64,000 nt of DNA from Microcoleus sp. (lineage in GTDB: Bacteria; Cyanobacteriota; Cyanobacteriia; Cyanobacteriales; Microcoleaceae): NCBI GenBank assembly GCA_042408215.1, contig JAYFMW010000029.1, positions 96,866 to 160,865 of the forward strand, written 5' to 3'. This document shows, one piece after another, positions 1 through 64,000 of the stretch. The position numbers were made by a program, and so were the translations under genes. How positions within the stretch are numbered: the stretch's first letter is position 1; each line of letters starts with the position of its first letter. The notes below the pieces were generated by a model. The model did no database searches. It saw only the letters and a list, made by a program, of their open reading frames with translations, and had not been told where the DNA came from.

Positions 1-268
1 AAGATAGATTTCTCTAATTTTCTCAGTAAAGTGAGACAAAGGCGGATACAATGGGAGAGTAAGCCGGAGTGTTTTCTGCGGGAGGGGCCGATCGCCCTCC
101 TCATGCAGGGTCTCGCTTCCCCACGGCGCGAGGAGGGCGATCGCAAACCTCCTGTTCTACCAGCAAAATCTTATATAAAACGATGTTTTGTAGTAATCTA
201 ATAGCTGGTAAAAGTATAGTCATTTATTACAGTGCCATGGGAGGCGTTGAGTCCCTCCCCTTTCGCTT

Positions 269-1498
269 TCACTTCGAGCGGATTAACCCTTCTAAAGCTG
301 AACTACGCAGCTCTCTATCAAGAGTGCTAAACGCCTTTGGGATTGCTTTTCTCAGAATGTTGTAAGAGCCGTTAACATCGGAATTAATTAATTGACCGAC
401 CGATGTCTTGTACAATCCTCTCTTGATTCGCTTACCACTAAATACGACACCATCAGCGCCAATATGCCCGTACACAGGAATCGGATCTAGATTCAGGAAG
501 TTCGACTTCGAGGTGTAAGATTCTTCTTGCACGATCACCTTAATCCCAACTAATCGAGCTTTGTATTCCAACATTTCAATCAGTCGAGCATGAGGAATAC
601 TGATAAAGTTTTGATTGGTTGGCTTTCCTAAGTCAATCTCGCTTTTCCATTGTGCATTCTTACCAATTACTAACATCCCAATTTGTTGGGCGACAAAAAT
701 ATCGACTATTAGCCGACTGGCATGATGCAAGTAATTATCTACTTTTTGGTTGCGACAGCGAGTTAAACGTTGAATGCGGGGTGAACTCTTGCGACTTCCT
801 TTTAACTGAGATTGTAACTGTGCTTTACGTTTGTTGTAGAACTGATTAATTGATTTCAATGGTCGCCCGTTAATCAGCAGAGGGGTAAAACCCGGCTGAT
901 TTGAAGTTAACGCCACCAAATTATTCAGTCCTAAATCAATACTAGCTATAAATTTATCGTCGCTAAGGGTGGACTCCGGCTCATTATAAATTACCTCGAT
1001 TACATAATAATCGCATTTTGGAACCAGTCTAACTTGGCAAATTCGCTCCGGTTTTACTTGGGTTTTGATTGAAATTTCTGTACCCGAAAGCTTGATAATT
1101 CCTTTCTTCAATTGCTTGCTACTAATCGCCTGAATCGTATAGACAAGAATATTTCGACCCTTGACTTTATCTTTATATTTCGGTAGTTTCGGGCGACCTG
1201 TAAATTTAGAGGAATCAACTTTGTAAGCTTTGACTGCTTCAAAAAACGATTGCCAATTCTTGTCCAATATCATCAAAATTTGTTGACTGACCTTAGCAGG
1301 CAAAGCCTTGTATGTTTGATGAAACTTCATTAAACGGTTCATTTCGTTGTAATTGATGTAACCCCATCCATAGACAAAACTCTGACGAATGACGTAATTA
1401 GCGGCATTGTAGAGATTCTTGGATTCAAAAGCTAATCCATCAATCAATGCGAAACGGTGTTCCGTAGATTTAATGATGTGCCTCTCTGTTAGTTGCAT
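269..1498 (-). CDS. tnpB: RNA-guided endonuclease TnpB (IS200/IS605/IS607 OrfB family), solo, no tnpA nearby
   Basis: 409 aa; N-terminal LYNAANY; RuvC-I SIDLGLNN, alternative Glu in QEESYTS, RuvC-III NSDVNGSYNI; no Cys zinc finger. Confidence 0.9.
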   Translation of the reverse strand: MQLTERHIIKSTEHRFALIDGLAFESKNLYNAANYVIRQSFVYGWGYINYNEMNRLMKFHQTYKALPAKVSQQILMILDKNWQSFFEAVKAYKVDSSKFTGRPKLPKYKDKVKGRNILVYTIQAISSKQLKKGIIKLSGTEISIKTQVKPERICQVRLVPKCDYYVIEVIYNEPESTLSDDKFIASIDLGLNNLVALTSNQPGFTPLLINGRPLKSINQFYNKRKAQLQSQLKGSRKSSPRIQRLTRCRNQKVDNYLHHASRLIVDIFVAQQIGMLVIGKNAQWKSEIDLGKPTNQNFISIPHARLIEMLEYKARLVGIKVIVQEESYTSKSNFLNLDPIPVYGHIGADGVVFSGKRIKRGLYKTSVGQLINSDVNGSYNILRKAIPKAFSTLDRELRSSALEGLIRSK

Positions 1499-1613
1499 TG
1501 AGACTTTCCATTTTTTAACGAGTGCAACAATTTTTTCATTTAACTCTCCTGACTATATGATACTACCATTGTTTATTGATGCTTACAATCTTAATGAAGT
1601 TTTATGATACAAT

Positions 1614-1682
1614 AGACATCGCAAGAATTGCAAGCTTTGAACAGGCAAGATGCCTGTTCCACAATAAATATGGTCGATGTCT
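1614..1682. mobile_element. 69-bp miniature inverted-repeat element, copy A
   Basis: AGACATC...GATGTCT ends, AAT target duplication (1611-1613/1683-1685), central ACAGGCAAGATGCCTGT hairpin; same length and 3' part as the copy at 6626-6694. Confidence 0.8.
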
Positions 1683-1683
1683 A

Positions 1684-3705
1684 ATGATTCCCCAAAACTT
1701 TTTAAGAAATCTAGCCACCAATTTAGGTATTTCCGACAACGAATTTGAGGCACTCTCCAGGGCGATTCAAGGCGAACCGATGGATGCGATCGCACAAGAA
1801 CTCGGTGTCAGCAAAGAAGCGCTTCAGAAAAGACTCGGTGAGGTTTACAAAAAATTTCAGATTATGGGCCGAGGGCCCGGAAAGCTGGCTAGATTACAAC
1901 AAATCCTCATTTCGCAGTATCAACAGCAAGTCGCTAATTTTACTAATAGTACAGCCAGCGATGGGATTTCTGTTAAAAATGACACGGCACACTCTAGCGT
2001 CAGTGCTGACACTACCCCGCCCCTGAGCGAAGTTATTTCTTCACAGACAGCGGCGAAAACACACCCCCGTATCGATTGGGGTGAAGCGCCCGATGTCCCT
2101 ATTTTCTACGATCGCAGTGCTGAACTTGCCACTTTAAAGCAATGGATAGTCAACGATGGTTGTCGATTAGTTGCACTACTGGGAATGGGAGGAATTGGCA
2201 AAACCGCATTGGCTGTCACCGCAGTACAACAAATTCAGGGTGAGTTTGATTATTGCATTTGGCGATCGCTCAAAGAACGCCCGCCCATGTCAAATATCTT
2301 ATTCGATTTAATTCAATCCTTGTCTCCCCAGCCAGAAACCCACTTACCAGAGAATACGGAAAAGAGAATCTCTTTATTGCTCAAATACCTACGTTCCTCA
2401 CGGTGTTTGTTAGTATTGGATGAACTCGATCGCATCCTCCTTCAGGGCGATCGCTATCAACCAGGATACGAAAATTATGCAGACTTATTCCAGCGAATAG
2501 TAACATCACGCCATCAAAGTTGCTTGCTACTCACCAGTTGGCATCAACCCCTAGAACTTAATTCGCTTGTAGAACACCGTTCACATATTAAAGTATTACA
2601 ACTAAATGGCTTAGACGAGCAAAGCGCCCAAAAAATTATCTATTCAGCCAAAAGGTTTTCTAGCAGTACCGAAAACAAGTCATTTTCCGAAATGAGCCAA
2701 TTATATAGTGGCAATCCCTTACTTTTAAACACAGTCACCGCTAACTTTGCTGACTTATTTTCAGGGAATCTCACCCAATTTATCCAGCAGACCACCTTAG
2801 TTATACAGCAGATTCTGCGAGATTTTTTGCAAAAATCCAGCGCCGATTTATCAGATACAGAAATTTACCTGCTCTGTTGCTTAGCCTTGAGAACTAAACC
2901 AGTCAGCACCAATGATTTGAAATCAAATCTAGCCGTTGCTGGAGAAATATCTGACTTGCAATCGGTTTTAGAATCGCTCATCAAACAAGCACTTTTAGTG
3001 AAAATTATTGAAGCCGGAGCAGCTACTTTTACCCTGAATCCAGAAATAAAAAAACACATAATTCATCAATTGATTGCCAAATACCTCAATCAACTGGGTC
3101 ATAAAAAGTATTTATCAGGAGAGTTCCAAACTGCCAAAGCTTACTTAACCCAAGCCATCAGATTTAATCCTGACTTAGCCGCATCTCACTATAACTTAGG
3201 AGCTACTTACGAACAGTTGCAAGATTTATCTGCGGCACGAAGCCACTATCAAATCGCCGCCGGATTTAACAACCGAGGGGCTTATGCAGCTATTAGTAAT
3301 TTAGCACGTTTGGAAATTATATCGGGAAATGTGGAGGCAGCAATTAACCCGATCTTGCCGATTTTAGAGAAAGTCAAAGACCATCTGGTTCTAGCGGCTT
3401 TGCACAAAAACCTGGGGTGGGCTTACTTCCTGGAAAATCGCTATAACGATGCTGAGTTACAGCTTTTAAAATCCATCGAACTCAATCATCTTCACCCACC
3501 GACTTATTATATTTTGGCACAAGTGAAAGAGGCTCAAGGCAAGATCCAAGAAGCATTAGTTGATTACGATCGTTTTTTGAAGTGCGATCGCGGCGATCGC
3601 AAACCTCAAGGAACGCATTGGAGACTGCCAGAATTAGATGTTTGGAAAATCACAGCACGCCAGCGCTTGAATTATCCCCATAATTCGCAGTTACCCCCTC
3701 TATGA
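1684..3705 (+). CDS. HTH + NB-ARC (STAND) ATPase + TPR protein (NLR-like)
   Basis: N-terminal HTH-like MDAIAQELGVSKEALQKRL; DWGEAPDV, Walker A GMGGIGKT, Walker B LLVLDE, GNPL; C-terminal TPRs. Start at 1684 preferred; ORF is open from 1576. Confidence 0.85.
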   Translation: MIPQNFLRNLATNLGISDNEFEALSRAIQGEPMDAIAQELGVSKEALQKRLGEVYKKFQIMGRGPGKLARLQQILISQYQQQVANFTNSTASDGISVKNDTAHSSVSADTTPPLSEVISSQTAAKTHPRIDWGEAPDVPIFYDRSAELATLKQWIVNDGCRLVALLGMGGIGKTALAVTAVQQIQGEFDYCIWRSLKERPPMSNILFDLIQSLSPQPETHLPENTEKRISLLLKYLRSSRCLLVLDELDRILLQGDRYQPGYENYADLFQRIVTSRHQSCLLLTSWHQPLELNSLVEHRSHIKVLQLNGLDEQSAQKIIYSAKRFSSSTENKSFSEMSQLYSGNPLLLNTVTANFADLFSGNLTQFIQQTTLVIQQILRDFLQKSSADLSDTEIYLLCCLALRTKPVSTNDLKSNLAVAGEISDLQSVLESLIKQALLVKIIEAGAATFTLNPEIKKHIIHQLIAKYLNQLGHKKYLSGEFQTAKAYLTQAIRFNPDLAASHYNLGATYEQLQDLSAARSHYQIAAGFNNRGAYAAISNLARLEIISGNVEAAINPILPILEKVKDHLVLAALHKNLGWAYFLENRYNDAELQLLKSIELNHLHPPTYYILAQVKEAQGKIQEALVDYDRFLKCDRGDRKPQGTHWRLPELDVWKITARQRLNYPHNSQLPPL

Positions 3706-3813
3706 TTCGGCGGTTGAAACCGCTACTACACAAACGAAGTCCGCCTCCGCGGACTAAGAAATAAACGGGGTTTTTAACCCGGATTTGGTATAAATCCTAA
3801 GATTTAGAGATGA

Positions 3814-3930
3814 CTAGCGAAGGTTAGGTGGAACAATAGGATCGTCATCTTCATCCTCACCTTTTTTGGTTTGAGGCTGAAAAATCTCTCCTAGCGAGGG
3901 ATAGGATATGAGTCGATCAAATGCTGTCAT
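3814..3930 (-). CDS. possible 38-aa acidic peptide (MTAFDRLISYPSLGEIFQPQTKKGEDEDDDPIVPPNLR)
   Basis: 3' part of ORF 3814..4134, whose 5' part is repeat-derived; same strand as the upstream CHAT gene. Confidence 0.3.
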   Translation of the reverse strand: MTAFDRLISYPSLGEIFQPQTKKGEDEDDDPIVPPNLR

Positions 3931-4094
3931 TGCTCGTTTCTCCGTTAAGGTGGATCGGGAATTTTGGGAGAAGCGAGTTGGCCAACTGCGCTTTTCTATT
4001 AACCAGGGCCAAGTCGAAAAATTATGCAGGTTTTTGGGGGAAAATGAAAAAATTTTTGGTGAGAAAGCCGGTTTCTCACCAAAATAGTGCGTTA

Positions 4095-4344
4095 TATCAA
4101 ATCCGTTAGCATCGGAATGATATAAGGAGGACACGGCAATGCCGTGTCCCTACAATTGATGGCGGTAGGGAAACGGCACTGCCGTGTCCTCTACAATTGA
4201 TGGCGGTAGGGAAACGGCACTGCCGTGTCCTCTACAATTGATCGCGGTAGGGAAACGGCACTGCCGTGTCCTCTACAATTGATCGCGGTAGGGAAACGGC
4301 ACTGCCGTGTCCTCTATATCATTCCGGCGCAGCCGGAATTGATA
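4095..4344. mobile_element. MITE with TATCAAATCCG-type TIRs carrying tandem REP-like units (GTAGGGAAACGGCACTGCCGTGTCC)
   Basis: imperfect ~30-bp TIRs, TTA duplication (4092-4094/4345-4347), four ~40-bp internal REP units. Confidence 0.75.
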
Positions 4345-4406
4345 TTACAGCCCGCCGAAATGGTAAAAAACCCGGTTTCTTCCTAGACGCAGGGGTGGTC
4401 AGAAAC

Positions 4407-4567
4407 CAATACGGTTCAGATAAGACCGATCCCCCCTAGCCAAGAGGGCGGGCACGGGGGCACCGCCCCTACAAAGGGGGGAACAAGAAGTTGCTGCGAA
4501 GTCCCCCTTCTTAAGGGGGATTTAGGGGGATCTCCGGGGAATTAACAGTGTTAACCCAAGCGTATTG
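4407..4567. mobile_element. 161-bp MITE with CAATACG TIRs and 10-bp target duplication (Nezha/IS4-like)
   Basis: CAATACG...CGTATTG ends; GGTCAGAAAC at 4397-4406 and 4568-4577. Confidence 0.75.
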
Positions 4568-4611
4568 GGTCAGAAACCGGGTTTTTCACGAACAGTCCAG
4601 GAATGCTTGAG

Positions 4612-7600
4612 TTACCGCAAGCCGGAACAGGTGAAAGCGGCCCAGTCGGAGGGGTGAGAGAAGGGAAGAGGTTTCTCGATCGCACTTTTGAATTGGTTCT
4701 TGGTGCTCCGAAGACGTTCTGCTACCTTTGTGTGTTGCTTGTATTGGTCATACCAGTTGATATAAGTTTCACTTCCTTTGACTTCGCGATCGCGAGACTC
4801 TTTAGCTGCTTTTTTTGCTTTTTCGGCGGCCCTAAATTTACTCTCAAGTAATGGTATTAGCTGCTGCTGGTATTCACTGAGTGCTTGACCGCTGAGCGAT
4901 CGCAACTTATCTTGGGCTTGTTGCAGAGAGACAATGCGACTTTTTCCTTGCTGTCGGTATTGGTGGTAAAAAATAGAAAATAGTGCGGTTGCTAAATCGT
5001 CAACAGCCCAAAGAGTAGCGATAACACTTCTCGCACCAGCACATAAGAAACCAGTGGAAAGAGTCAGAACATCATCTGTTATTTGAGTTACACCAAGATT
5101 TGTTTCACAACAAGAAAGGAAAACATCCTCCAAGTTAGGAAACCTCCAGGCCGGAGTTAGTAATTGCCCTAAAGTAATTGTTCCATCACCTAACAATAGC
5201 TTTGATTCTAAAGGATTATCTAAGCGAGATTGGGCATGATGACTAGAATGAAGACCGGAAACTTGCTCTACCAAGCGCCGATAATTACTAACAGTTGCTT
5301 GAGAGCGACCGCGCAGCCGTCGTTCTTCTGGAATGCTATATATTTGAGCGAGTTGAGAACATTCAAAACTCACACAAGGTAGGTCTTCAGTTGCATCTTC
5401 CACCGTTCCGTACCTCATTTGAACTTTGGTTTGAGGGCGTTTATGACAAAATTCTAAAACTTGGCAACTGGGAGCATAGCGTAGGAGAAATCTATCTCCG
5501 AGGTATTGGTCATTATCAATAGGTAAAGCGCTAAAGGGAATTGAATGTAGGTAAAGATGAGGTACTACAATCAGTTCTTCAATACCGCTGAGGTGGTGTT
5601 CAATTAGTTGTTTCAGATCGAGAGAATTTGCTAATTGAGATAGAGTCGATCGCAGAGAGTTTTGCCATTCCGCTTTATTCTGCACGTAGGGAAGTAACCA
5701 GCGCTCAAAAATCCAAGTTTGCAACCCTTTGTCTTGCTCTAAACAAGTATGACAAGTAATTCGATCGCGTTTGATGACAAAGATGTGAGTATTTTGGTAA
5801 GTTGTGTAAAAACTCAGGATGGCTGTTGTTTGATGCTCGATCAATTGCTGAATATGAGCTAAATTAGGGGCTGCGACTTTCATTTCTCCGGCCAATACGG
5901 GATCTAAGCGCCTGAGTTGTTCCCAAACTTGTTGTTTCTGAGCTTCTAATTGAGCGATCGATTCATTAATAGCAGCCAGAGCCGCACGGGAACGGACGCT
6001 GAGTTTCACAGTTTTGAATTCTTGCTCAATCTTAGATAGCTGAGGATAGCGGTAAGAGTCTATTTGTTGTTGCAAACTGTCATACTGCTGCAAATATGTT
6101 TGAATTTCGGGAGAAATTGATTCACCTTGATAAAGGTCATTGCTTGCGATTAAATCTACGAGGCGTTGGGAGCGCGATCGCTCTACATATTCAATGGCTT
6201 TATCTAACTGTTTATTGTTGACGCAAGCCTGTATTGTATTAGCGTATACCCGAAAAGACGATTCTAAAATTTCCTGCCGCCGCTGTTCGCTACTGCTCCA
6301 AGAACGGCTAGTTTCTACTGCTTCAATAGCTTGATTGTAACTTTCAATAGCTTTATCCCACTTTTGAGTTGTAAAAGCAATATTTCCGAGGCTTCTTCCT
6401 ACTCGCAAACAATCGCGGGGAAAGGCTGCGGGAGTGTAAATTTCCAAAGCTAAATTAAAATGAGCAATAGCTTTTTCAGTTTCTCCTAGCTTTTCATAAG
6501 CCGCTCCCAAATTGGTCACAGTCATGGCCCAATCTTCCGGTAAGGCTTCGCGAGTATTTACTTGTAAAGCTTTTTGATAGCAATCGATGGCTATTTTCAA
6601 GTTTTCTTCCCGCACTCCCTTGACTAGACATCTCCTAAAAAGCTTGTCAATAACAGGCAGGATGCCTGTTCCACAATAATTATGGGAGATGTCTACTCGA
6701 TGTGCATAAGCATTTCCCAAATTTACTTGTGCGTTAGCCCAATAATAAGGGTCTAATTCTTGACTGTAGACTTGCAAAGTTGCTTCACAAGAGCGAATAG
6801 CTTGCTCTAAGTTCTCGGCTCGATCTCCCGCAGTTATTTGCAGATAAGCATGGCTCAAATTTTGTTGGATTTTAGCCCAATTTAAAGGATGTGCTTCACG
6901 GGTGTAGACTAATAATGCTGCTTGATAGCACTGAATTCCCAGTTCTATATTGGTGGCTGTATCGCCCAGAATTCTGTTACAATAAGCATTGCCTAAATTC
7001 ATTTGTGTATCTGCCCAAGACTGAGGTGTTCCCTCACGAGAATAAACTTGCAATGCACCTTGGTAGCAAGTAATTGCTTGCTCAATATTTTCTGCTCGAT
7101 CGCCCCGAATTCTGTCAAGATAAGTATTTGCCAGATTATTTTGAGTTTGCGCCCACAGTTGAGGCAATGCTTGATGAGTCCGAACTTGTAAAACAGCTTG
7201 GTAGTGTTGAATTGCCTGTTCCAAATTGTCCGCACGATCGCCTATAATGCGTCTTAGGTAAGCACTACCTAAATTATCTTGAGTTTGGGCCCAGTCGATC
7301 GGTAATGCTGAAACAGTCCTGATTTCTAAAGCTGCTTTGTAGCAGTGAATCGCTTGCTCTAAATTGTCAGCTTTCTCTCCCTTAATTCGTTGACTGTAAG
7401 CAACACCTAAATTGTTGTGAATACCCGCCCATAGCGACGGAGATTCCTGTTTGGTTAAAACTTGTAGAGATGCTTCATAGCAAGTAATAGCTAACTCTAT
7501 GTTGTGAGCCTGTTTACCCTGAATTCTCCGAAAGTAAGCAGCCCCTAAATTCACTTGAGTATTGGCCCATTTATAGGGGAAAGCTTCGCGGGTATTTAGT

Positions 7601-8199
7601 TGTAAAATAGATTGTAAAATAGCAATCGATTGTTCTAGATTGTCTGCGGGTTCTCCCAGGCTTCGCTCTTGATAGGCGATCGCTAAATTACCAGATACTC
7701 TCGCCCACTGTTCGGGAAAAGCCTCATAAGTAAAGATTTGCAGTGCTGCTCGATAACATTGAATTGCTTGCTCTATGTTGTCAGAGACATTGCCGTAAAT
7801 TCGCTCTTTATAAGCAAGACCCAGATTATTTTGTAGGTGCGCCCGCATTAGCTGATTTTCAGGCTGGCTTAAAATTGGTAAGGCTGCTTCGTAACCGGCG
7901 ATCGCAATTTCTAAATTATTCGCCTTGGAGCCTTGAGGGAATTTTTGAATTGCTTCGGATATTAGAGGAAGAATTGCTGCTAATGTTAAACACTGTTGAA
8001 ATTCATATTCCTCATAAAACTGATTGACTTTAATTCGCAAATAGAGAGCAAATTCTTCATTTAATAGCTCTATATTTTCTAGAAATAAGGGGTAAAACAG
8101 CTTATCATTTCCTTCACTTTTTGCCGCTACCAGCAGCAACTTCATTAGAAAATCGAAATAAGCTTGTTGTCGCTGTTCATCATTTTTTTTAGCGCTCAT
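4612..8199 (-). CDS. TPR-repeat CHAT (caspase-HetF) protease
   Basis: 1195 aa; many 47-aa TPR-like repeats (WAxTQNNLGxAY); CHAT motifs IVVPHLYLH, LHSSHHA (His), FLSCCET (Cys), ATLWAVDD, HPSDWAAF. Confidence 0.92.
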   Translation of the reverse strand: MSAKKNDEQRQQAYFDFLMKLLLVAAKSEGNDKLFYPLFLENIELLNEEFALYLRIKVNQFYEEYEFQQCLTLAAILPLISEAIQKFPQGSKANNLEIAIAGYEAALPILSQPENQLMRAHLQNNLGLAYKERIYGNVSDNIEQAIQCYRAALQIFTYEAFPEQWARVSGNLAIAYQERSLGEPADNLEQSIAILQSILQLNTREAFPYKWANTQVNLGAAYFRRIQGKQAHNIELAITCYEASLQVLTKQESPSLWAGIHNNLGVAYSQRIKGEKADNLEQAIHCYKAALEIRTVSALPIDWAQTQDNLGSAYLRRIIGDRADNLEQAIQHYQAVLQVRTHQALPQLWAQTQNNLANTYLDRIRGDRAENIEQAITCYQGALQVYSREGTPQSWADTQMNLGNAYCNRILGDTATNIELGIQCYQAALLVYTREAHPLNWAKIQQNLSHAYLQITAGDRAENLEQAIRSCEATLQVYSQELDPYYWANAQVNLGNAYAHRVDISHNYCGTGILPVIDKLFRRCLVKGVREENLKIAIDCYQKALQVNTREALPEDWAMTVTNLGAAYEKLGETEKAIAHFNLALEIYTPAAFPRDCLRVGRSLGNIAFTTQKWDKAIESYNQAIEAVETSRSWSSSEQRRQEILESSFRVYANTIQACVNNKQLDKAIEYVERSRSQRLVDLIASNDLYQGESISPEIQTYLQQYDSLQQQIDSYRYPQLSKIEQEFKTVKLSVRSRAALAAINESIAQLEAQKQQVWEQLRRLDPVLAGEMKVAAPNLAHIQQLIEHQTTAILSFYTTYQNTHIFVIKRDRITCHTCLEQDKGLQTWIFERWLLPYVQNKAEWQNSLRSTLSQLANSLDLKQLIEHHLSGIEELIVVPHLYLHSIPFSALPIDNDQYLGDRFLLRYAPSCQVLEFCHKRPQTKVQMRYGTVEDATEDLPCVSFECSQLAQIYSIPEERRLRGRSQATVSNYRRLVEQVSGLHSSHHAQSRLDNPLESKLLLGDGTITLGQLLTPAWRFPNLEDVFLSCCETNLGVTQITDDVLTLSTGFLCAGARSVIATLWAVDDLATALFSIFYHQYRQQGKSRIVSLQQAQDKLRSLSGQALSEYQQQLIPLLESKFRAAEKAKKAAKESRDREVKGSETYINWYDQYKQHTKVAERLRSTKNQFKSAIEKPLPFSHPSDWAAFTCSGLR
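6626..6694. mobile_element. 69-bp MITE, copy B, inserted in frame in the CHAT gene
   Basis: AGACATCTCC/GGAGATGTCT TIR, ACT duplication (6623-6625/6695-6697); adds 24 codons (DISHNYCGTGILPVIDKLFRRCLV). Confidence 0.85.
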
Positions 8200-8251
8200 C
8201 GCCGATCGCCTCTATTTCAAATTGCCTGCTTTCTAGTATTCTCAATTAACC

Positions 8252-8391
8252 TGTAGGGGCGGGTTCGCCAACCATCTCAAAGCTTGCAGATAAGTTAAAT
8301 AAACCCGCCCTCCCCCACTTGTAATATCTCGATCGGGGCGGGTTTATGAGATTTATTATTTGTATTTGAGACTGTTGGCGAACCCGCCCCT
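8252..8391. repeat. REP-like cluster (GTAGGGGCGGGTT / AACCCGCCCCT); left half of the IS110 target
   Basis: inverted pairs; related copies at 10021-10085 and 63942-64000. Confidence 0.75.
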
Positions 8392-8440
8392 TGTATCTTA
8401 AAAGAGTGAGTCAGTCGATCGCCACGTCATTGATTCGATC

Positions 8441-8680
8441 ATACCGACAATCAGGCGATCGTACCGACAATCAGGCGATCGAGCCGACAATCAGGCGATC
8501 GAGCCGACAATCAGGCGATCGAGCCGACAATCAGGCGATCGTACCGACAATCAGGCGATCGAGCCGACAATCAGGCGATCGAGCCGACAATCAGTCGATC
8601 AAGCCGACAATCAGTCGATCAAGCCGACAATCAGTCGATCAAGCCGACAATCAGTCGATCAAGCCGACAATCAGTCGATC
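8441..8680. repeat. 12 x 20-bp tandem array (g/a-AGCCGACAATCAG-g/t-CGATC) inside the IS110 left end
   Basis: exact 20-bp period, no spacers. Confidence 0.95.
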
Positions 8681-8729
8681 GTACCTTCTTCTTGGTAAAT
8701 CTAAAGAAACAACAAAAGTTTCTAACTAA

Positions 8730-8932
8730 GGTGCGAGTTTCAGTAGAAAGTGTTCTTTAAGGACATCAGAAATCGGTGAAGTTGGCCCGCCCCTTAGACT
8801 AAACAAGTCTGTTGTGTAGATAAGCTCCCATTACTGATGACAGGCGCACATAAAACTGGACAGTATCTTAGGCTCTCGACATCGTTGGGAAAGCCTGCAT
8901 TAACAAGGTTAGTCTTCAATTGCCTGTCGGTT
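8730..8932 (+). ncRNA. IS110 bridge RNA
   Basis: target guides CCCGCCCCT (8786-8794) and TGTAG (8815-8819); donor guides ACAGTATCT (8860-8868) and ACAAG (8903-8907); each pair flanks an internal hairpin; closing stem GACAGGC/GCCTGTC; boundaries approximate. Confidence 0.85.
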
Positions 8933-8965
8933 CTTTCATAAATCGGAGTAGATCAGGAGCAAACA

Positions 8966-9937
8966 ATGACATCAACAGTCTTAGGTATAGACATCAGTAA
9001 AAGAGACTTTCATGTCTCATTACTGAAAGAAGGTCGTGCAACTAAACCCAGAAAGTTTACGAACAATATTCCAGGGTTTGAGAGTTTACATAACTGGCTT
9101 CAACAACAAAGTGTAGTCGAACTCCATGTTTGCATGGAAGCTACTAGCATTTACGGAGAATCCTTAGCCGAATTCCTTTATGGAGCTGGCTTTCAGGTAA
9201 GTATAGTCAATCCAGCTCGTATTAAAGGGTTTGCCAAAAGCGAACTTTTGAGAACTAAAACTGACTCGGTAGATGCGGCACTAATTGCTCGTTTTTGTGC
9301 AGCGATGAAACCGTCTCTATGGACACCAACCGCGCCGGAAGTCAAAGAATTACAAGCCCTGTTGCGACGGCTCGAATCAGTCACAGAAATGGCAACTCAA
9401 GAACACAACCGTCTGGAAACAGCTACACCAACTGTTGCTGAGCTTACCTTGGCACATTTGGAGTACCTAAAGGAGCAACAAAAACTGATCAAAAAACTGA
9501 TTAGCGACCATTTTGACCAACACCCACATTTAAAACAACAGCGTGATCTCTTGACCTCAATTCCCGGAATTGGTGAACAGACAGCATCCGTATTATTAGC
9601 TGAAATTCGTGATGTTTCCGATTACAACAATGCCCGTCAATTAGCCGCTTATGCAGGTTTAACACCCTGTGAACGCAGTTCTGGGACTTCGGTTAAAGGC
9701 AAAACTCGTTTGTCTTGCACTGGCAATGTCCGACTCCGAAAGGCGTTGTATTTGCCTGCGGTAGTGGCGATGCGTCACAATCCGTTACTCAAGGCTATGA
9801 GTGACCGATTATTGGGTCGTGGGAAGGTCAAAATGCAGGTAATTGGTGCTTTGATGCGGAAATTGGTGCATTTGGCTTTTGGGATTTTAAAGTCCCAAAA
9901 GCCTTTCGATCCTAATTATTTACTTGCTACCCCTTGA
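8966..9937 (+). CDS. IS110 family transposase/recombinase
   Basis: DEDD RuvC motifs GIDISK, CMEAT, KTDSVDA; SIPGIG; catalytic Ser in RSSG; ALMRKL. Confidence 0.95.
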   Translation: MTSTVLGIDISKRDFHVSLLKEGRATKPRKFTNNIPGFESLHNWLQQQSVVELHVCMEATSIYGESLAEFLYGAGFQVSIVNPARIKGFAKSELLRTKTDSVDAALIARFCAAMKPSLWTPTAPEVKELQALLRRLESVTEMATQEHNRLETATPTVAELTLAHLEYLKEQQKLIKKLISDHFDQHPHLKQQRDLLTSIPGIGEQTASVLLAEIRDVSDYNNARQLAAYAGLTPCERSSGTSVKGKTRLSCTGNVRLRKALYLPAVVAMRHNPLLKAMSDRLLGRGKVKMQVIGALMRKLVHLAFGILKSQKPFDPNYLLATP

Positions 9938-10123
9938 CAGATCAAGACAGTATCTACAGGATGGGTGACAATGATGTTGTCATTCGCTAATTCTGATTCT
10001 TCCGGGCTACCTCGCTGTGGTGGGGGCGGGTTTATTTAACCTGTCTGCAAGCTTTAAAGCTATTGGTGAACCCGCCCCTACAGGATGGGTGACAATGATG
10101 CCGTCAGGTGAATTCTACCCCTT

Positions 10124-11551
10124 TTATGGGGTGTTCGCTAATTCTAATTCCTCTTCCGATTCATCCCGGACTCTGAAGTAGTAAAAGAGATTCGCAACAG
10201 CCAAATCCGAGGCTTTCTTCAAGTTGGACAATACTAAACTTTTATGACCCGCTACTTCCCCTTGCTTAATGATATAATCTTCATAATTTTTACGTTGCTG
10301 CCGATCGAGCATTAATTCCAGTTGAGTGCGAAGCGCATAAAAATGAGACTTGGGCCGCAAATTTTCATAAAATAACTGTTCGTCTGGTATTGCTAAAGCT
10401 GTTGTGGCTGATTTTTTATCCCCAATAACAGCTAAGTGGGATTCACTAAAATCAGCACTTTGTAACTGTTTTAATTCACTTGGCGGCAAAGCTTTCATCC
10501 AGTCAATCTGATTTTGCCAAATGTCTAATGCGGCTAAATCGTGATTGTGAATCCGTGTGATTTCTGGGAAGATAAAATCTAATTCGTCGTCAGAGTCGCA
10601 GCCGGCAATTACTGTTAAGCCATCTTGACGGATTTGTTGTTGAAGTTGAGAAATGCGATCGCCCGCAGCACCAAATTCATTCTGCACCTGATACGTGCCG
10701 ATAATACTTTGCTCGATCGCCCAACTGCACTCTAACCGTCGCAACTGTCCCGCCGCACAAGTTTCTGACAACAAATGCGGGTTTCTGTATGTTGCTAAAG
10801 CCTCAAACAACTTCCCCCGCACTTCAACAATCTCCGCGTTTCTGAGGTCAATACTTAACCGCAAAGCCGATCCCATTTGTTTAATTGCTCCATTAAATGT
10901 CTCGTAAGCCTCCCCTAAAACTAGGCGATGGTGGTCAAATTTTATATCTGCAACCGCTTCGGCAATTAATTTTTTAATTGCCGCGATTTCCCCTTTCACA
11001 ACTTTTTCTAAGATGATGAATCCTTTTTCTACTTTAACGTCTAGCCTCTCTACCGCTTTTTTTAGTTTCAATGTCTGGTGCAAATTCACCGCTGACAAGG
11101 CTACCCCGGCGAAAGTTCCGACACCAATGACGGCTGTTGTCGCTTGCAGCACCCCCATACTGGCTTGGACGGCTTGAAAGCCCATGTGAATTTGCTGCCT
11201 CTGCACCTCCAAATCAGCTTCGACGGCTTTAAAGCCCTTGTGCGTTTGGTGCATCTGGAAGCCGCCCAGGATAAGCTGCATGGGCAATACTAAGGGGGAG
11301 AGAGGGCCACTATTGAGGGCCACACCCATAGCATCAACCAGAAATTGGCTATTATTGACGATCGCGCCAACAGCATGAGCTACAAACTGGCTATTATTGA
11401 CGGCCGCACCCACAGCATGGGCCGCAAACTGTCCCGTCGCTGCATCTCTCACCATGCTGAGCGGCACTCCAGCGGAGTTAAACACTTGTATGTACTTACC
11501 AGCCTCTATTCCAGCCTGTATCGCTGCGGAAAATACAAAGTTCGTCATCAA
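10124..11551 (-). CDS. hypothetical protein (hydrophobic hairpin + helical/coiled-coil region)
   Basis: 475-aa ORF; three ~14-aa N-terminal repeats; Gly/Ala-rich hydrophobic segment TAVIGVGTFAGVALSAV. Confidence 0.75.
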   Translation of the reverse strand: MMTNFVFSAAIQAGIEAGKYIQVFNSAGVPLSMVRDAATGQFAAHAVGAAVNNSQFVAHAVGAIVNNSQFLVDAMGVALNSGPLSPLVLPMQLILGGFQMHQTHKGFKAVEADLEVQRQQIHMGFQAVQASMGVLQATTAVIGVGTFAGVALSAVNLHQTLKLKKAVERLDVKVEKGFIILEKVVKGEIAAIKKLIAEAVADIKFDHHRLVLGEAYETFNGAIKQMGSALRLSIDLRNAEIVEVRGKLFEALATYRNPHLLSETCAAGQLRRLECSWAIEQSIIGTYQVQNEFGAAGDRISQLQQQIRQDGLTVIAGCDSDDELDFIFPEITRIHNHDLAALDIWQNQIDWMKALPPSELKQLQSADFSESHLAVIGDKKSATTALAIPDEQLFYENLRPKSHFYALRTQLELMLDRQQRKNYEDYIIKQGEVAGHKSLVLSNLKKASDLAVANLFYYFRVRDESEEELELANTP

Positions 11552-11629
11552 TTTTTATCCAGGTAGCATTCGAGAGAATAACTCATCTATTATAGTAATG
11601 TAAACGAAAAAATATCTGTAGCGCTGCAA

Positions 11630-14236
11630 ATGGATACTTCAGTAATTAGTCCCCAAACAGTTGAGCTGATTTCGCGACTGACTGGGCAAAAACTTCACCA
11701 ACAGGATGTCACTCCCCCTGTACTCTTTTTGGCGGCGCTGATAACGGTGTTGCTGGGAGTCATCCATGCCGACGGTACGCTTAGCGCTGAGGAAACGCAG
11801 CAACTGCGAAATTTGATGGAACTTATCCCCGCTAACCACAGTTTGCGCCAATTGATAATGCCCATAGTTGATGGCGTGGAAGAACAGCAAATTTACAAAA
11901 AAATCCAGGTGTTGCTAGCGATGACAGCGTGTTTTTCTGAGGAGGAAAAACTGCTACTAATTAGTTTTGGATATCAGATGTCAGCAGCAGATGGAACAAT
12001 AGACGATCGCGAAACAGGATATTTGACACTTATCGGTAACAGACTGGAAATTGATTCCCGATACTTGGCAGTTTTGTCAGCGAGTTTTAATAATCAAACA
12101 ATCAGCGATACAGCAGCTTTAGCAGAAGTCCACTCGTTACTCGATCCAGCACAATTTCAATCTCTCGATTCTTTGTTTGTCCGTGCTGCTAGTCACATTA
12201 TTGAAGATTTACCGGCTAAACCGCAATATAAAAAAAGTCAACTGGATTCAGTTCAGATTATTGAAGATTTACCAGCAAAACTCAAACAGGAAATAAATCA
12301 ACTGAATTCAGTTCAGATTATTGCAGATTTACCAACAGAACCTAAACAGCCAAACAATCAAAATCATTCCGTATCCTCATATCAGGAGTTGGAAAAATTT
12401 CAAAAGTATCGTCAAGAACTGAACGCTGTTTGTAGCAGACTATATTTAACTCTGCGAGATGGAAGCGATCGCAACGTGCTATCTCCTAGTTTAACAGCAG
12501 AAGTAGAAAAAGAATCTTGCAAATTGCAATCTCAGCGGTTTCGCGTTGTTGTCGTCGGGGACTTTAGTAGAGGCAAATCAACCTTACTAAATGCTTTGGT
12601 GGGCGAGAAAATTCAACCAGTGCGGGCTACTCCCTGTAGCGGTACGGTGACTATTTTGAAATATGGATCGAAGCGGCGGGTTATTTGTCACTACAAAAAT
12701 GGATGTAAGGAAGAGATTTCGCCGGAAGAATATCAAAAGAAAGCTTCTATTTCTAGAAATGCAGCTTCTGGTTCTATTGCAGATGAAAAAGCCACATCAG
12801 AAATCGCAGAAATCGTTTTTGAGCATCCCGAATTAGAGTTGTGCAGCAATGGCGTAGAAATTATTGATACTCCCGGATTAAACGAACAAGCGGAACGCAC
12901 ATTGGCGACTCAGCAAGTTTTGCAAACGGCTGATGCAGTTATTTTTTTGACTCAGGCTACCACTGCTTTAACACAGACAGAACAAGAACTGCTTTTGTAC
13001 TTAAAAAAAGAATTGAATTATGGTGAAGAGAATGAAGGTGCAAGAAACATTTTTATTGCAGTGAGTTTTTTCGATTGGCTGGAGAGTGAAGAGGATCGCC
13101 AGGATGTAAAAAAAAGGGTAGAAAGAATTGTTTATGGGGAAAAACCAATTATTGCTGGTAAAAACCGGATTCATTTTATTTCGGCCAAATCAGCACTTAA
13201 TGCTATTTTGAATGGGACGGAAAATGAGTATGTGAGATCTTTTCAGAATTTTACCAAATCTCTCGAACAGTTTTTGATAGAAAAACGGGGCGCGATCGCA
13301 CTTCAGGAATCTGCCGCAGGACTTAAGCAAATCATTGATACTGGTTGTGAGGAATTGAATCAATACCAGAAAATGTTAGATGGTAAATTGACCCTTCCCG
13401 AAGCAGATAAACAGAAAATATTTGAACAAATAGCGGAAGTAAGCGGCCGCGATGTAACAATTAGACTCTTAGCAAAAAAACTGAGGGAGGAATGTTTAGA
13501 AGAAATTCGTGAATCTTGGAATGAATGCAAGAAAGGATTGCGAGAACGGATTATTTCACAAAGTGCTAACTGGACTTCTGAACATTCGCACCTTTGGAGT
13601 CAAGATAAGCTAACTCGAGATTATGCTAATCAATTTGTTCGAGACTTAACACAAGATATTGATAACTGGGCTAATCAAAAACTCTGGTCAATTGTCAAAA
13701 AATATATACAATTTTTAGATGGCAAAATTAGTGAAAATATGGAACCGATTCGTGAAGAATTTGAACTTTTTGATAAGCGACTTAACACTAACCTTTTTAT
13801 TCAATTCAATAACTTCGCAACAGCAGGTAAGCTGGGTGAATTTAGCAGCATTGGAAGCAGAATAGCTGCATCAATTAGCAATATAGGCGTAGATGTAGGC
13901 GGATTCATGGGCAGCACTTTGGGAATTGGTGCAGCAGTCGGTGCTGCGTTGTTTTATTTGACTGGAGTTGGTACTATTGCAGTTATTTTGGGTGCCTTAG
14001 TTGCGGCTGCTGGTGGAGGTGTGGGCTGGGGTTTATTAGAAGGCGATGTAGTTAAAGCTCAAATAAAGCAAAAAGTTCGTGAGTTGGGTTTTCCGAAGTT
14101 CGAGGAATCTTCACAGTCTATTTTTATTGAAAATATACAAGAAAAAATTATTGCAGCATTTGAGAAAAGAACTGAGGCTACTAGCGATGTGATGAAGCAG
14201 ATAAGCAGAAAATATTTGAACAAATGGCGGAAGTAA
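11630..14236 (+). CDS. TerB-like domain + bacterial dynamin-like GTPase (C-terminus disrupted by duplication)
   Basis: TerB motifs ADGTLSAEE and ADGTIDDRE; G1 GDFSRGKST, G3 DTPG; Gly-rich paddle segment; runs out of frame at 14194. Confidence 0.85.
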   Translation: MDTSVISPQTVELISRLTGQKLHQQDVTPPVLFLAALITVLLGVIHADGTLSAEETQQLRNLMELIPANHSLRQLIMPIVDGVEEQQIYKKIQVLLAMTACFSEEEKLLLISFGYQMSAADGTIDDRETGYLTLIGNRLEIDSRYLAVLSASFNNQTISDTAALAEVHSLLDPAQFQSLDSLFVRAASHIIEDLPAKPQYKKSQLDSVQIIEDLPAKLKQEINQLNSVQIIADLPTEPKQPNNQNHSVSSYQELEKFQKYRQELNAVCSRLYLTLRDGSDRNVLSPSLTAEVEKESCKLQSQRFRVVVVGDFSRGKSTLLNALVGEKIQPVRATPCSGTVTILKYGSKRRVICHYKNGCKEEISPEEYQKKASISRNAASGSIADEKATSEIAEIVFEHPELELCSNGVEIIDTPGLNEQAERTLATQQVLQTADAVIFLTQATTALTQTEQELLLYLKKELNYGEENEGARNIFIAVSFFDWLESEEDRQDVKKRVERIVYGEKPIIAGKNRIHFISAKSALNAILNGTENEYVRSFQNFTKSLEQFLIEKRGAIALQESAAGLKQIIDTGCEELNQYQKMLDGKLTLPEADKQKIFEQIAEVSGRDVTIRLLAKKLREECLEEIRESWNECKKGLRERIISQSANWTSEHSHLWSQDKLTRDYANQFVRDLTQDIDNWANQKLWSIVKKYIQFLDGKISENMEPIREEFELFDKRLNTNLFIQFNNFATAGKLGEFSSIGSRIAASISNIGVDVGGFMGSTLGIGAAVGAALFYLTGVGTIAVILGALVAAAGGGVGWGLLEGDVVKAQIKQKVRELGFPKFEESSQSIFIENIQEKIIAAFEKRTEATSDVMKQISRKYLNKWRK

Positions 14237-15148
14237 GCGGCCGCGATGTAAAAATTAGACTTTTAGCAAAAAAACGGAGGGAGGAATGTTTAGAAGAAAC
14301 TCGTGAATCTTGGAACGAATGGCTGAAAGAATTGAGAGAACGGATTATTTCAAAAAGTGCTAACTGGACTTCTAAACATTCGCACCTTTTGAGTCAAGAT
14401 CAGCTAATTAAAGATTATGCTAATCAATTTGTTCGAGAATTAACACAAGATATTAATGACTGGACTAATCACAAACTCTCTGAAATTGTGAAACAAAAAA
14501 TGGGCGTTTTAGATAACCAAATTCATGATAATCTTGAACCGATTTGTGAAGAATTTGAACTTTTTGATAAGCGACTTAATACTCGCCTTTTTACTCAATT
14601 CAAGGACTTCGCAACATCAGGTAATCGGGGTGGAATTAGAATCACTGGAATCGGAATTGCTGCATCAATTAGTTATACAGGCGTAAAGGTAGGCGAATTC
14701 CTGGGAATCAGTTTAGGGATTGGTGTAGTCGGTGCTGCGTTGTTTTATTTGACTGGTGGTGCTATTACAGGAATTTTGGGTCACTTAGGTGCGGGCTGGT
14801 GGACGTGTGGGCTGGAGTTTCTTGGAGGGCGATGGAGTTAAAGCTGAAATAAAGCAAAAAGTTTTTGAATTAGGTTTTCAGCAGTTCGAGGAATCTTCAC
14901 AGTCTATTTTTATTAAAAATATACAAGAAAGAATTATTGCAGTATTTGAAAAAAGAACTGAGGTTACTAGCGATGTTACGTCAAAAGCGATCTCACTGTG
15001 GGAAAATTTATTGGAACAGCAGGAAAAGCGCGATCGCCAAACTCAAGCAGAATGCGAGGCCCAAAAAGTTTGGCTGGCTGACAAACGTCGAGAACTCGAA
15101 CAAGTACAAAATCAAATTGAGGCTATTTTGAATCAGAGCGATCGCTAA
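14194..15148 (+). pseudogene. diverged duplicate of the dynamin 3' half plus the native C-terminus, frameshifted (ORFs 14224..14841 and 14789..15148)
   Basis: 14194-14976 repeats 13400-14190; small deletion near 14790. Confidence 0.8.
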
Positions 15149-15171
15149 TTCAATGAGTAACGGGTAAGCAC

Positions 15172-15210
15172 AAAAAAACCATAGTACCTTGTAAATACTA
15201 TGGTTTTTTT
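15172..15210. terminator. bidirectional intrinsic terminator
   Basis: AAAAAAACCATAGTA-loop-TACTATGGTTTTTTT between convergent genes. Confidence 0.75.
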
Positions 15211-15238
15211 GGCTATAACCTACTTATTACTGGTGTTT

Positions 15239-16300
15239 CTACGCCAAAACAGGCACCGGTTGCGGCCAGCGACCCATTACTTTACCAATAACCGCCAATT
15301 CTCCCATCAACTTGTCGAACTGATCCGGTGTTAAAGATTGCGGCCCATCAGACAAAGCTTTTTTCGGATTCGGGTGCACTTCTATCATCAGGGAATCAGT
15401 ACCAGAGGCGATCGCAGCAAACGCCATTGACGGTACAAACTGAGCCCAACCGGTGCCGTGACTGGGGTCAACCATAATCGGTAAGTGAGTCAGAGTTCGC
15501 AATACTGGAACCGCCGACAAATCCAGCGTATTCCGCGTATACTGCCTGTCATACCCGCGAATTCCGCGCTCGCACAAAATCACGTTCGGATTGCCAGAAG
15601 CCATGATATACTCAGCAGCCATCAACCATTCTTCAATGGTTGCGGAAATGCCGCGCTTCAGCAAAATCGGTTTGTCTTGAGCTCCGACTTTTTTCAACAG
15701 TGAGAAATTCTGCATATTTCTCGCCCCGACTTGAACCACGTCGGCTACTTCCACGATCGCAGTTAAGTCCGCCGCATCCATAACTTCGGTGATAATTCCC
15801 AAACCGCTAGCTTCCCGCGCCGCAGCTAGCAATCCCAAAGCACTCTCGCCGTGGCCTTGGAAAGCGTAGGGGGAAGTTCTCGGTTTGTAGGCTCCACCGC
15901 GCAGAAAATGAGCACCAGCAGCTTTGACGCGCATTGCCGTTTCAACAATCATTTCTTCGTTTTCGACGGAGCAAGGCCCTGCTACGATCGCGATCGGGTG
16001 GTGCAGGCCGATCGTCACAGTTCCTAAAGGAGTAGCGACTGCTACGGCGCTGGGTTCACCTTGACGGTATTCCAGACAAGCGCGTTTGTAGGGCTTTTCC
16101 ACTCGCAGCACTTCCTCAATCCAGGTGCTCATTTCGCGCAGTTGCATGGGTTCGAGCTCGGCGGTGTCGCCCACCAAACCCATGACTACTTTGTAACGCC
16201 CGACTATTTTTTCTGGTATCAAACCCCAGTTAGTGCGGAGATCTTCGTCTAGGCGATCGATTTCGGCTTCTGGAGTGCCGGCTTTCATTACAATAATCAT
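15239..16300 (-). CDS. aroF: 3-deoxy-7-phosphoheptulonate (DAHP) synthase, type I-beta
   Basis: AGPCSVE, GAYKPRTSPY, QVGARNMQNF, LKRG, CERGIR, DPSHG, IEVHP, SDGPQ. Confidence 0.95.
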   Translation of the reverse strand: MIIVMKAGTPEAEIDRLDEDLRTNWGLIPEKIVGRYKVVMGLVGDTAELEPMQLREMSTWIEEVLRVEKPYKRACLEYRQGEPSAVAVATPLGTVTIGLHHPIAIVAGPCSVENEEMIVETAMRVKAAGAHFLRGGAYKPRTSPYAFQGHGESALGLLAAAREASGLGIITEVMDAADLTAIVEVADVVQVGARNMQNFSLLKKVGAQDKPILLKRGISATIEEWLMAAEYIMASGNPNVILCERGIRGYDRQYTRNTLDLSAVPVLRTLTHLPIMVDPSHGTGWAQFVPSMAFAAIASGTDSLMIEVHPNPKKALSDGPQSLTPDQFDKLMGELAVIGKVMGRWPQPVPVLA

Positions 16301-16706
16301 CAGAAAAATGGGTAGAAACCCCGTCTTTTTAGGACGGCTTTACAGTTTTAGCGCTACTGCCTTGGGGTTGCTGGACTTGGTGTACTTTTGTAATGTACTT
16401 TCGACGGGACACTTACCGTCTCAAGTTTGACAACCCTGTACACATAGCGTTTTGCACGGGTTGTGCCTCCCTTACGGGGTAATGTTAGCTTCGACCTGTT
16501 ACAAGAGTTTTTTAGGCTTGCAACACTGTTCCAGTGACCTTAGAACTGTTTAATCACAAGCGACAGAGCGGGGGACTAGCTACGCATCCGCCCGGTGTCG
16601 TGACTCAAATAACGTTTACCCAACGATCGCGTTGCGGTGGTCTGGTCAGGATGGCTTGCTAGATTTCTCTTACAAGCCTCATGCCGTCAGGGCTGAGGTT
16701 CCTGAC
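16301..16706 (-). mobile_element. non-autonomous IS200/IS605 (IscB/IsrB-type) element lacking its ORF
   Basis: subterminal hairpins at 16317-16340 and 16676-16698; HEARO-like RNA inside; abuts the aroF ATG. Confidence 0.8.
16460..16706 (-). ncRNA. omega RNA / HEARO-like RNA
   Basis: minus strand GTCAGGAACCTCAGCC...GAGGCTTG...CTGACCAGAC...ACGTTA...GACACC...GATGCG...CTCTGTCG...TTAAACAG...ACAGTGT...CGAAGCTAACATTACCC follows the recalled IscB omega-RNA layout; 3' end approximate. Confidence 0.75.
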
Positions 16707-16916
16707 ATTTTTTCCTTTTTTTTGCTAGATTTGTTGCGCTAACACACGCATTATGCCACGGATGGAATCAGAAAAATAGATATAAGGGCGATCGACTTGT
16801 TTGCAGTAAGGACTTTTTTGACTCTGCGCGGGGCGGTTCAGAAACCGGGTTTCTGCGTAAAATCTCGTGAAGATGCGTCAATTCCCAGAGAAACCCGGTT
16901 TCTTAGACTCAGCGCG

Positions 16917-17378
16917 CTAACTTTTTGGTTTGGCGGCACGCCACGCTTCTCGCATCCGTCCAAAATTAGTATTGAATTCTTCCCACCCCAGGCTGCTTCC
17001 TGGAACTTCTTCATCCCAGGAAGCTGAAAGCAGTCCGTAGCTCAATCCCAGAACGCCTAGACCAAAACAGCCCATACTTACTAATAAGACTGCTGTGTTG
17101 GGTAGGTCAAACAAGCCCTTGCTGACAATTAAATAACTCACAAAAAATGTGGAAATTCCCAGGAGTGTCGGTAAGCCGCAAAATAAGGCTATGCGCGATA
17201 TCATGCGTCTGCTGACTGCTTCTGGGATGGATTGCGCCTGGGGGCCTGTTTTGTTGGCTTGGGGCTGTTTGTCTTCTTTGACTAGGTTTTCTTGGGGTTC
17301 TGCGGGCTTTTTGGGCGTTTTTTTGCGATTTGCGATCGGTTCAAACGGTAAGCGCTGGCGGGGTGGTTCGGAGGACAT
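16917..17378 (-). CDS. PAM68 family photosystem II assembly protein (DUF3464)
   Basis: IPEAVSRRM, two TM helices, SASWD; downstream of rpsO as is usual in cyanobacteria. Confidence 0.9.
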   Translation of the reverse strand: MSSEPPRQRLPFEPIANRKKTPKKPAEPQENLVKEDKQPQANKTGPQAQSIPEAVSRRMISRIALFCGLPTLLGISTFFVSYLIVSKGLFDLPNTAVLLVSMGCFGLGVLGLSYGLLSASWDEEVPGSSLGWEEFNTNFGRMREAWRAAKPKS

Positions 17379-17474
17379 ATTCTATCTCTAACCTGAAATC
17401 TCGAACTTTTATTCTATAAGTCTTGGTGTTTGTCCAAGGTTAAGGAATATTGTCGCAAATTTTGGCCCTGGTGT

Positions 17475-17744
17475 TTAGCCGCGAATGCCTAGACGAGCAA
17501 TCAATGCTTTGTAGCGATCGACACTTTGCTTTTGGATGTAGGAGAGGAGGCGTTTGCGACGGCTGATCATCAGCATCAGGCCACGGCGGGATGCGAAGTC
17601 TTTTTGGTTGATTTTCAGGTGGGCGCTGAGTTTGCTGATGCGATCGGTCAACATCGCGACTTGCAAGTCGGCTGAACCGGTGTCGGTTTCATGGGTTTGG
17701 TATTCGCCCATGATTTCTAGTTTGCGCTGTTGTGTAAGTGCCAT
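17475..17744 (-). CDS. rpsO: 30S ribosomal protein S15
   Basis: DTGSADLQVA, SRRGL, LGIRG; 89 aa. Confidence 0.97.
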   Translation of the reverse strand: MALTQQRKLEIMGEYQTHETDTGSADLQVAMLTDRISKLSAHLKINQKDFASRRGLMLMISRRKRLLSYIQKQSVDRYKALIARLGIRG

Positions 17745-17868
17745 GAATTGAATTTATGTTTTTTTGTACGATTGTCACAATCTGCAATTGTACCACACCG
17801 AAAGTGTGAAGGACGATCGCTGCCGGATCGAATTTGTGGGCTCAAAGGTCGATCGAGCCTGACATCGA

Positions 17869-18492
17869 TTATCGGCTCAAATAGGCGATCGCCTCTCGTA
17901 TCCAATCATCAGAATTACCTTTCTTCGACAAATTGCCGTCTTGACTGAGGGTTTGCAGCGCCTGCAAGACTTCAGCCCCAGTATATCCCAAAGCCAGCAA
18001 AGTCATCTCGACTTCTTCTTGAATCGCTGCGGGCACTCCGGCGGGAATTGATGCTGTCAAACCTGCATCCTGTCGCCATTCTGAGAGTTTACTTTTAAGT
18101 TCGAGGGCTAAACGTTCTGCGGTTTTGGTGCCGACGCCTGGGGTTTTGGAGAGGATGCGGGTATTGCCGCCGACGATTGCTTGGACTAAATCTTGCAATC
18201 CTAGAGTATCTAAAAGTGCGATCGCCAGTTGAGCTCCAACGCCACTAACACTTGTCAACTGGCGAAATAAATCCCGTTCGGCGGCGCTGCCAAAACCGTA
18301 CAATACGATTTGGTCTTCCTTAACTTGCTGGTGAGTAAAGATTTGGGCGATTTCGCCGGTGGGCGGCAGTTGACCGGTGACGCGGGGCAAAATTTGGATT
18401 TCATAGCCAATTTGATTGACTTCGAGAGTTAGGATGACGCGGTTGCTGCCTTTGGTGATATCGGCGACAGTGCCTTTGAGATAGCTAATCAT
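17869..18492 (-). CDS. ruvA: Holliday junction branch migration protein RuvA
   Basis: [32 protein letters not shown]. Confidence 0.96.
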
Positions 18493-18519
18493 AAAATTAA
18501 TAATACACGGCTCCTATAT

Positions 18520-18822
18520 GGTAAGGTGCGTCGCCTTCTCTAATCTACAAGTTCCATTCAAGATCTCATATCGTTTCCGGTTGCATCGGAATGATTTAAC
18601 CACAGAGGCCACAGAGAACGCAGAGGGAGATAAGAGAAATGAATAATTCCGATGCTATCGGAAGTGATATCACAGCGACGCACCCTACCAATTAGAGTCG
18701 CCTTCTATAATCTACAAGTTCCATTCAAGATCTCACAGCGACGCACCCTACCAATTAGAGTCGCCTTCTATAATCTACAAGTTCCATGCAATATCTCACA
18801 GCGACGCACCCTACCAATTAGA
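18520..18822. repeat. 63-bp tandem REP-derived repeats
   Basis: CACAGCGACGCACCCTACC at 18671, 18734, 18797. Confidence 0.85.
18569..18669. mobile_element. 101-bp MITE of the TATCnnnTCCG..GCATCGGAAT TIR family
   Basis: ~24-bp TIRs, TCA duplication (18566-18568/18670-18672); interrupts one 63-bp unit. Confidence 0.8.
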
Positions 18823-18887
18823 ATTGCGATTTTCTCAATGCGTACCTCACTTCAAAATAAAACCGCTAGAGAACGATTTTGTGATTG

Positions 18888-21533
18888 TCAAGTCAAAATT
18901 AGACGCTCTTTAACTAAAGACAAATCGACCTTGCCAAAATTTACCACAAAAGCCACATTCAAATTTTCCAAAGATTTGATGAACCACCTAATCTCATTAT
19001 AACCTTTACCTTCATAGTGATTGAACAAAATAGAAAATCGTTTTTCCAAATCCGGTTTAACTTTGCGGGAAAGCAGTACAAGTTTAAGCATTAAACCCAT
19101 TGTTCTGCTGGGGCCGAGGTTGTACACCAAGTCGTAAAAAACGTAGTGGCTGGGATCTGTAAGATTTTCTACTACTAAAAAGTTGAACAATTGATGACAA
19201 GTCCGAACTAACAATAAATTATTTAACTTCACCGAGTCATTTTCTGGGAATGTATTTCTGATGTGCTTGTACAAGCGAGAGTTAAATAGATGCCCGCCGT
19301 ATTGTGGTTCGACCGAAGATATTAAATATTCATACAAGTTCACTTTAAACGATTGATAAGATCGAGTGTTTCTGGCATCTCTCAGGAAAAACAGAGCCGC
19401 TTCTTTATAGGTGCGATCGCCTGCTACTTTTCCGGCAAATTCCCTGACAGCTAAGTGCAGTTCCGCGTCCTTCAAAAGTGTCGGATTTGCCGCCCGCTCC
19501 ACAATTCCGATCTCTGTATTTCTCGGCTCAACTAAATAATTTAAATATTCAGATAAATCCCTTTCAAATTGCCGTCTTCTTTGAGCTTGCAGGCGTTTGA
19601 TGGTTTGTTTGTCTTCCTCAATGCTGTCCTTGCTCAGCAAAGAATGACCGTATAAATAAGGATAGCGATAAATTAATTCGCCCAAGGCACAATTCGACTC
19701 TTTTTGGTGCGGTTCAGGCTCTTTTTCTAGGGCTTTCACCAAGCGCTCTAAAGTGATAAATTCTGCACTTTTGGTAAAGAAAGTTATTTGCTCCTGCAAC
19801 CGCTTGACTATATAAAATTCCATCCCGAATCGGGGAGAATTATGCTTAAATAAAGCGATTAATTGAGCGATCGCCCATTGGTCTCGCGAGTGCAATTGCC
19901 AGCGGTTGATCGCGATGTAGCAGCAGCGGTGGAGGATATATTTAAAATCCCGATCCGAGCGCTTCACAGAGACAATACTGTACAAAGTTGCTTCAATTTC
20001 TCGATCGGGATAGCCCATACCGTCGATAAATAGCTGCCGGAATCGTTCGATCACCTGTGTTGGCGATTCTTTTTGCACGCAGTCGGCGATGTGAGCGTAC
20101 AATCTCTGCTCGTTGCTGCTAGCTGGAAGAGTGTCTAAGGACAGCAGACTGAGAATATTACTATCTGCACTGGTGTCTACAACTTTTGTGGCAACGACTT
20201 CTGGTTTTCGAGGCAAATCTCGATGGGGATACAAGAACCAATAGTGTTCTTGACTGAGTTGTTTATTCGCCGCCCAATCCAAAGCTGACTGCAAACTTTC
20301 ACCAGTTAATAACAGCGATTGATCTTCGCGATCGGAAGCCAGCCATGCTGTCAGTGCTTGTTTGTACGGAGCCAGATTTCCCAATTCCTTTTCCACCCAA
20401 AATCGATTAAAAACCGACTGATAAATTAGGTTGCCAACTATTAATTTGCCTTGATATTTAACCACCAATCCTGACATTTCCAATTCCCTTTGTTCGGGAG
20501 AGGAATCGACAGAGACTCCCCCTACTTGTCCGGGGTTTTTAGGTCTGGGCGGTGGCAAAATTTTCTGGTACAGGGCTAGCAACCGACTGGGGTCGCATTT
20601 TCCAGATAAAATGCGTCCGCGAAGAGTCGTCAAATGTTCGGGTTCGTCCCAATCTTCCCAATTTTTAATAATTCTGGTTTTCACCAGTTTTTCCACCTGC
20701 TGGGCTTCGGAATTTCTGCCTATAAAAGACCCGTATTCAAGTACCAAGTAGCAAAGCTTTTGAGTCAAAAACGGTTGACCACCCGTCCAAGCTAATATTG
20801 CTTGGATCACTTTTTGGGGGCGAAAAGCTTTGAGGGCTAATCCTTTTGCAAGCGGCAAACTTTCGTGCAGTTGAAATCGGCTTAAATTAATTGCCCTTCC
20901 AATCTCAAAAGGATTGCAGCTTTGCTCTGGCATCAATTCTGAGGGGGATGCTGCTCCCAGAACCGCAAAAGTAAGGCGTTGGTATTCTGGCTGAGTGGCT
21001 CGCTTGGAGTAACAAGTTCCGAGCCAAGCAAAGAAATCATTGACACTGAAATTTAAGCTGAGGATACTGTCAATATCGTCTAGGAAAATTACTATATTTT
21101 GCGAAACTGACTTGAGCAGAACTTTTTCGATAAATATATCCAATCGCTGTATCGGGGATAGTAATTCGCGATCGTTCCACCACTTGATGGCATCAAACCT
21201 ATTGGTGAGGAGCAAACTAGAGGCGATGCGGTACATGATTCCCGCATACCATTTTTGGGGGGAGATATCTGGGCTGCTGATGCTTCTCAAGTTAATGGTG
21301 GCAAAAACTGTACCTTCTGCTTGCAACCTTTTCGCGGTTTGCACCAGCAGGCTGGACTTTCCCATGTGCGGCGAACTCAGCACATAGCAGAAGTGTCCGG
21401 CTTTGAGAGCTTCGTAAAGTTCGTCGTCAGCGGGCCGCCTGACATAGGTGGGGGCACCAGCAGGCAGATATCCTCCGACTTGATATTGATAGGTTGAGTT
21501 TACTTCTACTGTCACCTGCTGCTGATTAATCAA
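18888..21533 (-). CDS. AAA-like (AAA_35-type) P-loop protein fused to a helical C-terminal domain
   Basis: [50 protein letters not shown] start uncertain. Confidence 0.85.
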
Positions 21534-21993
21534 GATGATGCACCTCTATGTTGTCCGATCGAAAGGTTACAAATTGCAATTATTGCCAGTTGACTAGGGT
21601 AGAAAATTTTTGTGCTTTTTTCTCCATTATGTACTAACTCACTGTTCTTTTTCTGAATCTCGATCGTATCTTTGCAACCCTAAATCTTCCGAGGGAGCGA
21701 TCGTCACCTCGCGCCTTTTTCTTTACACTTATTCACAGATCTGCGTGAATTTTCACTCTCGCCCGATCGAGAACCCCAAAAAGCTTTTGTGTTTACATTT
21801 TTTTCTAATAATATAGCAGTCGCCCTTGGGAGGTAAATCGCTGAAACCCTTAATAGTTAACCATCCTAGGACCGACGACCGACGACCGAATCCTGACTCC
21901 GGCTATACTTGAAAATTCACTCGGTGGTAGGATGTCGGCTGGGAAACTCATCACCGCAGCGCCCTGAAGGCTAGTTCAGCAATAGCAGCCCAT

Positions 21994-22018
21994 AAAAAAC
22001 CCCAGCGTTTTGCTGAGG
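21994..22018 (-). terminator. intrinsic terminator
   Basis: CCUCAGC-AAAAC-GCUGGGG-UUUUUU on the minus strand. Confidence 0.65.
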
Positions 22019-22275
22019 ACTGCTTGAGTGGGAGATCTCGTTAATCTGCGTTTTTTTAGTTGACTGAGATGGCATGGAATTCCATGCTGTTAAAAGATGC
22101 GCCCTGATGGATTAACTACCCGATGGATTAGCACCCTGATGGCATAACTCCCTGATAGATCAACGCCCTGATGGCTGTCACTCCACTACCCAAAAAAATC
22201 TGGTTGGTGGAAGATTGTGGACACTACTAACACGTCACTTCCGGCGTTTCTGATCGCTCAGGGTGTGCCTGTCTA
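21994..22275 (-). ncRNA. candidate sRNA with five CCAUCAGGG motifs
   Basis: promoter-like TTGTAT-18-CATAAT (22310-22281), five motifs about 16 nt apart, hairpin + U6 terminator; no convincing ORF. Confidence 0.35.
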
Positions 22276-22571
22276 AATTGATTATGGCAGGCAGATTTCT
22301 CAGAATACAAGTGGGCTATTGCATCAACCCACTTCTGACGGATCGGATTTGCCAAAAAGTGTCAATCTCGCAAATCAGGGTCATCGAACATGAAATACAG
22401 CATCTTAGTTTTAGGCGTATTCGATCTAGGTAGCGCCACTGCAACTGCGATCGCCCCACAACAAAAAGCAGCTAACAGGTTGACGGCGTTTGAGAGTCAT
22501 CCCGACTTCAGCTACACTGGAACGAATGAGGATGGGGACCAAGAAGAGGTAGAAACAGGTAAAGGCTAGAA

Positions 22572-22869
22572 TTGACACTCCCCGGTCTAAAGACACGGGG
22601 ATTCTTAAGGACAAACTTTGGGGGATGAATCCACCCAAATCTTGATTCTTAAAGGGTTTGTCAATAACCCACTACCCACTCGCCCATTGCTGAGTCTATG
22701 GCTACTTGTGGTAGGCATTTGCTTCCCAGACCTGCGTCTGTGTATCCATCCCACATTTTTCTGGTAACAGAATGTGGTTTGTGTCTTGCATAAAGAGGGC
22801 TGGCTGGATAAATCCTGCAACGCCCTTTCATCCCTGGACTAAAGTCACAGGGTTTTCAGGGTATTCTTT
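22572..22869 (-). mobile_element. non-autonomous IS200/IS605 (TnpB-type, PATE-like) element
   Basis: related hairpins CCCCGGTCTAAAGACACGGGG and CCCTGGACTAAAGTCACAGGG near the two ends; on the minus strand it follows TTAT and ends in GTGTCAA. Confidence 0.75.
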
Positions 22870-23049
22870 ATAATTAGCGCGGAACTGATTGTCGTTGTTG
22901 TCTCTAACCGCCTCCGGGAAGAGGCGGTTCAAACTCCATCCAGCTATTAGTCTACCTAAATCCCAGGGGTGAATGGGAAAATAAACAGGTAGGGCCAGGA
23001 ATAGGGTGGAGTTTCCCCATCTCTAAACCTCCTTACCTTCGATCGGGCG

Positions 23050-23664
23050 ATGCGGATCTGGCACAATCGTATTTCATCTCGTAAAAACCCAATGGAAAAT
23101 ACTCTCGCGACTACTCGCAGACTGCGGGTATTGACAAGAACCCAGGAACGGCGTCAGGCGACACCCAAAGAAAAAGATCTAATTCACCTGCTGGCGAATA
23201 TAGCTTGTAGTTTGGTGAAGTACGACTACAAACACGCCAGCAGTAAGGGGGTGATCCCGCCATCGGAACGGAAGTGTTTAGCTGAATGGCACTACCTGCG
23301 ACTTGAGCAAATTCGCCGGATCGAACGCTCCCTAGAGCCCGTAGCTACCCTTAAGCGCGTCTACTACAAGACTATTCTCAGTCCGAGGGATCTGAAGTCT
23401 TTGAAACTTCAGTGGCTTGAGGAGGACAAAAACCGGGTCAAGCGGGTCGATCCTGACTTGGATGATATACTCAGCGAAGCTTTGGATCGGGGAGATACCT
23501 TGAAACAGCTATTTCAGACGCTCGAAGCCAAAGAACGCACATTTTCGGCAACTCCCGGCCCTGGCGTGGTGCCTCTGTGGGTCAAGGAGTGGGAAAACTC
23601 GGGCTATGACATCAACTTTTTTCCGCCTTCGTTCTCTGCATGGGCTTCGATCGTGGACGATTAG
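23050..23664 (+). CDS. hypothetical protein
   Basis: 204-aa ORF (start may be ATG 23092); no recognised motif. Confidence 0.55.
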   Translation: MRIWHNRISSRKNPMENTLATTRRLRVLTRTQERRQATPKEKDLIHLLANIACSLVKYDYKHASSKGVIPPSERKCLAEWHYLRLEQIRRIERSLEPVATLKRVYYKTILSPRDLKSLKLQWLEEDKNRVKRVDPDLDDILSEALDRGDTLKQLFQTLEAKERTFSATPGPGVVPLWVKEWENSGYDINFFPPSFSAWASIVDD

Positions 23665-23994
23665 GCTCAAGAAAAACTCTTGGGACATCTGGGAAAAATC
23701 AAGTCTCTTAGCAGGCCCGATGCGTAACCCCTACTCCCCACAAGAGTTTTTACCAGAGGTCTTTGGAAATGGCAACGATCCCCTTCGGGGGCTACGCTAA
23801 GGTCCAATCCCATAATCATCCACTTGATTTGCCATTACGGCCATTTCCGAAGACAGTGCCTGCGACAGGCTTAGCTAGCCCATTAGTACGCAGGTATCCG
23901 ATCGGATCGAAGTGAATCGGAGTCAGTACCATTGTACAATGGGGAAAACCAGGGCTTCAGTTAATAGCTGATAGCTGATAACTGATAGTTTCTC

Positions 23995-24711
23995 ATGACT
24001 GACTCGATTTCAACTTCTCCCTTAAACTCGACAGCCGATACAGCCGAACTCCGCTCTCAGTTACGATCGGGTTCGGAAAAAAGCCAACTGCAACTGCTAC
24101 AACAACACATAGCAGATTCCGGTTGGGATGTATTGATGGAATTTTTATTAGAGCGCAAGTCAGAAGCGCCAACTCCGGTAACGGGCAAGGTTTACCAGAT
24201 TCTTTACAGCGCTGATTCAGAGAGAGTGACGGCATTTTTGCAAGGGAATTTTCCCACGGGGATTGTGCCACTGCGATCGGACTCAAACATTGACTACACT
24301 CCACTGCAACAGTTGCTAGCCATACAAGAGTTTCAAGAAGCCGATCGCTTGACTTTAGAGAATCTTTGTGCATTGGCGGGCGAGAAGGCTTCCGTGAGAA
24401 AATGGCTGTATTTTACGGAAGTAGAGAGTTTGCCGGTGGCGGATTTGCAAACAATTAATACGCTGTGGAAAGTTCATTCCGAAGGCAAATTCGGATTTTC
24501 GGTGCAACGGGAAATTTGGCTGGGTTCGGGCAAGAATTGGGATAAGTTGTGGCCGCTAATTGGCTGGAAGAAGGGGAATAATTGGACGCGGTATCCGCAA
24601 GAGTTTATTTGGGATTTGAGCGCGCCTAGGGGGCATTTGCCGCTGTCGAATCAGTTGCGGGGAGTGCAGCCGTTTTCGGCTTTGATGGCTCATCCGGCTT
24701 GGTTAAAATGA
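23995..24711 (+). CDS. gun4: GUN4 porphyrin-binding Mg-chelatase activator
   Basis: DYTPLQQLL, ADRLT, SEGKFGFSVQ, WTRYP, APRGHLP. Confidence 0.92.
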   Translation: MTDSISTSPLNSTADTAELRSQLRSGSEKSQLQLLQQHIADSGWDVLMEFLLERKSEAPTPVTGKVYQILYSADSERVTAFLQGNFPTGIVPLRSDSNIDYTPLQQLLAIQEFQEADRLTLENLCALAGEKASVRKWLYFTEVESLPVADLQTINTLWKVHSEGKFGFSVQREIWLGSGKNWDKLWPLIGWKKGNNWTRYPQEFIWDLSAPRGHLPLSNQLRGVQPFSALMAHPAWLK

Positions 24712-25013
24712 AGGGTTTGGGATTTTTTGGGGAAGGTGGGGTGGGCTGGATGTTCGGCCCACAGTTGTTGGTGGGGAGATGGGGTTTTAATATTTAACCG
24801 CAGAGGGCGCAGAGAGCACAGAGGTAGAGGAATGAAGAGAATAGGGCGATCGTAAAAAACCCGGTTTCTGATGAGAAAAATCCTGCATCTTTGAGAGAGA
24901 TATTGAGATAGAAACCGGGTTTTTGGCCATCCTGCGTAAATCCTGCTTTTAAGGAATGTTGGAAAATTTTGTATAATAGATATTTCAACTAATTAGCAAG
25001 AGGGCTGGGAGTC

Positions 25014-25574
25014 ATGGTAAGTATTGGAACCAAACTCACTTTAGCAAAATTTCTAGCTTTGCCCGACGGAGATGTATATTATGAGTTTGTAGATGGTCAA
25101 GCAGTTCCTAAAGTGTCTCCAAAATTTTTTAATTCGACTTTACAGTTTGCTTTGTGTCGCGTAATTCGTGGATGGTGTAAAGGACGCGGGCGAGTGCTTC
25201 CCGAATGGGCAATTTTGTTAAAACGTCTGGGTAAAGATTGGGCACCTGTTCCAGATTTAACGTACATTTCTTATGAACGTTTACCGAAAAGTTGGCGACG
25301 GAATGAAGCTTGTCCCGCAATTCCTGAAATGGCGATCGAGATAATCTCTCCCGATCAAAGTATGAAGGAATTTGAAGAGAAGGCGAAAGATTATTTGGCT
25401 GCGGGTATTCCGCGAGTTTGGGTAGTAGATCCAGAGGCTATCTTAATTAGAAGCTTTTTTCCCGATGGTTCGAGTCAAGTTTATATGGATAATACACCGA
25501 TTGTGGATGAGTTGCTGCCTGGTTTGGAATTGACGACTAGACGGATTTTTGAAGAAGCGGAATTGATTGATTGA
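25014..25574 (+). CDS. Uma2 family (PD-(D/E)XK) endonuclease
   Basis: YEFVDG, PVPD, AIEIISP, VWVVDP, LLPG. Confidence 0.9.
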   Translation: MVSIGTKLTLAKFLALPDGDVYYEFVDGQAVPKVSPKFFNSTLQFALCRVIRGWCKGRGRVLPEWAILLKRLGKDWAPVPDLTYISYERLPKSWRRNEACPAIPEMAIEIISPDQSMKEFEEKAKDYLAAGIPRVWVVDPEAILIRSFFPDGSSQVYMDNTPIVDELLPGLELTTRRIFEEAELID

Positions 25575-25609
25575 TTGCGGGCGATCGCTTTCACATTAAA
25601 CTCGTAAAA

Positions 25610-26329
25610 CTAAAGACTTTCATTGAGTTGTTTCATATCCCCTTGCGGCTGCACTTGCTTGTGCAAACTAATTTTATCACCCACTTCATACCCAGTGTTA
25701 AAACCGGCTTCGCTGCTGATTTGAGAACCCGTTCTGGTTTTAACTTTAGCACCTAGGTTCTCTAAATAATCTGCGATCGCTTGTTGATTTTTCTCAAACA
25801 TCGATCGCACCACAATCCCCGGAGTCGCCGCCACATCCCCCGATCCCGGAATCCCCGACTCTTCCATCTCCTGCTTTTGTTCCAATAATCTTTGTCTCAA
25901 TCTCGTCGCGCAGCCAACCCGAAAAGCATTGAGATACGCCAATCCTCTCCCACTTCCTTTGCGGTATTTGGCCCTCCGCTCGATCGCATGACTCAAATAC
26001 TCGTAAAGGTGCGTACAAACAATCAAGTTAGTAGAAGTTCCCACCAAAAACATACTACCAGTATAACTGTTTCGCATTGCATTGCAACCGTTAGCTTCGG
26101 CAATTCCCGAAAGTAAAATCATTTTCCAAGTCACATAGCGCGGTGTAGTTTCCACTCCGCTTTCGCTAATCTCTTCCTGTTGATTCGGGCCTAAGTCGGC
26201 GAGGCTAAGATTATATTGTGCTAGCAAAAGAGAAGCTTTTTCTGCCGCCGCAGTCGATTCGTTTTCATTGGATGAAGTGGCGAGGGCTAGCAGCTTTTTG
26301 ATTTTATCGAGAATACTTGTATCTGCCAT
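25610..26329 (-). CDS. DUF2786 domain protein
   Basis: KIKKLLALATSSNENE...A..LLAQYNLS; NAFRVG. Confidence 0.85.
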   Translation of the reverse strand: MADTSILDKIKKLLALATSSNENESTAAAEKASLLLAQYNLSLADLGPNQQEEISESGVETTPRYVTWKMILLSGIAEANGCNAMRNSYTGSMFLVGTSTNLIVCTHLYEYLSHAIERRAKYRKGSGRGLAYLNAFRVGCATRLRQRLLEQKQEMEESGIPGSGDVAATPGIVVRSMFEKNQQAIADYLENLGAKVKTRTGSQISSEAGFNTGYEVGDKISLHKQVQPQGDMKQLNESL

Positions 26330-26417
26330 TGTTCGATCGGTTTTAGGGTGAGAGTACGCGGTGGTAAGGATTTGGGGATATTTCTATTTTAGTATAGCGT
26401 GGAATGTGCGATCGTAT

Positions 26418-26996
26418 TTTTAAGATAATGTCATTCAGGGAATAGGATTTTTTTGAACCGCAGAGGCCGCAGAGGGCGCAGAGAGAGAAAGAAAGTTCTG
26501 GAGGGATTGACAACGTAATTATGTCATTCTGAGTGAAGCGAAGAATCTCAAAATCTTGGAACACCATGACTATCCGTAAGTCTTATTTAAGATAATGTCA
26601 TTCAGGGAATAGGATTTTTTTGAACCGCAGAGGCCGCAGAGGGCGCAGAGAGAGAAAGAAAGTTCTGGAGGGATTGACAACGTAATTATGTCATTCTGAG
26701 TGAAGCGAAGAATCTCAAAATCTTGGAACACCATGACTATGCGTAAGTCTTATTTAAGATAATGTCATTCAGGGAATAGGATTTTTTTGAACCGCAGAGG
26801 CCGCAGAGGGCGCAGAGAGAGAAAGAAAGTTCTGGAGGGATTGACAACGTAATTATGTCATTCTGAGTGAAGCGAAGAATCTCAAAATCTTGGAACACCA
26901 TGACTATGCGTAAGTCTTATTTAAGATAATGTCATTCATGGAATAAGATTTTTTTGAACCGCAGAGGGCGCAGAGGGCGCAGAGAGAGAAAGAAAG
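26418..26996. repeat. ~3.5 x 167-bp tandem repeat built from REP-like motifs
   Basis: TAAGATAATG at 26421, 26588, 26755, 26922. Confidence 0.92.
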
Positions 26997-27026
26997 AAGT
27001 TCGCAACTCATGGGCGGATTTGCATA

Positions 27027-28241
27027 TTATTCGAGGACTTCTAGGACTGATTTTGGTGACAATTTATCTTTAAACCAGATGACTTTTGCTGGGACTTCAT
27101 TTACTTTTACCCCGGCTTTTTCTAAATTCAGTCTTTCGGAAATAGCCAAAATTAAATGATCGCATTCGGACTTATGTACTTGTGCAAATTTCTTTTGTAA
27201 ATACTCCGGCCGCCAATAACCGACTATTTCTAATAAAAATACTCTTCCGTCTGGATGCACTAACCGAAAGTCGGGAATCATTACGCTTCCGGGAATTGGA
27301 ATTAATTCAACTTCTCGCTCTAGTTTCCACTCGGTTTTTGTGGAATTCCATCTTTCGGCAAATGCTGCTTCTAACATACTATCATAGGGTTTCCCTGGTG
27401 GATAGTGGCTGACTAATCCGCAATCTGAATCTAGGCTAAATTTACCTGTTTTTAATACACCACTAAAAGGGTCTTTTGTTTGCAGTGTTGAGTGCATACT
27501 CCATTTTGTGACGTGTAGCAGGGCGGGTAGCATTTTTGCTAGGGCTAACCCGTAGCGGGTGCTGGGTTTGAATAAGCTTGTCGGCCCGTCTATTGTGAGG
27601 GTGAAACCATGTTCGGCATCGCCTTCTATGTATGTCATTAGTTGAAATAGTTTCAGATAGCGAAATAGGAGTTTGTATTCTCCTGGATCGTTGCGGTGGG
27701 CGTTTAATTGGACTTGACTTGCGCGGTAAAATATGCCTTGGACTTGAGAAAGGTTGTACCGATGTAGCAATGCTTCTGGTGTGGGTGCGTCGAATTGGGT
27801 GAAGATTTTGTTTTCGTTTAAATCTGCGTATAAACCTGTGCTGATTTCGCTGGGTAAAACTTCTCTATTTAAGTTTTGGCTTAGTTCTAATGCTAGTTGT
27901 TCGAGGGTTGATTGGGTAGAATTAGTGCTGGGTACGGATTGCGCTGCGAGGGCAAATACGCGCTGTCTCAATGCAATTGGTTCTAGGGGACTGATGATTT
28001 CAAAGGTGCTGAAACCGCCTCTAAGTAAGTGAGCAAATCCGCGTTTGAGCCGATAATCGGGGCTGTCTCCTTCTAGTTCTTGCAAGCTTTTGTCTAGTTC
28101 GCCTTGGGTTTTGCCGATCGCACTTTGGAAGCAATCAATCATTTCGGTGGCTGCTTCTAGGTTTTTAGCGTCTATCTTCAGGCGTAAGGGGACGATCGAT
28201 TCCCCATTTTGGCGGTGACTTAGTAACTCGGTTGGTAGCAT
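27027..28241 (-). CDS. DUF790 family predicted nuclease (Bax1-like partner of XPB)
   Basis: YADL, RYNLSQVQ, DGPTSLF...RYG, IPDF, LEIVGYWRPEY. Confidence 0.9.
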   Translation of the reverse strand: MLPTELLSHRQNGESIVPLRLKIDAKNLEAATEMIDCFQSAIGKTQGELDKSLQELEGDSPDYRLKRGFAHLLRGGFSTFEIISPLEPIALRQRVFALAAQSVPSTNSTQSTLEQLALELSQNLNREVLPSEISTGLYADLNENKIFTQFDAPTPEALLHRYNLSQVQGIFYRASQVQLNAHRNDPGEYKLLFRYLKLFQLMTYIEGDAEHGFTLTIDGPTSLFKPSTRYGLALAKMLPALLHVTKWSMHSTLQTKDPFSGVLKTGKFSLDSDCGLVSHYPPGKPYDSMLEAAFAERWNSTKTEWKLEREVELIPIPGSVMIPDFRLVHPDGRVFLLEIVGYWRPEYLQKKFAQVHKSECDHLILAISERLNLEKAGVKVNEVPAKVIWFKDKLSPKSVLEVLE

Positions 28242-28285
28242 TTGTTATTTTTAACGAACCGCGAAGGTGCGAAGAACGCGAAGGG
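28212..28285. repeat. 74-bp direct repeat, left boundary of the PIWI-RE island
   Basis: near-identical to 36755-36828; contains the first 10 codons of DUF790. Confidence 0.85.
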
Positions 28286-28381
28286 TACGCTGATGGGTAT
28301 TTGTTTAGTTATACCGCTTTTGGAATCTTTGCTGTGGGAAGCTTTCAGGGCTAATAACCCATTTTTAACAGGAAAAACTTG

Positions 28382-28445
28382 TTGACATTTTGCTTTACAT
28401 CATTTAGTGTAAACACAGATAGTGTAAAAAGCCAGGTGCTTTACA
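28382..28445 (+). promoter_or_regulatory. sigma70-type promoter of the PIWI-RE operon with TTTACA/TGTAAA operator-like half-sites
   Basis: TTGACA(28382)-17-TAGTGT(28405); half-sites at 28394, 28408, 28423, 28440. Confidence 0.6.
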
Positions 28446-28448
28446 GTC

Positions 28449-29963
28449 ATGGACTTTGAGAATATTCGTCAGTGGCAGGGAACTGCTGAGGCGATCGCCA
28501 AGGAACTTAAACGCCAAATCGACAGGCTTGGGTTGTCTGTGGAACCGCCGGCCGTGCGAACTGTCCGGTTGTGGCGATCGAAGCAGCTTTTGTCGCAACC
28601 GAAAGGGCAAGAATTTAGATTTCGCCAGATTTTGGAGGGATTGGGTGTGGCGCTGCTGCTGAAGCGGGGCTGGACGCTGGCGGCGATCGCGCAAGTTTTA
28701 CCCTCATTCCCCGACGCAACTTTGGAGCAACAAATTATTGCCGAGGCTGATGGTCAAGACCCCTCGTGGTTGCCACAAATGCAAACAACTACATTACCAT
28801 TACCTACAGGACACGCCAGCGCTGTCGATCTCGCTGAAGATACTGTTATATTGCTGGCCCAGGGAATTCTGCGGCAATACACAAGAATTCTCAATCGAGA
28901 CATTGTTCGTCAAGATGACAAGAGTATGCCATCGGAACTTTATCGGGCTATGTGCAAGTTGGGCCGACTGTATATCGAAGCCGGAAAAAGCGATCGCGCG
29001 GCTTGCGTGCATACCGTTTTGGAACGTGCTAGATATCCCCTTGATGAGTGGGAATTAGATATTTTTTGTCACCCAGATTTTCGCTTTGGTCAAGCAATTC
29101 TCATCGATTCCGACTTGCGAGTGCCGACTTCAGATTGTGCTGAAATTGCCAACAGCAAAGGTACTTTTGGCGAAGATAATGTCATCGAACATCGCCTGTA
29201 TGAACGGTTGCGCGAGGCAACTGAACGATTGGGAATTCGCCGCCAGCACAAAGCTTATACGGCTTTGCGATCGCTATTTGGCAGTCGATCGCTCATTGGA
29301 GAACATCAACTTTTAGACTACTTACGTGACAAGGATTTAACGCCTTTGCAGGGAATGATTGTTGACACCTTTTTTGATAGCGTGCCGGATGTCTGGTTAA
29401 TTAACGGACAGGCTCATCGCTGCGCCCATTGCGGTACGCTGATGCGACCATATGCCGATAAAATACTTTTTCCCGATGGGCGATGTCCGATTCGCCAATG
29501 CCTCGGTCACAACTCCTCAACAGCAAAAGTTTCTGATAAATTAGACCCAAACCAAGACCGCTTGCTGATTGCCAAACCGCAAATTTTAACCTATTGGACT
29601 GGGCCGGCGATCGACGAATTAGCAATTTTTGATGCAGCCCTAAAAAACGGACTCGATGCCGAACTTTACCCAGAATCTGACCTGTGCGATGTCGCAATTA
29701 ACGGTCGAAATATTGGCATTGACGCGAAGTCATACACCAGTCCTGTCTCCCTTGCCTTGCGCCTCAACCGCACTGGCATCGGGGGGCTGATTCACTACCG
29801 CCGCCGCATCATTGCCGTCAGCGACCAATTAATTGAGGAGCGGCCAGATTACCTCTCTACTTTCCAGTCTGCGATCGATAAAAAAGGCAATCCTGCTACT
29901 CTCGAAATTATGTCTGTTTCACAAGTCATTGAATTGTTAAAGGCAATTAAATATGAGAATTAA
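28449..29963 (+). CDS. PIWI-RE-associated restriction-endonuclease-fold protein (MerR-like HTH + Y domain + Zn ribbon + REase)
   Basis: VRTVRLWRSKQLL..P..GWTLAAIAQ HTH; CAHC/CPIRQC; YPESDLCDV..IGIDAKSY PD-(D/E)XK; operon context. Confidence 0.82.
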   Translation: MDFENIRQWQGTAEAIAKELKRQIDRLGLSVEPPAVRTVRLWRSKQLLSQPKGQEFRFRQILEGLGVALLLKRGWTLAAIAQVLPSFPDATLEQQIIAEADGQDPSWLPQMQTTTLPLPTGHASAVDLAEDTVILLAQGILRQYTRILNRDIVRQDDKSMPSELYRAMCKLGRLYIEAGKSDRAACVHTVLERARYPLDEWELDIFCHPDFRFGQAILIDSDLRVPTSDCAEIANSKGTFGEDNVIEHRLYERLREATERLGIRRQHKAYTALRSLFGSRSLIGEHQLLDYLRDKDLTPLQGMIVDTFFDSVPDVWLINGQAHRCAHCGTLMRPYADKILFPDGRCPIRQCLGHNSSTAKVSDKLDPNQDRLLIAKPQILTYWTGPAIDELAIFDAALKNGLDAELYPESDLCDVAINGRNIGIDAKSYTSPVSLALRLNRTGIGGLIHYRRRIIAVSDQLIEERPDYLSTFQSAIDKKGNPATLEIMSVSQVIELLKAIKYEN

Positions 29964-32900
29964 ACCGGATTTCTGGACAGGCCCAGATCGCATCTGCTGG
30001 CTGTGCGTTTTGATGGCAGAATTTATTGATACTAATTCCCTAGAATATGCTCCTTTAACAATATCGGGAATGGCGAGTATTGTCAATGCACCTGCGTTGG
30101 CAAAAGCCCGCCAAGCCATTTTTAATATGCGCCTGATGTCGCTGGCTTACGTGACAGAACAGTCAGTTAAACACGCAGTTGCTATTTATAACGATCGCCA
30201 CTACCGCAACAAAACTCAGGGAACCTATAAAATCAACTTAGAAACACTTCATTTTGAACGCACAGACCCCCTAGAAGACCCTTTAATTACCCAAGCACGT
30301 CAAATTCTCAGCCAGCCTTTAGCACACCTATTTTACAGCGCCACCTTTGCCGATCCCCGCCAGCCAATGGCCGTTGCTTTAGGTGAAGAAACAACAGCCG
30401 CGAGAGTGCCAATTGGACCGATCGCAGCCCCGCTTGCGCCGCGCCGCACCCATTCCCTCGATCGCGCCCCGAAAGCAAAAATCCGCATTCCCCTTGCGGA
30501 ACTGTACGAATTAGCAGTTGAGATGGATGAACGCGAAGCAAATCATCCTGAAAAAAGACAGGGTAGCTGGGTAAAACGGTTTCAACATTTTGCACTTATG
30601 ATGCCCGAAATTGGCAAGGGTTTGCGAGAAGAAACATTCATCGAATTAGAAGGCATTAAACACTTAATTGGACTACCAGGATCGGGCAAAACAACTTTGC
30701 TCGTATTGATAGCTGTGTGGTTGGGAAAATGCGGTTATAAAGCGATGTTTGTGTTTCCCTCCATTGAAGTTGCTAGACAGTACATGGCAGAACTGGCATT
30801 TCACGAAATTAAAGTGGGAATGCTAGTCGGTCAAAGCGATGGAGCTCGCCGCCGACACGCTGACAATATTGCCGAGGCGATCGCAGCATCAGGGGGAAAT
30901 GGCGGCTTTGGTTATAGTTTAGAACAGGCAGAAACTTTTGGCTTAAATTGCGTCTTACCTGCGTTTTCAACTGCTGATACTTCGATGTGGAAATTTGGTA
31001 AAGCACCCTGCAACGAAATCTTACAAAGTGGTGGTAAAAAAGGGGAGATGAAAAAGTATCTTTGTCCGGTTTGGACGGTGTGCGGCCGCAACAAAGCTCC
31101 CCGCGATTTGCTAGATGCTGATATTTGGGTCGGCCACGTTCTTTCAATGGATACTGAAGTTCCACCTCATGCTATTCGCGATCGCCTTCGTTATTTTGAA
31201 TTGATTGCTCGGACATTTGATGTCGTAGTTTTTGACGAAGCAGATATGGTACAATCAAATTTGGATGCTTACGGTGCAGCAACTTTAAAACTTTCCGGGG
31301 CGAAAGAATCTATCCATTTAGTCATTCAAGAACAAATTCACAATCGTTTTGCTCGTGGCGAAAACTATCGATTGTTCGATCGCAATGTAGAACATTACAG
31401 CCGTGATTTATCGGAATTTGGCGATCGCAACACATCGTTAATTACTGCCGTTCAAAATATGCCCTCATCGCGAGTCGGCAAACGCTATGAGAATCAGTTG
31501 TTAACTGTTCTCAGAATTGTTAGCGATTTGTTGGATGGTTTTGAGAAAACTTCTAAACGCGATCGCCTCAACGAAGAGGAAGTCAAACAGGGATTTAGCA
31601 AAAGTCGAGCCTTGAAAGAATTCTGGGAAACAGCAGCTTACCATGCTTTTTACGATCGCACGGGCATTGAACCGCACGATCGACTCAACCTGGATCTGTG
31701 CGCTCAAAGGCTGGGGATAAGCTGCGATACCCTCAAACAGCAGTGGGAAACCCAGATTCTTTATTTTCGCCGTTATTTAGCAGAGAATCTGATCGAACGG
31801 CGCGACAATATTGTCAAACAAATTGCCGAATTGTTTTTGCCTTTGTGTTTTAAGGATGGCACTGCATCAGCCGAAGCTCAGGATACAATTACCTTACTTG
31901 TTTGTGTTACTTTTGTGATTTTAGGCTACCAGCGGATTGTACCACAAACGAGGACAATGGTAGCAGAAGGACTGATTCGGGAACCGATCGTCGCATCGAC
32001 TGCAACAGCGGAACTACGACAACTGATTCCTGAGAATATTTTGGGGTCTTTTTCTGGGGTTAAATACAGTTTTAAATCGGCACAAACTACTCTAACTCAA
32101 GCGCACAATGTAGAACTATCTTATATCATTTTTGTGGGCGCGCCTCGGATGTTAATGCACCGCTTTCACCAGTTATTTAAGGCAGATGGCGAACTGACAG
32201 GGCCGGCGGTTTTAATGACTTCAGCTACCTCATTTCTCGAAGCAAGTCCTGCTTATCACATTAACTCTGGGCCGGATTATCTGCTCAAACCGCGCCAAAC
32301 AGAACACGATCCAAAAAAGAGCATTTACCGCTTCAAATGGCTGCCCGATCCCGAATCGCGCGATGAACCTCTCCGATATAGCGGTGCTGGCGAGTTGCGC
32401 GATCGCAATTTAGAAAAAATGGTAGACTTGCTGGTACGCGGAGGAACCAAGAAATCTGAAATTTACAAATCCATCCTCAACTTTGACGTGCAAGATGGTA
32501 TTTACCGCAAAGCTGCCTTAATTGTTAACAGCTACGAACAAGCTCGGAACGTTAAGAAATTTATCAACGATTATCATCCAGAAATCGGCAAAAGAACCAA
32601 AGCAGTTGTTAATTTTCTCGATGACGGAGAGCAACCAACTGATTTCGTCACAAGGGCTCAGTGCGAGGCTTTAGGAGATGATGAAACTTGTGATATTATC
32701 ATTTTTCCAATGTTGGCGATCGGTAGAGGTGTAAATATTGTTTTCACCAAAGGCCCCAGGAAACTCGATGCAGCCATTGGTACAATTTATTTCCTCACCC
32801 GTCCCCACCCCACGACTGACGATACACAACTTTTGTACAGTCTAGCCGGAAAAGCTACCCAAGAATTTGACAGTAAAGTTTTTACTGAAGCAGAAGATTT

Positions 32901-33366
32901 GCCAGCAATTTCTAATGCTTGGAAACAGTCAAGAAAACAACTCTGGAAAACGGCGAATCGGCTGTTACGCGAACCTCTAATGGCTAGCCGTTTGGGTGAA
33001 GATTTATTCAAACCTTTTACGGCAAATCAGATGGTTAAAATTTTGCAAACAATCGGGCGCGGGATGCGAAATGGGTGTCCCGTACAAGTTTACTTTGTCG
33101 ATGCAGCTTGGGCGATTAAATCCACTAAAAATAAACCAGACTCCGGGCGGGACAGTATGCTAGTTCAGATGCGAATTATTTTAGAAGAATGCGTCAAGCA
33201 TCCCGATTCAGTGATTCGAGAAATATATCAAGAACTTTACGGTGCATTTCTCGATCCCCTGCAACGCATTGAGGGCATAGTTTACCCGCCAAGTTTACGG
33301 GATTCAGAAGGTTTGACAGAGGAAGAAGACGATTTTGATGATTTTTCACCTTTATTGGAGATGTAA
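29953..33366 (+). CDS. PIWI-RE-associated DinG-type SF2 helicase (Z domain + helicase)
   Basis: GLPGSGKTT, Cys cluster (NC..PC..CPVWTVC), VFDEAD, MTSATS, IGRGVNI, QTIGRGMR; overlaps the upstream stop by 11 nt. Confidence 0.87.
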   Translation: MRIKPDFWTGPDRICWLCVLMAEFIDTNSLEYAPLTISGMASIVNAPALAKARQAIFNMRLMSLAYVTEQSVKHAVAIYNDRHYRNKTQGTYKINLETLHFERTDPLEDPLITQARQILSQPLAHLFYSATFADPRQPMAVALGEETTAARVPIGPIAAPLAPRRTHSLDRAPKAKIRIPLAELYELAVEMDEREANHPEKRQGSWVKRFQHFALMMPEIGKGLREETFIELEGIKHLIGLPGSGKTTLLVLIAVWLGKCGYKAMFVFPSIEVARQYMAELAFHEIKVGMLVGQSDGARRRHADNIAEAIAASGGNGGFGYSLEQAETFGLNCVLPAFSTADTSMWKFGKAPCNEILQSGGKKGEMKKYLCPVWTVCGRNKAPRDLLDADIWVGHVLSMDTEVPPHAIRDRLRYFELIARTFDVVVFDEADMVQSNLDAYGAATLKLSGAKESIHLVIQEQIHNRFARGENYRLFDRNVEHYSRDLSEFGDRNTSLITAVQNMPSSRVGKRYENQLLTVLRIVSDLLDGFEKTSKRDRLNEEEVKQGFSKSRALKEFWETAAYHAFYDRTGIEPHDRLNLDLCAQRLGISCDTLKQQWETQILYFRRYLAENLIERRDNIVKQIAELFLPLCFKDGTASAEAQDTITLLVCVTFVILGYQRIVPQTRTMVAEGLIREPIVASTATAELRQLIPENILGSFSGVKYSFKSAQTTLTQAHNVELSYIIFVGAPRMLMHRFHQLFKADGELTGPAVLMTSATSFLEASPAYHINSGPDYLLKPRQTEHDPKKSIYRFKWLPDPESRDEPLRYSGAGELRDRNLEKMVDLLVRGGTKKSEIYKSILNFDVQDGIYRKAALIVNSYEQARNVKKFINDYHPEIGKRTKAVVNFLDDGEQPTDFVTRAQCEALGDDETCDIIIFPMLAIGRGVNIVFTKGPRKLDAAIGTIYFLTRPHPTTDDTQLLYSLAGKATQEFDSKVFTEAEDLPAISNAWKQSRKQLWKTANRLLREPLMASRLGEDLFKPFTANQMVKILQTIGRGMRNGCPVQVYFVDAAWAIKSTKNKPDSGRDSMLVQMRIILEECVKHPDSVIREIYQELYGAFLDPLQRIEGIVYPPSLRDSEGLTEEEDDFDDFSPLLEM

Positions 33367-33563
33367 CCATGAACGACGAAGTTTTTGACAAAATTGAATT
33401 CGATGATGATGGTGAAGGAAAGCAGTTCTGGACGCACTCAGACCCAAGAAACCGGGTTTTTTACCGAGTGTGCGGGCTGTAACGAAATATTTTCGTAAAA
33501 AACCCGGTTTCTGGCCACCCATGCGTCCAGATAAAGGAAACTACTATTATTGGAGATGCAACC
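33352..33563. repeat. duplicated RBS + first ~14 codons of PIWI-RE, separated by an inverted-repeat element (33427-33531)
   Basis: TTATTGGAGATGyAACCATGAACGACGAA at 33352 and 33547; TCTGGACGCA/TGCGTCCAGA. Confidence 0.75.
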
Positions 33564-36500
33564 ATGAACGACGAAATTTTTGACGAAATCGAATCCGATG
33601 ATGACGAAGAAACTGAAGCAACTGTATTTTCAGACACCCTTTACATTCCTCTCGGCAAGCCCAAAAGTCTGAAAGAAATTACCTTAGCTTTTACCGTGCC
33701 GGATAATATCGAACCAGTAATAGTCCAAGGTTTAACGCTAGCTTGGACTATTACTGGTTTGCATGAGCTTTCGACCATCCAAAAAGCTATTAAAAATGGT
33801 GATTCAACCATAAAAAATCTCCCTTATGCCTCGTTACGAGGTTTGTTAGAAGTAGGACTTGACAGTGCAGCACGGATTCAGTCTAATTTAGGTTTGAGTA
33901 ATTATTCGTTGAATCCCAAAAGTGTAAAAGAGCCTGAAATATTTGCTTACTTAAATTCCGAAAGTACGGAAGATATCCAGAAAGCGTTACGCCCAATTAT
34001 CAACGAGTGGATGATAAATTATCTCAAACCTTTTGCTGAAAAAGAAGATGGGCTATTGGAAGTTATCGACCGTTTGGAAGATTTACACGAGCAAAAAGAG
34101 TTACTGAAAATTACTGTGTTAAAGTCTCATGTTTTACCTTGGAAATGGAATCCAAATACAGGAACTACAAAGCATAGCAACAATTATGATTATCGCGTGT
34201 TAGTCGATTATGCAGCTCGCGCGATCGCCGGAAAAGAGATTTTTCAGGGGCTAGGAACAATGAAGCGGGTTATCTCTAGCGGCGGAAGCCTCACAACTGG
34301 AACGGCAGAATTGATTACCGATCCCATTACTCTACCCAAACACACAGGAAAATTCAGTCTGGTGGTAAGCTTAGAAGTTGTTACCTATCCTTCTTTGCAC
34401 CAGCCTTTATTGAAGATTGATGTTTCCAAACGCCGCTGGTTCAGTAAGTTAAAACCCGCACAATATAACTCAGCAAATATTACCGGTTTTGTCTTTTCTG
34501 ATGACTACAGCGATCGCACTTTTAGCTACACGGTGCTTTCTCAGTCCGAAAAACAGGAACAAAATCAACAGGACAAAAAGAAAAATTGGGTTTGGGCGAT
34601 CGATAAAGATTTTGAAGCATTGCGCGGCCAGCTCAAACTCCCGATAAAAACGCCTGATAATCAAAATATTGATGGTTCTCAAATTGCCTTGGGGAAAGCT
34701 TCAACCGAACGCTGTCAAGTAATGTTAACTTACCGCAACGGATTGCAAGAAGGAAAACACGGGATTGAGGCTGGCGTACCAGAGATTGATAAGTTAGAAG
34801 CTTTTGAAAAGATTGCCAAAATTCTTGAACCTATCGGTTTTAAAGCCTTTGATAATTACTCACCCGTAAATTTTAAGAGAGGTGAAAGCCACAAATTAGA
34901 TGATGCAGCTTCACGCATGATTAATCTGCCTACTTTGTTAGGTGCTGCTTTAGAAGTTCTCGAAAAAGACGACAGTTCTGATTTGACTCCCAAATATCTA
35001 GAAAGCTTTGAGGACGATGAGTTAAACAGCTTGCTAACTAAACACCTTGATACCAATTTAGATCATATTGCCAAAGGCAGAAAAGCCCTGCAATTGGTTT
35101 GTCAATTAAAAGAACTCAAGGCGATGATTCAGGAAAACCAGGAAGCTATACGTCGGCTATATCCTAACGAAAGACTGTTGCTTGTTGTCTTTTATGAAGA
35201 ACATTTACAAACAGATTTAAGACTGCTGCAAGCAATGATTCGCGTTCTCTGGGGTGGTGCGATCGAACTCATTGCTAATCGTTTACCAGCAAACACTCAC
35301 GGGCCCAAAGAGTCATTACCCGGTGCAAAATTGAAACCGAAAGAGCGATCGCAACACCGCATAAAAGCCTGGGAGTCGATCGTCAAAAAACTGGCTTTAC
35401 GCAAACAGCGCACTTTTTGCCTCGTCATGGCGCGGGAATGGTATCCAAACAACAAACATGACGATGGCGTAAATAAGCCCTCATCCCGTCAAGCACTGGC
35501 TACAATCGCTGGTTCTTGCGTGCAGTTTCTGCTACCGATTGAAACAACCAAGGAGAAAAATATTCTCAACCTCGCTAATTTTTCCCATCGAGTGCAAGCT
35601 GCTCTAAAAGACTTACTTTGGGCTCATTCTGGCCGCATTGATGATGTCAAAGAAAAGGTTGACAAATGGCTAAAAGATACTCCTCAAGAAGACAGACCAA
35701 AAGAAATTATTGCGATTACGATCGTCCGCAAACAGAAAGGTCGCACTCGCGGTTTTATTGACAACACATTTTTGCCAATTGCTGTGCGTCTCAAGGTGGA
35801 GACAGGCGAGTGCGAACTGTGCTGTGCTTATGAGAAAGGGAATAGTTTACAAATCAGTCCTTGGAGCAAATTTTCTGATGCGATCGCCTTCATTTCCCAA
35901 ATCTCCCCCGTGAAACTTGCTAATGACAAAAAGGGGCGTGAAACTTCGTTTCATGGAATTTGTCAAGCAGATTATTTCCAATTCTGTAGAGGAGGGAAAT
36001 CAACCATTAGTTATAATTGATTCTTCCAACTGCGTGCAACTTTGGCCTTGGCTTGCCGATTCTAAAATGAATGCAAATCAAATTAACCTCGGTCAGCAGT
36101 ACGAGCGGATGCAAGACGAGTGGAAAGGCGCGCGGATAATTCGGATTCGCCAAGACCTGGCTCCTGGAATTCTCGATAAAAAAGTACGACATTTTGCGAA
36201 AACTTTTCTGGAAGATCCGCGAACAAAAGAAGAACTAACTTCAACCTTTGAAATTCCCTCTGCCTCCAGTGCAATGAAGTTATTTCTGCTGACTCCAACT
36301 AATCAAAACAGCGAAATTAATCAAACGGGTTGTGTTGCTTACCTGTCTGTAGGACGTAAAACACTCCATCAGAAATCGCGCGGTCAAAGTTGCTATGGCG
36401 AAACCCAAATCAGTACAGTTTTCAAAATAAAAAAAGAGGATTGTTCCCTAGAAAAAGTTTCAAACAAAGCTGGATTAGAGGTTCACAAAATTGGAAATCG

Positions 36501-36744
36501 TTCGCCTTATATCGGACAATTACCAACTCCCAATCCCCTGGAAATTGTTGTGACTTTGCGACAAGAAAAAGATGATTGCGATCGCCTTGCTGCGCTGGTA
36601 GAATCTCTGCGCTATGGTTTCGGTCATTACAGCGACTGGTCGAGCTTACCTGCTCCCCTGTTCTTCGAGCGTGTCGTGCGGGATTACATCAGCGAATTTG
36701 CGATCGAGGATGAAGAGACGGAAGGGGAATCTGACTTAGAATAA
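33564..36744 (+). CDS. PIWI-RE protein (X + MID + RNase H/PIWI), split by a +1 frameshift near 35945 (ORFs 33564..36020 and 35917..36744)
   Basis: PYASL, ELIT, KRRW, DDGVNK..R..LA..GSCVQFL, LVIIDSSN..WPWL, IIRIR, PNPLEI, LRY..GHY..LPAPL; third gene of the canonical REase-helicase-PIWI-RE order. Confidence 0.83.
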
Positions 36745-36754
36745 ATGAGTTAGA

Positions 36755-36828
36755 GCGGTGGCTGAGTAATTCGGTTGGTAGCATAAATTATTTTTAAGGA
36801 ACCGCGAAGGCGCGAAGGACGCGAAGGG
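36755..36828. repeat. 74-bp direct repeat, right boundary; orphan copy of the DUF790 5' end
   Basis: minus strand encodes MLPTELLSHR and then diverges. Confidence 0.85.
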
Positions 36829-36862
36829 AAGAAAGAGAGTTTTTGGAAATCATTTAGGTTTG

Positions 36863-38404
36863 CTACCAGGGGATATCATCATCATTATTTTCTCCCCATT
36901 TGGCGGGTGATTCTGCTGCTTTTTTGGTGGTCTCTCTCTTGACTCCATAAATAGGTGTCGGTTTGACTTTTTCTAATTTCTGATATTCTGGTTCCGGGGG
37001 TTCTATTATTGTTTGCGGTTGGGGTTTCTCGACTTGCATTCCTCCTCTGCGCCGCTGGGATGTTCTTTCCTCACTGGTGTTTTCGGTGACAACTTCGTAG
37101 AGAATTGCGAGTTTATTTACATCGCTGCTTTTTCGCAAAACTCTACCCAATCTTTGGATGTATTCCCGTTCGCTGCCGGTGCCTGACAATATGATAGCAA
37201 TTCTCGCATCGGGAACGTCAACTCCTTCGTTGAGGACGTGGGAGGCGACGAGGGTTTTGTATTCGCCACTGCGAAATTTTTGGAGGATTTCGTGGCGTTC
37301 TTTGACAGGGGTTTGGTGGGTAATTGTTGGGATGAGAAATTCTTGGGAAATGCGGTAAACTGTGGCGTTGTCGGCGGTGAAAATTAGGGTGCGCTGCGGG
37401 TAATGTTTTTCTAGTATTTCGGCTAAGATTCGCAATTTGCCTTCGGTACAAAGGGCGATCGCTTTGGCTTGGTTGTGGGCTAGCATGGCTTGGCGTCCGA
37501 TCGCCGATCGCGCGCTGGCCATGATAAACTTTTTCCATCCTTCCAGGCTGGATATTTTGATGTTAGACTGTTTTAAGAAGTCGTTGCGAGTGTTGATTAA
37601 TTCGCCGTAGCGATCGCCCTCTTCTTTTGACAGTTTTACCATGATTTGCACTATTTTATGGTCGGCTAAAGCATCGCCGGCTAAGTCTTCGGGCCTTCTG
37701 CTAAACACTGTCGGGCCAATCAGGAAGTGCAAATCGCTGTGGCGTCCGTCCGTGCGATCGGGTGTTGCTGTCAATCCCAGTCGAAAAGGCGCGATCGCAT
37801 ATTCGGAAATTACTCGAAAAAAGTCCGTGGGTAAATGATGACATTCGTCAAAAACTAGCAAGCCGTATTTGTTGCCCAAGGTTTCTGCATGAATACTTGC
37901 GCTATCATAAGTTGCCACTAAAATTGGCGTTTTGTCCCGCGAACCTCCGCCCAACAATCCGATTTCGATCTTGGGGAAAGCTGCTGTTAAATTAGCATAC
38001 CACTGGTGCATTAAATCGAGAGTTGGTACTACAATTAATGTACTGCGGTTAGTGGCTTGCATGGCTAATTGTGCCAGGTAAGTTTTCCCCGAAGCCGTGG
38101 GAAGCACCACAACTCCTTGACTACCGGCTTGTCGCCACGCAGCCAGGGCTTGTTCTTGATGTGGATAAGGCTGCATTTCCACGCTGGGTACGAGTTCGAG
38201 TTGTTCGTAGGCGCGGGCTTCGTCGGTGAAGTTGATGCGATCGGCCTGGAGGCATTCTACCAGCGGGCGGTAGTGAATTGCTCGAATGCGGAATTTTTCG
38301 ACGCGATCGTCCCATGTGGCAAAATCCACCCAGTCTCTGCCTTTTGGTGGCGGATGTAGCAGGAGAGTTCCGCGATCGAATGTTAATGTAGGTGTGCGTG
38401 GCAT
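36863..38404 (-). CDS. XPB/SSL2-like DEAD/DEAH (ResIII) helicase
   Basis: LPTASGKT, FDECHH, GLTATP, EGVDVP, QRLGR. Confidence 0.92.
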   Translation of the reverse strand: MPRTPTLTFDRGTLLLHPPPKGRDWVDFATWDDRVEKFRIRAIHYRPLVECLQADRINFTDEARAYEQLELVPSVEMQPYPHQEQALAAWRQAGSQGVVVLPTASGKTYLAQLAMQATNRSTLIVVPTLDLMHQWYANLTAAFPKIEIGLLGGGSRDKTPILVATYDSASIHAETLGNKYGLLVFDECHHLPTDFFRVISEYAIAPFRLGLTATPDRTDGRHSDLHFLIGPTVFSRRPEDLAGDALADHKIVQIMVKLSKEEGDRYGELINTRNDFLKQSNIKISSLEGWKKFIMASARSAIGRQAMLAHNQAKAIALCTEGKLRILAEILEKHYPQRTLIFTADNATVYRISQEFLIPTITHQTPVKERHEILQKFRSGEYKTLVASHVLNEGVDVPDARIAIILSGTGSEREYIQRLGRVLRKSSDVNKLAILYEVVTENTSEERTSQRRRGGMQVEKPQPQTIIEPPEPEYQKLEKVKPTPIYGVKRETTKKAAESPAKWGENNDDDIPW

Positions 38405-38547
38405 TGTTTTTGAGACCTGAGTCGCTCCTGTTAAATTATAAATGACCGATCAAATATATTGACAGCAGACTCTCTTTAGGCTACTTTTAGGAGGAAATCA
38501 ATTCAACCATAATCTACTATACCTCGTTCACTTACCTTCAGAATACT

Positions 38548-39409
38548 ATGTTTGATTTTATCAAATACAAAAAAAGATTTGTAGAAGCGACTAAGGGCTG
38601 GGATAATGAAAAATGGAGCAATTTAGATATCAATCCCTTCCTAATTTCTTCCCCGATTCTGCAAAATCGCCATGTCAAGAATTGCCGCTTAGTTGAAAGT
38701 CGGGCAAAACTATTAGAATACCTGCCTAAAGATAGTGTGGTTGCTGAGGTGGGAACTCAATATGGAAACTTTGCTGAAAAAATATTTTCTATTACTCAAC
38801 CCAAAAAACTGCATATCGCAGATCATAGATAATAATTTGCACTTATTTAAAACCGAGGTAACTCAGAAACAAAAAATCCTCTTGCAAGAGGGCATAAAAA
38901 ATGGGACAATCGAGCTTCATGAAGGCGATTCATCGACAATTTTAAGTGAGTTCCCCGATGAGTATTTTGACTGGATCTATATTGATGCTGACCACGCTTA
39001 TGAAGGTGTATGCAAAGATATCGATCGAGGATATAAAAAAGTAAAATCCGACGGAATGATGGTTTTTAACGATTATACAAATTGGTCTATCTGCGAGATT
39101 ATGCCTTATGGTGTTGCAAGAGCGGTCAATGAATTTTGTATAGCTAATAACTGGGAAATCGTATTTTTGGCACTTCAGTCTCTCGGCTATCACGATATTG
39201 CAATCAAGAAAAACAGCGACGACAAGGAAGTACGAATTCAGTTTCCAGATGCTGATTCAGACTGGGATAGTACCCAAATTCAAATCCAACAGCTTCAGTT
39301 AGAGTTAGAGAAAGCTAAAAACAGGATTTATTTGATGGAAAATGACAATTTTGGCAAAATGCGATCGTACTGGCTGAAAATCAAACAATTGTTCGCCCCC
39401 ACAGTATGA
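38548..39409 (+). pseudogene. class I SAM-dependent methyltransferase (Methyltransf_24-like), frameshifted
   Basis: AEVGTQYG in ORF1, FDWIYIDADHAYE in ORF2; 7-bp imperfect duplication GCATATC/GCAGATC at 38811-38824. Confidence 0.8.
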
Positions 39410-39552
39410 TTTCCAAACCTAGTATCTCCAAATCCCACACTTCGCCGGAGTTGTCGGGGATCTAAACCGCTGACACGGGACATGGTATGATGCCGATGGG
39501 ATGATTTCTAAGCTAGATTCGATCGAAGTATCGCTGCAATTTGAGGTTATAG

Positions 39553-40641
39553 ATGGAAATAGGTGTCCCCAAGGAAATCAAGGATTTAGAGTTTCGAGTT
39601 GGCCTGGGCCCCACAAGTGTCCGGGCTTGTTCAGACAGAGGCCACACAGTTTTTGTCGAAACCAATGCAGGCGCTGGGGCTGGTTTCGCCGACGAAGACT
39701 ACATTCAAGCAGGGGCTAAGATTGTCTCAAAGCCTGCTGATGTCTGGAATCGGGAACTAATTGTTAAAGTTAAGGAACCCTTACCTGCTGAGTACCCGCT
39801 GATTCAAAAAGAGCAGTTGCTATTTACATATTTGCACTTAGCGGCCGATCGCACATTAACCGAGCATTTAATGGAAAGTGGAGTCCAGGCGATCGCCTAC
39901 GAAACCGTCGAACTCCCAGACAGGAAATTGCCGCTGCTAACGCCCATGAGTATTATTGCAGGGCGTTTGGCCGTACAGTTTGGATCTCGGTTTTTGGAAC
40001 GTCAGCAAGGCGGCCGGGGCGTACTTTTGGGAGGTGTACCAGGGGTAAGACCGGGCAAAGTTGTGATTTTGGGCGGCGGAATCGTTGGCACGGAAGCAGC
40101 GCGTATTGCCCTAGGAATGGGCGCTAGAGTGCAGATTTTGGATGTCAATGTCGATCGCCTCGCCTACTTGGAAACTCTGTTCGGTTCCAGAGTAGAATAC
40201 CTCTACAGCAGTCCTTTGCAAATTGAAGCCGTTATCCCGGATGCTGATTTGTTAATCGGCGCTGTTTTGGTTTTGGGCAAAAAAGCTCCTATTCTGGTTT
40301 CTCGCGAATTTGTTGCTAAAATGCACCCCGGTTCTGTGATTGTTGACGTAGCAGTTGACCAAGGTGGTTGCGTGGAAACTTTGCGGGTAACTTCTCACAC
40401 AAATCCTACCTATGTTGAGGAAGGAGTCGTGCATTATGGCGTACCAAATATGCCCGGTGCTGTTCCTTGGACTGCGACTCAAGCTTTGAATAATAGCACT
40501 TTGCCTTATGTTTTGCAATTAGCAAATCGCGGGATTAAAGCTTTGGAAATCAATCCTAGTTTGGCTAAGGGATTGAACGTCCAGAATCACCGATTGGTGC
40601 ATCCGGCTGTGCGCGAGGTTTTCCCCGATTTGGCTGATTGA
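39553..40641 (+). CDS. ald: alanine dehydrogenase
   Basis: IGVPKEIK..EFRV, KVKEP, FTYLHLA, GGGIVG, DVAVDQGG, NMPGAVP. Confidence 0.96.
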   Translation: MEIGVPKEIKDLEFRVGLGPTSVRACSDRGHTVFVETNAGAGAGFADEDYIQAGAKIVSKPADVWNRELIVKVKEPLPAEYPLIQKEQLLFTYLHLAADRTLTEHLMESGVQAIAYETVELPDRKLPLLTPMSIIAGRLAVQFGSRFLERQQGGRGVLLGGVPGVRPGKVVILGGGIVGTEAARIALGMGARVQILDVNVDRLAYLETLFGSRVEYLYSSPLQIEAVIPDADLLIGAVLVLGKKAPILVSREFVAKMHPGSVIVDVAVDQGGCVETLRVTSHTNPTYVEEGVVHYGVPNMPGAVPWTATQALNNSTLPYVLQLANRGIKALEINPSLAKGLNVQNHRLVHPAVREVFPDLAD

Positions 40642-40732
40642 ATTTCCCGTTTTTTTTAAGTAAGCTATCCCGCATCTAAATTGTATTTTGGTGCGGGGCG
40701 GATGCCCACTTCACGTTGTTTAGATAAGCTTT

Positions 40733-40981
40733 ATGCCAGAAGTTGCACGATTTTACGGAATAATCATCAAAATTTTCTTTGGAGATCACCCACCTCCTCA
40801 TTTTCACGCAGTTTACGGTGAGTACAATGCTTTAATCGGTATTGAATCTTTAGAGATTATTGAAGGAGATTTACCGAATCGGGCCGAAAAAATGGTAATA
40901 GAATGGGCTACGTTGTATCAGAAAGAACTGCTGGATATGTGGAATAGTCAAGAATTTAGTAAACTTCCACCATTAAAATAA
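40733..40981 (+). CDS. DUF4160 domain protein (putative TA component)
   Basis: MPEVARFYGIII, DHPPPHFHA. Confidence 0.88.
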   Translation: MPEVARFYGIIIKIFFGDHPPPHFHAVYGEYNALIGIESLEIIEGDLPNRAEKMVIEWATLYQKELLDMWNSQEFSKLPPLK

Positions 40982-40994
40982 CTCCGATCTGTTT

Positions 40995-41291
40995 ATGAAA
41001 CCTGAACGTATTGTTTCTGCTAAAGCTATTGACGATCGCACATTGATGGTTAAGTTTACCAATCTAGAATTTAAAAAATACGACATCTCTAAGTTATTAG
41101 AGAATCCGATGTTTACGACATTACGCAATCCTGGGTTTTTCAAGAATTTTACAATTGAGCCTGGTGGTTATGCACTGGTTTGGAATGAAGATATCGATCT
41201 CAGTGAATATGAACTGTGGAAGAATGGAGTCAGTTGCACGGAGGAGGAAATTGAGCGGCACATTGAATCTATTCATCAGGTTGCTGGCTGA
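40995..41291 (+). CDS. DUF2442 domain protein (putative TA component)
   Basis: LRNPGFF, LVWNEDIDLS..ELW; usual partner of DUF4160. Confidence 0.85.
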   Translation: MKPERIVSAKAIDDRTLMVKFTNLEFKKYDISKLLENPMFTTLRNPGFFKNFTIEPGGYALVWNEDIDLSEYELWKNGVSCTEEEIERHIESIHQVAG

Positions 41292-41571
41292 AAAATAACT
41301 ATCGACGTGCTGAGCGATCGCGCTTTTTGACTTATTCCAAAGGGGATATCGCCCTAGTTGTCAAGTACACATAATTTCAGATAAACTAATCCTGAAACTA
41401 TCCCCTAAAAATATCGCCCCTCCACCCAAAATTTAAATGCACATCTTGTCCCCCCCTTCTTAAGGGGGGTTAGGGGGGATCATTCCGAGACTAAACGACT
41501 CAACCATCCACTTCAACTAACATCTTGTCCCCCCCTTCTTAAGGGGGGTTAGGGGGGATCGTACCAGAATC

Positions 41572-41952
41572 ATGCCAAGACTAAAAGACTCAAACTTCCA
41601 CCTACCATACAACCCAAAACTCATCCCCATCGCCAAACAACTGCGAAAAAATCCAACTCCATCCGAAAAAAAACTGTGGCAGGATTTTCTGAGAAATTTC
41701 CCTTTGCGAGTTCTGAGACAGCGACCCATCGACAATTTTATCGTAGACTTTTATTGTGCAGCTTTACAGGTAGTAATTGAGATTGATGGGGAGAGTCATT
41801 TTACGGAACAAGGGAAACTATATGATGCAGAAAGAACTGGGATTTTAGAGGGGTATGGATTGAAGGTTGTCAGGTTTACGAATGTTGAGGTGTTGCAGAG
41901 TTTTGAGGGGGTTTGTGGGGAGTTGTTGGGTTCGATTGAGGGTGATTTTTGA
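41572..41952 (+). CDS. DUF559 (Vsr-like) endonuclease, copy 1
   Basis: AKQLRKNPT.SE, RQRPI..FIVDFYC, IEIDG..H, VVRFTN. Confidence 0.9.
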   Translation: MPRLKDSNFHLPYNPKLIPIAKQLRKNPTPSEKKLWQDFLRNFPLRVLRQRPIDNFIVDFYCAALQVVIEIDGESHFTEQGKLYDAERTGILEGYGLKVVRFTNVEVLQSFEGVCGELLGSIEGDF

Positions 41953-42368
41953 GGCCAGATCCCCCCTAACCCCCCTTAAGAAGGGGAGTAGGGGGTGGGA
42001 CATGAAGGGAGGGGAGATTGGTCGCTAATTCCAAGCATCGCACTTTTCGACTTATTCCAAAAGGGCCAGAACCCTAGTTGTCAAGTACACATAATTTGAG
42101 ATAAACTAATTCTGAAACTATTCCCTAAAAATATCGCCCCATCACCGACAATTTCAATGCACATCTTGTCCCCCCCTTAGGAAGGGGGGCTAGGGGGGAT
42201 CAATCCGAGACTAAACGACCCAACCATCCACCTCAACCAACATCCAGTCCCCCCCGACCTAAGGGGGGTTAGGGGGATCATTCCGAGACTAAACGACTAA
42301 ACCATCCACTTCAACTAACATCTTGTTCCCCCCTTATTAAGGGGGGTTAGGGGGTATCGACCGGGATC

Positions 42369-42749
42369 ATGCCACAATTAAAAGACTCAAACTTCCACCT
42401 ACCATACAACCCAAAACTCATCCCCATCGCCAAACAACTGCGAAAAAATCCAACTCCATCCGAAAAAAAACTGTGGCAAAATTTTCTCATAAATTTCCCT
42501 TTTCGAGTTTTGAGACAGCGCCCGATCGACAATTTTATTGTAGACTTTTATTGTGCGGCTTTACTGTTAGTAATTGAGATTGATGGGGAGAGTCATTTTA
42601 CGGAACAAGGGAAACTATATGATGCAGAAAGAACTGGGATTTTAGAGGGGTATGGATTGAAGGTTGTCAGGTTTACGAATGTTGAGGTGTTGCAGAGTTT
42701 TGAGGGGGTTTGTGGGGAGTTGTTGGGTTCGATTGAGGGTGATTTTTGA
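42369..42749 (+). CDS. DUF559 (Vsr-like) endonuclease, copy 2
   Basis: near-identical tandem duplicate of 41572..41952. Confidence 0.9.
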   Translation: MPQLKDSNFHLPYNPKLIPIAKQLRKNPTPSEKKLWQNFLINFPFRVLRQRPIDNFIVDFYCAALLLVIEIDGESHFTEQGKLYDAERTGILEGYGLKVVRFTNVEVLQSFEGVCGELLGSIEGDF

Positions 42750-42901
42750 GGCCAGATCCCCCCTAACCCCCCTTCCCAAGGGGGGGACATGAAGGGAGGA
42801 GAGTTGAATGGGTGGCTGGATGCGATCGAGGCGATCGCACTCAACTGGAGGCTAATAGTTGTATAATAGACAAGCTAGGCAAGCACAAAAAGTGAAAACC
42901 T

Positions 42902-43189
42902 ATGTCACAGGCAATCCTCAACCAAATTGTCAATCAGCTTGAAATGCTGGAATTTTTCGAGTTACAGGAACTCGATCGCGCGATCGGGAAATATCTGGCC
43001 CAGAAACAGCAAGCCACTCAACAAAATCAAAAATCTGCTAATAAAAAGCAATTATTTCGAGAATGGGATGATATTTCTGATGAAGAAGCTGCGGTACTAA
43101 AAGCTGAGTTTGCCGCCGAGGATTTAGCTTTTGCAGAAGTTGCCTTAAGTGACTATCTTCCTGGACTTCAGCAACAGGATAAAATCTGA
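42902..43189 (+). CDS. putative antitoxin
   Basis: 95 aa, acidic C-terminus, TGATG coupling to the PemK gene. Confidence 0.65.
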   Translation: MSQAILNQIVNQLEMLEFFELQELDRAIGKYLAQKQQATQQNQKSANKKQLFREWDDISDEEAAVLKAEFAAEDLAFAEVALSDYLPGLQQQDKI

Positions 43190-43542
43190 TGCTAGGAGAT
43201 GTTTATTTAGCCGATTTGAATCCTTCTAGAGGTTCAGAACAAGCAGGAATTAGACCAGTCATTATTGTACAGCGAGATACATTAGACCGCTTTACTACAA
43301 CAGTAGTAGTAATTCCCATAACAAGTAATCTGCGGCGCGCTAAAATACCAGGGACAATTATTTTACCGACTGGTGAAGGTGGTTTAACACAAGATTCAGT
43401 CGTGCTTTGCTATCAAATAGTAGCGGTAGATAGAGAGCGATTAATCAAAAAAATGGGCACTCTTTCAGCAGATTATGTATCAAGATTACAGGTGGCATTG
43501 CAGTATACGTTGCAAATGGATGAATTTGAGAATGTAGAATAA
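43189..43542 (+). CDS. PemK/MazF family toxin
   Basis: GDVYLADL.P..GSEQAG.RP, VVIPITS, DSVVLC.QI..VDRERL. Confidence 0.93.
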   Translation: MLGDVYLADLNPSRGSEQAGIRPVIIVQRDTLDRFTTTVVVIPITSNLRRAKIPGTIILPTGEGGLTQDSVVLCYQIVAVDRERLIKKMGTLSADYVSRLQVALQYTLQMDEFENVE

Positions 43543-43895
43543 TAGAATGAGTTGAAGCGCGATCGCCCTTTTTTGAGAAGAAGGAGTAAAGGGCGATCGG
43601 CTATTTTCACTTACAAAAAGGCGATCGCACTTTTTGACTTATTCCAAAAGGGCGATCGCAGGTTTGGCATCTGGTATATAGGTCGGGCGATCGCGCTTCC
43701 CGACAAAAACATTCGTAACCAAAAGGGCGATCGGGCTGACTTTGAGTTTAGGAGATCGATCGCCCTTTCTTGAGAAAAAGCAATAAAGGGCGATCGGCCT
43801 TCTCCATTCCCAAAAAGCGATCGCATCTAAGAAAAAGCAATCGCCAATTTTCGAGTGTGAGGGAGAGGCAACCACATCTGAATCATGTAAACCTA

Positions 43896-46800
43896 TTAAC
43901 GAGAAAAAGCACGACCAGCAGGGGCTTCGCCATAGATACGGAAGAAGTCCTTCAGTTGTTCCTTTGTAACTGCAACACAGTTTTGAGCTTCCGGGTCTCC
44001 AACGATGTATTTGCCCTCCGGTGCTGGTGTTTTACCAAGAATCGCGATGACATGATCGACAGGATTATTTGGATATCCTATTGATTTAGACCACTCAGCA
44101 TTAGTTTTTCCAAAAGCTACCACTGGCTTTCCTTCGCTCAAACAGCGCTCTAGCGCAGCCCATCTTTCTTCCGGCAGTAGTGGGGATTTTCCTATATCTT
44201 CTATATTTTTACCACCTGCTTTTTCTATACCTCTTACAATTTCAAAATCACGCGCACCAGCGGCTGGCTGAGACCAAGGCAGTGTGAAGTTCTTTGCTTT
44301 ATCAATGCTCTCCTGAATCGTGAGTCCAGGTAGTTCAAGATTTAAAACGGCGAGTGCCATCGCTATGCTAGTAGGACCACAATTTGCGTTTGGTTTCACA
44401 GCATCTGGATTAAATTGAGACTTAAAGTAACGTTGTGCTTCTGCGACACTGGTAGGCAAAGGGTTCAGTTTATCCAATTCTTGACGTGATAGAACAAGTT
44501 CTTGCTTAAGCTCATTGAGTCTTGTTGTTGTCGCACTATATTGAGCGCGAAGCTGAGGTAAAGTTCCATACTCAATCAAACCTGCTTCTATTGTTAATTG
44601 ACCTGCTTTAAGCCAATCAAGAGGATTCCATGAATTTGGCCAAGACAATTTATTTGCTTGATCTTTCTTGTCTTTAACTGCTTTCTCTTTCTCACTGATT
44701 TGGCTGCCATAAGTAGCTTTACTAGCTTCAATTGCGTTTATCTGATTTTCCAAATTCAGAATTTTTTGCTTGATTTGTTCAATTTGCTGGCCTTTGTCGC
44801 CTTGATTGAGAAATATCCAATTTCCATTGGGTGACTTACCCCCAGAATTAAAATTGAGAACAGGAGTGAAGCCAGAAGAATTATTGACTTGAGGCTCAGA
44901 AGACGGGGAAGTTGGCGAAACCGATCGCCCCTTTGTCTCATAAACCGTCACCTGCTGACCATTCCAGATCATAATTGCCCGTTCAAACTCCTGACGGAAA
45001 ACACCACCCCCCTGATCCTGCACACCCGTCAAGGCTGCGCCCACTTGCGGATACTGTCTCGCCGCATCCGAGAACATCTGACGCACATTATCTGTAGCAC
45101 TTGGCTGCGTAGGTGATGGTGAAGGAGAAGGCGTTGGAGTTGATGCCGCATCCATATACAAAGCAGATACCCATCCACTACCATCAGCTAGGTGATACCA
45201 AGTCGCACTCTCTCCTAAAGCTGGATCGTAAACACTTTCCCCTTGAGTTTGACCATCAAAAATCAGCGTGTTACCGGGAGAAACAGTCCCCACTTGTTGA
45301 TAGCCACTAGCATCTGTTCCAGGGCCATTCCGCACTCGCAAAAATCCTAAATTATGCACATAGCCAACATCCCCAACAGTCTGCGAAAATGTACTAATAG
45401 GTGAGGGTGAAGGATTAGGAGAAGGAGACGGCGAAGGGTTTGGTGAGGGTGACGGTGATGCAATCTCACCAAGGTACTGCACATACAAACCAGACATCCA
45501 GCCACTACCATCAGCAAGACGATACCAATTGTTACTACTACCTTCACCATTGGGATCGTTGACTAAATCACCTTGAGTCTGACTGTCAAATTCCAGTGTA
45601 TCACCAGAATTTTTCGTGCCTAAAAAGTCATAGCCAGTTCCTGGCCCAGAACGTAGATTTACTCCCCCGTTATTCTGTACAGAAGATTTACCCCAATCTA
45701 TTGTCCCGTTAAAGTTAACAGCCCGTTCCATCGGTGTAACTTTCCCTTCACCGCCCCAAGTTGTCGGTGTCCCGAAATCTATAGGATTATAAACTTCCGG
45801 CTGCGTCTTCTTCGCCAAATCCACCGCCGCCAACGTATTCAAAAATCCAAAACCCGTCTCATCATCCCATCCAGACGTCCCCAAATCCCTCGCCGTCTTT
45901 TCCAAAATCTCCATCACTTGACGATAATTCAAAGCAGGATTTGCCGCCCAAACCAAAGAAGCCGCACCCGCAACTTTAGCAGTCGCCACCGAAGTCCCCG
46001 CCATCGTCCCCAAATCATTTCCCGCAGTCGATAAAGCCGGATGTTCATTCGTGTCCCCATCCGCCAAAATATCCAAACCGCGACCATAACTAGAATAGAT
46101 CGATCGCCCGTTAATATCCCCAGAACCAACCGTAAAAATATTGTCAAATTCCTGAGAAGCTTGACCCAAAACCGACATCACACCGCCATCGTTACCCGCC
46201 GCCACTACCAGCAAAACTCCATTTTGCCGCGCATATTCGATCGCACTTCTTTCTGGCGGAGTCAACTCATAGCGCGTTTCCACAATCCCGTCAGCATTCT
46301 TCTGAGTCAAATCCAAACTGAGATTCGCGATCGCATTTTTCTGTCCAGAAGCCTTCGCAGCATCCACAAACTCTACCAAAGAATCCGCCCATCTCCCAGA
46401 ATCGATCGCCCTTCCCACCCACTTCGGCGCAGTCTTATTAATCGCATCAATAATCCCCAACATAAAAGTACCGTGCTCGCTACCTTCCCCAGGCTTCAGC
46501 AACGGATTGTCATCCCCGCCCACATAATCGCGGCCCTTCTTAATATTCGCGTAATTCAAATAAGGACTATCCGCACTCACACCAGTATCAATTGTCCCCA
46601 ACAACGGCTGATCAGCAAAAGGAGAATCTAGCAATTGACGGATTGCATTCGGATTGTTAGGATTCGGCGAATGCGGATCTACAGGAATTACAGCAATCGG
46701 CAAAGTCTCAAACGCACCGCCCGGATTGTAAGGAGTTTGAGTGGCAATCCCATCATGGTACAGACCCAGCGGGTCAAAATCAATCAGCGGCGGTAGATTG

Positions 46801-47063
46801 TTAGTTGGTGCACCATTCGGGTCGATCGGGCAAACACCGCCATCAGCAAAGAAATTAGGTAAATGCAAATCAGACAGCGACAAAGAACCCAATAACTGAT
46901 GTAAGTGGTCAAATTCGTGCTGCCAATCTCCAATACCCGCACTCGGAGTCACAATTTTTTCTAATATAAAACTTTTCGGTCGTTTCCGACTCTTTGTTTT
47001 ACTGGAATCCCCAAAACCTTGAGCCCGCTCGCGTTTTTTGCCACCAAAATTTAGCCAACCCAT
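43896..47063 (-). CDS. S8 subtilisin-like peptidase + two SH3b-like domains + coiled coil + C39-like Cys peptidase
   Basis: [26 protein letters not shown] and LRVRNGPGT with GWMS/GWVS; PSPS linkers; NCGPTS, DHVIAI, VGDP; ATG 47063 preferred over 47102. Confidence 0.87.
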
Positions 47064-47754
47064 AACTTTTGCACCCTGATTAATATGAATTCGATCGCAC
47101 AAACTTAATTAAATATCTTCAAACATTCAACCAAAACCCTTTGTTGACAAGGATTTTTCAATAATCGTCAAAAATTTCTGTTTATTTGAAAATTTAGGCA
47201 AAATTAACAAAATTTTTGTATAGGCGATCGCTTCACATCTGCCGGGCTTAGCTTACGGTCCCGTGGGCGATCGGAAAAACACTTTGTTACTGCGTAATTT
47301 CTATAATTTTTTGCTTCTTCACACAGTCATCATACATCCAAGTCCTATTTGCGATCGTAAAGTTTATGTAAAGTTTTTGGGATAGCAATCCCCGCCTCAA
47401 CCAGAAACATCCGCCGCACAAGGTTTCCCTCGCAATGACAGGTGAAAAATGCGTAAATCCTAAAATATTTATAAATTACACTTGCTTTTATTCAGATTTC
47501 TGATAATATGACTACCAAGGTAAAATTTGGATTAAAGTCTAAAGCCCAAACAAATATCACCGAAAAGCTTCTTCACAAAATACTGCAATACTTCCCTGCT
47601 TCATTGAAACAGGGGAAAACTTAGCCTTAAAACTTTCCGTTTTCAGAAAGACTTAGGGCGGCTCGAAAAGCTCAAAAACCCAGCGGAGAAAACATAAAAA
47701 CAGAATAGGGCGATCGATTCAAGACAATTCAATAAAAACACCCACTTTGACAGA

Positions 47755-48830
47755 ACACTCTTGTCCCCCCTTCTTAAGCAGGGTTAGGGGCGATCGAGTT
47801 TAGGCCTAAAATGCGTAATTCCTTCTTCCTTCTTGTCCCACCCCCTACTCCCCTTCTTAAGGGGGGTTAGGGGGGATCTAATTTCCGCCTAAAACAGGTA
47901 ATTCCTTTTTCCTTCTTGTCCCACCCCCTACTCCCCTTCTTAAGGGGGGTTAGGGGGGATCGAGTTTCAGCCTAAAACCCAGTGTCTCTCTGCTTGATCC
48001 GAAAGTCTAGATCCCCCTAAATCCCCCTTAAAAAGGGGGACTTTGAGTGAATTATCTTGTTCTCCCCGATGTTTTGGGAGACTTTACCAACACTCTTGTC
48101 CCCCCTTCTTAAGCAGGGCTAGGGGCGATCGAGTTTCGGCCTAAAACCCAGTGTCTCTCTGCTTGATCCGAAAGTCTAGATCCCCCTAAATCCCCCTTAA
48201 AAAGGGGGACTTTGAGTGAATTATCTTGTTCTCCCCGATGTTTTGGGAGACTTTACGAACACTCTTGTCCCCCCTTCTTAAGCAGGGTTAGGGGCGATCG
48301 AGTTTCGGCCTAAAACCCACTGTCTCTCTGCTTGATCCGAAAGTCTAGATCCCCCTAAATCCCCCTTAAAAAGGGGGACTTTGAGTGAATTATCTTGTTG
48401 TCCCCGATGTTTTGGGAGACTTTACGAACACTCTTGTCCCCCCTTCTTAAGCAGGGTTAGGGGCGATCGAGTTTCGGCCTAAAACCCACTGTCTCTCTGC
48501 TTGATCCGAAAGTCTAGATCCCCCTAAATCCCCCTTAAAAAGGGGGACTTTGAGTGAATTATCTTGTTCTCCCCGATGTTTTGGGAGACTTTACGAACAC
48601 TCTTGTCCCCCCTTCTTAAGCAGGGTTAGGGGCGATCGAGTTTCGGCCTAAAACCCACTGTCTCTCTGCTTGATCCGAAAGTCTAGATCCCCCTAAATCC
48701 CCCTTAAAAAGGGGGACTTTGAGTGAATTATCTTGTTGTCCCCGATGTTTTGGGAGACTTTACGAACACTCTTGTCCCCCCTTCTTAAGCAGGGTTAGGG
48801 GGGATCTAATTTCGGTCTAAAACAGGTAAT
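47755..48830. repeat. REP-like region including 5 x 169-bp tandem repeat
   Basis: GAAAGTCTAG at 48001, 48170, 48339, 48508, 48677; CCCCCTTAAAAAGGGGG hairpins. Confidence 0.92.
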
Positions 48831-48919
48831 TCCTAAATTCGGTCGATGACTTCTTCCAACTTCAATAAATCCGTTACATCCGTTACAAAATCCGTTGCCG
48901 AACTTCCTTCTTCCATACC

Positions 48920-49948
48920 ATGCAACTAAAATCAGCGGTGCAGTGGATACCTCATCCCGACGGTTACTGGATACTTCGCAATCCCGAAGACATTACCTGT
49001 CTGCAAGTTGACGACTTTGACAAACAAGTAATTTTGCAACTAAATCAACAACCACTAACAAATATTCTCGCCGAATACGACCTAGATTTAGAAGCTGTGC
49101 AAAATCTCTTAAAAGACTTAGCACAAGCGGGAATGCTAGAAGGAACCAAGCCGCCAAAAGCCAAATTCAACCTGCTATCCTTCACAATTCCCCTAGTCAA
49201 TCCCGATGTTTGGTTATCGCGGCACATCGACAAACTTCGCTGGATTTGGACCTGGGAATTTGGCTTTTTTTTGTGCGCTTTCATCTCTTCCTCCGTAGCA
49301 GTATGGTTGGCGTCCGTAGAGGAAGTCGCCACCTCGCACCAGCAGTTATTGACAGCCGGAAAAATTGACAATGCGATCCAAGTTATCTTGCTGACAATGC
49401 TAGTAATAGCTTTGCACGAACTCGGTCACGCTTTCACGCTCAAACACTACGGCGGCATAGTTAAAGAAATTGGATTATTGTTCATGTGTCTCATCCCCGG
49501 ATGCTATACAGATACAACCGACCAATACAGTTTAGTCAGGCGGAAACAGCGAGTTTTAGTAGTAGCGACCGGAGTATTAATTCAAGTAACAATTTGGGCA
49601 TTGGCTGTTTGGATATGGCTGTTTTCTCAGTCAAATCCAGTTTGGCATCAAACCAGTTACTTGCTGATGATGGCAGCTTTGCTAACAGTGGCAATTAACT
49701 TGAATCCGTTGAATAGATTTGATGGTTATTATTTGTTGGTTGCGGGAACAGGGATTAACAATCTGCGACAAAGGTCCTTGGATTTTTATGTGGATTTCTT
49801 GCGGAGGGAGGAGATAGAAGAAGCCGTCGAAACGCAATGGGTTTTAGCAGCCTATGCGCCTTTGAGTATAGTTTATACTGTTTGGGCGTTGAGTTACTTA
49901 ATGTCTTTGATTGGAAATTGGGCTTTGTTAAATGTTCCGAGTTTTTGA
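48920..49948 (+). CDS. M50 (site-2) membrane zinc metalloprotease with PqqD-like N-terminus
   Basis: LHELGH, NLNPLNRFDGYY, multiple TM helices. Confidence 0.88.
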   Translation: MQLKSAVQWIPHPDGYWILRNPEDITCLQVDDFDKQVILQLNQQPLTNILAEYDLDLEAVQNLLKDLAQAGMLEGTKPPKAKFNLLSFTIPLVNPDVWLSRHIDKLRWIWTWEFGFFLCAFISSSVAVWLASVEEVATSHQQLLTAGKIDNAIQVILLTMLVIALHELGHAFTLKHYGGIVKEIGLLFMCLIPGCYTDTTDQYSLVRRKQRVLVVATGVLIQVTIWALAVWIWLFSQSNPVWHQTSYLLMMAALLTVAINLNPLNRFDGYYLLVAGTGINNLRQRSLDFYVDFLRREEIEEAVETQWVLAAYAPLSIVYTVWALSYLMSLIGNWALLNVPSF

Positions 49949-49961
49949 CCTCGATGAATCA

Positions 49962-50346
49962 TATCAAATCCCGTAGCATCGGAATTAACATTACCCATCA
50001 AAATCAGGACACGGCAATGCCGTGTCCCTACAATTAATCGGGTAGGGAAACGGCACTGCCCATAGGTGTCAACTTAAGGTCAAACCCAGTCAGAGACTAC
50101 GGTTTGACTGTTAAGCCTAGATCCCCCCTAGCCCCCCTTAAGAAGGGGGGAACCGGAAATGGATCAAAGTCCCCCTTCTTAAGGGGGATTTAGGGGGATC
50201 TAGACTTGGCTATGAACGAGAGATACCAAGGCTTTCACGATTAAGTTGACACTCCTTGGGCAGTGCCGTTTCCCTACAATTAATCGGGTAGGGAAACGGC
50301 ACTGCCGTGTCCGACTTATCATGTCTGAGTGCAACCGGAATTGAGA
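49962..50346. mobile_element. nested MITE/REP composite (outer TATCAAATCC TIR family; inner GTGTCAACTTAA/TTAAGTTGACAC pair)
   Basis: ends resemble 4095-4344; inner inverted pair at ~50066 and ~50252 encloses CCCCCTTAAG-type hairpins. Confidence 0.65.
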
Positions 50347-50406
50347 GCACAGGCGGGACGCCCGTGCCACAAAAATGCAATTTGATTATTTTTGGGTTTT
50401 ACTGAA

Positions 50407-51084
50407 ATGAATGTTTGTCAAAAGTTGGGAATTGTTGGCGGAACTTTGAGTTTTGCACTTGTTAGTCAATGTTTTTCTGTACAAGCTGCTACTCTTACTC
50501 AAACTTATACTGTGGCTCTGGGTTCCCAGCCATTAAATAGTAGCACGAATGTGGTTTTACCCAAGTTTAATTCGCTGTTAGGAACGCTATTAAGGGCTTA
50601 TGTTACGGTTAAGTCTACTGTTAATAACACTGTTAGCATTACTCCTTTGACGGGAGATTTTATGGGAACGGCGGCGACTAATGCAAGTATTGCTGTGAAT
50701 ATTCCGCTGTTAAAAGTTGACCCTAATTTGACTTTGAGTGTGTTAGCAAGTCCGCCGGAAACGAGGATTGCTAATGGCGCTACAGGAAGTGTTAGCGGTT
50801 CGGCTTCCGGTACTGTGTCAAAGAGTTATGATTCCCAGCAGTCTCTGAGTGCGTTAAGTGGATGCGATGGTGATACTTTTATCGCAGGTTTGATGACTAC
50901 GGGTTTGACTCAAGTTACGGGGAATCCTGTTAGAGGTAGTTTCGATGGTAAGGTTGTTGCTAACACTATGGTTAGTGCAATTTATGAGTATGAACCTGTA
51001 CCGGAACCGATGACTGCTGTTGGTACGTTTGTGGCTGCTGGAATGGGTTTGTGGTGGAAGAGAAGGGCTTCAAAAAAGGGGTAA
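50407..51084 (+). CDS. PEP-CTERM sorting-domain surface protein
   Basis: signal peptide ending VQA; LPKFN..LGTL; C-terminal VPEP + TM + WKRR. Confidence 0.9.
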   Translation: MNVCQKLGIVGGTLSFALVSQCFSVQAATLTQTYTVALGSQPLNSSTNVVLPKFNSLLGTLLRAYVTVKSTVNNTVSITPLTGDFMGTAATNASIAVNIPLLKVDPNLTLSVLASPPETRIANGATGSVSGSASGTVSKSYDSQQSLSALSGCDGDTFIAGLMTTGLTQVTGNPVRGSFDGKVVANTMVSAIYEYEPVPEPMTAVGTFVAAGMGLWWKRRASKKG

Positions 51085-51113
51085 TACCAATTTGGAGATC
51101 CCCCCTTAGCTTG

Positions 51114-51546
51114 CCCCCTACTCCCCCTTAATAAGGGGGGGACAGGAAGCACTCAAAGTCAACCCCTAGCCCCCCTTAATAAGGGGGGGACAGGAAGCAC
51201 TCAAAGTCAACCCCTACTCCCCTTCATAAGGGGGGGACAGGAAGCACTCAAAGTCAACCCCTACTCCCCTTCATAAGGGGGGGACAGGAAGCACTCAAAG
51301 TCAACCCCTACTCCCCTTAATAAGGCAGGGCTGTTTCATTCTCAGATAAATCATCGTTTTGTAGGGGTAGTGCCCCCGTGCCTACCCTCCGCTACCCTCC
51401 GCGTCTACAATTTTGTAGGTGTTTGGTGAGATTGGGGCGGGCACTCTTGGCACCGCCCCTACAAGAGAATGAAACAGCCCTGCCTTATTAAGGGGGGGAC
51501 AGGAAGCACTCAAAGTCAACCCCTACTCCCCTTAATAAGGGGGACA
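51114..51546. repeat. 47-48-bp tandem hairpin repeats
   Basis: GACAGGAAGCACTCAAAGTCAA at 51141, 51189, 51236, 51283, 51498. Confidence 0.88.
51326..51482. mobile_element. 157-bp MITE with perfect 18-bp TIRs
   Basis: CAGGGCTGTTTCATTCTC/GAGAATGAAACAGCCCTG; 11-bp duplication CCTTAATAAGG/CCTTATTAAGG. Confidence 0.85.
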
Positions 51547-51658
51547 AGAGTATTTCTCAAAGTTCCCCTGATTAGTCGCAGCCCAGAAGAAAAAAAATAT
51601 TTCCCAAAACACTTGACAAACTGGCGGAAATATGGCACAGTAGTGATTCGTGACCAAT

Positions 51659-51740
51659 GCGGAACTGGCGGAATTGGTAGACGCGCATGATTCAGGTTCA
51701 TGTGGTGCAAGCCTTCCGGGTTCAAGTCCCGGGTTCCGCA
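51659..51740 (+). tRNA. trnL: tRNA-Leu(CAG)
   Basis: acceptor stem GCGGAAC/GTTCCGC, anticodon arm CATGA-TTCAGGT-TCATG, long variable arm, GGTTCAAGTCC; CCA not encoded. Confidence 0.95.
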
Positions 51741-51814
51741 TTCTCAAGGCAAGGCAGTAGTTTGGGGTTAACCCGATACAGGCAATAACCCCATTCACTC
51801 TGCTAAATTAAACA

Positions 51815-52591
51815 ATGCTGACAAGTATTCAAAATCCCCTAGTCAAGGAAATCCGTAAGCTCCATAGCTCGAAGGGACGCAGGGAACAACAGTTATTTTT
51901 ACTCGAAGGGGCGCACTTGCTGGAGGAAGCTTGCGCGGTGAAATACCCGCTAGCAACGGTTTGCAGCACTCCAGAATGGGTTGAGCAGCACGGTGAACTG
52001 TGGGAGCAAATTTGTAGTTTGGCCGATCGCACTGAATTAGTGAGCGAAAAGGTGTTAGAGTCGATCGCCACAACAGTCAAACCAGACGGCATAATCGCCA
52101 CCGCACCACGCACCGCTACCCCACCGACAGAGTTGTCAACTTTAGGAATAGCCTTAGAAACCATCCAAGATCCAGGTAACTTGGGGGCGATCGTCCGCAC
52201 GGCTGCGGCTGCTAATGCCGACGGTTTGCTGCTGAGTTCCGACAGCGCTGATTTAGACCATCCGAAAGTGCTGCGAGCTTCCGCAGGAGCCTGGTTTAAA
52301 CTACCAATGAGAGTCAGTTCAGATTTAAGGGCCGAAGTCTCCCGGTGTCAAAATCGAGGAATGCAAATTTTAGCAACCGTTCCCGACGCTAGTTTGACCT
52401 ATTGGGAAGTAGATTTGCGAGTGCCGACTCTGATAGTTTTGGGGAACGAAGGCTCTGGTTTGTCGGCAGAATTGATCGGTTTGGCCGATCGACAAGTTCA
52501 AATTCCCCTGAGTCGGGCCGTAGAATCATTGAACGTGTCGATCGCCTCCGCCCTGATTTTATACGAAGCTCAACGGCAAAGAAGTAATTAG
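51815..52591 (+). CDS. TrmH/SpoU family RNA methyltransferase
   Basis: IQDPGNLGAIVR, GNEGSG, ESLNV. Confidence 0.93.
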   Translation: MLTSIQNPLVKEIRKLHSSKGRREQQLFLLEGAHLLEEACAVKYPLATVCSTPEWVEQHGELWEQICSLADRTELVSEKVLESIATTVKPDGIIATAPRTATPPTELSTLGIALETIQDPGNLGAIVRTAAAANADGLLLSSDSADLDHPKVLRASAGAWFKLPMRVSSDLRAEVSRCQNRGMQILATVPDASLTYWEVDLRVPTLIVLGNEGSGLSAELIGLADRQVQIPLSRAVESLNVSIASALILYEAQRQRSN

Positions 52592-52970
52592 TCATTAGTC
52601 ATTAGTCATTAGTCATTAGTCATTGGGTAGATTAATGCCCTCTTTGGCCGATGCCCTCTTTGGCCGATGCCCCATCTGAGATTTACTCTCCTAGTACAGC
52701 AACTCATGCTTACAGAAATAAATGTAAAGAAATATAGCCAAACACTCTCAGAAATGTTAAGATTCTTAACATAAAGTAGCATTGTTAACCCCCAAGCAAA
52801 ACCCAACCTGAGATGGGGGCGACAGGGAGTAGCAGCTAGCTACCATCAAAACGAAGCCTTTAAATGCAAGGAAAGCGCAAGTCCCCGCCCGCTTTCCTTC
52901 CCAGAAGAAGCTAGGGGTTTGCTTTCATCAGCAAACTCTTATAGGCACTGATCCTCAGCGGGAAAAGCTC

Positions 52971-53930
52971 ATGAAAACTCTTAAGTCCTCAGATACAGAT
53001 TCTGTTCGCGCTTACCTGCGAGAAATTGGCCGCGTTCCCCTGTTAACCCATGAGCAAGAAATACTCTACGGTAAACAGGTACAGCGATCGACCGCACTGA
53101 ATCAGGAAAAACATATTCTAGCCAAAGAGTTAGACCGTGAGCCAACGACGGCTGAATGGGCACAAGCAGTTGAGCTGTCTGAGGCTGAGTTACAGCGGAC
53201 GATCGACCACGGGGACAGAGCAAAACGGCAAATGGTGGAAGCCAATCTGCGGCTGGTGGTGTCTGTTGCTAAGAAATATATCAAGCGCAACGTAGATTTA
53301 CTTGATTTAATTCAGGAAGGCACTATTGGGATGCAGCGAGGGGTGGAAAAATTTGACCCGACTAAGGGTTTCAGATTTTCTACTTATGCTTATTGGTGGA
53401 TTCGCCAGGCTATTACGCGGGCGATCGCCGAAAAAGGCCGCACAATTCGCTTACCAATCCACATTACCGAAAAGCTCAACAAAATTAAAAAGGCTCAGCG
53501 CCTACTGGCTCAACAGCTAGGCCGCCCGGCCACGACTGCTGAGTTGGCCTCAGAGTTAGGTTTGACTCCCAAACAGATTCGGGAATATCTCGAACGATCG
53601 CGCCTACCACTTTCCCTTGACTTGCGCGTGGGAGACAATCAAGATACAGAGTTAGGCGATTTGTTGGAAGATACCGGTACTTCCCCGGAAGATTTTGCCC
53701 TGCAATCTTCCCTGCGGATGGATTTGGATCATCTGATGGCAGAATTGACTCCTCAACAACGGGAAGTGCTGGCCTTGCGGTTTGGTTTAGAAGATGGGCA
53801 AACTTTAACCTTGGCAAAAATAGGCGATCGACTCAACATTAGCCGGGAAAGAGTGCGACAAATAGAACGGGAAGCCCTGACTAAACTCCGCAAACGCAAG
53901 CAAGACATAAACGACTATCTAGCCAGCTAG
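52971..53930 (+). CDS. sigD: group-2 RpoD/SigA-family sigma factor (SigD-like; subtype tentative)
   Basis: [47 protein letters not shown]; no region 1.1. Confidence 0.85.
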
Positions 53931-54154
53931 GTAGATTGGGGATTGGGCGATCGGGTTTTTTCCTTCGCCATCCCCAATCTAAAATCGTAAAAACCGCCGC
54001 CTTGAATTCGGTTGTGACTACTTTGTTTCCCTCACCGTCCTGCTACATTAGTAAGTAGTTAGTAAATAAAGATCAGCAGCTATCAAATATCAGGTTATTC
54101 AAATTAACCCCCCCACGTCTAAAATCAAAAGCTGTCTCTGAAACGGAGGTACTC

Positions 54155-54499
54155 GTGAGCAACTCATCTAATAATAAATCCCCAGAGTTTTTTGAAGAAG
54201 ACGGAGAAAATACCAATTTATTGTGGCAATACGTGCAATCAATGGCTCCTGACACCGTTTCTCATTTGTCTAAACCTACTTCTCACGAAGTTTTTCAGGT
54301 AATGGAGCGCAATATTGTCGGACTTTTGGGAAACTTGCCGTCAGAACACTTTGGGGTGACAGTTTCTACCAGTCGTGAGCATCTAGGCAGATTGCTGGCT
54401 TCGGCGATGATTAGCGGTTACTTTCTAAGGAATGCTGAACAGCGAATGACTTTTGAAAAGTCCATAGAAGCCAGTGAAAGACATGGCTCGGATGATTAG
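54155..54499 (+). CDS. DUF760 domain protein
   Basis: LWQYVQS, NIVGLLG.LP, LLASAMISGYFL..AEQR; GTG start. Confidence 0.88.
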   Translation: MSNSSNNKSPEFFEEDGENTNLLWQYVQSMAPDTVSHLSKPTSHEVFQVMERNIVGLLGNLPSEHFGVTVSTSREHLGRLLASAMISGYFLRNAEQRMTFEKSIEASERHGSDD

Positions 54500-54564
54500 T
54501 AGATTCTTAACATTTAAATAGTGCAACTGTCAAGCCCTCCCTCGCAAGAAGGGGGGCTATTGTT

Positions 54565-54805
54565 AAAGGAAGAAGGAAGAAGGCAGAAGGAAGAAGGCAG
54601 AAGGCAGAAGGAAGAAGGCAGAAGGAAGAAGGCAGAAGTCATTAATTATTTGTTAGTTGCTACCCATGCCCCATGCCCCATGCCCTATTCCCCATGCCCC
54701 ATTCCCCATGCCCCATGCCCCATGCCCCATGCCCCATGCCCCATGCCCCATGCCCCATTCCCCATTCCCCATGCCCCATTCCCCATGCCCCATTCCCCAT
54801 TCCCA
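54565..54805. repeat. STRR heptamer tracts (GAAGGCA; CCCCATG/CCCCATT)
   Basis: 7-bp periodicity; other tracts at 52586-52625 and 55220-55265. Confidence 0.9.
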
Positions 54806-54811
54806 ATTACT

Positions 54812-55216
54812 ATGTCTCTTTCTCCTTTGCCTCACAAAGTTATCGGCGTAGCTGTCATCTGGAACGAACAAGGACTAATTTTGATTGACAAGCGGCGTCA
54901 ACACGGACTGCACGGGGGTTTCTGGGAGTTTCCTGGGGGTAAAATAGAGCCTGGAGAAACGATCGAAGATTGTATTAAACGGGAAATTATGGAGGAGTTG
55001 GGGATTGCGATCGAAGTTGGCGATTGGTTGATTGCGATCGAACATGACTACAGTAAGTTCACTGTTACGCTCAACGCTTATCACTGTCGCCATGTCAGCG
55101 GGGAACCGCAACCGATCGAATGCGATGAAATTCGCTGGGTGACACTGGACGAAATTGACCAATTTACCTTTCCAGAGGCAAACGAACAGATTATTGCTGC
55201 TTTGCGCAAACATTAA
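54812..55216 (+). CDS. mutT: 8-oxo-dGTP diphosphatase (Nudix)
   Basis: WEFPGGKIEPGE...REIMEELG Nudix box, FPEAN; true start ATG 54812. Confidence 0.9.
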   Translation: MSLSPLPHKVIGVAVIWNEQGLILIDKRRQHGLHGGFWEFPGGKIEPGETIEDCIKREIMEELGIAIEVGDWLIAIEHDYSKFTVTLNAYHCRHVSGEPQPIECDEIRWVTLDEIDQFTFPEANEQIIAALRKH

Positions 55217-55270
55217 ACTGACCAATTACCAATTACCAATTACCAATTACCAATTACCAATGACTAATTT

Positions 55271-56503
55271 TTATTTTTGAACGGGTAGGGTAAAGTGAAA
55301 ACAACTGCCTTGATCGGGTACGGAGTCTACCCAAATTTGACCGTAGTGGGCGCGGATGATGCCCTGGCAAAGAGACAGTCCAATGCCGTAACCGTCTTTT
55401 GATTTGTCTCGCTGCAAGCGGAAGCTGTCTTCAAAAATGCTTTGGCAATTTTCTTCAGGAATTCCCGGCCCGCTGTTGCCAATGCTGACTTGAACTTTGT
55501 AAGCAGTGCGGTGCAGCATGGAAATACTCACAGTTCCTTGCTCTGGGGTATACTTGCTGGCGTTGTCGAGTAGGTTGGCAATCACTTGTTTGATGCGATC
55601 GGGATCGGCATAAACCAAGGGCAAATCTGTGGGAATGTCTGTTTCTAACTCCAAGCTTTTAGCCTGAAATTTGTCTTGAAACTGAAGGAGTACATCTTGA
55701 CAAATCTCCCCCAGTTCGATTGTTTTTGGTTCAATGTGCAATTGGGCATTTGTACCCCGCGCTGCTTGTAGGATATCTGTGATCATGCGATCGACAATCC
55801 GAATTTGCCGCCTAGCTTGTTTCATCAAATGAGTCGCCAGAGTCGGTGACAAACGTGGTGTTTCCCCATCTTTCACCTTCTGATTTGACTCCAAAGTTTC
55901 CAAAGCCAAAGAAGCGGCCGTCAAAGGATTGCGGAGGTCGTGAGCTAGCATGGCAATAATCCGGTCTTTCAACTGCAACTGCTCTTGCAGGTGTTCTTTT
56001 TCCTGTTTTAGCCGAAAAACTTCATCGGAAAGTTGCACCAGTTCAACGGCGCAAGCAACCGAATAAATGGGTTTTACCTCTGGCTGGGTTTGAGAAAGAG
56101 TTAGCGCAGACTTCTGGGTTGCGTATTCTTCTACCGACAACTGCCAGCGGGGCCACCAGTGTTCCAACTGGGCGCTCAAATTGCTGCCGGCGAGAGTTTG
56201 TCGCGGATCTGGATGAATTTTGAGCAGCGAGGGAGTGGCTAGGAGTTTAAAGTGTTCGGCTAAATCGGGCTGTTCCCCTACATCGATGATTTGAAGTTCA
56301 AAGTCCCACTCTGCCTTCAAATCCTTTAGGGATTTGCGGATGTGTCTGGTCTGTTCCCTGGAAGAGGGACGCTTGTCTACGAACAGCAGAAGTTGTAACA
56401 CCGATTCGGAAGTCGCGGGCTGTTCAGGTGAACAGTCGGTGTCGTCACTATCGGTCAGATTTACGTTATTCAATTTGTCGATCGGGTGAAAATAATTGAC
56501 CAT
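55271..56503 (-). CDS. sasA: circadian sensor histidine kinase SasA
   Basis: KaiB-like N-terminus ([18 protein letters not shown]); [20 protein letters not shown]. Confidence 0.93.
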
Positions 56504-56592
56504 TGCCGAGCCGAGTTATTTCACTTCTACTTTAATTTAATATCTTCTTCACATTTATGCTATTCTCCCGATAATTTGATGAGGGCGGACGG

Positions 56593-58275
56593 ATGATATT
56601 TTTGAGCGGCCATAAAAATTCGTCACTGAATGTGGTGATGAAGGTGGCGGCGGTTTTTTTTGTGCTGTGCCTATTGCTGACGCTGCACCGCTACTACAGC
56701 TTTTACGCCACTTACGACCAAGGCATTTTCAATCAACTTTTTTGGAATGGTAGTCATGGTCGTTTGTTTGAGAGTTCTCTCTCTTCGGCTTTGTCCACTA
56801 ATGTGGTTCACCAAAACCAGCTCCCAGAAGTAGATTACTACCGGTTGGGGCAGCATTTTACTCCGGCGCTGATGCTGTGGCTGCCAATTTACTCGCTGTT
56901 TCCCTCGCCTGTGACTTTAACGGTGTTGCAGGTGACTTTGATTACGGCGGCTGGTTTAGTGCTCTACCCTCTTGCTAGACACTATCTAGAGCCGCGGCTG
57001 TCGGCTGCAATTGTGGTCAGCTACTATGGCGCTAATGCGGTAATTGGCCCGACTTTGGGCAATTTTCACGACAATTGTCAAATTCCGCTTTATGTTTTTA
57101 GCTTGCTGCTGGCGATGGAGAAGCGCTGGTGGCCGCTGTTTGGGATTCTCGCAACTTTAATTTTGGCGGTGCGGGAAGATGGGGGAGTTGTGTTATTTGG
57201 GGTGGGAGTTTACTTGATTTTGAGTCGGCGCTATCCTCGGACTGGCTGGGCTGTGTGCATTCTCAGTTTTGGTTATATGCTAGTTCTGACCAATCTGATT
57301 ATGCCTTTATTTTCGGCTGATATATCTCAGCGGTTTATGATGGAGCGCTTCGGCCAATATGCTGATGGAGATGAGGCTTCGACTCTGGAAATTATTTGGG
57401 GAATGGTGAGCAATCCTGGGCGGTTGGTTGAACAATTATTTACGCCGTTTTTTGGTAAGATCAAATACCTGCTTGGCCAGTGGTTGCCATTAGCTTTGGT
57501 TCCTGCTTTCGCCCCTGCGTCTTGGACGATCGCTGGATTCCCCCTGCTGAAGCTATTTTTAGCTAAAGGAGAGTCGGTGCTGGCGATTAATATTCGGTAT
57601 GCGATGACTGTGGTTCCAGGACTTTTTTACGGGGCGATCCTATGGTGGGCCGATCGCCAAAAGGAAGAAGATAAAATTAGGAGGGGAGAACAAACAATCT
57701 TGCGTTTTCCTTCTGCGATGTTTCCTTTCCCTTCCTCTGCAAAATTTCGCCGATTTTGGACGTTTTGTATCTGCTTGTCGCTATTTTTTACCTTCACGTC
57801 TAACCCAAATCGGACTTTTTCGTTCATTTTGCCAGATGCGATCGAACCTTGGGTTCAGGTTCCTCCGATCAGACAATGGCAACACGTATTTCAGGTGCGG
57901 CCTCTGTTGGCTCAAATTCCTGCCGATGCTAGCGTGGCTGCAACTAACACGATTGTGCCAATTTTGTCAAGCCGCCGGGAAATTCTCAGGTTTCCGATGT
58001 TGGAATTGCGTAATGATGCCAGGGAGACGGTGAAGATGGAATATGTAATTGCTGATCTGTGGCAGTTGCAGCAGTATCAGGTGGCGTTTCGCGCGGAACG
58101 GGGACAGTTGCAGGCGATCGTCCCGCAGATCGATCGAATGTCGAGTTCGGGAGAGTATGGAATTATTGACTTTCAAGATGGCGCGATTTTGATGCGGAAG
58201 GGTGCTGCTTCTAACTCTGCATCGACTGCTGCTTGGGCGAGTTTTCGACACCAATTGGAGCCGATTTTGAAGTAA
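56593..58275 (+). CDS. DUF2079 family membrane protein
   Basis: YDQGIFNQ, GQHFTP, NFHD, VRED, many TM helices. Confidence 0.85.
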   Translation: MIFLSGHKNSSLNVVMKVAAVFFVLCLLLTLHRYYSFYATYDQGIFNQLFWNGSHGRLFESSLSSALSTNVVHQNQLPEVDYYRLGQHFTPALMLWLPIYSLFPSPVTLTVLQVTLITAAGLVLYPLARHYLEPRLSAAIVVSYYGANAVIGPTLGNFHDNCQIPLYVFSLLLAMEKRWWPLFGILATLILAVREDGGVVLFGVGVYLILSRRYPRTGWAVCILSFGYMLVLTNLIMPLFSADISQRFMMERFGQYADGDEASTLEIIWGMVSNPGRLVEQLFTPFFGKIKYLLGQWLPLALVPAFAPASWTIAGFPLLKLFLAKGESVLAINIRYAMTVVPGLFYGAILWWADRQKEEDKIRRGEQTILRFPSAMFPFPSSAKFRRFWTFCICLSLFFTFTSNPNRTFSFILPDAIEPWVQVPPIRQWQHVFQVRPLLAQIPADASVAATNTIVPILSSRREILRFPMLELRNDARETVKMEYVIADLWQLQQYQVAFRAERGQLQAIVPQIDRMSSSGEYGIIDFQDGAILMRKGAASNSASTAAWASFRHQLEPILK

Positions 58276-58533
58276 GCGGGTACGGCGATCGCCCTGGGTA
58301 TCGTCCCACAAATATTCAGGAAACCGGGTTTGTTCACGCCCGGGCGATCGATCGAGGGCGACCTATTTTTCTGCAACAAACCCGGTTTCTGCACTATTCC
58401 TAGTCCTTGTTGTGGCCCCAAATCAGCCCTTGGGCGTAAAATTCCCTTCCATCAAAATTTCAGGTTGTTTATTATACAATAAAGTGGTCAATCGTAAACA
58501 TTAAGATATGTAAAATGTTGGGAGCGGAAAAAG

Positions 58534-59721
58534 ATGAAAATTTTGGTATTGGCATGGGAGTTTCCTCCCAGAATAGTGGGGGGTATCGCCCGCCACGTAT
58601 CGGAACTGTATCCAGAATTGGTGAAGCTGGGTCACTCCATTCACTTAATTACAGTAGAATTCGGTCATGCGCCGATGTACGAAGTGGTGGAAGGAATACA
58701 GGTACATCGGGTGGTGGTGAGGCACGCCCGGGACTTTTTCCACTGGGTGGCAAACCTCAACAGCAGTATGGGTCATCACGGTGGCAAACTAATACTGGAG
58801 GAAGGGCCGTTTGATATGATCCACGCTCATGATTGGTTGGTAGGAGATGCTGCGATCGCCCTCAAGCATACTTTTAAAATACCGCTAATTGTCACCATAC
58901 ACGCCACCGAATACGGGCGCTATAACGGCCTCCACAATGACGGACAGCGCTACATAAACGGCAAAGAAAACGACCTCGCTTACAACGCTTGGCGGGTGAT
59001 TGTTTGTAGCGATTATATGCGACGAGAAGCCGAACGGGTATTAGCGACTCCTTGGAACAAAATAGAGGTAATTTACAACGGAATTAGATCTGATAAAAAG
59101 CCCCGCTGGCATGAATTTGACGCTATAAATTTCCGTAGACTATTTGCGGCTGACCATGAAAAAATAGTCTATTATGTGGGTAGAATTAGTTATGAAAAGG
59201 GTATTTCTGTATTCCTGAATGCGGCACCTAAAGTAATTTGGGAAATGGGGGGAAACGCCAAAATTGTAATTGTTGGTGGCGGCAATACAGACCATCTCAA
59301 ACATCTAGCTTGGAATTTAGGAATTTGGAACAAGTGTTATTTTACGGGTTTCATGTTTGAGGATCATCTCGACAAATTCCAGACTGTCGCTGACTGTGCT
59401 GTTTTTCCCAGTCTTTACGAACCTTTTGGGATTGTAGCATTAGAAAGTTTTGCTGCAAGGGTACCTGTAGTGGTTTCGGATGCGGGTGGGCTTCCTGAAG
59501 TGGTACAACATACTAAAACTGGGGTTGTTACTCAGGCTAATAACTGCGCTTCTTTGGCTTCGGGGATTTTGGAGGTGTTGAAAAATCCTGGTTACGGGCG
59601 GTGGTTGGTTGATAATGCTTATCAAGATTTAGAACGTCGATTTAGCTGGCAGAAATTGGCGACGGAAACCGAGTGGGTTTATCAGCGGGTGGCGGAGGAA
59701 AGATCCCAGGTTGATTGGTAA
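58534..59721 (+). CDS. glycosyltransferase family 4
   Basis: WEFPP..VGG, HAHDW, YVGR..YEKG, PSLYEPFGIVALE. Confidence 0.92.
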   Translation: MKILVLAWEFPPRIVGGIARHVSELYPELVKLGHSIHLITVEFGHAPMYEVVEGIQVHRVVVRHARDFFHWVANLNSSMGHHGGKLILEEGPFDMIHAHDWLVGDAAIALKHTFKIPLIVTIHATEYGRYNGLHNDGQRYINGKENDLAYNAWRVIVCSDYMRREAERVLATPWNKIEVIYNGIRSDKKPRWHEFDAINFRRLFAADHEKIVYYVGRISYEKGISVFLNAAPKVIWEMGGNAKIVIVGGGNTDHLKHLAWNLGIWNKCYFTGFMFEDHLDKFQTVADCAVFPSLYEPFGIVALESFAARVPVVVSDAGGLPEVVQHTKTGVVTQANNCASLASGILEVLKNPGYGRWLVDNAYQDLERRFSWQKLATETEWVYQRVAEERSQVDW

Positions 59722-59752
59722 TATCAAGTCCAGTAAATTACTTATGAAATTT

Positions 59753-59997
59753 TTACGGGCATGGGGCATGGGGCATGGGGCATGGGTTATTGGTTATTGG
59801 TTATTAGAGCGAACAAATAACTAATGACTAATGACTAATGACCAATGACTAATGACTTCTTCTATAGCGTTTACGGGCCTAGGGCATGGGGCATGGGGCA
59901 TGGGGCATGGGTTATTGGTTATTGGTTATTAGAGCGAACAAATAACTAATGACTAATGACTAATGACCAATGACTAATGACTTCTTCTATAGCGTTT
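59753..59997. repeat. duplicated ~120-bp block of heptamer repeats
   Basis: GGGCATG/GGTTATT/CTAATGA tracts repeated twice. Confidence 0.85.
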
Positions 59998-60092
59998 TTT
60001 AGTTGCAAGTCTTAAAGAATTGTAACACAATGATCTGGATACACTCGACAGACGCTTGAGTTCACTCCGAAGATTTAACAGGAATTAGCATC

Positions 60093-61334
60093 TTGAGTAT
60101 TTTTAGCGACATCGAACCCCAACGCAGACGCAGTTTATTGACTTTATTCACCACAGGCTTGCTATTCTGGTCGAGTTTGGCTTCACTGCTGCCAACTTTG
60201 CCGTTGTACGTCCAAGATGTGGGTGGTACAAAACAGCAAATTGGCTTTGTGATGGGTGCATTTGCGATCGGGCTTTTGCTGTCGAGGGCGCAGTTGGGCA
60301 AAATGGCCGATAGCAGAGGTCGAAAACAAGTTTTGCTTTTAGGTGTGTTGGTAGCTGCGATCGCGCCGCTGGGCTACCTATTCGCTAAATCTATCCCTTT
60401 ACTGTTATTGATCCGGGCTTTTCACGGCATTAGCATCGCCGCTTTCACCACAGCTTACAGCGCTTTAGTCACAGATTTATCCCCGCCAGAAAAGCGGGGC
60501 GAATTAATCGGTTACATGAGTTTAGTAAGTCCAATCGGGATGGCATTTGGTCCGGCTATGGGCGGATTTGTGCAAGCTTGGTTCGGTTACACTCCTTTGT
60601 TTGCGATGTCTGCATCTTTCGCTACAATGGCTGTGTTTTCGACATTACAAGTTACGGAACCGCATTTTGCGGAATTAGCAAAAACCGCATCTTTATCTCA
60701 GGACAAAACCAGCAAAAATTATTGGCAAATGCTGTGGAATCCCCGCGTGCGGATTCCGGCTTTAGTCTTATTATTGGTAGGTTTAGTCTTCGGGACTTTG
60801 ATCACTTTTATGCCTTTGTTCGTGCAGGAAACTAAGGCTAATTTCAATGCTGGATTGTTTTATTCAACGGCGGCAATTGCCAGTTTCGGGATGCGATTAG
60901 TCACGGGGCGGGCTTCCGATCAATACGGGCGCGGCTTGTTTATTAGCGGCGGATTAATCTTTTATGCCTTGTCTATGTTATTGTTGTACTGCGCTAACAG
61001 TACCAGTGCTTTTTTAATAGCAGCTTTGTTAGAAGGTGTCGCCAGTGGTACTGTTTTGCCGATGATGGTAACGCTGATGTCCGACAGGTGCGAACCTCAA
61101 GAAAGGGGTAGATTATTTTCGCTTTGTATTGGCGGATTTGACTTGGGAATTGCGCTGGCTGGGCCGACTTTAGGCTTTGTTGCTGAACAAGTTGGCTACA
61201 GAAATATGTTTGGCTTGGCCGCCGGACTTGCTGGCTTGGCCTTGCTGATATTTATTACCCAGTCTAGCAAAGATTTGTCTCATTCGATGAAGTTTGCGAT
61301 CGGTCAAGGCAAAGATGTCTACGCTTTAAAATAA
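60093..61334 (+). CDS. MFS transporter
   Basis: about 12 TM helices; GKMADSRGRK and GRASDQYGRG motif A. Confidence 0.92.
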   Translation: MSIFSDIEPQRRRSLLTLFTTGLLFWSSLASLLPTLPLYVQDVGGTKQQIGFVMGAFAIGLLLSRAQLGKMADSRGRKQVLLLGVLVAAIAPLGYLFAKSIPLLLLIRAFHGISIAAFTTAYSALVTDLSPPEKRGELIGYMSLVSPIGMAFGPAMGGFVQAWFGYTPLFAMSASFATMAVFSTLQVTEPHFAELAKTASLSQDKTSKNYWQMLWNPRVRIPALVLLLVGLVFGTLITFMPLFVQETKANFNAGLFYSTAAIASFGMRLVTGRASDQYGRGLFISGGLIFYALSMLLLYCANSTSAFLIAALLEGVASGTVLPMMVTLMSDRCEPQERGRLFSLCIGGFDLGIALAGPTLGFVAEQVGYRNMFGLAAGLAGLALLIFITQSSKDLSHSMKFAIGQGKDVYALK

Positions 61335-61375
61335 GCTATAAGTTTTGAGTTGCATAAAATTCTCAGTCATCAAGT

Positions 61376-62173
61376 TTAGTTTGAGTTAAAAATAATTTGT
61401 TGAAGATATTGCCGAGTTTTACCGTCGATTATCTCTTTCCCAATACTGGGTTTGCTGACATTCACTCGGACAAAATCGATACCGTCTTTTTCAGTAAATT
61501 TGCGATCGCCGTCGGAGTCTTTTCTAATCGTGATAAAAAGCCCGCCACTTTTTTCATCAAATACCCAGCTTACTAATTGAGTATTGGGCGGAGTTATTGC
61601 CTGAAGCGATTGGCCGGCTAAGTTAGATAAATATCCAACGATCGCGTCTGCACCGTCAAGTTTGCCATCAGCATTTGTGTCGCTATCTATGATGTGAAAC
61701 AACAGCAATTGATTCTGAGGCTTACTGGAGAATTTTTTTGAGGAATCTTGCTTGGGTTGATTTGTTGGTACATTTTGATTATTTTGATTTTCTGGCTTTT
61801 TTTTGTGCGACAAATATTCAAATTTAGATATTAACGCTTTTTTGTTTAATAGAATATTAGATTCTCCGCTAGTTTTATTATAGAAAATCATATTGTAACC
61901 AACCATACGGCTGCCCCTTGAGTCTCCATAAAAACTTAATTTTGATGAGATAGGATTGTGTCCAGATTCTTTTTCATGGCCAGATAGGGTAACTGGAATC
62001 ATAATATATTCTGATTCAGGGTCAACGATCAAATCACCGTAAGCAATCTGTGGCTGTGGCTTTTCTGCTACCTTCTGTGCTTGAGTTACTGTCCTAGTTG
62101 ATCTGCATGATAGGGTAATAGCAATTAGGGCAAATACGGTAGCCACTTTGCGGAAAATCTGATGAGTTATCAT
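61376..62173 (-). CDS. hypothetical lipoprotein with EF-hand-like DxNxDG motifs
   Basis: signal peptide ending ITLSC; DTNADGKLD and DSDGDRKF. Confidence 0.7.
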   Translation of the reverse strand: MITHQIFRKVATVFALIAITLSCRSTRTVTQAQKVAEKPQPQIAYGDLIVDPESEYIMIPVTLSGHEKESGHNPISSKLSFYGDSRGSRMVGYNMIFYNKTSGESNILLNKKALISKFEYLSHKKKPENQNNQNVPTNQPKQDSSKKFSSKPQNQLLLFHIIDSDTNADGKLDGADAIVGYLSNLAGQSLQAITPPNTQLVSWVFDEKSGGLFITIRKDSDGDRKFTEKDGIDFVRVNVSKPSIGKEIIDGKTRQYLQQIIFNSN

Positions 62174-62440
62174 GACTGTTTACACCTGAAATAGATAGTT
62201 ATACTAATTCTCAAAACTCATGAAACAGTAGCTGTATGGTGCGTCGCCATCTACAATCCTCAAAAAAGCGATAATCTCGCAGAGCCGCACCTTACAAAAT
62301 ATTTAGGCAACACCCCTCCGTTGCACTTCACCCAATACTCATGATCGATCGAACATCATATAAGGTGCGTCATATCCAAAACCCTCGATAAATTCTAGAG
62401 TGAAAGTCTGACGCACCCTACAACTGGTAAAAAACAACTT

Positions 62441-63763
62441 CTAACCCAGGAACTCGCGCGGATCGGTGACGTGCCCAGTCAATGCAGAAGCCGCCGCCGT
62501 ATAAGGCGAAGCGAGATAAACTTGGGATTGTTTATTCCCCATCCGACCGGGGAAATTGCGGTTGGTTGTAGACACGCAAATTTCCGGTTCATTCATCCGC
62601 CCAAAAGTATCTTTTGGCCCGCCCAAACAAGCGGCGCAAGAAGGTGCGGCGGGTTCGATGCAGCCGGCAGCTAAGAAGATTTCTGACAGGGTTTTACCGT
62701 CGTATTTTGTGACAAATAAATCTTCGTAAACTTTCTGAGTTGCTGGTACTAAATACGTCGGAACTTTGACTTGATTTCCCTTGAGAATTCGGGCTGCATT
62801 CAGAAAGTCGGAGGTTTTGCCGCCGGTGCAGGAACCGATGTACACTCGATCGATCTTGACATCGCGGCAATTGCGGGCTAGGTCGCGGTTGTCGGGGGAA
62901 TGGGGTTTGGCTACGACTGGTTCTAGTTTGGTGACATCGTAGGTGCGATCGCTATAAAACTTAGCATCCTCATCGGTGTAAAATGCCTCAAACGGCACAT
63001 CAGTCCGAGAAGTAACGTAATCAAACGTAGTTTTGTCCGGCGCAACCGTGCCGTTTTTACCGCCAGCTTCGATTACCATGTTGCACAGCGTCATCCGTTC
63101 TTCCATTGTCAAACGTTCCACTGTATCGCCGGCAAATTCCATCGATCGATAGTTAGCACCGGCAACGCTGATATCACCTATAATTTGTAAAATCAGGTCT
63201 TTTGCTAACAAATAATCGGGTAATTCGCCGTTGATCACAAAGCGCATCGTGGCTGGAACTTTAATCAACAATTTGCCGGTTCCCATGATAAAAGCCGCGT
63301 CTGTATTGCCGATACCGGTCGCAAATTGTCCGAAAGCGCCGGCATTGCAGGTGTGGGAATCTGTGCCAAATAGCACTTCGCCCGGTCTGGTGTGGCCTTC
63401 TTGGGCTAGGGCGATGTGACAAACTCCTTTGTAGTCGGGGTTTGCTTTGAAGTTCGATCGATCCGTGATGTCGTAAAAGTATTTTATCCCTTGTTCCTGT
63501 GCAAAATCCCGCAGAATATCGACGTTGCGGTTCGCGCGTTCGTCGTTGGTGAAAATGTAGTGATCGGGAATTAGGACGATTTTTTCTGAATTCCAGACTT
63601 TAGCATTTTCGCCGAATTCCCGTTTGAAAACGCCGATGGTGCCTGGCCCGCAGACATCGTGGGTCATCAATACGTCTGTTTCCACCCAGATGTTTTCTCC
63701 GGGCTCAACTTTAGTGCGGCCAGATGCTTTGGCCAAGATTTTTTCGGTGATGGTCATTCCCAT
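62441..63763 (-). CDS. leuC: 3-isopropylmalate dehydratase large subunit (aconitase family)
   Basis: GVCH, GTDSHT, IGSCTGG, SCAACLG, TNRNF.GRMG, YLASP. Confidence 0.92.
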   Translation of the reverse strand: MGMTITEKILAKASGRTKVEPGENIWVETDVLMTHDVCGPGTIGVFKREFGENAKVWNSEKIVLIPDHYIFTNDERANRNVDILRDFAQEQGIKYFYDITDRSNFKANPDYKGVCHIALAQEGHTRPGEVLFGTDSHTCNAGAFGQFATGIGNTDAAFIMGTGKLLIKVPATMRFVINGELPDYLLAKDLILQIIGDISVAGANYRSMEFAGDTVERLTMEERMTLCNMVIEAGGKNGTVAPDKTTFDYVTSRTDVPFEAFYTDEDAKFYSDRTYDVTKLEPVVAKPHSPDNRDLARNCRDVKIDRVYIGSCTGGKTSDFLNAARILKGNQVKVPTYLVPATQKVYEDLFVTKYDGKTLSEIFLAAGCIEPAAPSCAACLGGPKDTFGRMNEPEICVSTTNRNFPGRMGNKQSQVYLASPYTAAASALTGHVTDPREFLG

Positions 63764-64000
63764 AGTGCGATCGCTCTTTTTGGTTAGATGCTACAAGTGT
63801 ATTGTAAGCGAAATATTCCCTGTTACCGAGGATACAGAGATAGGGATAATGTTTCGGATCGCTTGTTTCAACTTAAAACTAAAACCCACAAGGGTCATAT
63901 TCAACGATGTTTGACACAGAAATTCTCAGCATAATACATAGGCCGGGGCGGGTTTTTGAGATTGTCGGTTTTTGGCCAATATTGTTGGTTAACCCGCCCC

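Follow-up and report, generated by a model that had tools for sequence, protein, structure and literature searches.

A Microcoleus-type cyanobacterium carries, at positions 28449-36744 (+ strand) of the 64,000-nucleotide stretch of DNA analyzed here (the window), three genes encoding, in order, a REase, a DinG-type helicase and a PIWI-RE protein, and the question raised by this locus is whether it encodes an intact, guide-directed defense system and whether that system is new. Dedicated Pfam and PADLOC pPIWI-RE models match every one of the three proteins, in agreement with the gene identities and the order proposed in the initial annotation, which had also suggested a search with the X, MID, RNaseH, REase, Y and Z profiles, all of which match. 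The REase is recognized by pPIWI_RE_REase (PF18154, 7e-16), pPIWI_RE_Y (PF18156, 6.8e-07) and PADLOC PprRE (5.2e-119), the helicase by pPIWI_RE_Z (PF18155, 9.3e-27) and PprDinG (E=0), and the PIWI-RE protein by pPIWI_RE_X (PF13111, 2.6e-39, residues 42-445), MID_pPIWI_RE (PF18157, 3.7e-22) and PprPIWI (7.9e-57). As deposited, the PIWI-RE gene is split into two frames, 33564-36020 and 35917-36744, and the RNaseH_pPIWI_RE profile (PF13032) is divided accordingly: the first frame matches its positions 1-65 (2.9e-06), the second its positions 77-287 (3.6e-37). The reading frame positions, the 11-nt overlap between the REase and helicase genes, and the quoted motifs were confirmed in the sequence, the translations containing the strand IIAITIVRKQ, the helicase C-tail EEEDDFDD, and the acidic N- and C-tails of PIWI-RE. 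The locus represents the pPIWI-RE three-gene island (PADLOC 'Ppr', also known as Argonaute type III) in complete form, as a compact cassette (Table 1).

Table 1. Positions of the cassette genes, flanking genes, repeats and other elements within the window.
Feature	Position	Strand	Description
Bax1 (DUF790) nuclease gene, left flank	27027-28241	-	PF05626, 4.7e-158
74-nt direct repeat, left copy	28212-28285	.	first 30 nt of the real Bax1 plus 44 nt upstream
Conserved upstream cassette segment	28382-28448	+	TTGACA box; inverted repeat TTACA-N8-TGTAA (28395-28412); further TGTAA/TTACA half-sites
REase gene	28449-29963	+	504 aa; Pfam PF18154 and PF18156, PADLOC PprRE
DinG-type SF2 helicase gene	29953-33366	+	1137 aa; N-terminal Z domain, four-Cys cluster, acidic C-tail; PF18155, PprDinG
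65-nt junction duplication, upstream copy (dinG stop / piwi-RE start)	33352-33416	+	from a repeat search; 88% identical to 33547-33611
MITE-like palindromic element, 110 nt	33423-33532	.	separates the two junction copies; flanked by a duplicated 4-nt AAAG
PIWI-RE gene	33564-36744	+	X, MID and RNase H/PIWI domains; Pfam and PADLOC
74-nt direct repeat, right copy	36755-36828	.	orphan Bax1 5' fragment next to the XPB stop
XPB-type helicase gene, right flank	36863-38404	-	ResIII, XPB_DRD, Helicase_C, ERCC3_RAD25_C

The fold of the third protein was examined in P0002, an intact homologue that is 91% identical to the PIWI-RE of the window. A PDB search with the P0002 sequence returned Sen54 alone, at E 0.12 or worse. 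The AlphaFold model of P0002 (pLDDT 89.8, pTM 0.90), which places strand β1 of the RNase H domain at 717-725 and β4 at 818-822, matched nothing but Argonaute/PIWI proteins among its top 50 PDB hits in Foldseek (E 1e-9 to a best of 4.5e-11, probability 1.00), so that the predicted Argonaute-like fold is borne out through this close proxy. The family signature is present as well: in P0002 numbering, R863 and R865 are invariant in 68 sequences (IIRIRQD in the window) and E1009 is found in at least 90% of them (NPLEIVV in the window). The MID residues Y630, K641, Q657 and R679 are likewise retained in at least 90% of the 68 sequences, and they may bind the 5' end of a guide.

The first RNase H strand, IIAITIVRKQ, has a threonine where classical Argonautes have a catalytic aspartate. 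The placement rests on an hhalign match that sets 'GITIVR' on the classical 'GLDVSR' motif, a weak match (probability 2.9%, E 0.016), taken together with the predicted strand positions. Among 73 relatives the β1 column contains T in 30, G in 22, S in 15, A in 4, and R and N in one each, with Asp in none, in support of the missing catalytic Asp noted in the initial annotation. Judged from these residues and the model, PIWI-RE is probably a noncutting sensor.

The opposing reading is that PIWI-RE is a guide-directed slicer with a noncanonical active site and that the helicase and REase are accessory to it. The β4 aspartate (VIIDSSN) is kept in the window and in 56 of the 73 relatives, and a precedent for cleavage exists in PsPIWI-RE of Pseudomonas stutzeri (Huang et al. 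2022, PMC10991935), the sole family biochemistry found in the literature searched, which in vitro cleaves both DNA and RNA, which accepts guides of either kind, and which also has a DinG helicase and a nuclease encoded alongside it. However, PsPIWI-RE has both catalytic aspartates (D525 and D610, compared here by description and not by alignment), and mutation of either one abolished its cleavage (PMC10991935), whereas the first position here is Thr in a column lacking Asp; moreover, the 2013 analysis of the family, in the portion available, already separates active from inactive subsets (PMC3702460). We therefore regard a slicing role as very improbable. In the text of the PsPIWI-RE study that was available, the knockout phenotype is ciprofloxacin sensitivity and not a loss of phage or plasmid defense (PMC10991935).

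The two presumptive effectors have intact motifs: GK, the DEAD box and four cysteines in the helicase, and D...DxK and the Zn-ribbon cysteines in the REase. The REase comprises an N-terminal region of ~125 amino acids, a Y domain, a Zn-ribbon and a nuclease of the PD-(D/E)xK type. All 18 cyanobacterial homologues compared keep its residues C325, C328, C346, E390, D411, D414, D425 and K427, the last four of which form the catalytic D...(D/E)xK motif. The extra HTH of the initial annotation is weakly indicated in this protein, by a MerR_1 match to the N-terminus that falls below threshold (E 0.0098, 16.4 bits against a cut-off of 21.6) and by an Atlas feature match of 0.83 to MerR clusters that serves as a lead only, and residues 1-125 are modeled at low confidence (block-mean pLDDT 37-73). 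Foldseek with the REase model gave no match at E 0.001 or better, and the REase profile gave a single PDB match at E 0.73. In the helicase, the Walker A motif, the DEAD box and the four cysteines between them follow the XPD/DinG (Rad3) Fe-S helicase pattern, with G245, K246, C333, C353, C371, C377, D428 and E429 invariant in 16 of 16 sequences, and a 27%-identical paralogue also keeps the DEAD box and the four cysteines. The general Pfam DEAD model scores the protein at 18.8 bits, below its cut-off of 26; the best PDB match by sequence is reverse gyrase, at E 0.033 or worse, and PDB sequence searches turned up no solved structure for any component of the triad. A complex prediction combining the REase (504 aa) with helicase residues 1-232 scored 0.00, a value that decides neither way.

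Taking the complete island together with a guided sensor, helicase and REase acting in defense is the explanation that we consider fairly likely for the locus as a whole; the function of the system is drawn from the published model (PMC3702460) and from Argonaute biology. By that analogy, the MID pocket of PIWI-RE would hold a short guide, and the protein would recognize invading nucleic acid complementary to the guide, perhaps in RNA-DNA hybrids or R-loops, and leave it uncut. PIWI-RE might then recruit or license the Fe-S DinG-type helicase for unwinding or translocation, and the Zn-ribbon PD-(D/E)xK REase would cut the DNA. PIWI-RE systems are counted among pAgo immune systems in the text available from a recent account (PMC11333966), and no experiments on any complete triad were found in the literature searched.

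The genomic setting bears on whether the function is immunity at all. The cassette spans about 28382-36748 and is sporadic, inserted between the XPB and Bax1 genes, in a neighborhood of housekeeping genes with no defense island, which counts against the defense reading. The location between a repair helicase and its nuclease, together with the action of DinG helicases on R-loops (PMC3702460, in the part available), is what speaks for a role in chromosome maintenance instead, in which the triad would help in replicating or repairing DNA, for instance through the resolution of R-loops or of replication-termination intermediates, and its position at XPB-Bax1 would reflect that role. We consider this unlikely, since the triad is sporadic, whereas XPB-Bax1 is near-universal (38 of 41 related genomes, the same count as for Bax1 itself). 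The Z domain occurs in only 23 of 401 cyanobacterial genomes (10 of 155 genera) and the triad in 7 of 20 genomes in the genus, the window's own included; in congeners XPB lies directly upstream of Bax1, and in 6 of 19 relatives the two genes adjoin with no cassette between them. Furthermore, 15 of 21 related triads occupy a second site, between nadA and a phosphoesterase gene, and an obligatory functional link between the triad and XPB-Bax1 was rejected on this ground. The sporadic distribution is that of defense cassettes, and defense remains our preferred reading of the triad.

Within one genus the cassette is found at two unrelated places on the chromosome, with the same sharp boundaries at both, DNA homology to the second-site triads beginning at 28382-28394. 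At the XPB/Bax1 site a 74-nt duplication, with copies 88% identical, rebuilds the 5' end of Bax1, and empty sites in congeners have a single copy of this repeat; a search for flanking direct repeats at the other insertion site found none in the 15 second-site loci, nor in L018 or L001. The cassette contains no integrase or transposase. One conceivable reading, which we regard as scarcely probable, is that the triads are self-mobile, their own guided sensor, helicase and nuclease making a break or recombination intermediate that inserts the cassette, in the manner of a homing-like selfish defense element. The same genome contains a second, divergent triad.

A further question is whether the PIWI-RE gene in the window is intact. 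The break between its two frames lies at ~35925-35945 and requires a +1 shift, the deposited sequence having a surplus base at ~35940-35944, and the resulting 818-aa truncated product is the sole such form among close relatives, with 106 of the 119 PIWI-RE homologues among the matches listed reaching at least 1000 aa. A decaying remnant, in which PIWI-RE is truly frameshifted, its start region disrupted by the MITE, and the system dead in this strain, would fit the frameshift as it stands in the deposited sequence, the unique truncated form, and the MITE, which is missing from 20 of 20 related triad loci. However, contigs derived from the reads of four of four public runs (assembled contigs, not raw reads) have one base less at this place, and that of the probable source run shows no other difference over 1101 nt at a depth of 28.5. 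Removal of the surplus base gives an uninterrupted frame of 1059 codons. Against disruption of the start, the MITE leaves intact a second, duplicated ribosome-binding site and start at 33564, the equivalent of which is used by P0002, and the REase and helicase are intact; we thus judge a dead remnant to be decidedly unlikely. The frameshift is probably an assembly error and the gene very probably intact in the organism, so that the system is not to be written off as broken over an apparent pseudogene, and the frame repair of the operon envisaged in the initial annotation is probably unnecessary. A programmed frameshift at the A5G4 run was also considered and rejected, as the shift needed is +1, the homologues are in frame, and the read-derived contigs are one base shorter.

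At the dinG/piwi-RE junction, the upstream copy of the duplication opens just a 37-codon frame in the window, and in homologues P0004 and P0013 the two copies are translated together as a single extension of the N-terminus. The MITE between the copies has 56 matches by genome search and 367 BLAST hits in the genome, 70 of them at least 90 nt; it forms a hairpin of -51.9 kcal/mol and could lower PIWI-RE expression.

The initial annotation had considered the locus a candidate novel system, a view that does not survive comparison with the literature. The 2013 description of the three-gene island (Burroughs, Iyer and Aravind, PMC3702460, as far as the available text extends) already covers members in cyanobacteria, REases fused to an HTH, and PIWI-RE versions that are catalytically dead, and the family is modeled in PADLOC. 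Our locus has that island's three proteins in the same order, with the X, MID, RNaseH, Y and Z domains. It further shares the Arg and Glu signature residues, a Zn-ribbon REase with a possibly HTH-like N-terminus, and a PIWI that is catalytically incomplete, as in part of the family (PMC3702460). The differences are at clade level only: the proteins are larger (1059 aa for PIWI-RE and 1137 aa for the helicase, where the PADLOC profiles have 718 and 930 positions), the dinG-stop/piwi-start junction is duplicated, with a MITE in this copy, and there are acidic tails. Of these tails, the PIWI-RE N-tail (9 of 73 relatives) and the helicase C-tail are clade-specific, whereas the PIWI-RE C-tail is family-wide (53 of 73). 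The locus is a further copy of a catalogued system and opens no new class; what is newly seen here is the probable assembly error, the β1 threonine, the cassette with its 74-nt repeat, the MITE and the second divergent triad.

Classical long prokaryotic and eukaryotic Argonautes, such as those of T. thermophilus and Pseudooceanicola lipolyticus, resemble the PIWI-RE protein in fold over the full length, and the MID Gln and the β1 motifs align, but identity is only ~9-10%, the N-terminal half is different, and PIWI-RE is tied to helicase and REase partners; Pfam Piwi (PF02171) has no match in the genome. The DdmDE system, composed of the Argonaute-like DdmE and the helicase-nuclease DdmD, follows the same logic of an Argonaute-like sensor with a helicase and a PD-(D/E)xK nuclease, though the latter two are fused in DdmD and are encoded by two genes here. 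In VIA-align, the REase model (residues 245-504) aligns with the DdmD C-terminal region over 180 and 170 residues with Z 5.6 and 5.2, amid many winged-helix matches and in a nonspecific range, and no sequence similarity of the REase or helicase to any PDB chain was found. Type IV CRISPR-associated DinG (CasDinG) similarly pairs a guide-directed complex with a DinG-type helicase, and PADLOC typeIV_DinG matches our helicase weakly (E 4e-4), but there is no CRISPR array or Cas protein here and the window's helicase has the island-specific Z domain.

As a well-described natural copy of the triad, the locus is useful material; congeners offer the cassette at the first site, at the second site, or absent, and the same genome offers the second triad. 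A putatively slicer-dead PIWI is here paired with a helicase and a nuclease that are intact, and the nuclease, which may bear an HTH, has a candidate operator. Over 27900-37000, promoter-like sites (14 versus 13.0 ± 4.2 expected) and terminator-like sites (5 versus 10.5 ± 3.7 expected) are not above chance, and an Rfam scan of 26000-39000 gave no matches at E 0.1 or better. The segment directly upstream of the REase gene is nonetheless a candidate promoter and operator by its motifs, and the HTH-like N-terminus of the REase may repress the operon at its TTACA-N8-TGTAA sites. The window has two occurrences of this pattern where 0.14 would be expected, and an alignment of 10 upstream regions shows the half-sites conserved in 9, with variable sequence between them.

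The three genes of the cassette, which encode a REase, a DinG-type helicase and a PIWI-RE protein, match the corresponding profiles of the pPIWI-RE family (table below), and the PIWI-RE protein is recognized in addition by the PADLOC profile PprPIWI (7.9e-57). These Pfam and PADLOC matches confirm the initial annotation, which had described a three-gene PIWI-RE system, and every detail of that observation, down to its sequence motifs and acidic tails, is borne out by the profiles and the translations. The locus genuinely belongs to a family already known, that of the pPIWI-RE three-gene island (Burroughs, Iyer and Aravind 2013). In its accessible text, that account already includes cyanobacteria, fusions of an HTH to the REase and members that lack catalytic activity, and it proposes a role in RNA-guided, R-loop-linked restriction (PMC3702460). 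A 2024 survey, in its accessible text, places PIWI-RE systems among the pAgo immune systems, as PADLOC pAgo type III (PMC11333966). In the papers searched, which included PIWI-RE and phage work since 2019, we found no experimental test of a whole PIWI-RE triad, and the present copy sits in a clade for which no experimental work was found there. The most informative additions that it offers are a likely assembly error, a putatively slicer-dead active site, precise boundaries for the cassette along with its empty and alternative sites, and a candidate operator.

Features of the PIWI-RE cassette, in window positions
Feature	Position	Strand	Properties
74-nt direct repeat, copy beside Bax1	28212-28285		copies 88% identical
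REase ORF	28449-29963	+	504 aa; Pfam pPIWI_RE_REase 7e-16, pPIWI_RE_Y 6.8e-07; PADLOC PprRE 5.2e-119
DinG-type helicase ORF	29953-33366	+	1137 aa; 11-nt overlap with REase ORF; Pfam pPIWI_RE_Z 9.3e-27; PADLOC PprDinG E=0
110-nt palindromic MITE-like element	33423-33532		4-nt AAAG target duplication at ends; hairpin -51.9 kcal/mol
PIWI-RE first-frame ORF	33564-36020	+	818 aa; Pfam pPIWI_RE_X 2.6e-39, MID_pPIWI_RE 3.7e-22, RNaseH_pPIWI_RE profile positions 1-65
PIWI-RE second-frame ORF	35917-36744	+	275 aa; +1 frame relative to first-frame ORF; RNaseH_pPIWI_RE positions 77-287 (3.6e-37)
74-nt direct repeat, other copy	36755-36828		copies 88% identical

PIWI-RE is divided between two frames in the deposited sequence, and when its own 818-aa product is set aside, 106 of 119 listed homologues reach at least 1000 aa. 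In an alignment the break falls no more than a few codons away from 35925-35945, and Logan contigs from four public sequencing runs were compared over 35400-36500. Run X1, which is near-identical to the window and may be its source, has one letter fewer at 35944 and 0 other differences at a depth of 28.5, and in run X3, an independent metagenome, the letter is absent at the same place, again with 0 other differences. Runs X4 and X5, from related strains, have one letter fewer at 35940. The surplus-base form of the window was seen in none of the four runs over this interval, and dropping one letter at either place leaves 33564-36744 open for 1059 codons. The frameshift is very likely a one-base consensus error of the deposited assembly, and the system is probably intact, with the consideration that the evidence consists of assembled contigs, which, unlike raw reads, could hide a minority variant.

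The fold was modeled on P0002, an intact homologue that is 91% identical to the PIWI-RE of the window and whose residue numbers are used here. The AlphaFold2 model has a mean pLDDT of 89.8 and a pTM of 0.90 (input alignment of 68 sequences), and each of the 50 PDB entries that Foldseek ranks highest for it is an Argonaute or PIWI protein (top E 4.5e-11, probability 1.00). The residues that give the family its name are kept, with R863 and R865 invariant and E1009 found in at least 90% of the sequences in the 68-sequence alignment. The model runs through beta1 (717-725), beta2, beta3, a helix (792-812) and beta4 (818-822). The first catalytic Asp of classical Argonautes lies close to the end of beta1, and this strand in PIWI-RE reads IIAITIVR. 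Active-site residues were aligned for 73 proteins, namely P0002 and the 72 of 150 listed representatives sized 750-1300 aa, the 78 set aside being 41 giant proteins, 10 of mid-length and 27 fragments. The first catalytic column contains 30 Thr, 22 Gly, 15 Ser, four Ala, one Arg and one Asn, with Asp in 0 of 73, and the Asp that ends beta4 is retained in 56 of 73. A profile-profile alignment with nine cyanobacterial classical Argonautes, taken from the PF02171 search of 401 genomes, sets "GITIVR" opposite their invariant "GLDVSR", in a weak match (probability 2.9%, E 0.016). PsPIWI-RE, the sole member with biochemistry, is described in the accessible text of its report as requiring both D525 and D610 for cleavage (PMC10991935). 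Because the first Asp is absent and PsPIWI-RE depends on both, the proposal made at the outset that PIWI-RE is a non-cutting sensor is the better reading of the active site, and a likely one.

The same genome contains a second complete pPIWI-RE triad on another contig (L050, G000:C28:279000-297000, at 5594-13251), with all three proteins Pfam-positive and with a REase of 450 aa, a helicase of 1178 aa and a PIWI-RE of 931 aa. Its helicase is 27% identical to that of the window, its PIWI-RE gives only short, weak BLASTP matches to the window's, the N-terminal region of its REase differs, and the triad is bordered on one side by a 421-aa ORF that matches nothing in Pfam and on the other by an LptF/LptG permease gene. 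A profile search of this genome, which has two triads, gave no PF02171 match. The Z domain of the island is present in 23 of the 401 cyanobacterial genomes sampled (10 of 155 genera), and 37 of the 401 have a classical Argonaute with a Piwi domain (PF02171). Giants of 2865-3473 aa, P0164, P0173 and P0192 among them, make up 41 of the best 150 listed representatives. In the three giants that were scanned, the N-terminus carries the full PIWI-RE module (X, MID, RNaseH), and in the roughly 2000 residues after it an AAA_22-type ATPase near residues 2430-2910 was the only match, an architecture absent from the accessible text of the 2013 family description (PMC3702460).

Judged by their motifs, the helicase and the REase both look functional. 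The helicase retains the GK of Walker A and a DEAD box with the four Cys in between; these residues show no variation across 16 of 16 cyanobacterial homologues and are also present in the 27%-identical paralogue. The REase has three Zn-ribbon Cys together with D411, D414 and D425-x-K427 in 18 of 18. The N-terminal ~125 residues of the REase are confined to the clade of the window. The extra HTH of the initial annotation is a plausible candidate at this N-terminus, which gives a sub-threshold match to MerR_1 (E 0.0098) and an Atlas lead (0.83) and is modeled with low confidence; HTH fusions to the pPIWI-RE REase were already recorded in 2013 (PMC3702460, accessible text). A 67-nt segment 5' of the REase gene (28382-28448), common to all related cassettes, has a TTGACA and conserved TTACA/TGTAA half-sites amid otherwise variable sequence and is a candidate operator. 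The acidic C-tail of PIWI-RE is family-wide, 53 of 73 proteins having a net charge of -4 or lower across their final 20 residues, the acidic N-tail is rarer (9 of 73), and the acidic C-tail of the helicase is missing from the 27%-identical paralogue.

The cassette (about 28382-36748) is flanked by two minus-strand genes, one for a Bax1/DUF790 nuclease and the other for an XPB-type helicase. In archaea, XPB and Bax1 are known to pair as helicase and nuclease, according to the accessible texts of PMC7293015 and PMC7672443. Bax1 is present in 38 of 41 related genomes, and its surroundings were compared in the loci of 19 relatives. The site is empty in six of the 19, with XPB about 85-160 nt upstream of Bax1, and in eight the distance is 680-960 nt and the gap contains other small inserts, seven of these wide gaps having a repeated piece of the 3' end of XPB or, in the case of L036, of the 5' end of Bax1. 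The REase gene adjoins Bax1 in two relatives, and neither XPB nor REase was seen beside it in three. From these comparisons the XPB|Bax1 junction (L026-L036 in relatives) appears to have received insertions repeatedly. The direct repeat that brackets the cassette comprises the first 30 nt of Bax1 and the 44 nt upstream of it, and empty sites contain a single copy. Five of 21 related triad loci are at this junction (counting the partial locus L021), 15 have nadA on one side and a metallophosphoesterase gene on the other, and one is elsewhere; flanking direct repeats were found at the XPB|Bax1 site only, in three of four such loci. DNA homology among all related triad loci begins at 28382-28394 and ends near 36740, where the PIWI-RE stop lies, and no integrase or transposase was found inside the cassette. 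The nadA-metallophosphoesterase interval of the window's own genome (C6:1054361-1057935) contains ~3.5 kb with two ORFs (393 and 374 aa) that appear TnpB/IS605-OrfB-like by eye.

The MITE-like element between dinG and piwi-RE is missing from all 20 other triad loci compared and is unique to this operon copy, and it has 367 BLAST matches across the genome, 70 of them at least 90 nt long. It splits a duplicated dinG-stop/piwi-start junction, severing the upstream piwi-RE start that some homologues use and leaving untouched the second start, which is preceded by a separate ribosome-binding site copy.

The wider neighborhood of the cassette consists of housekeeping genes. Amid these, upstream of the island, are genes for an 868-aa protein with TerB and a dynamin-family GTPase (11630-14236) and for an 881-aa AAA_35 ATPase (18888-21533). 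The interval that separates the Bax1 3' end from a DUF7168/DUF2786 gene contains a 167-bp tandem repeat (26419-26996) of 3.5 copies that are 99% matching, of which relatives appear to have one unit.
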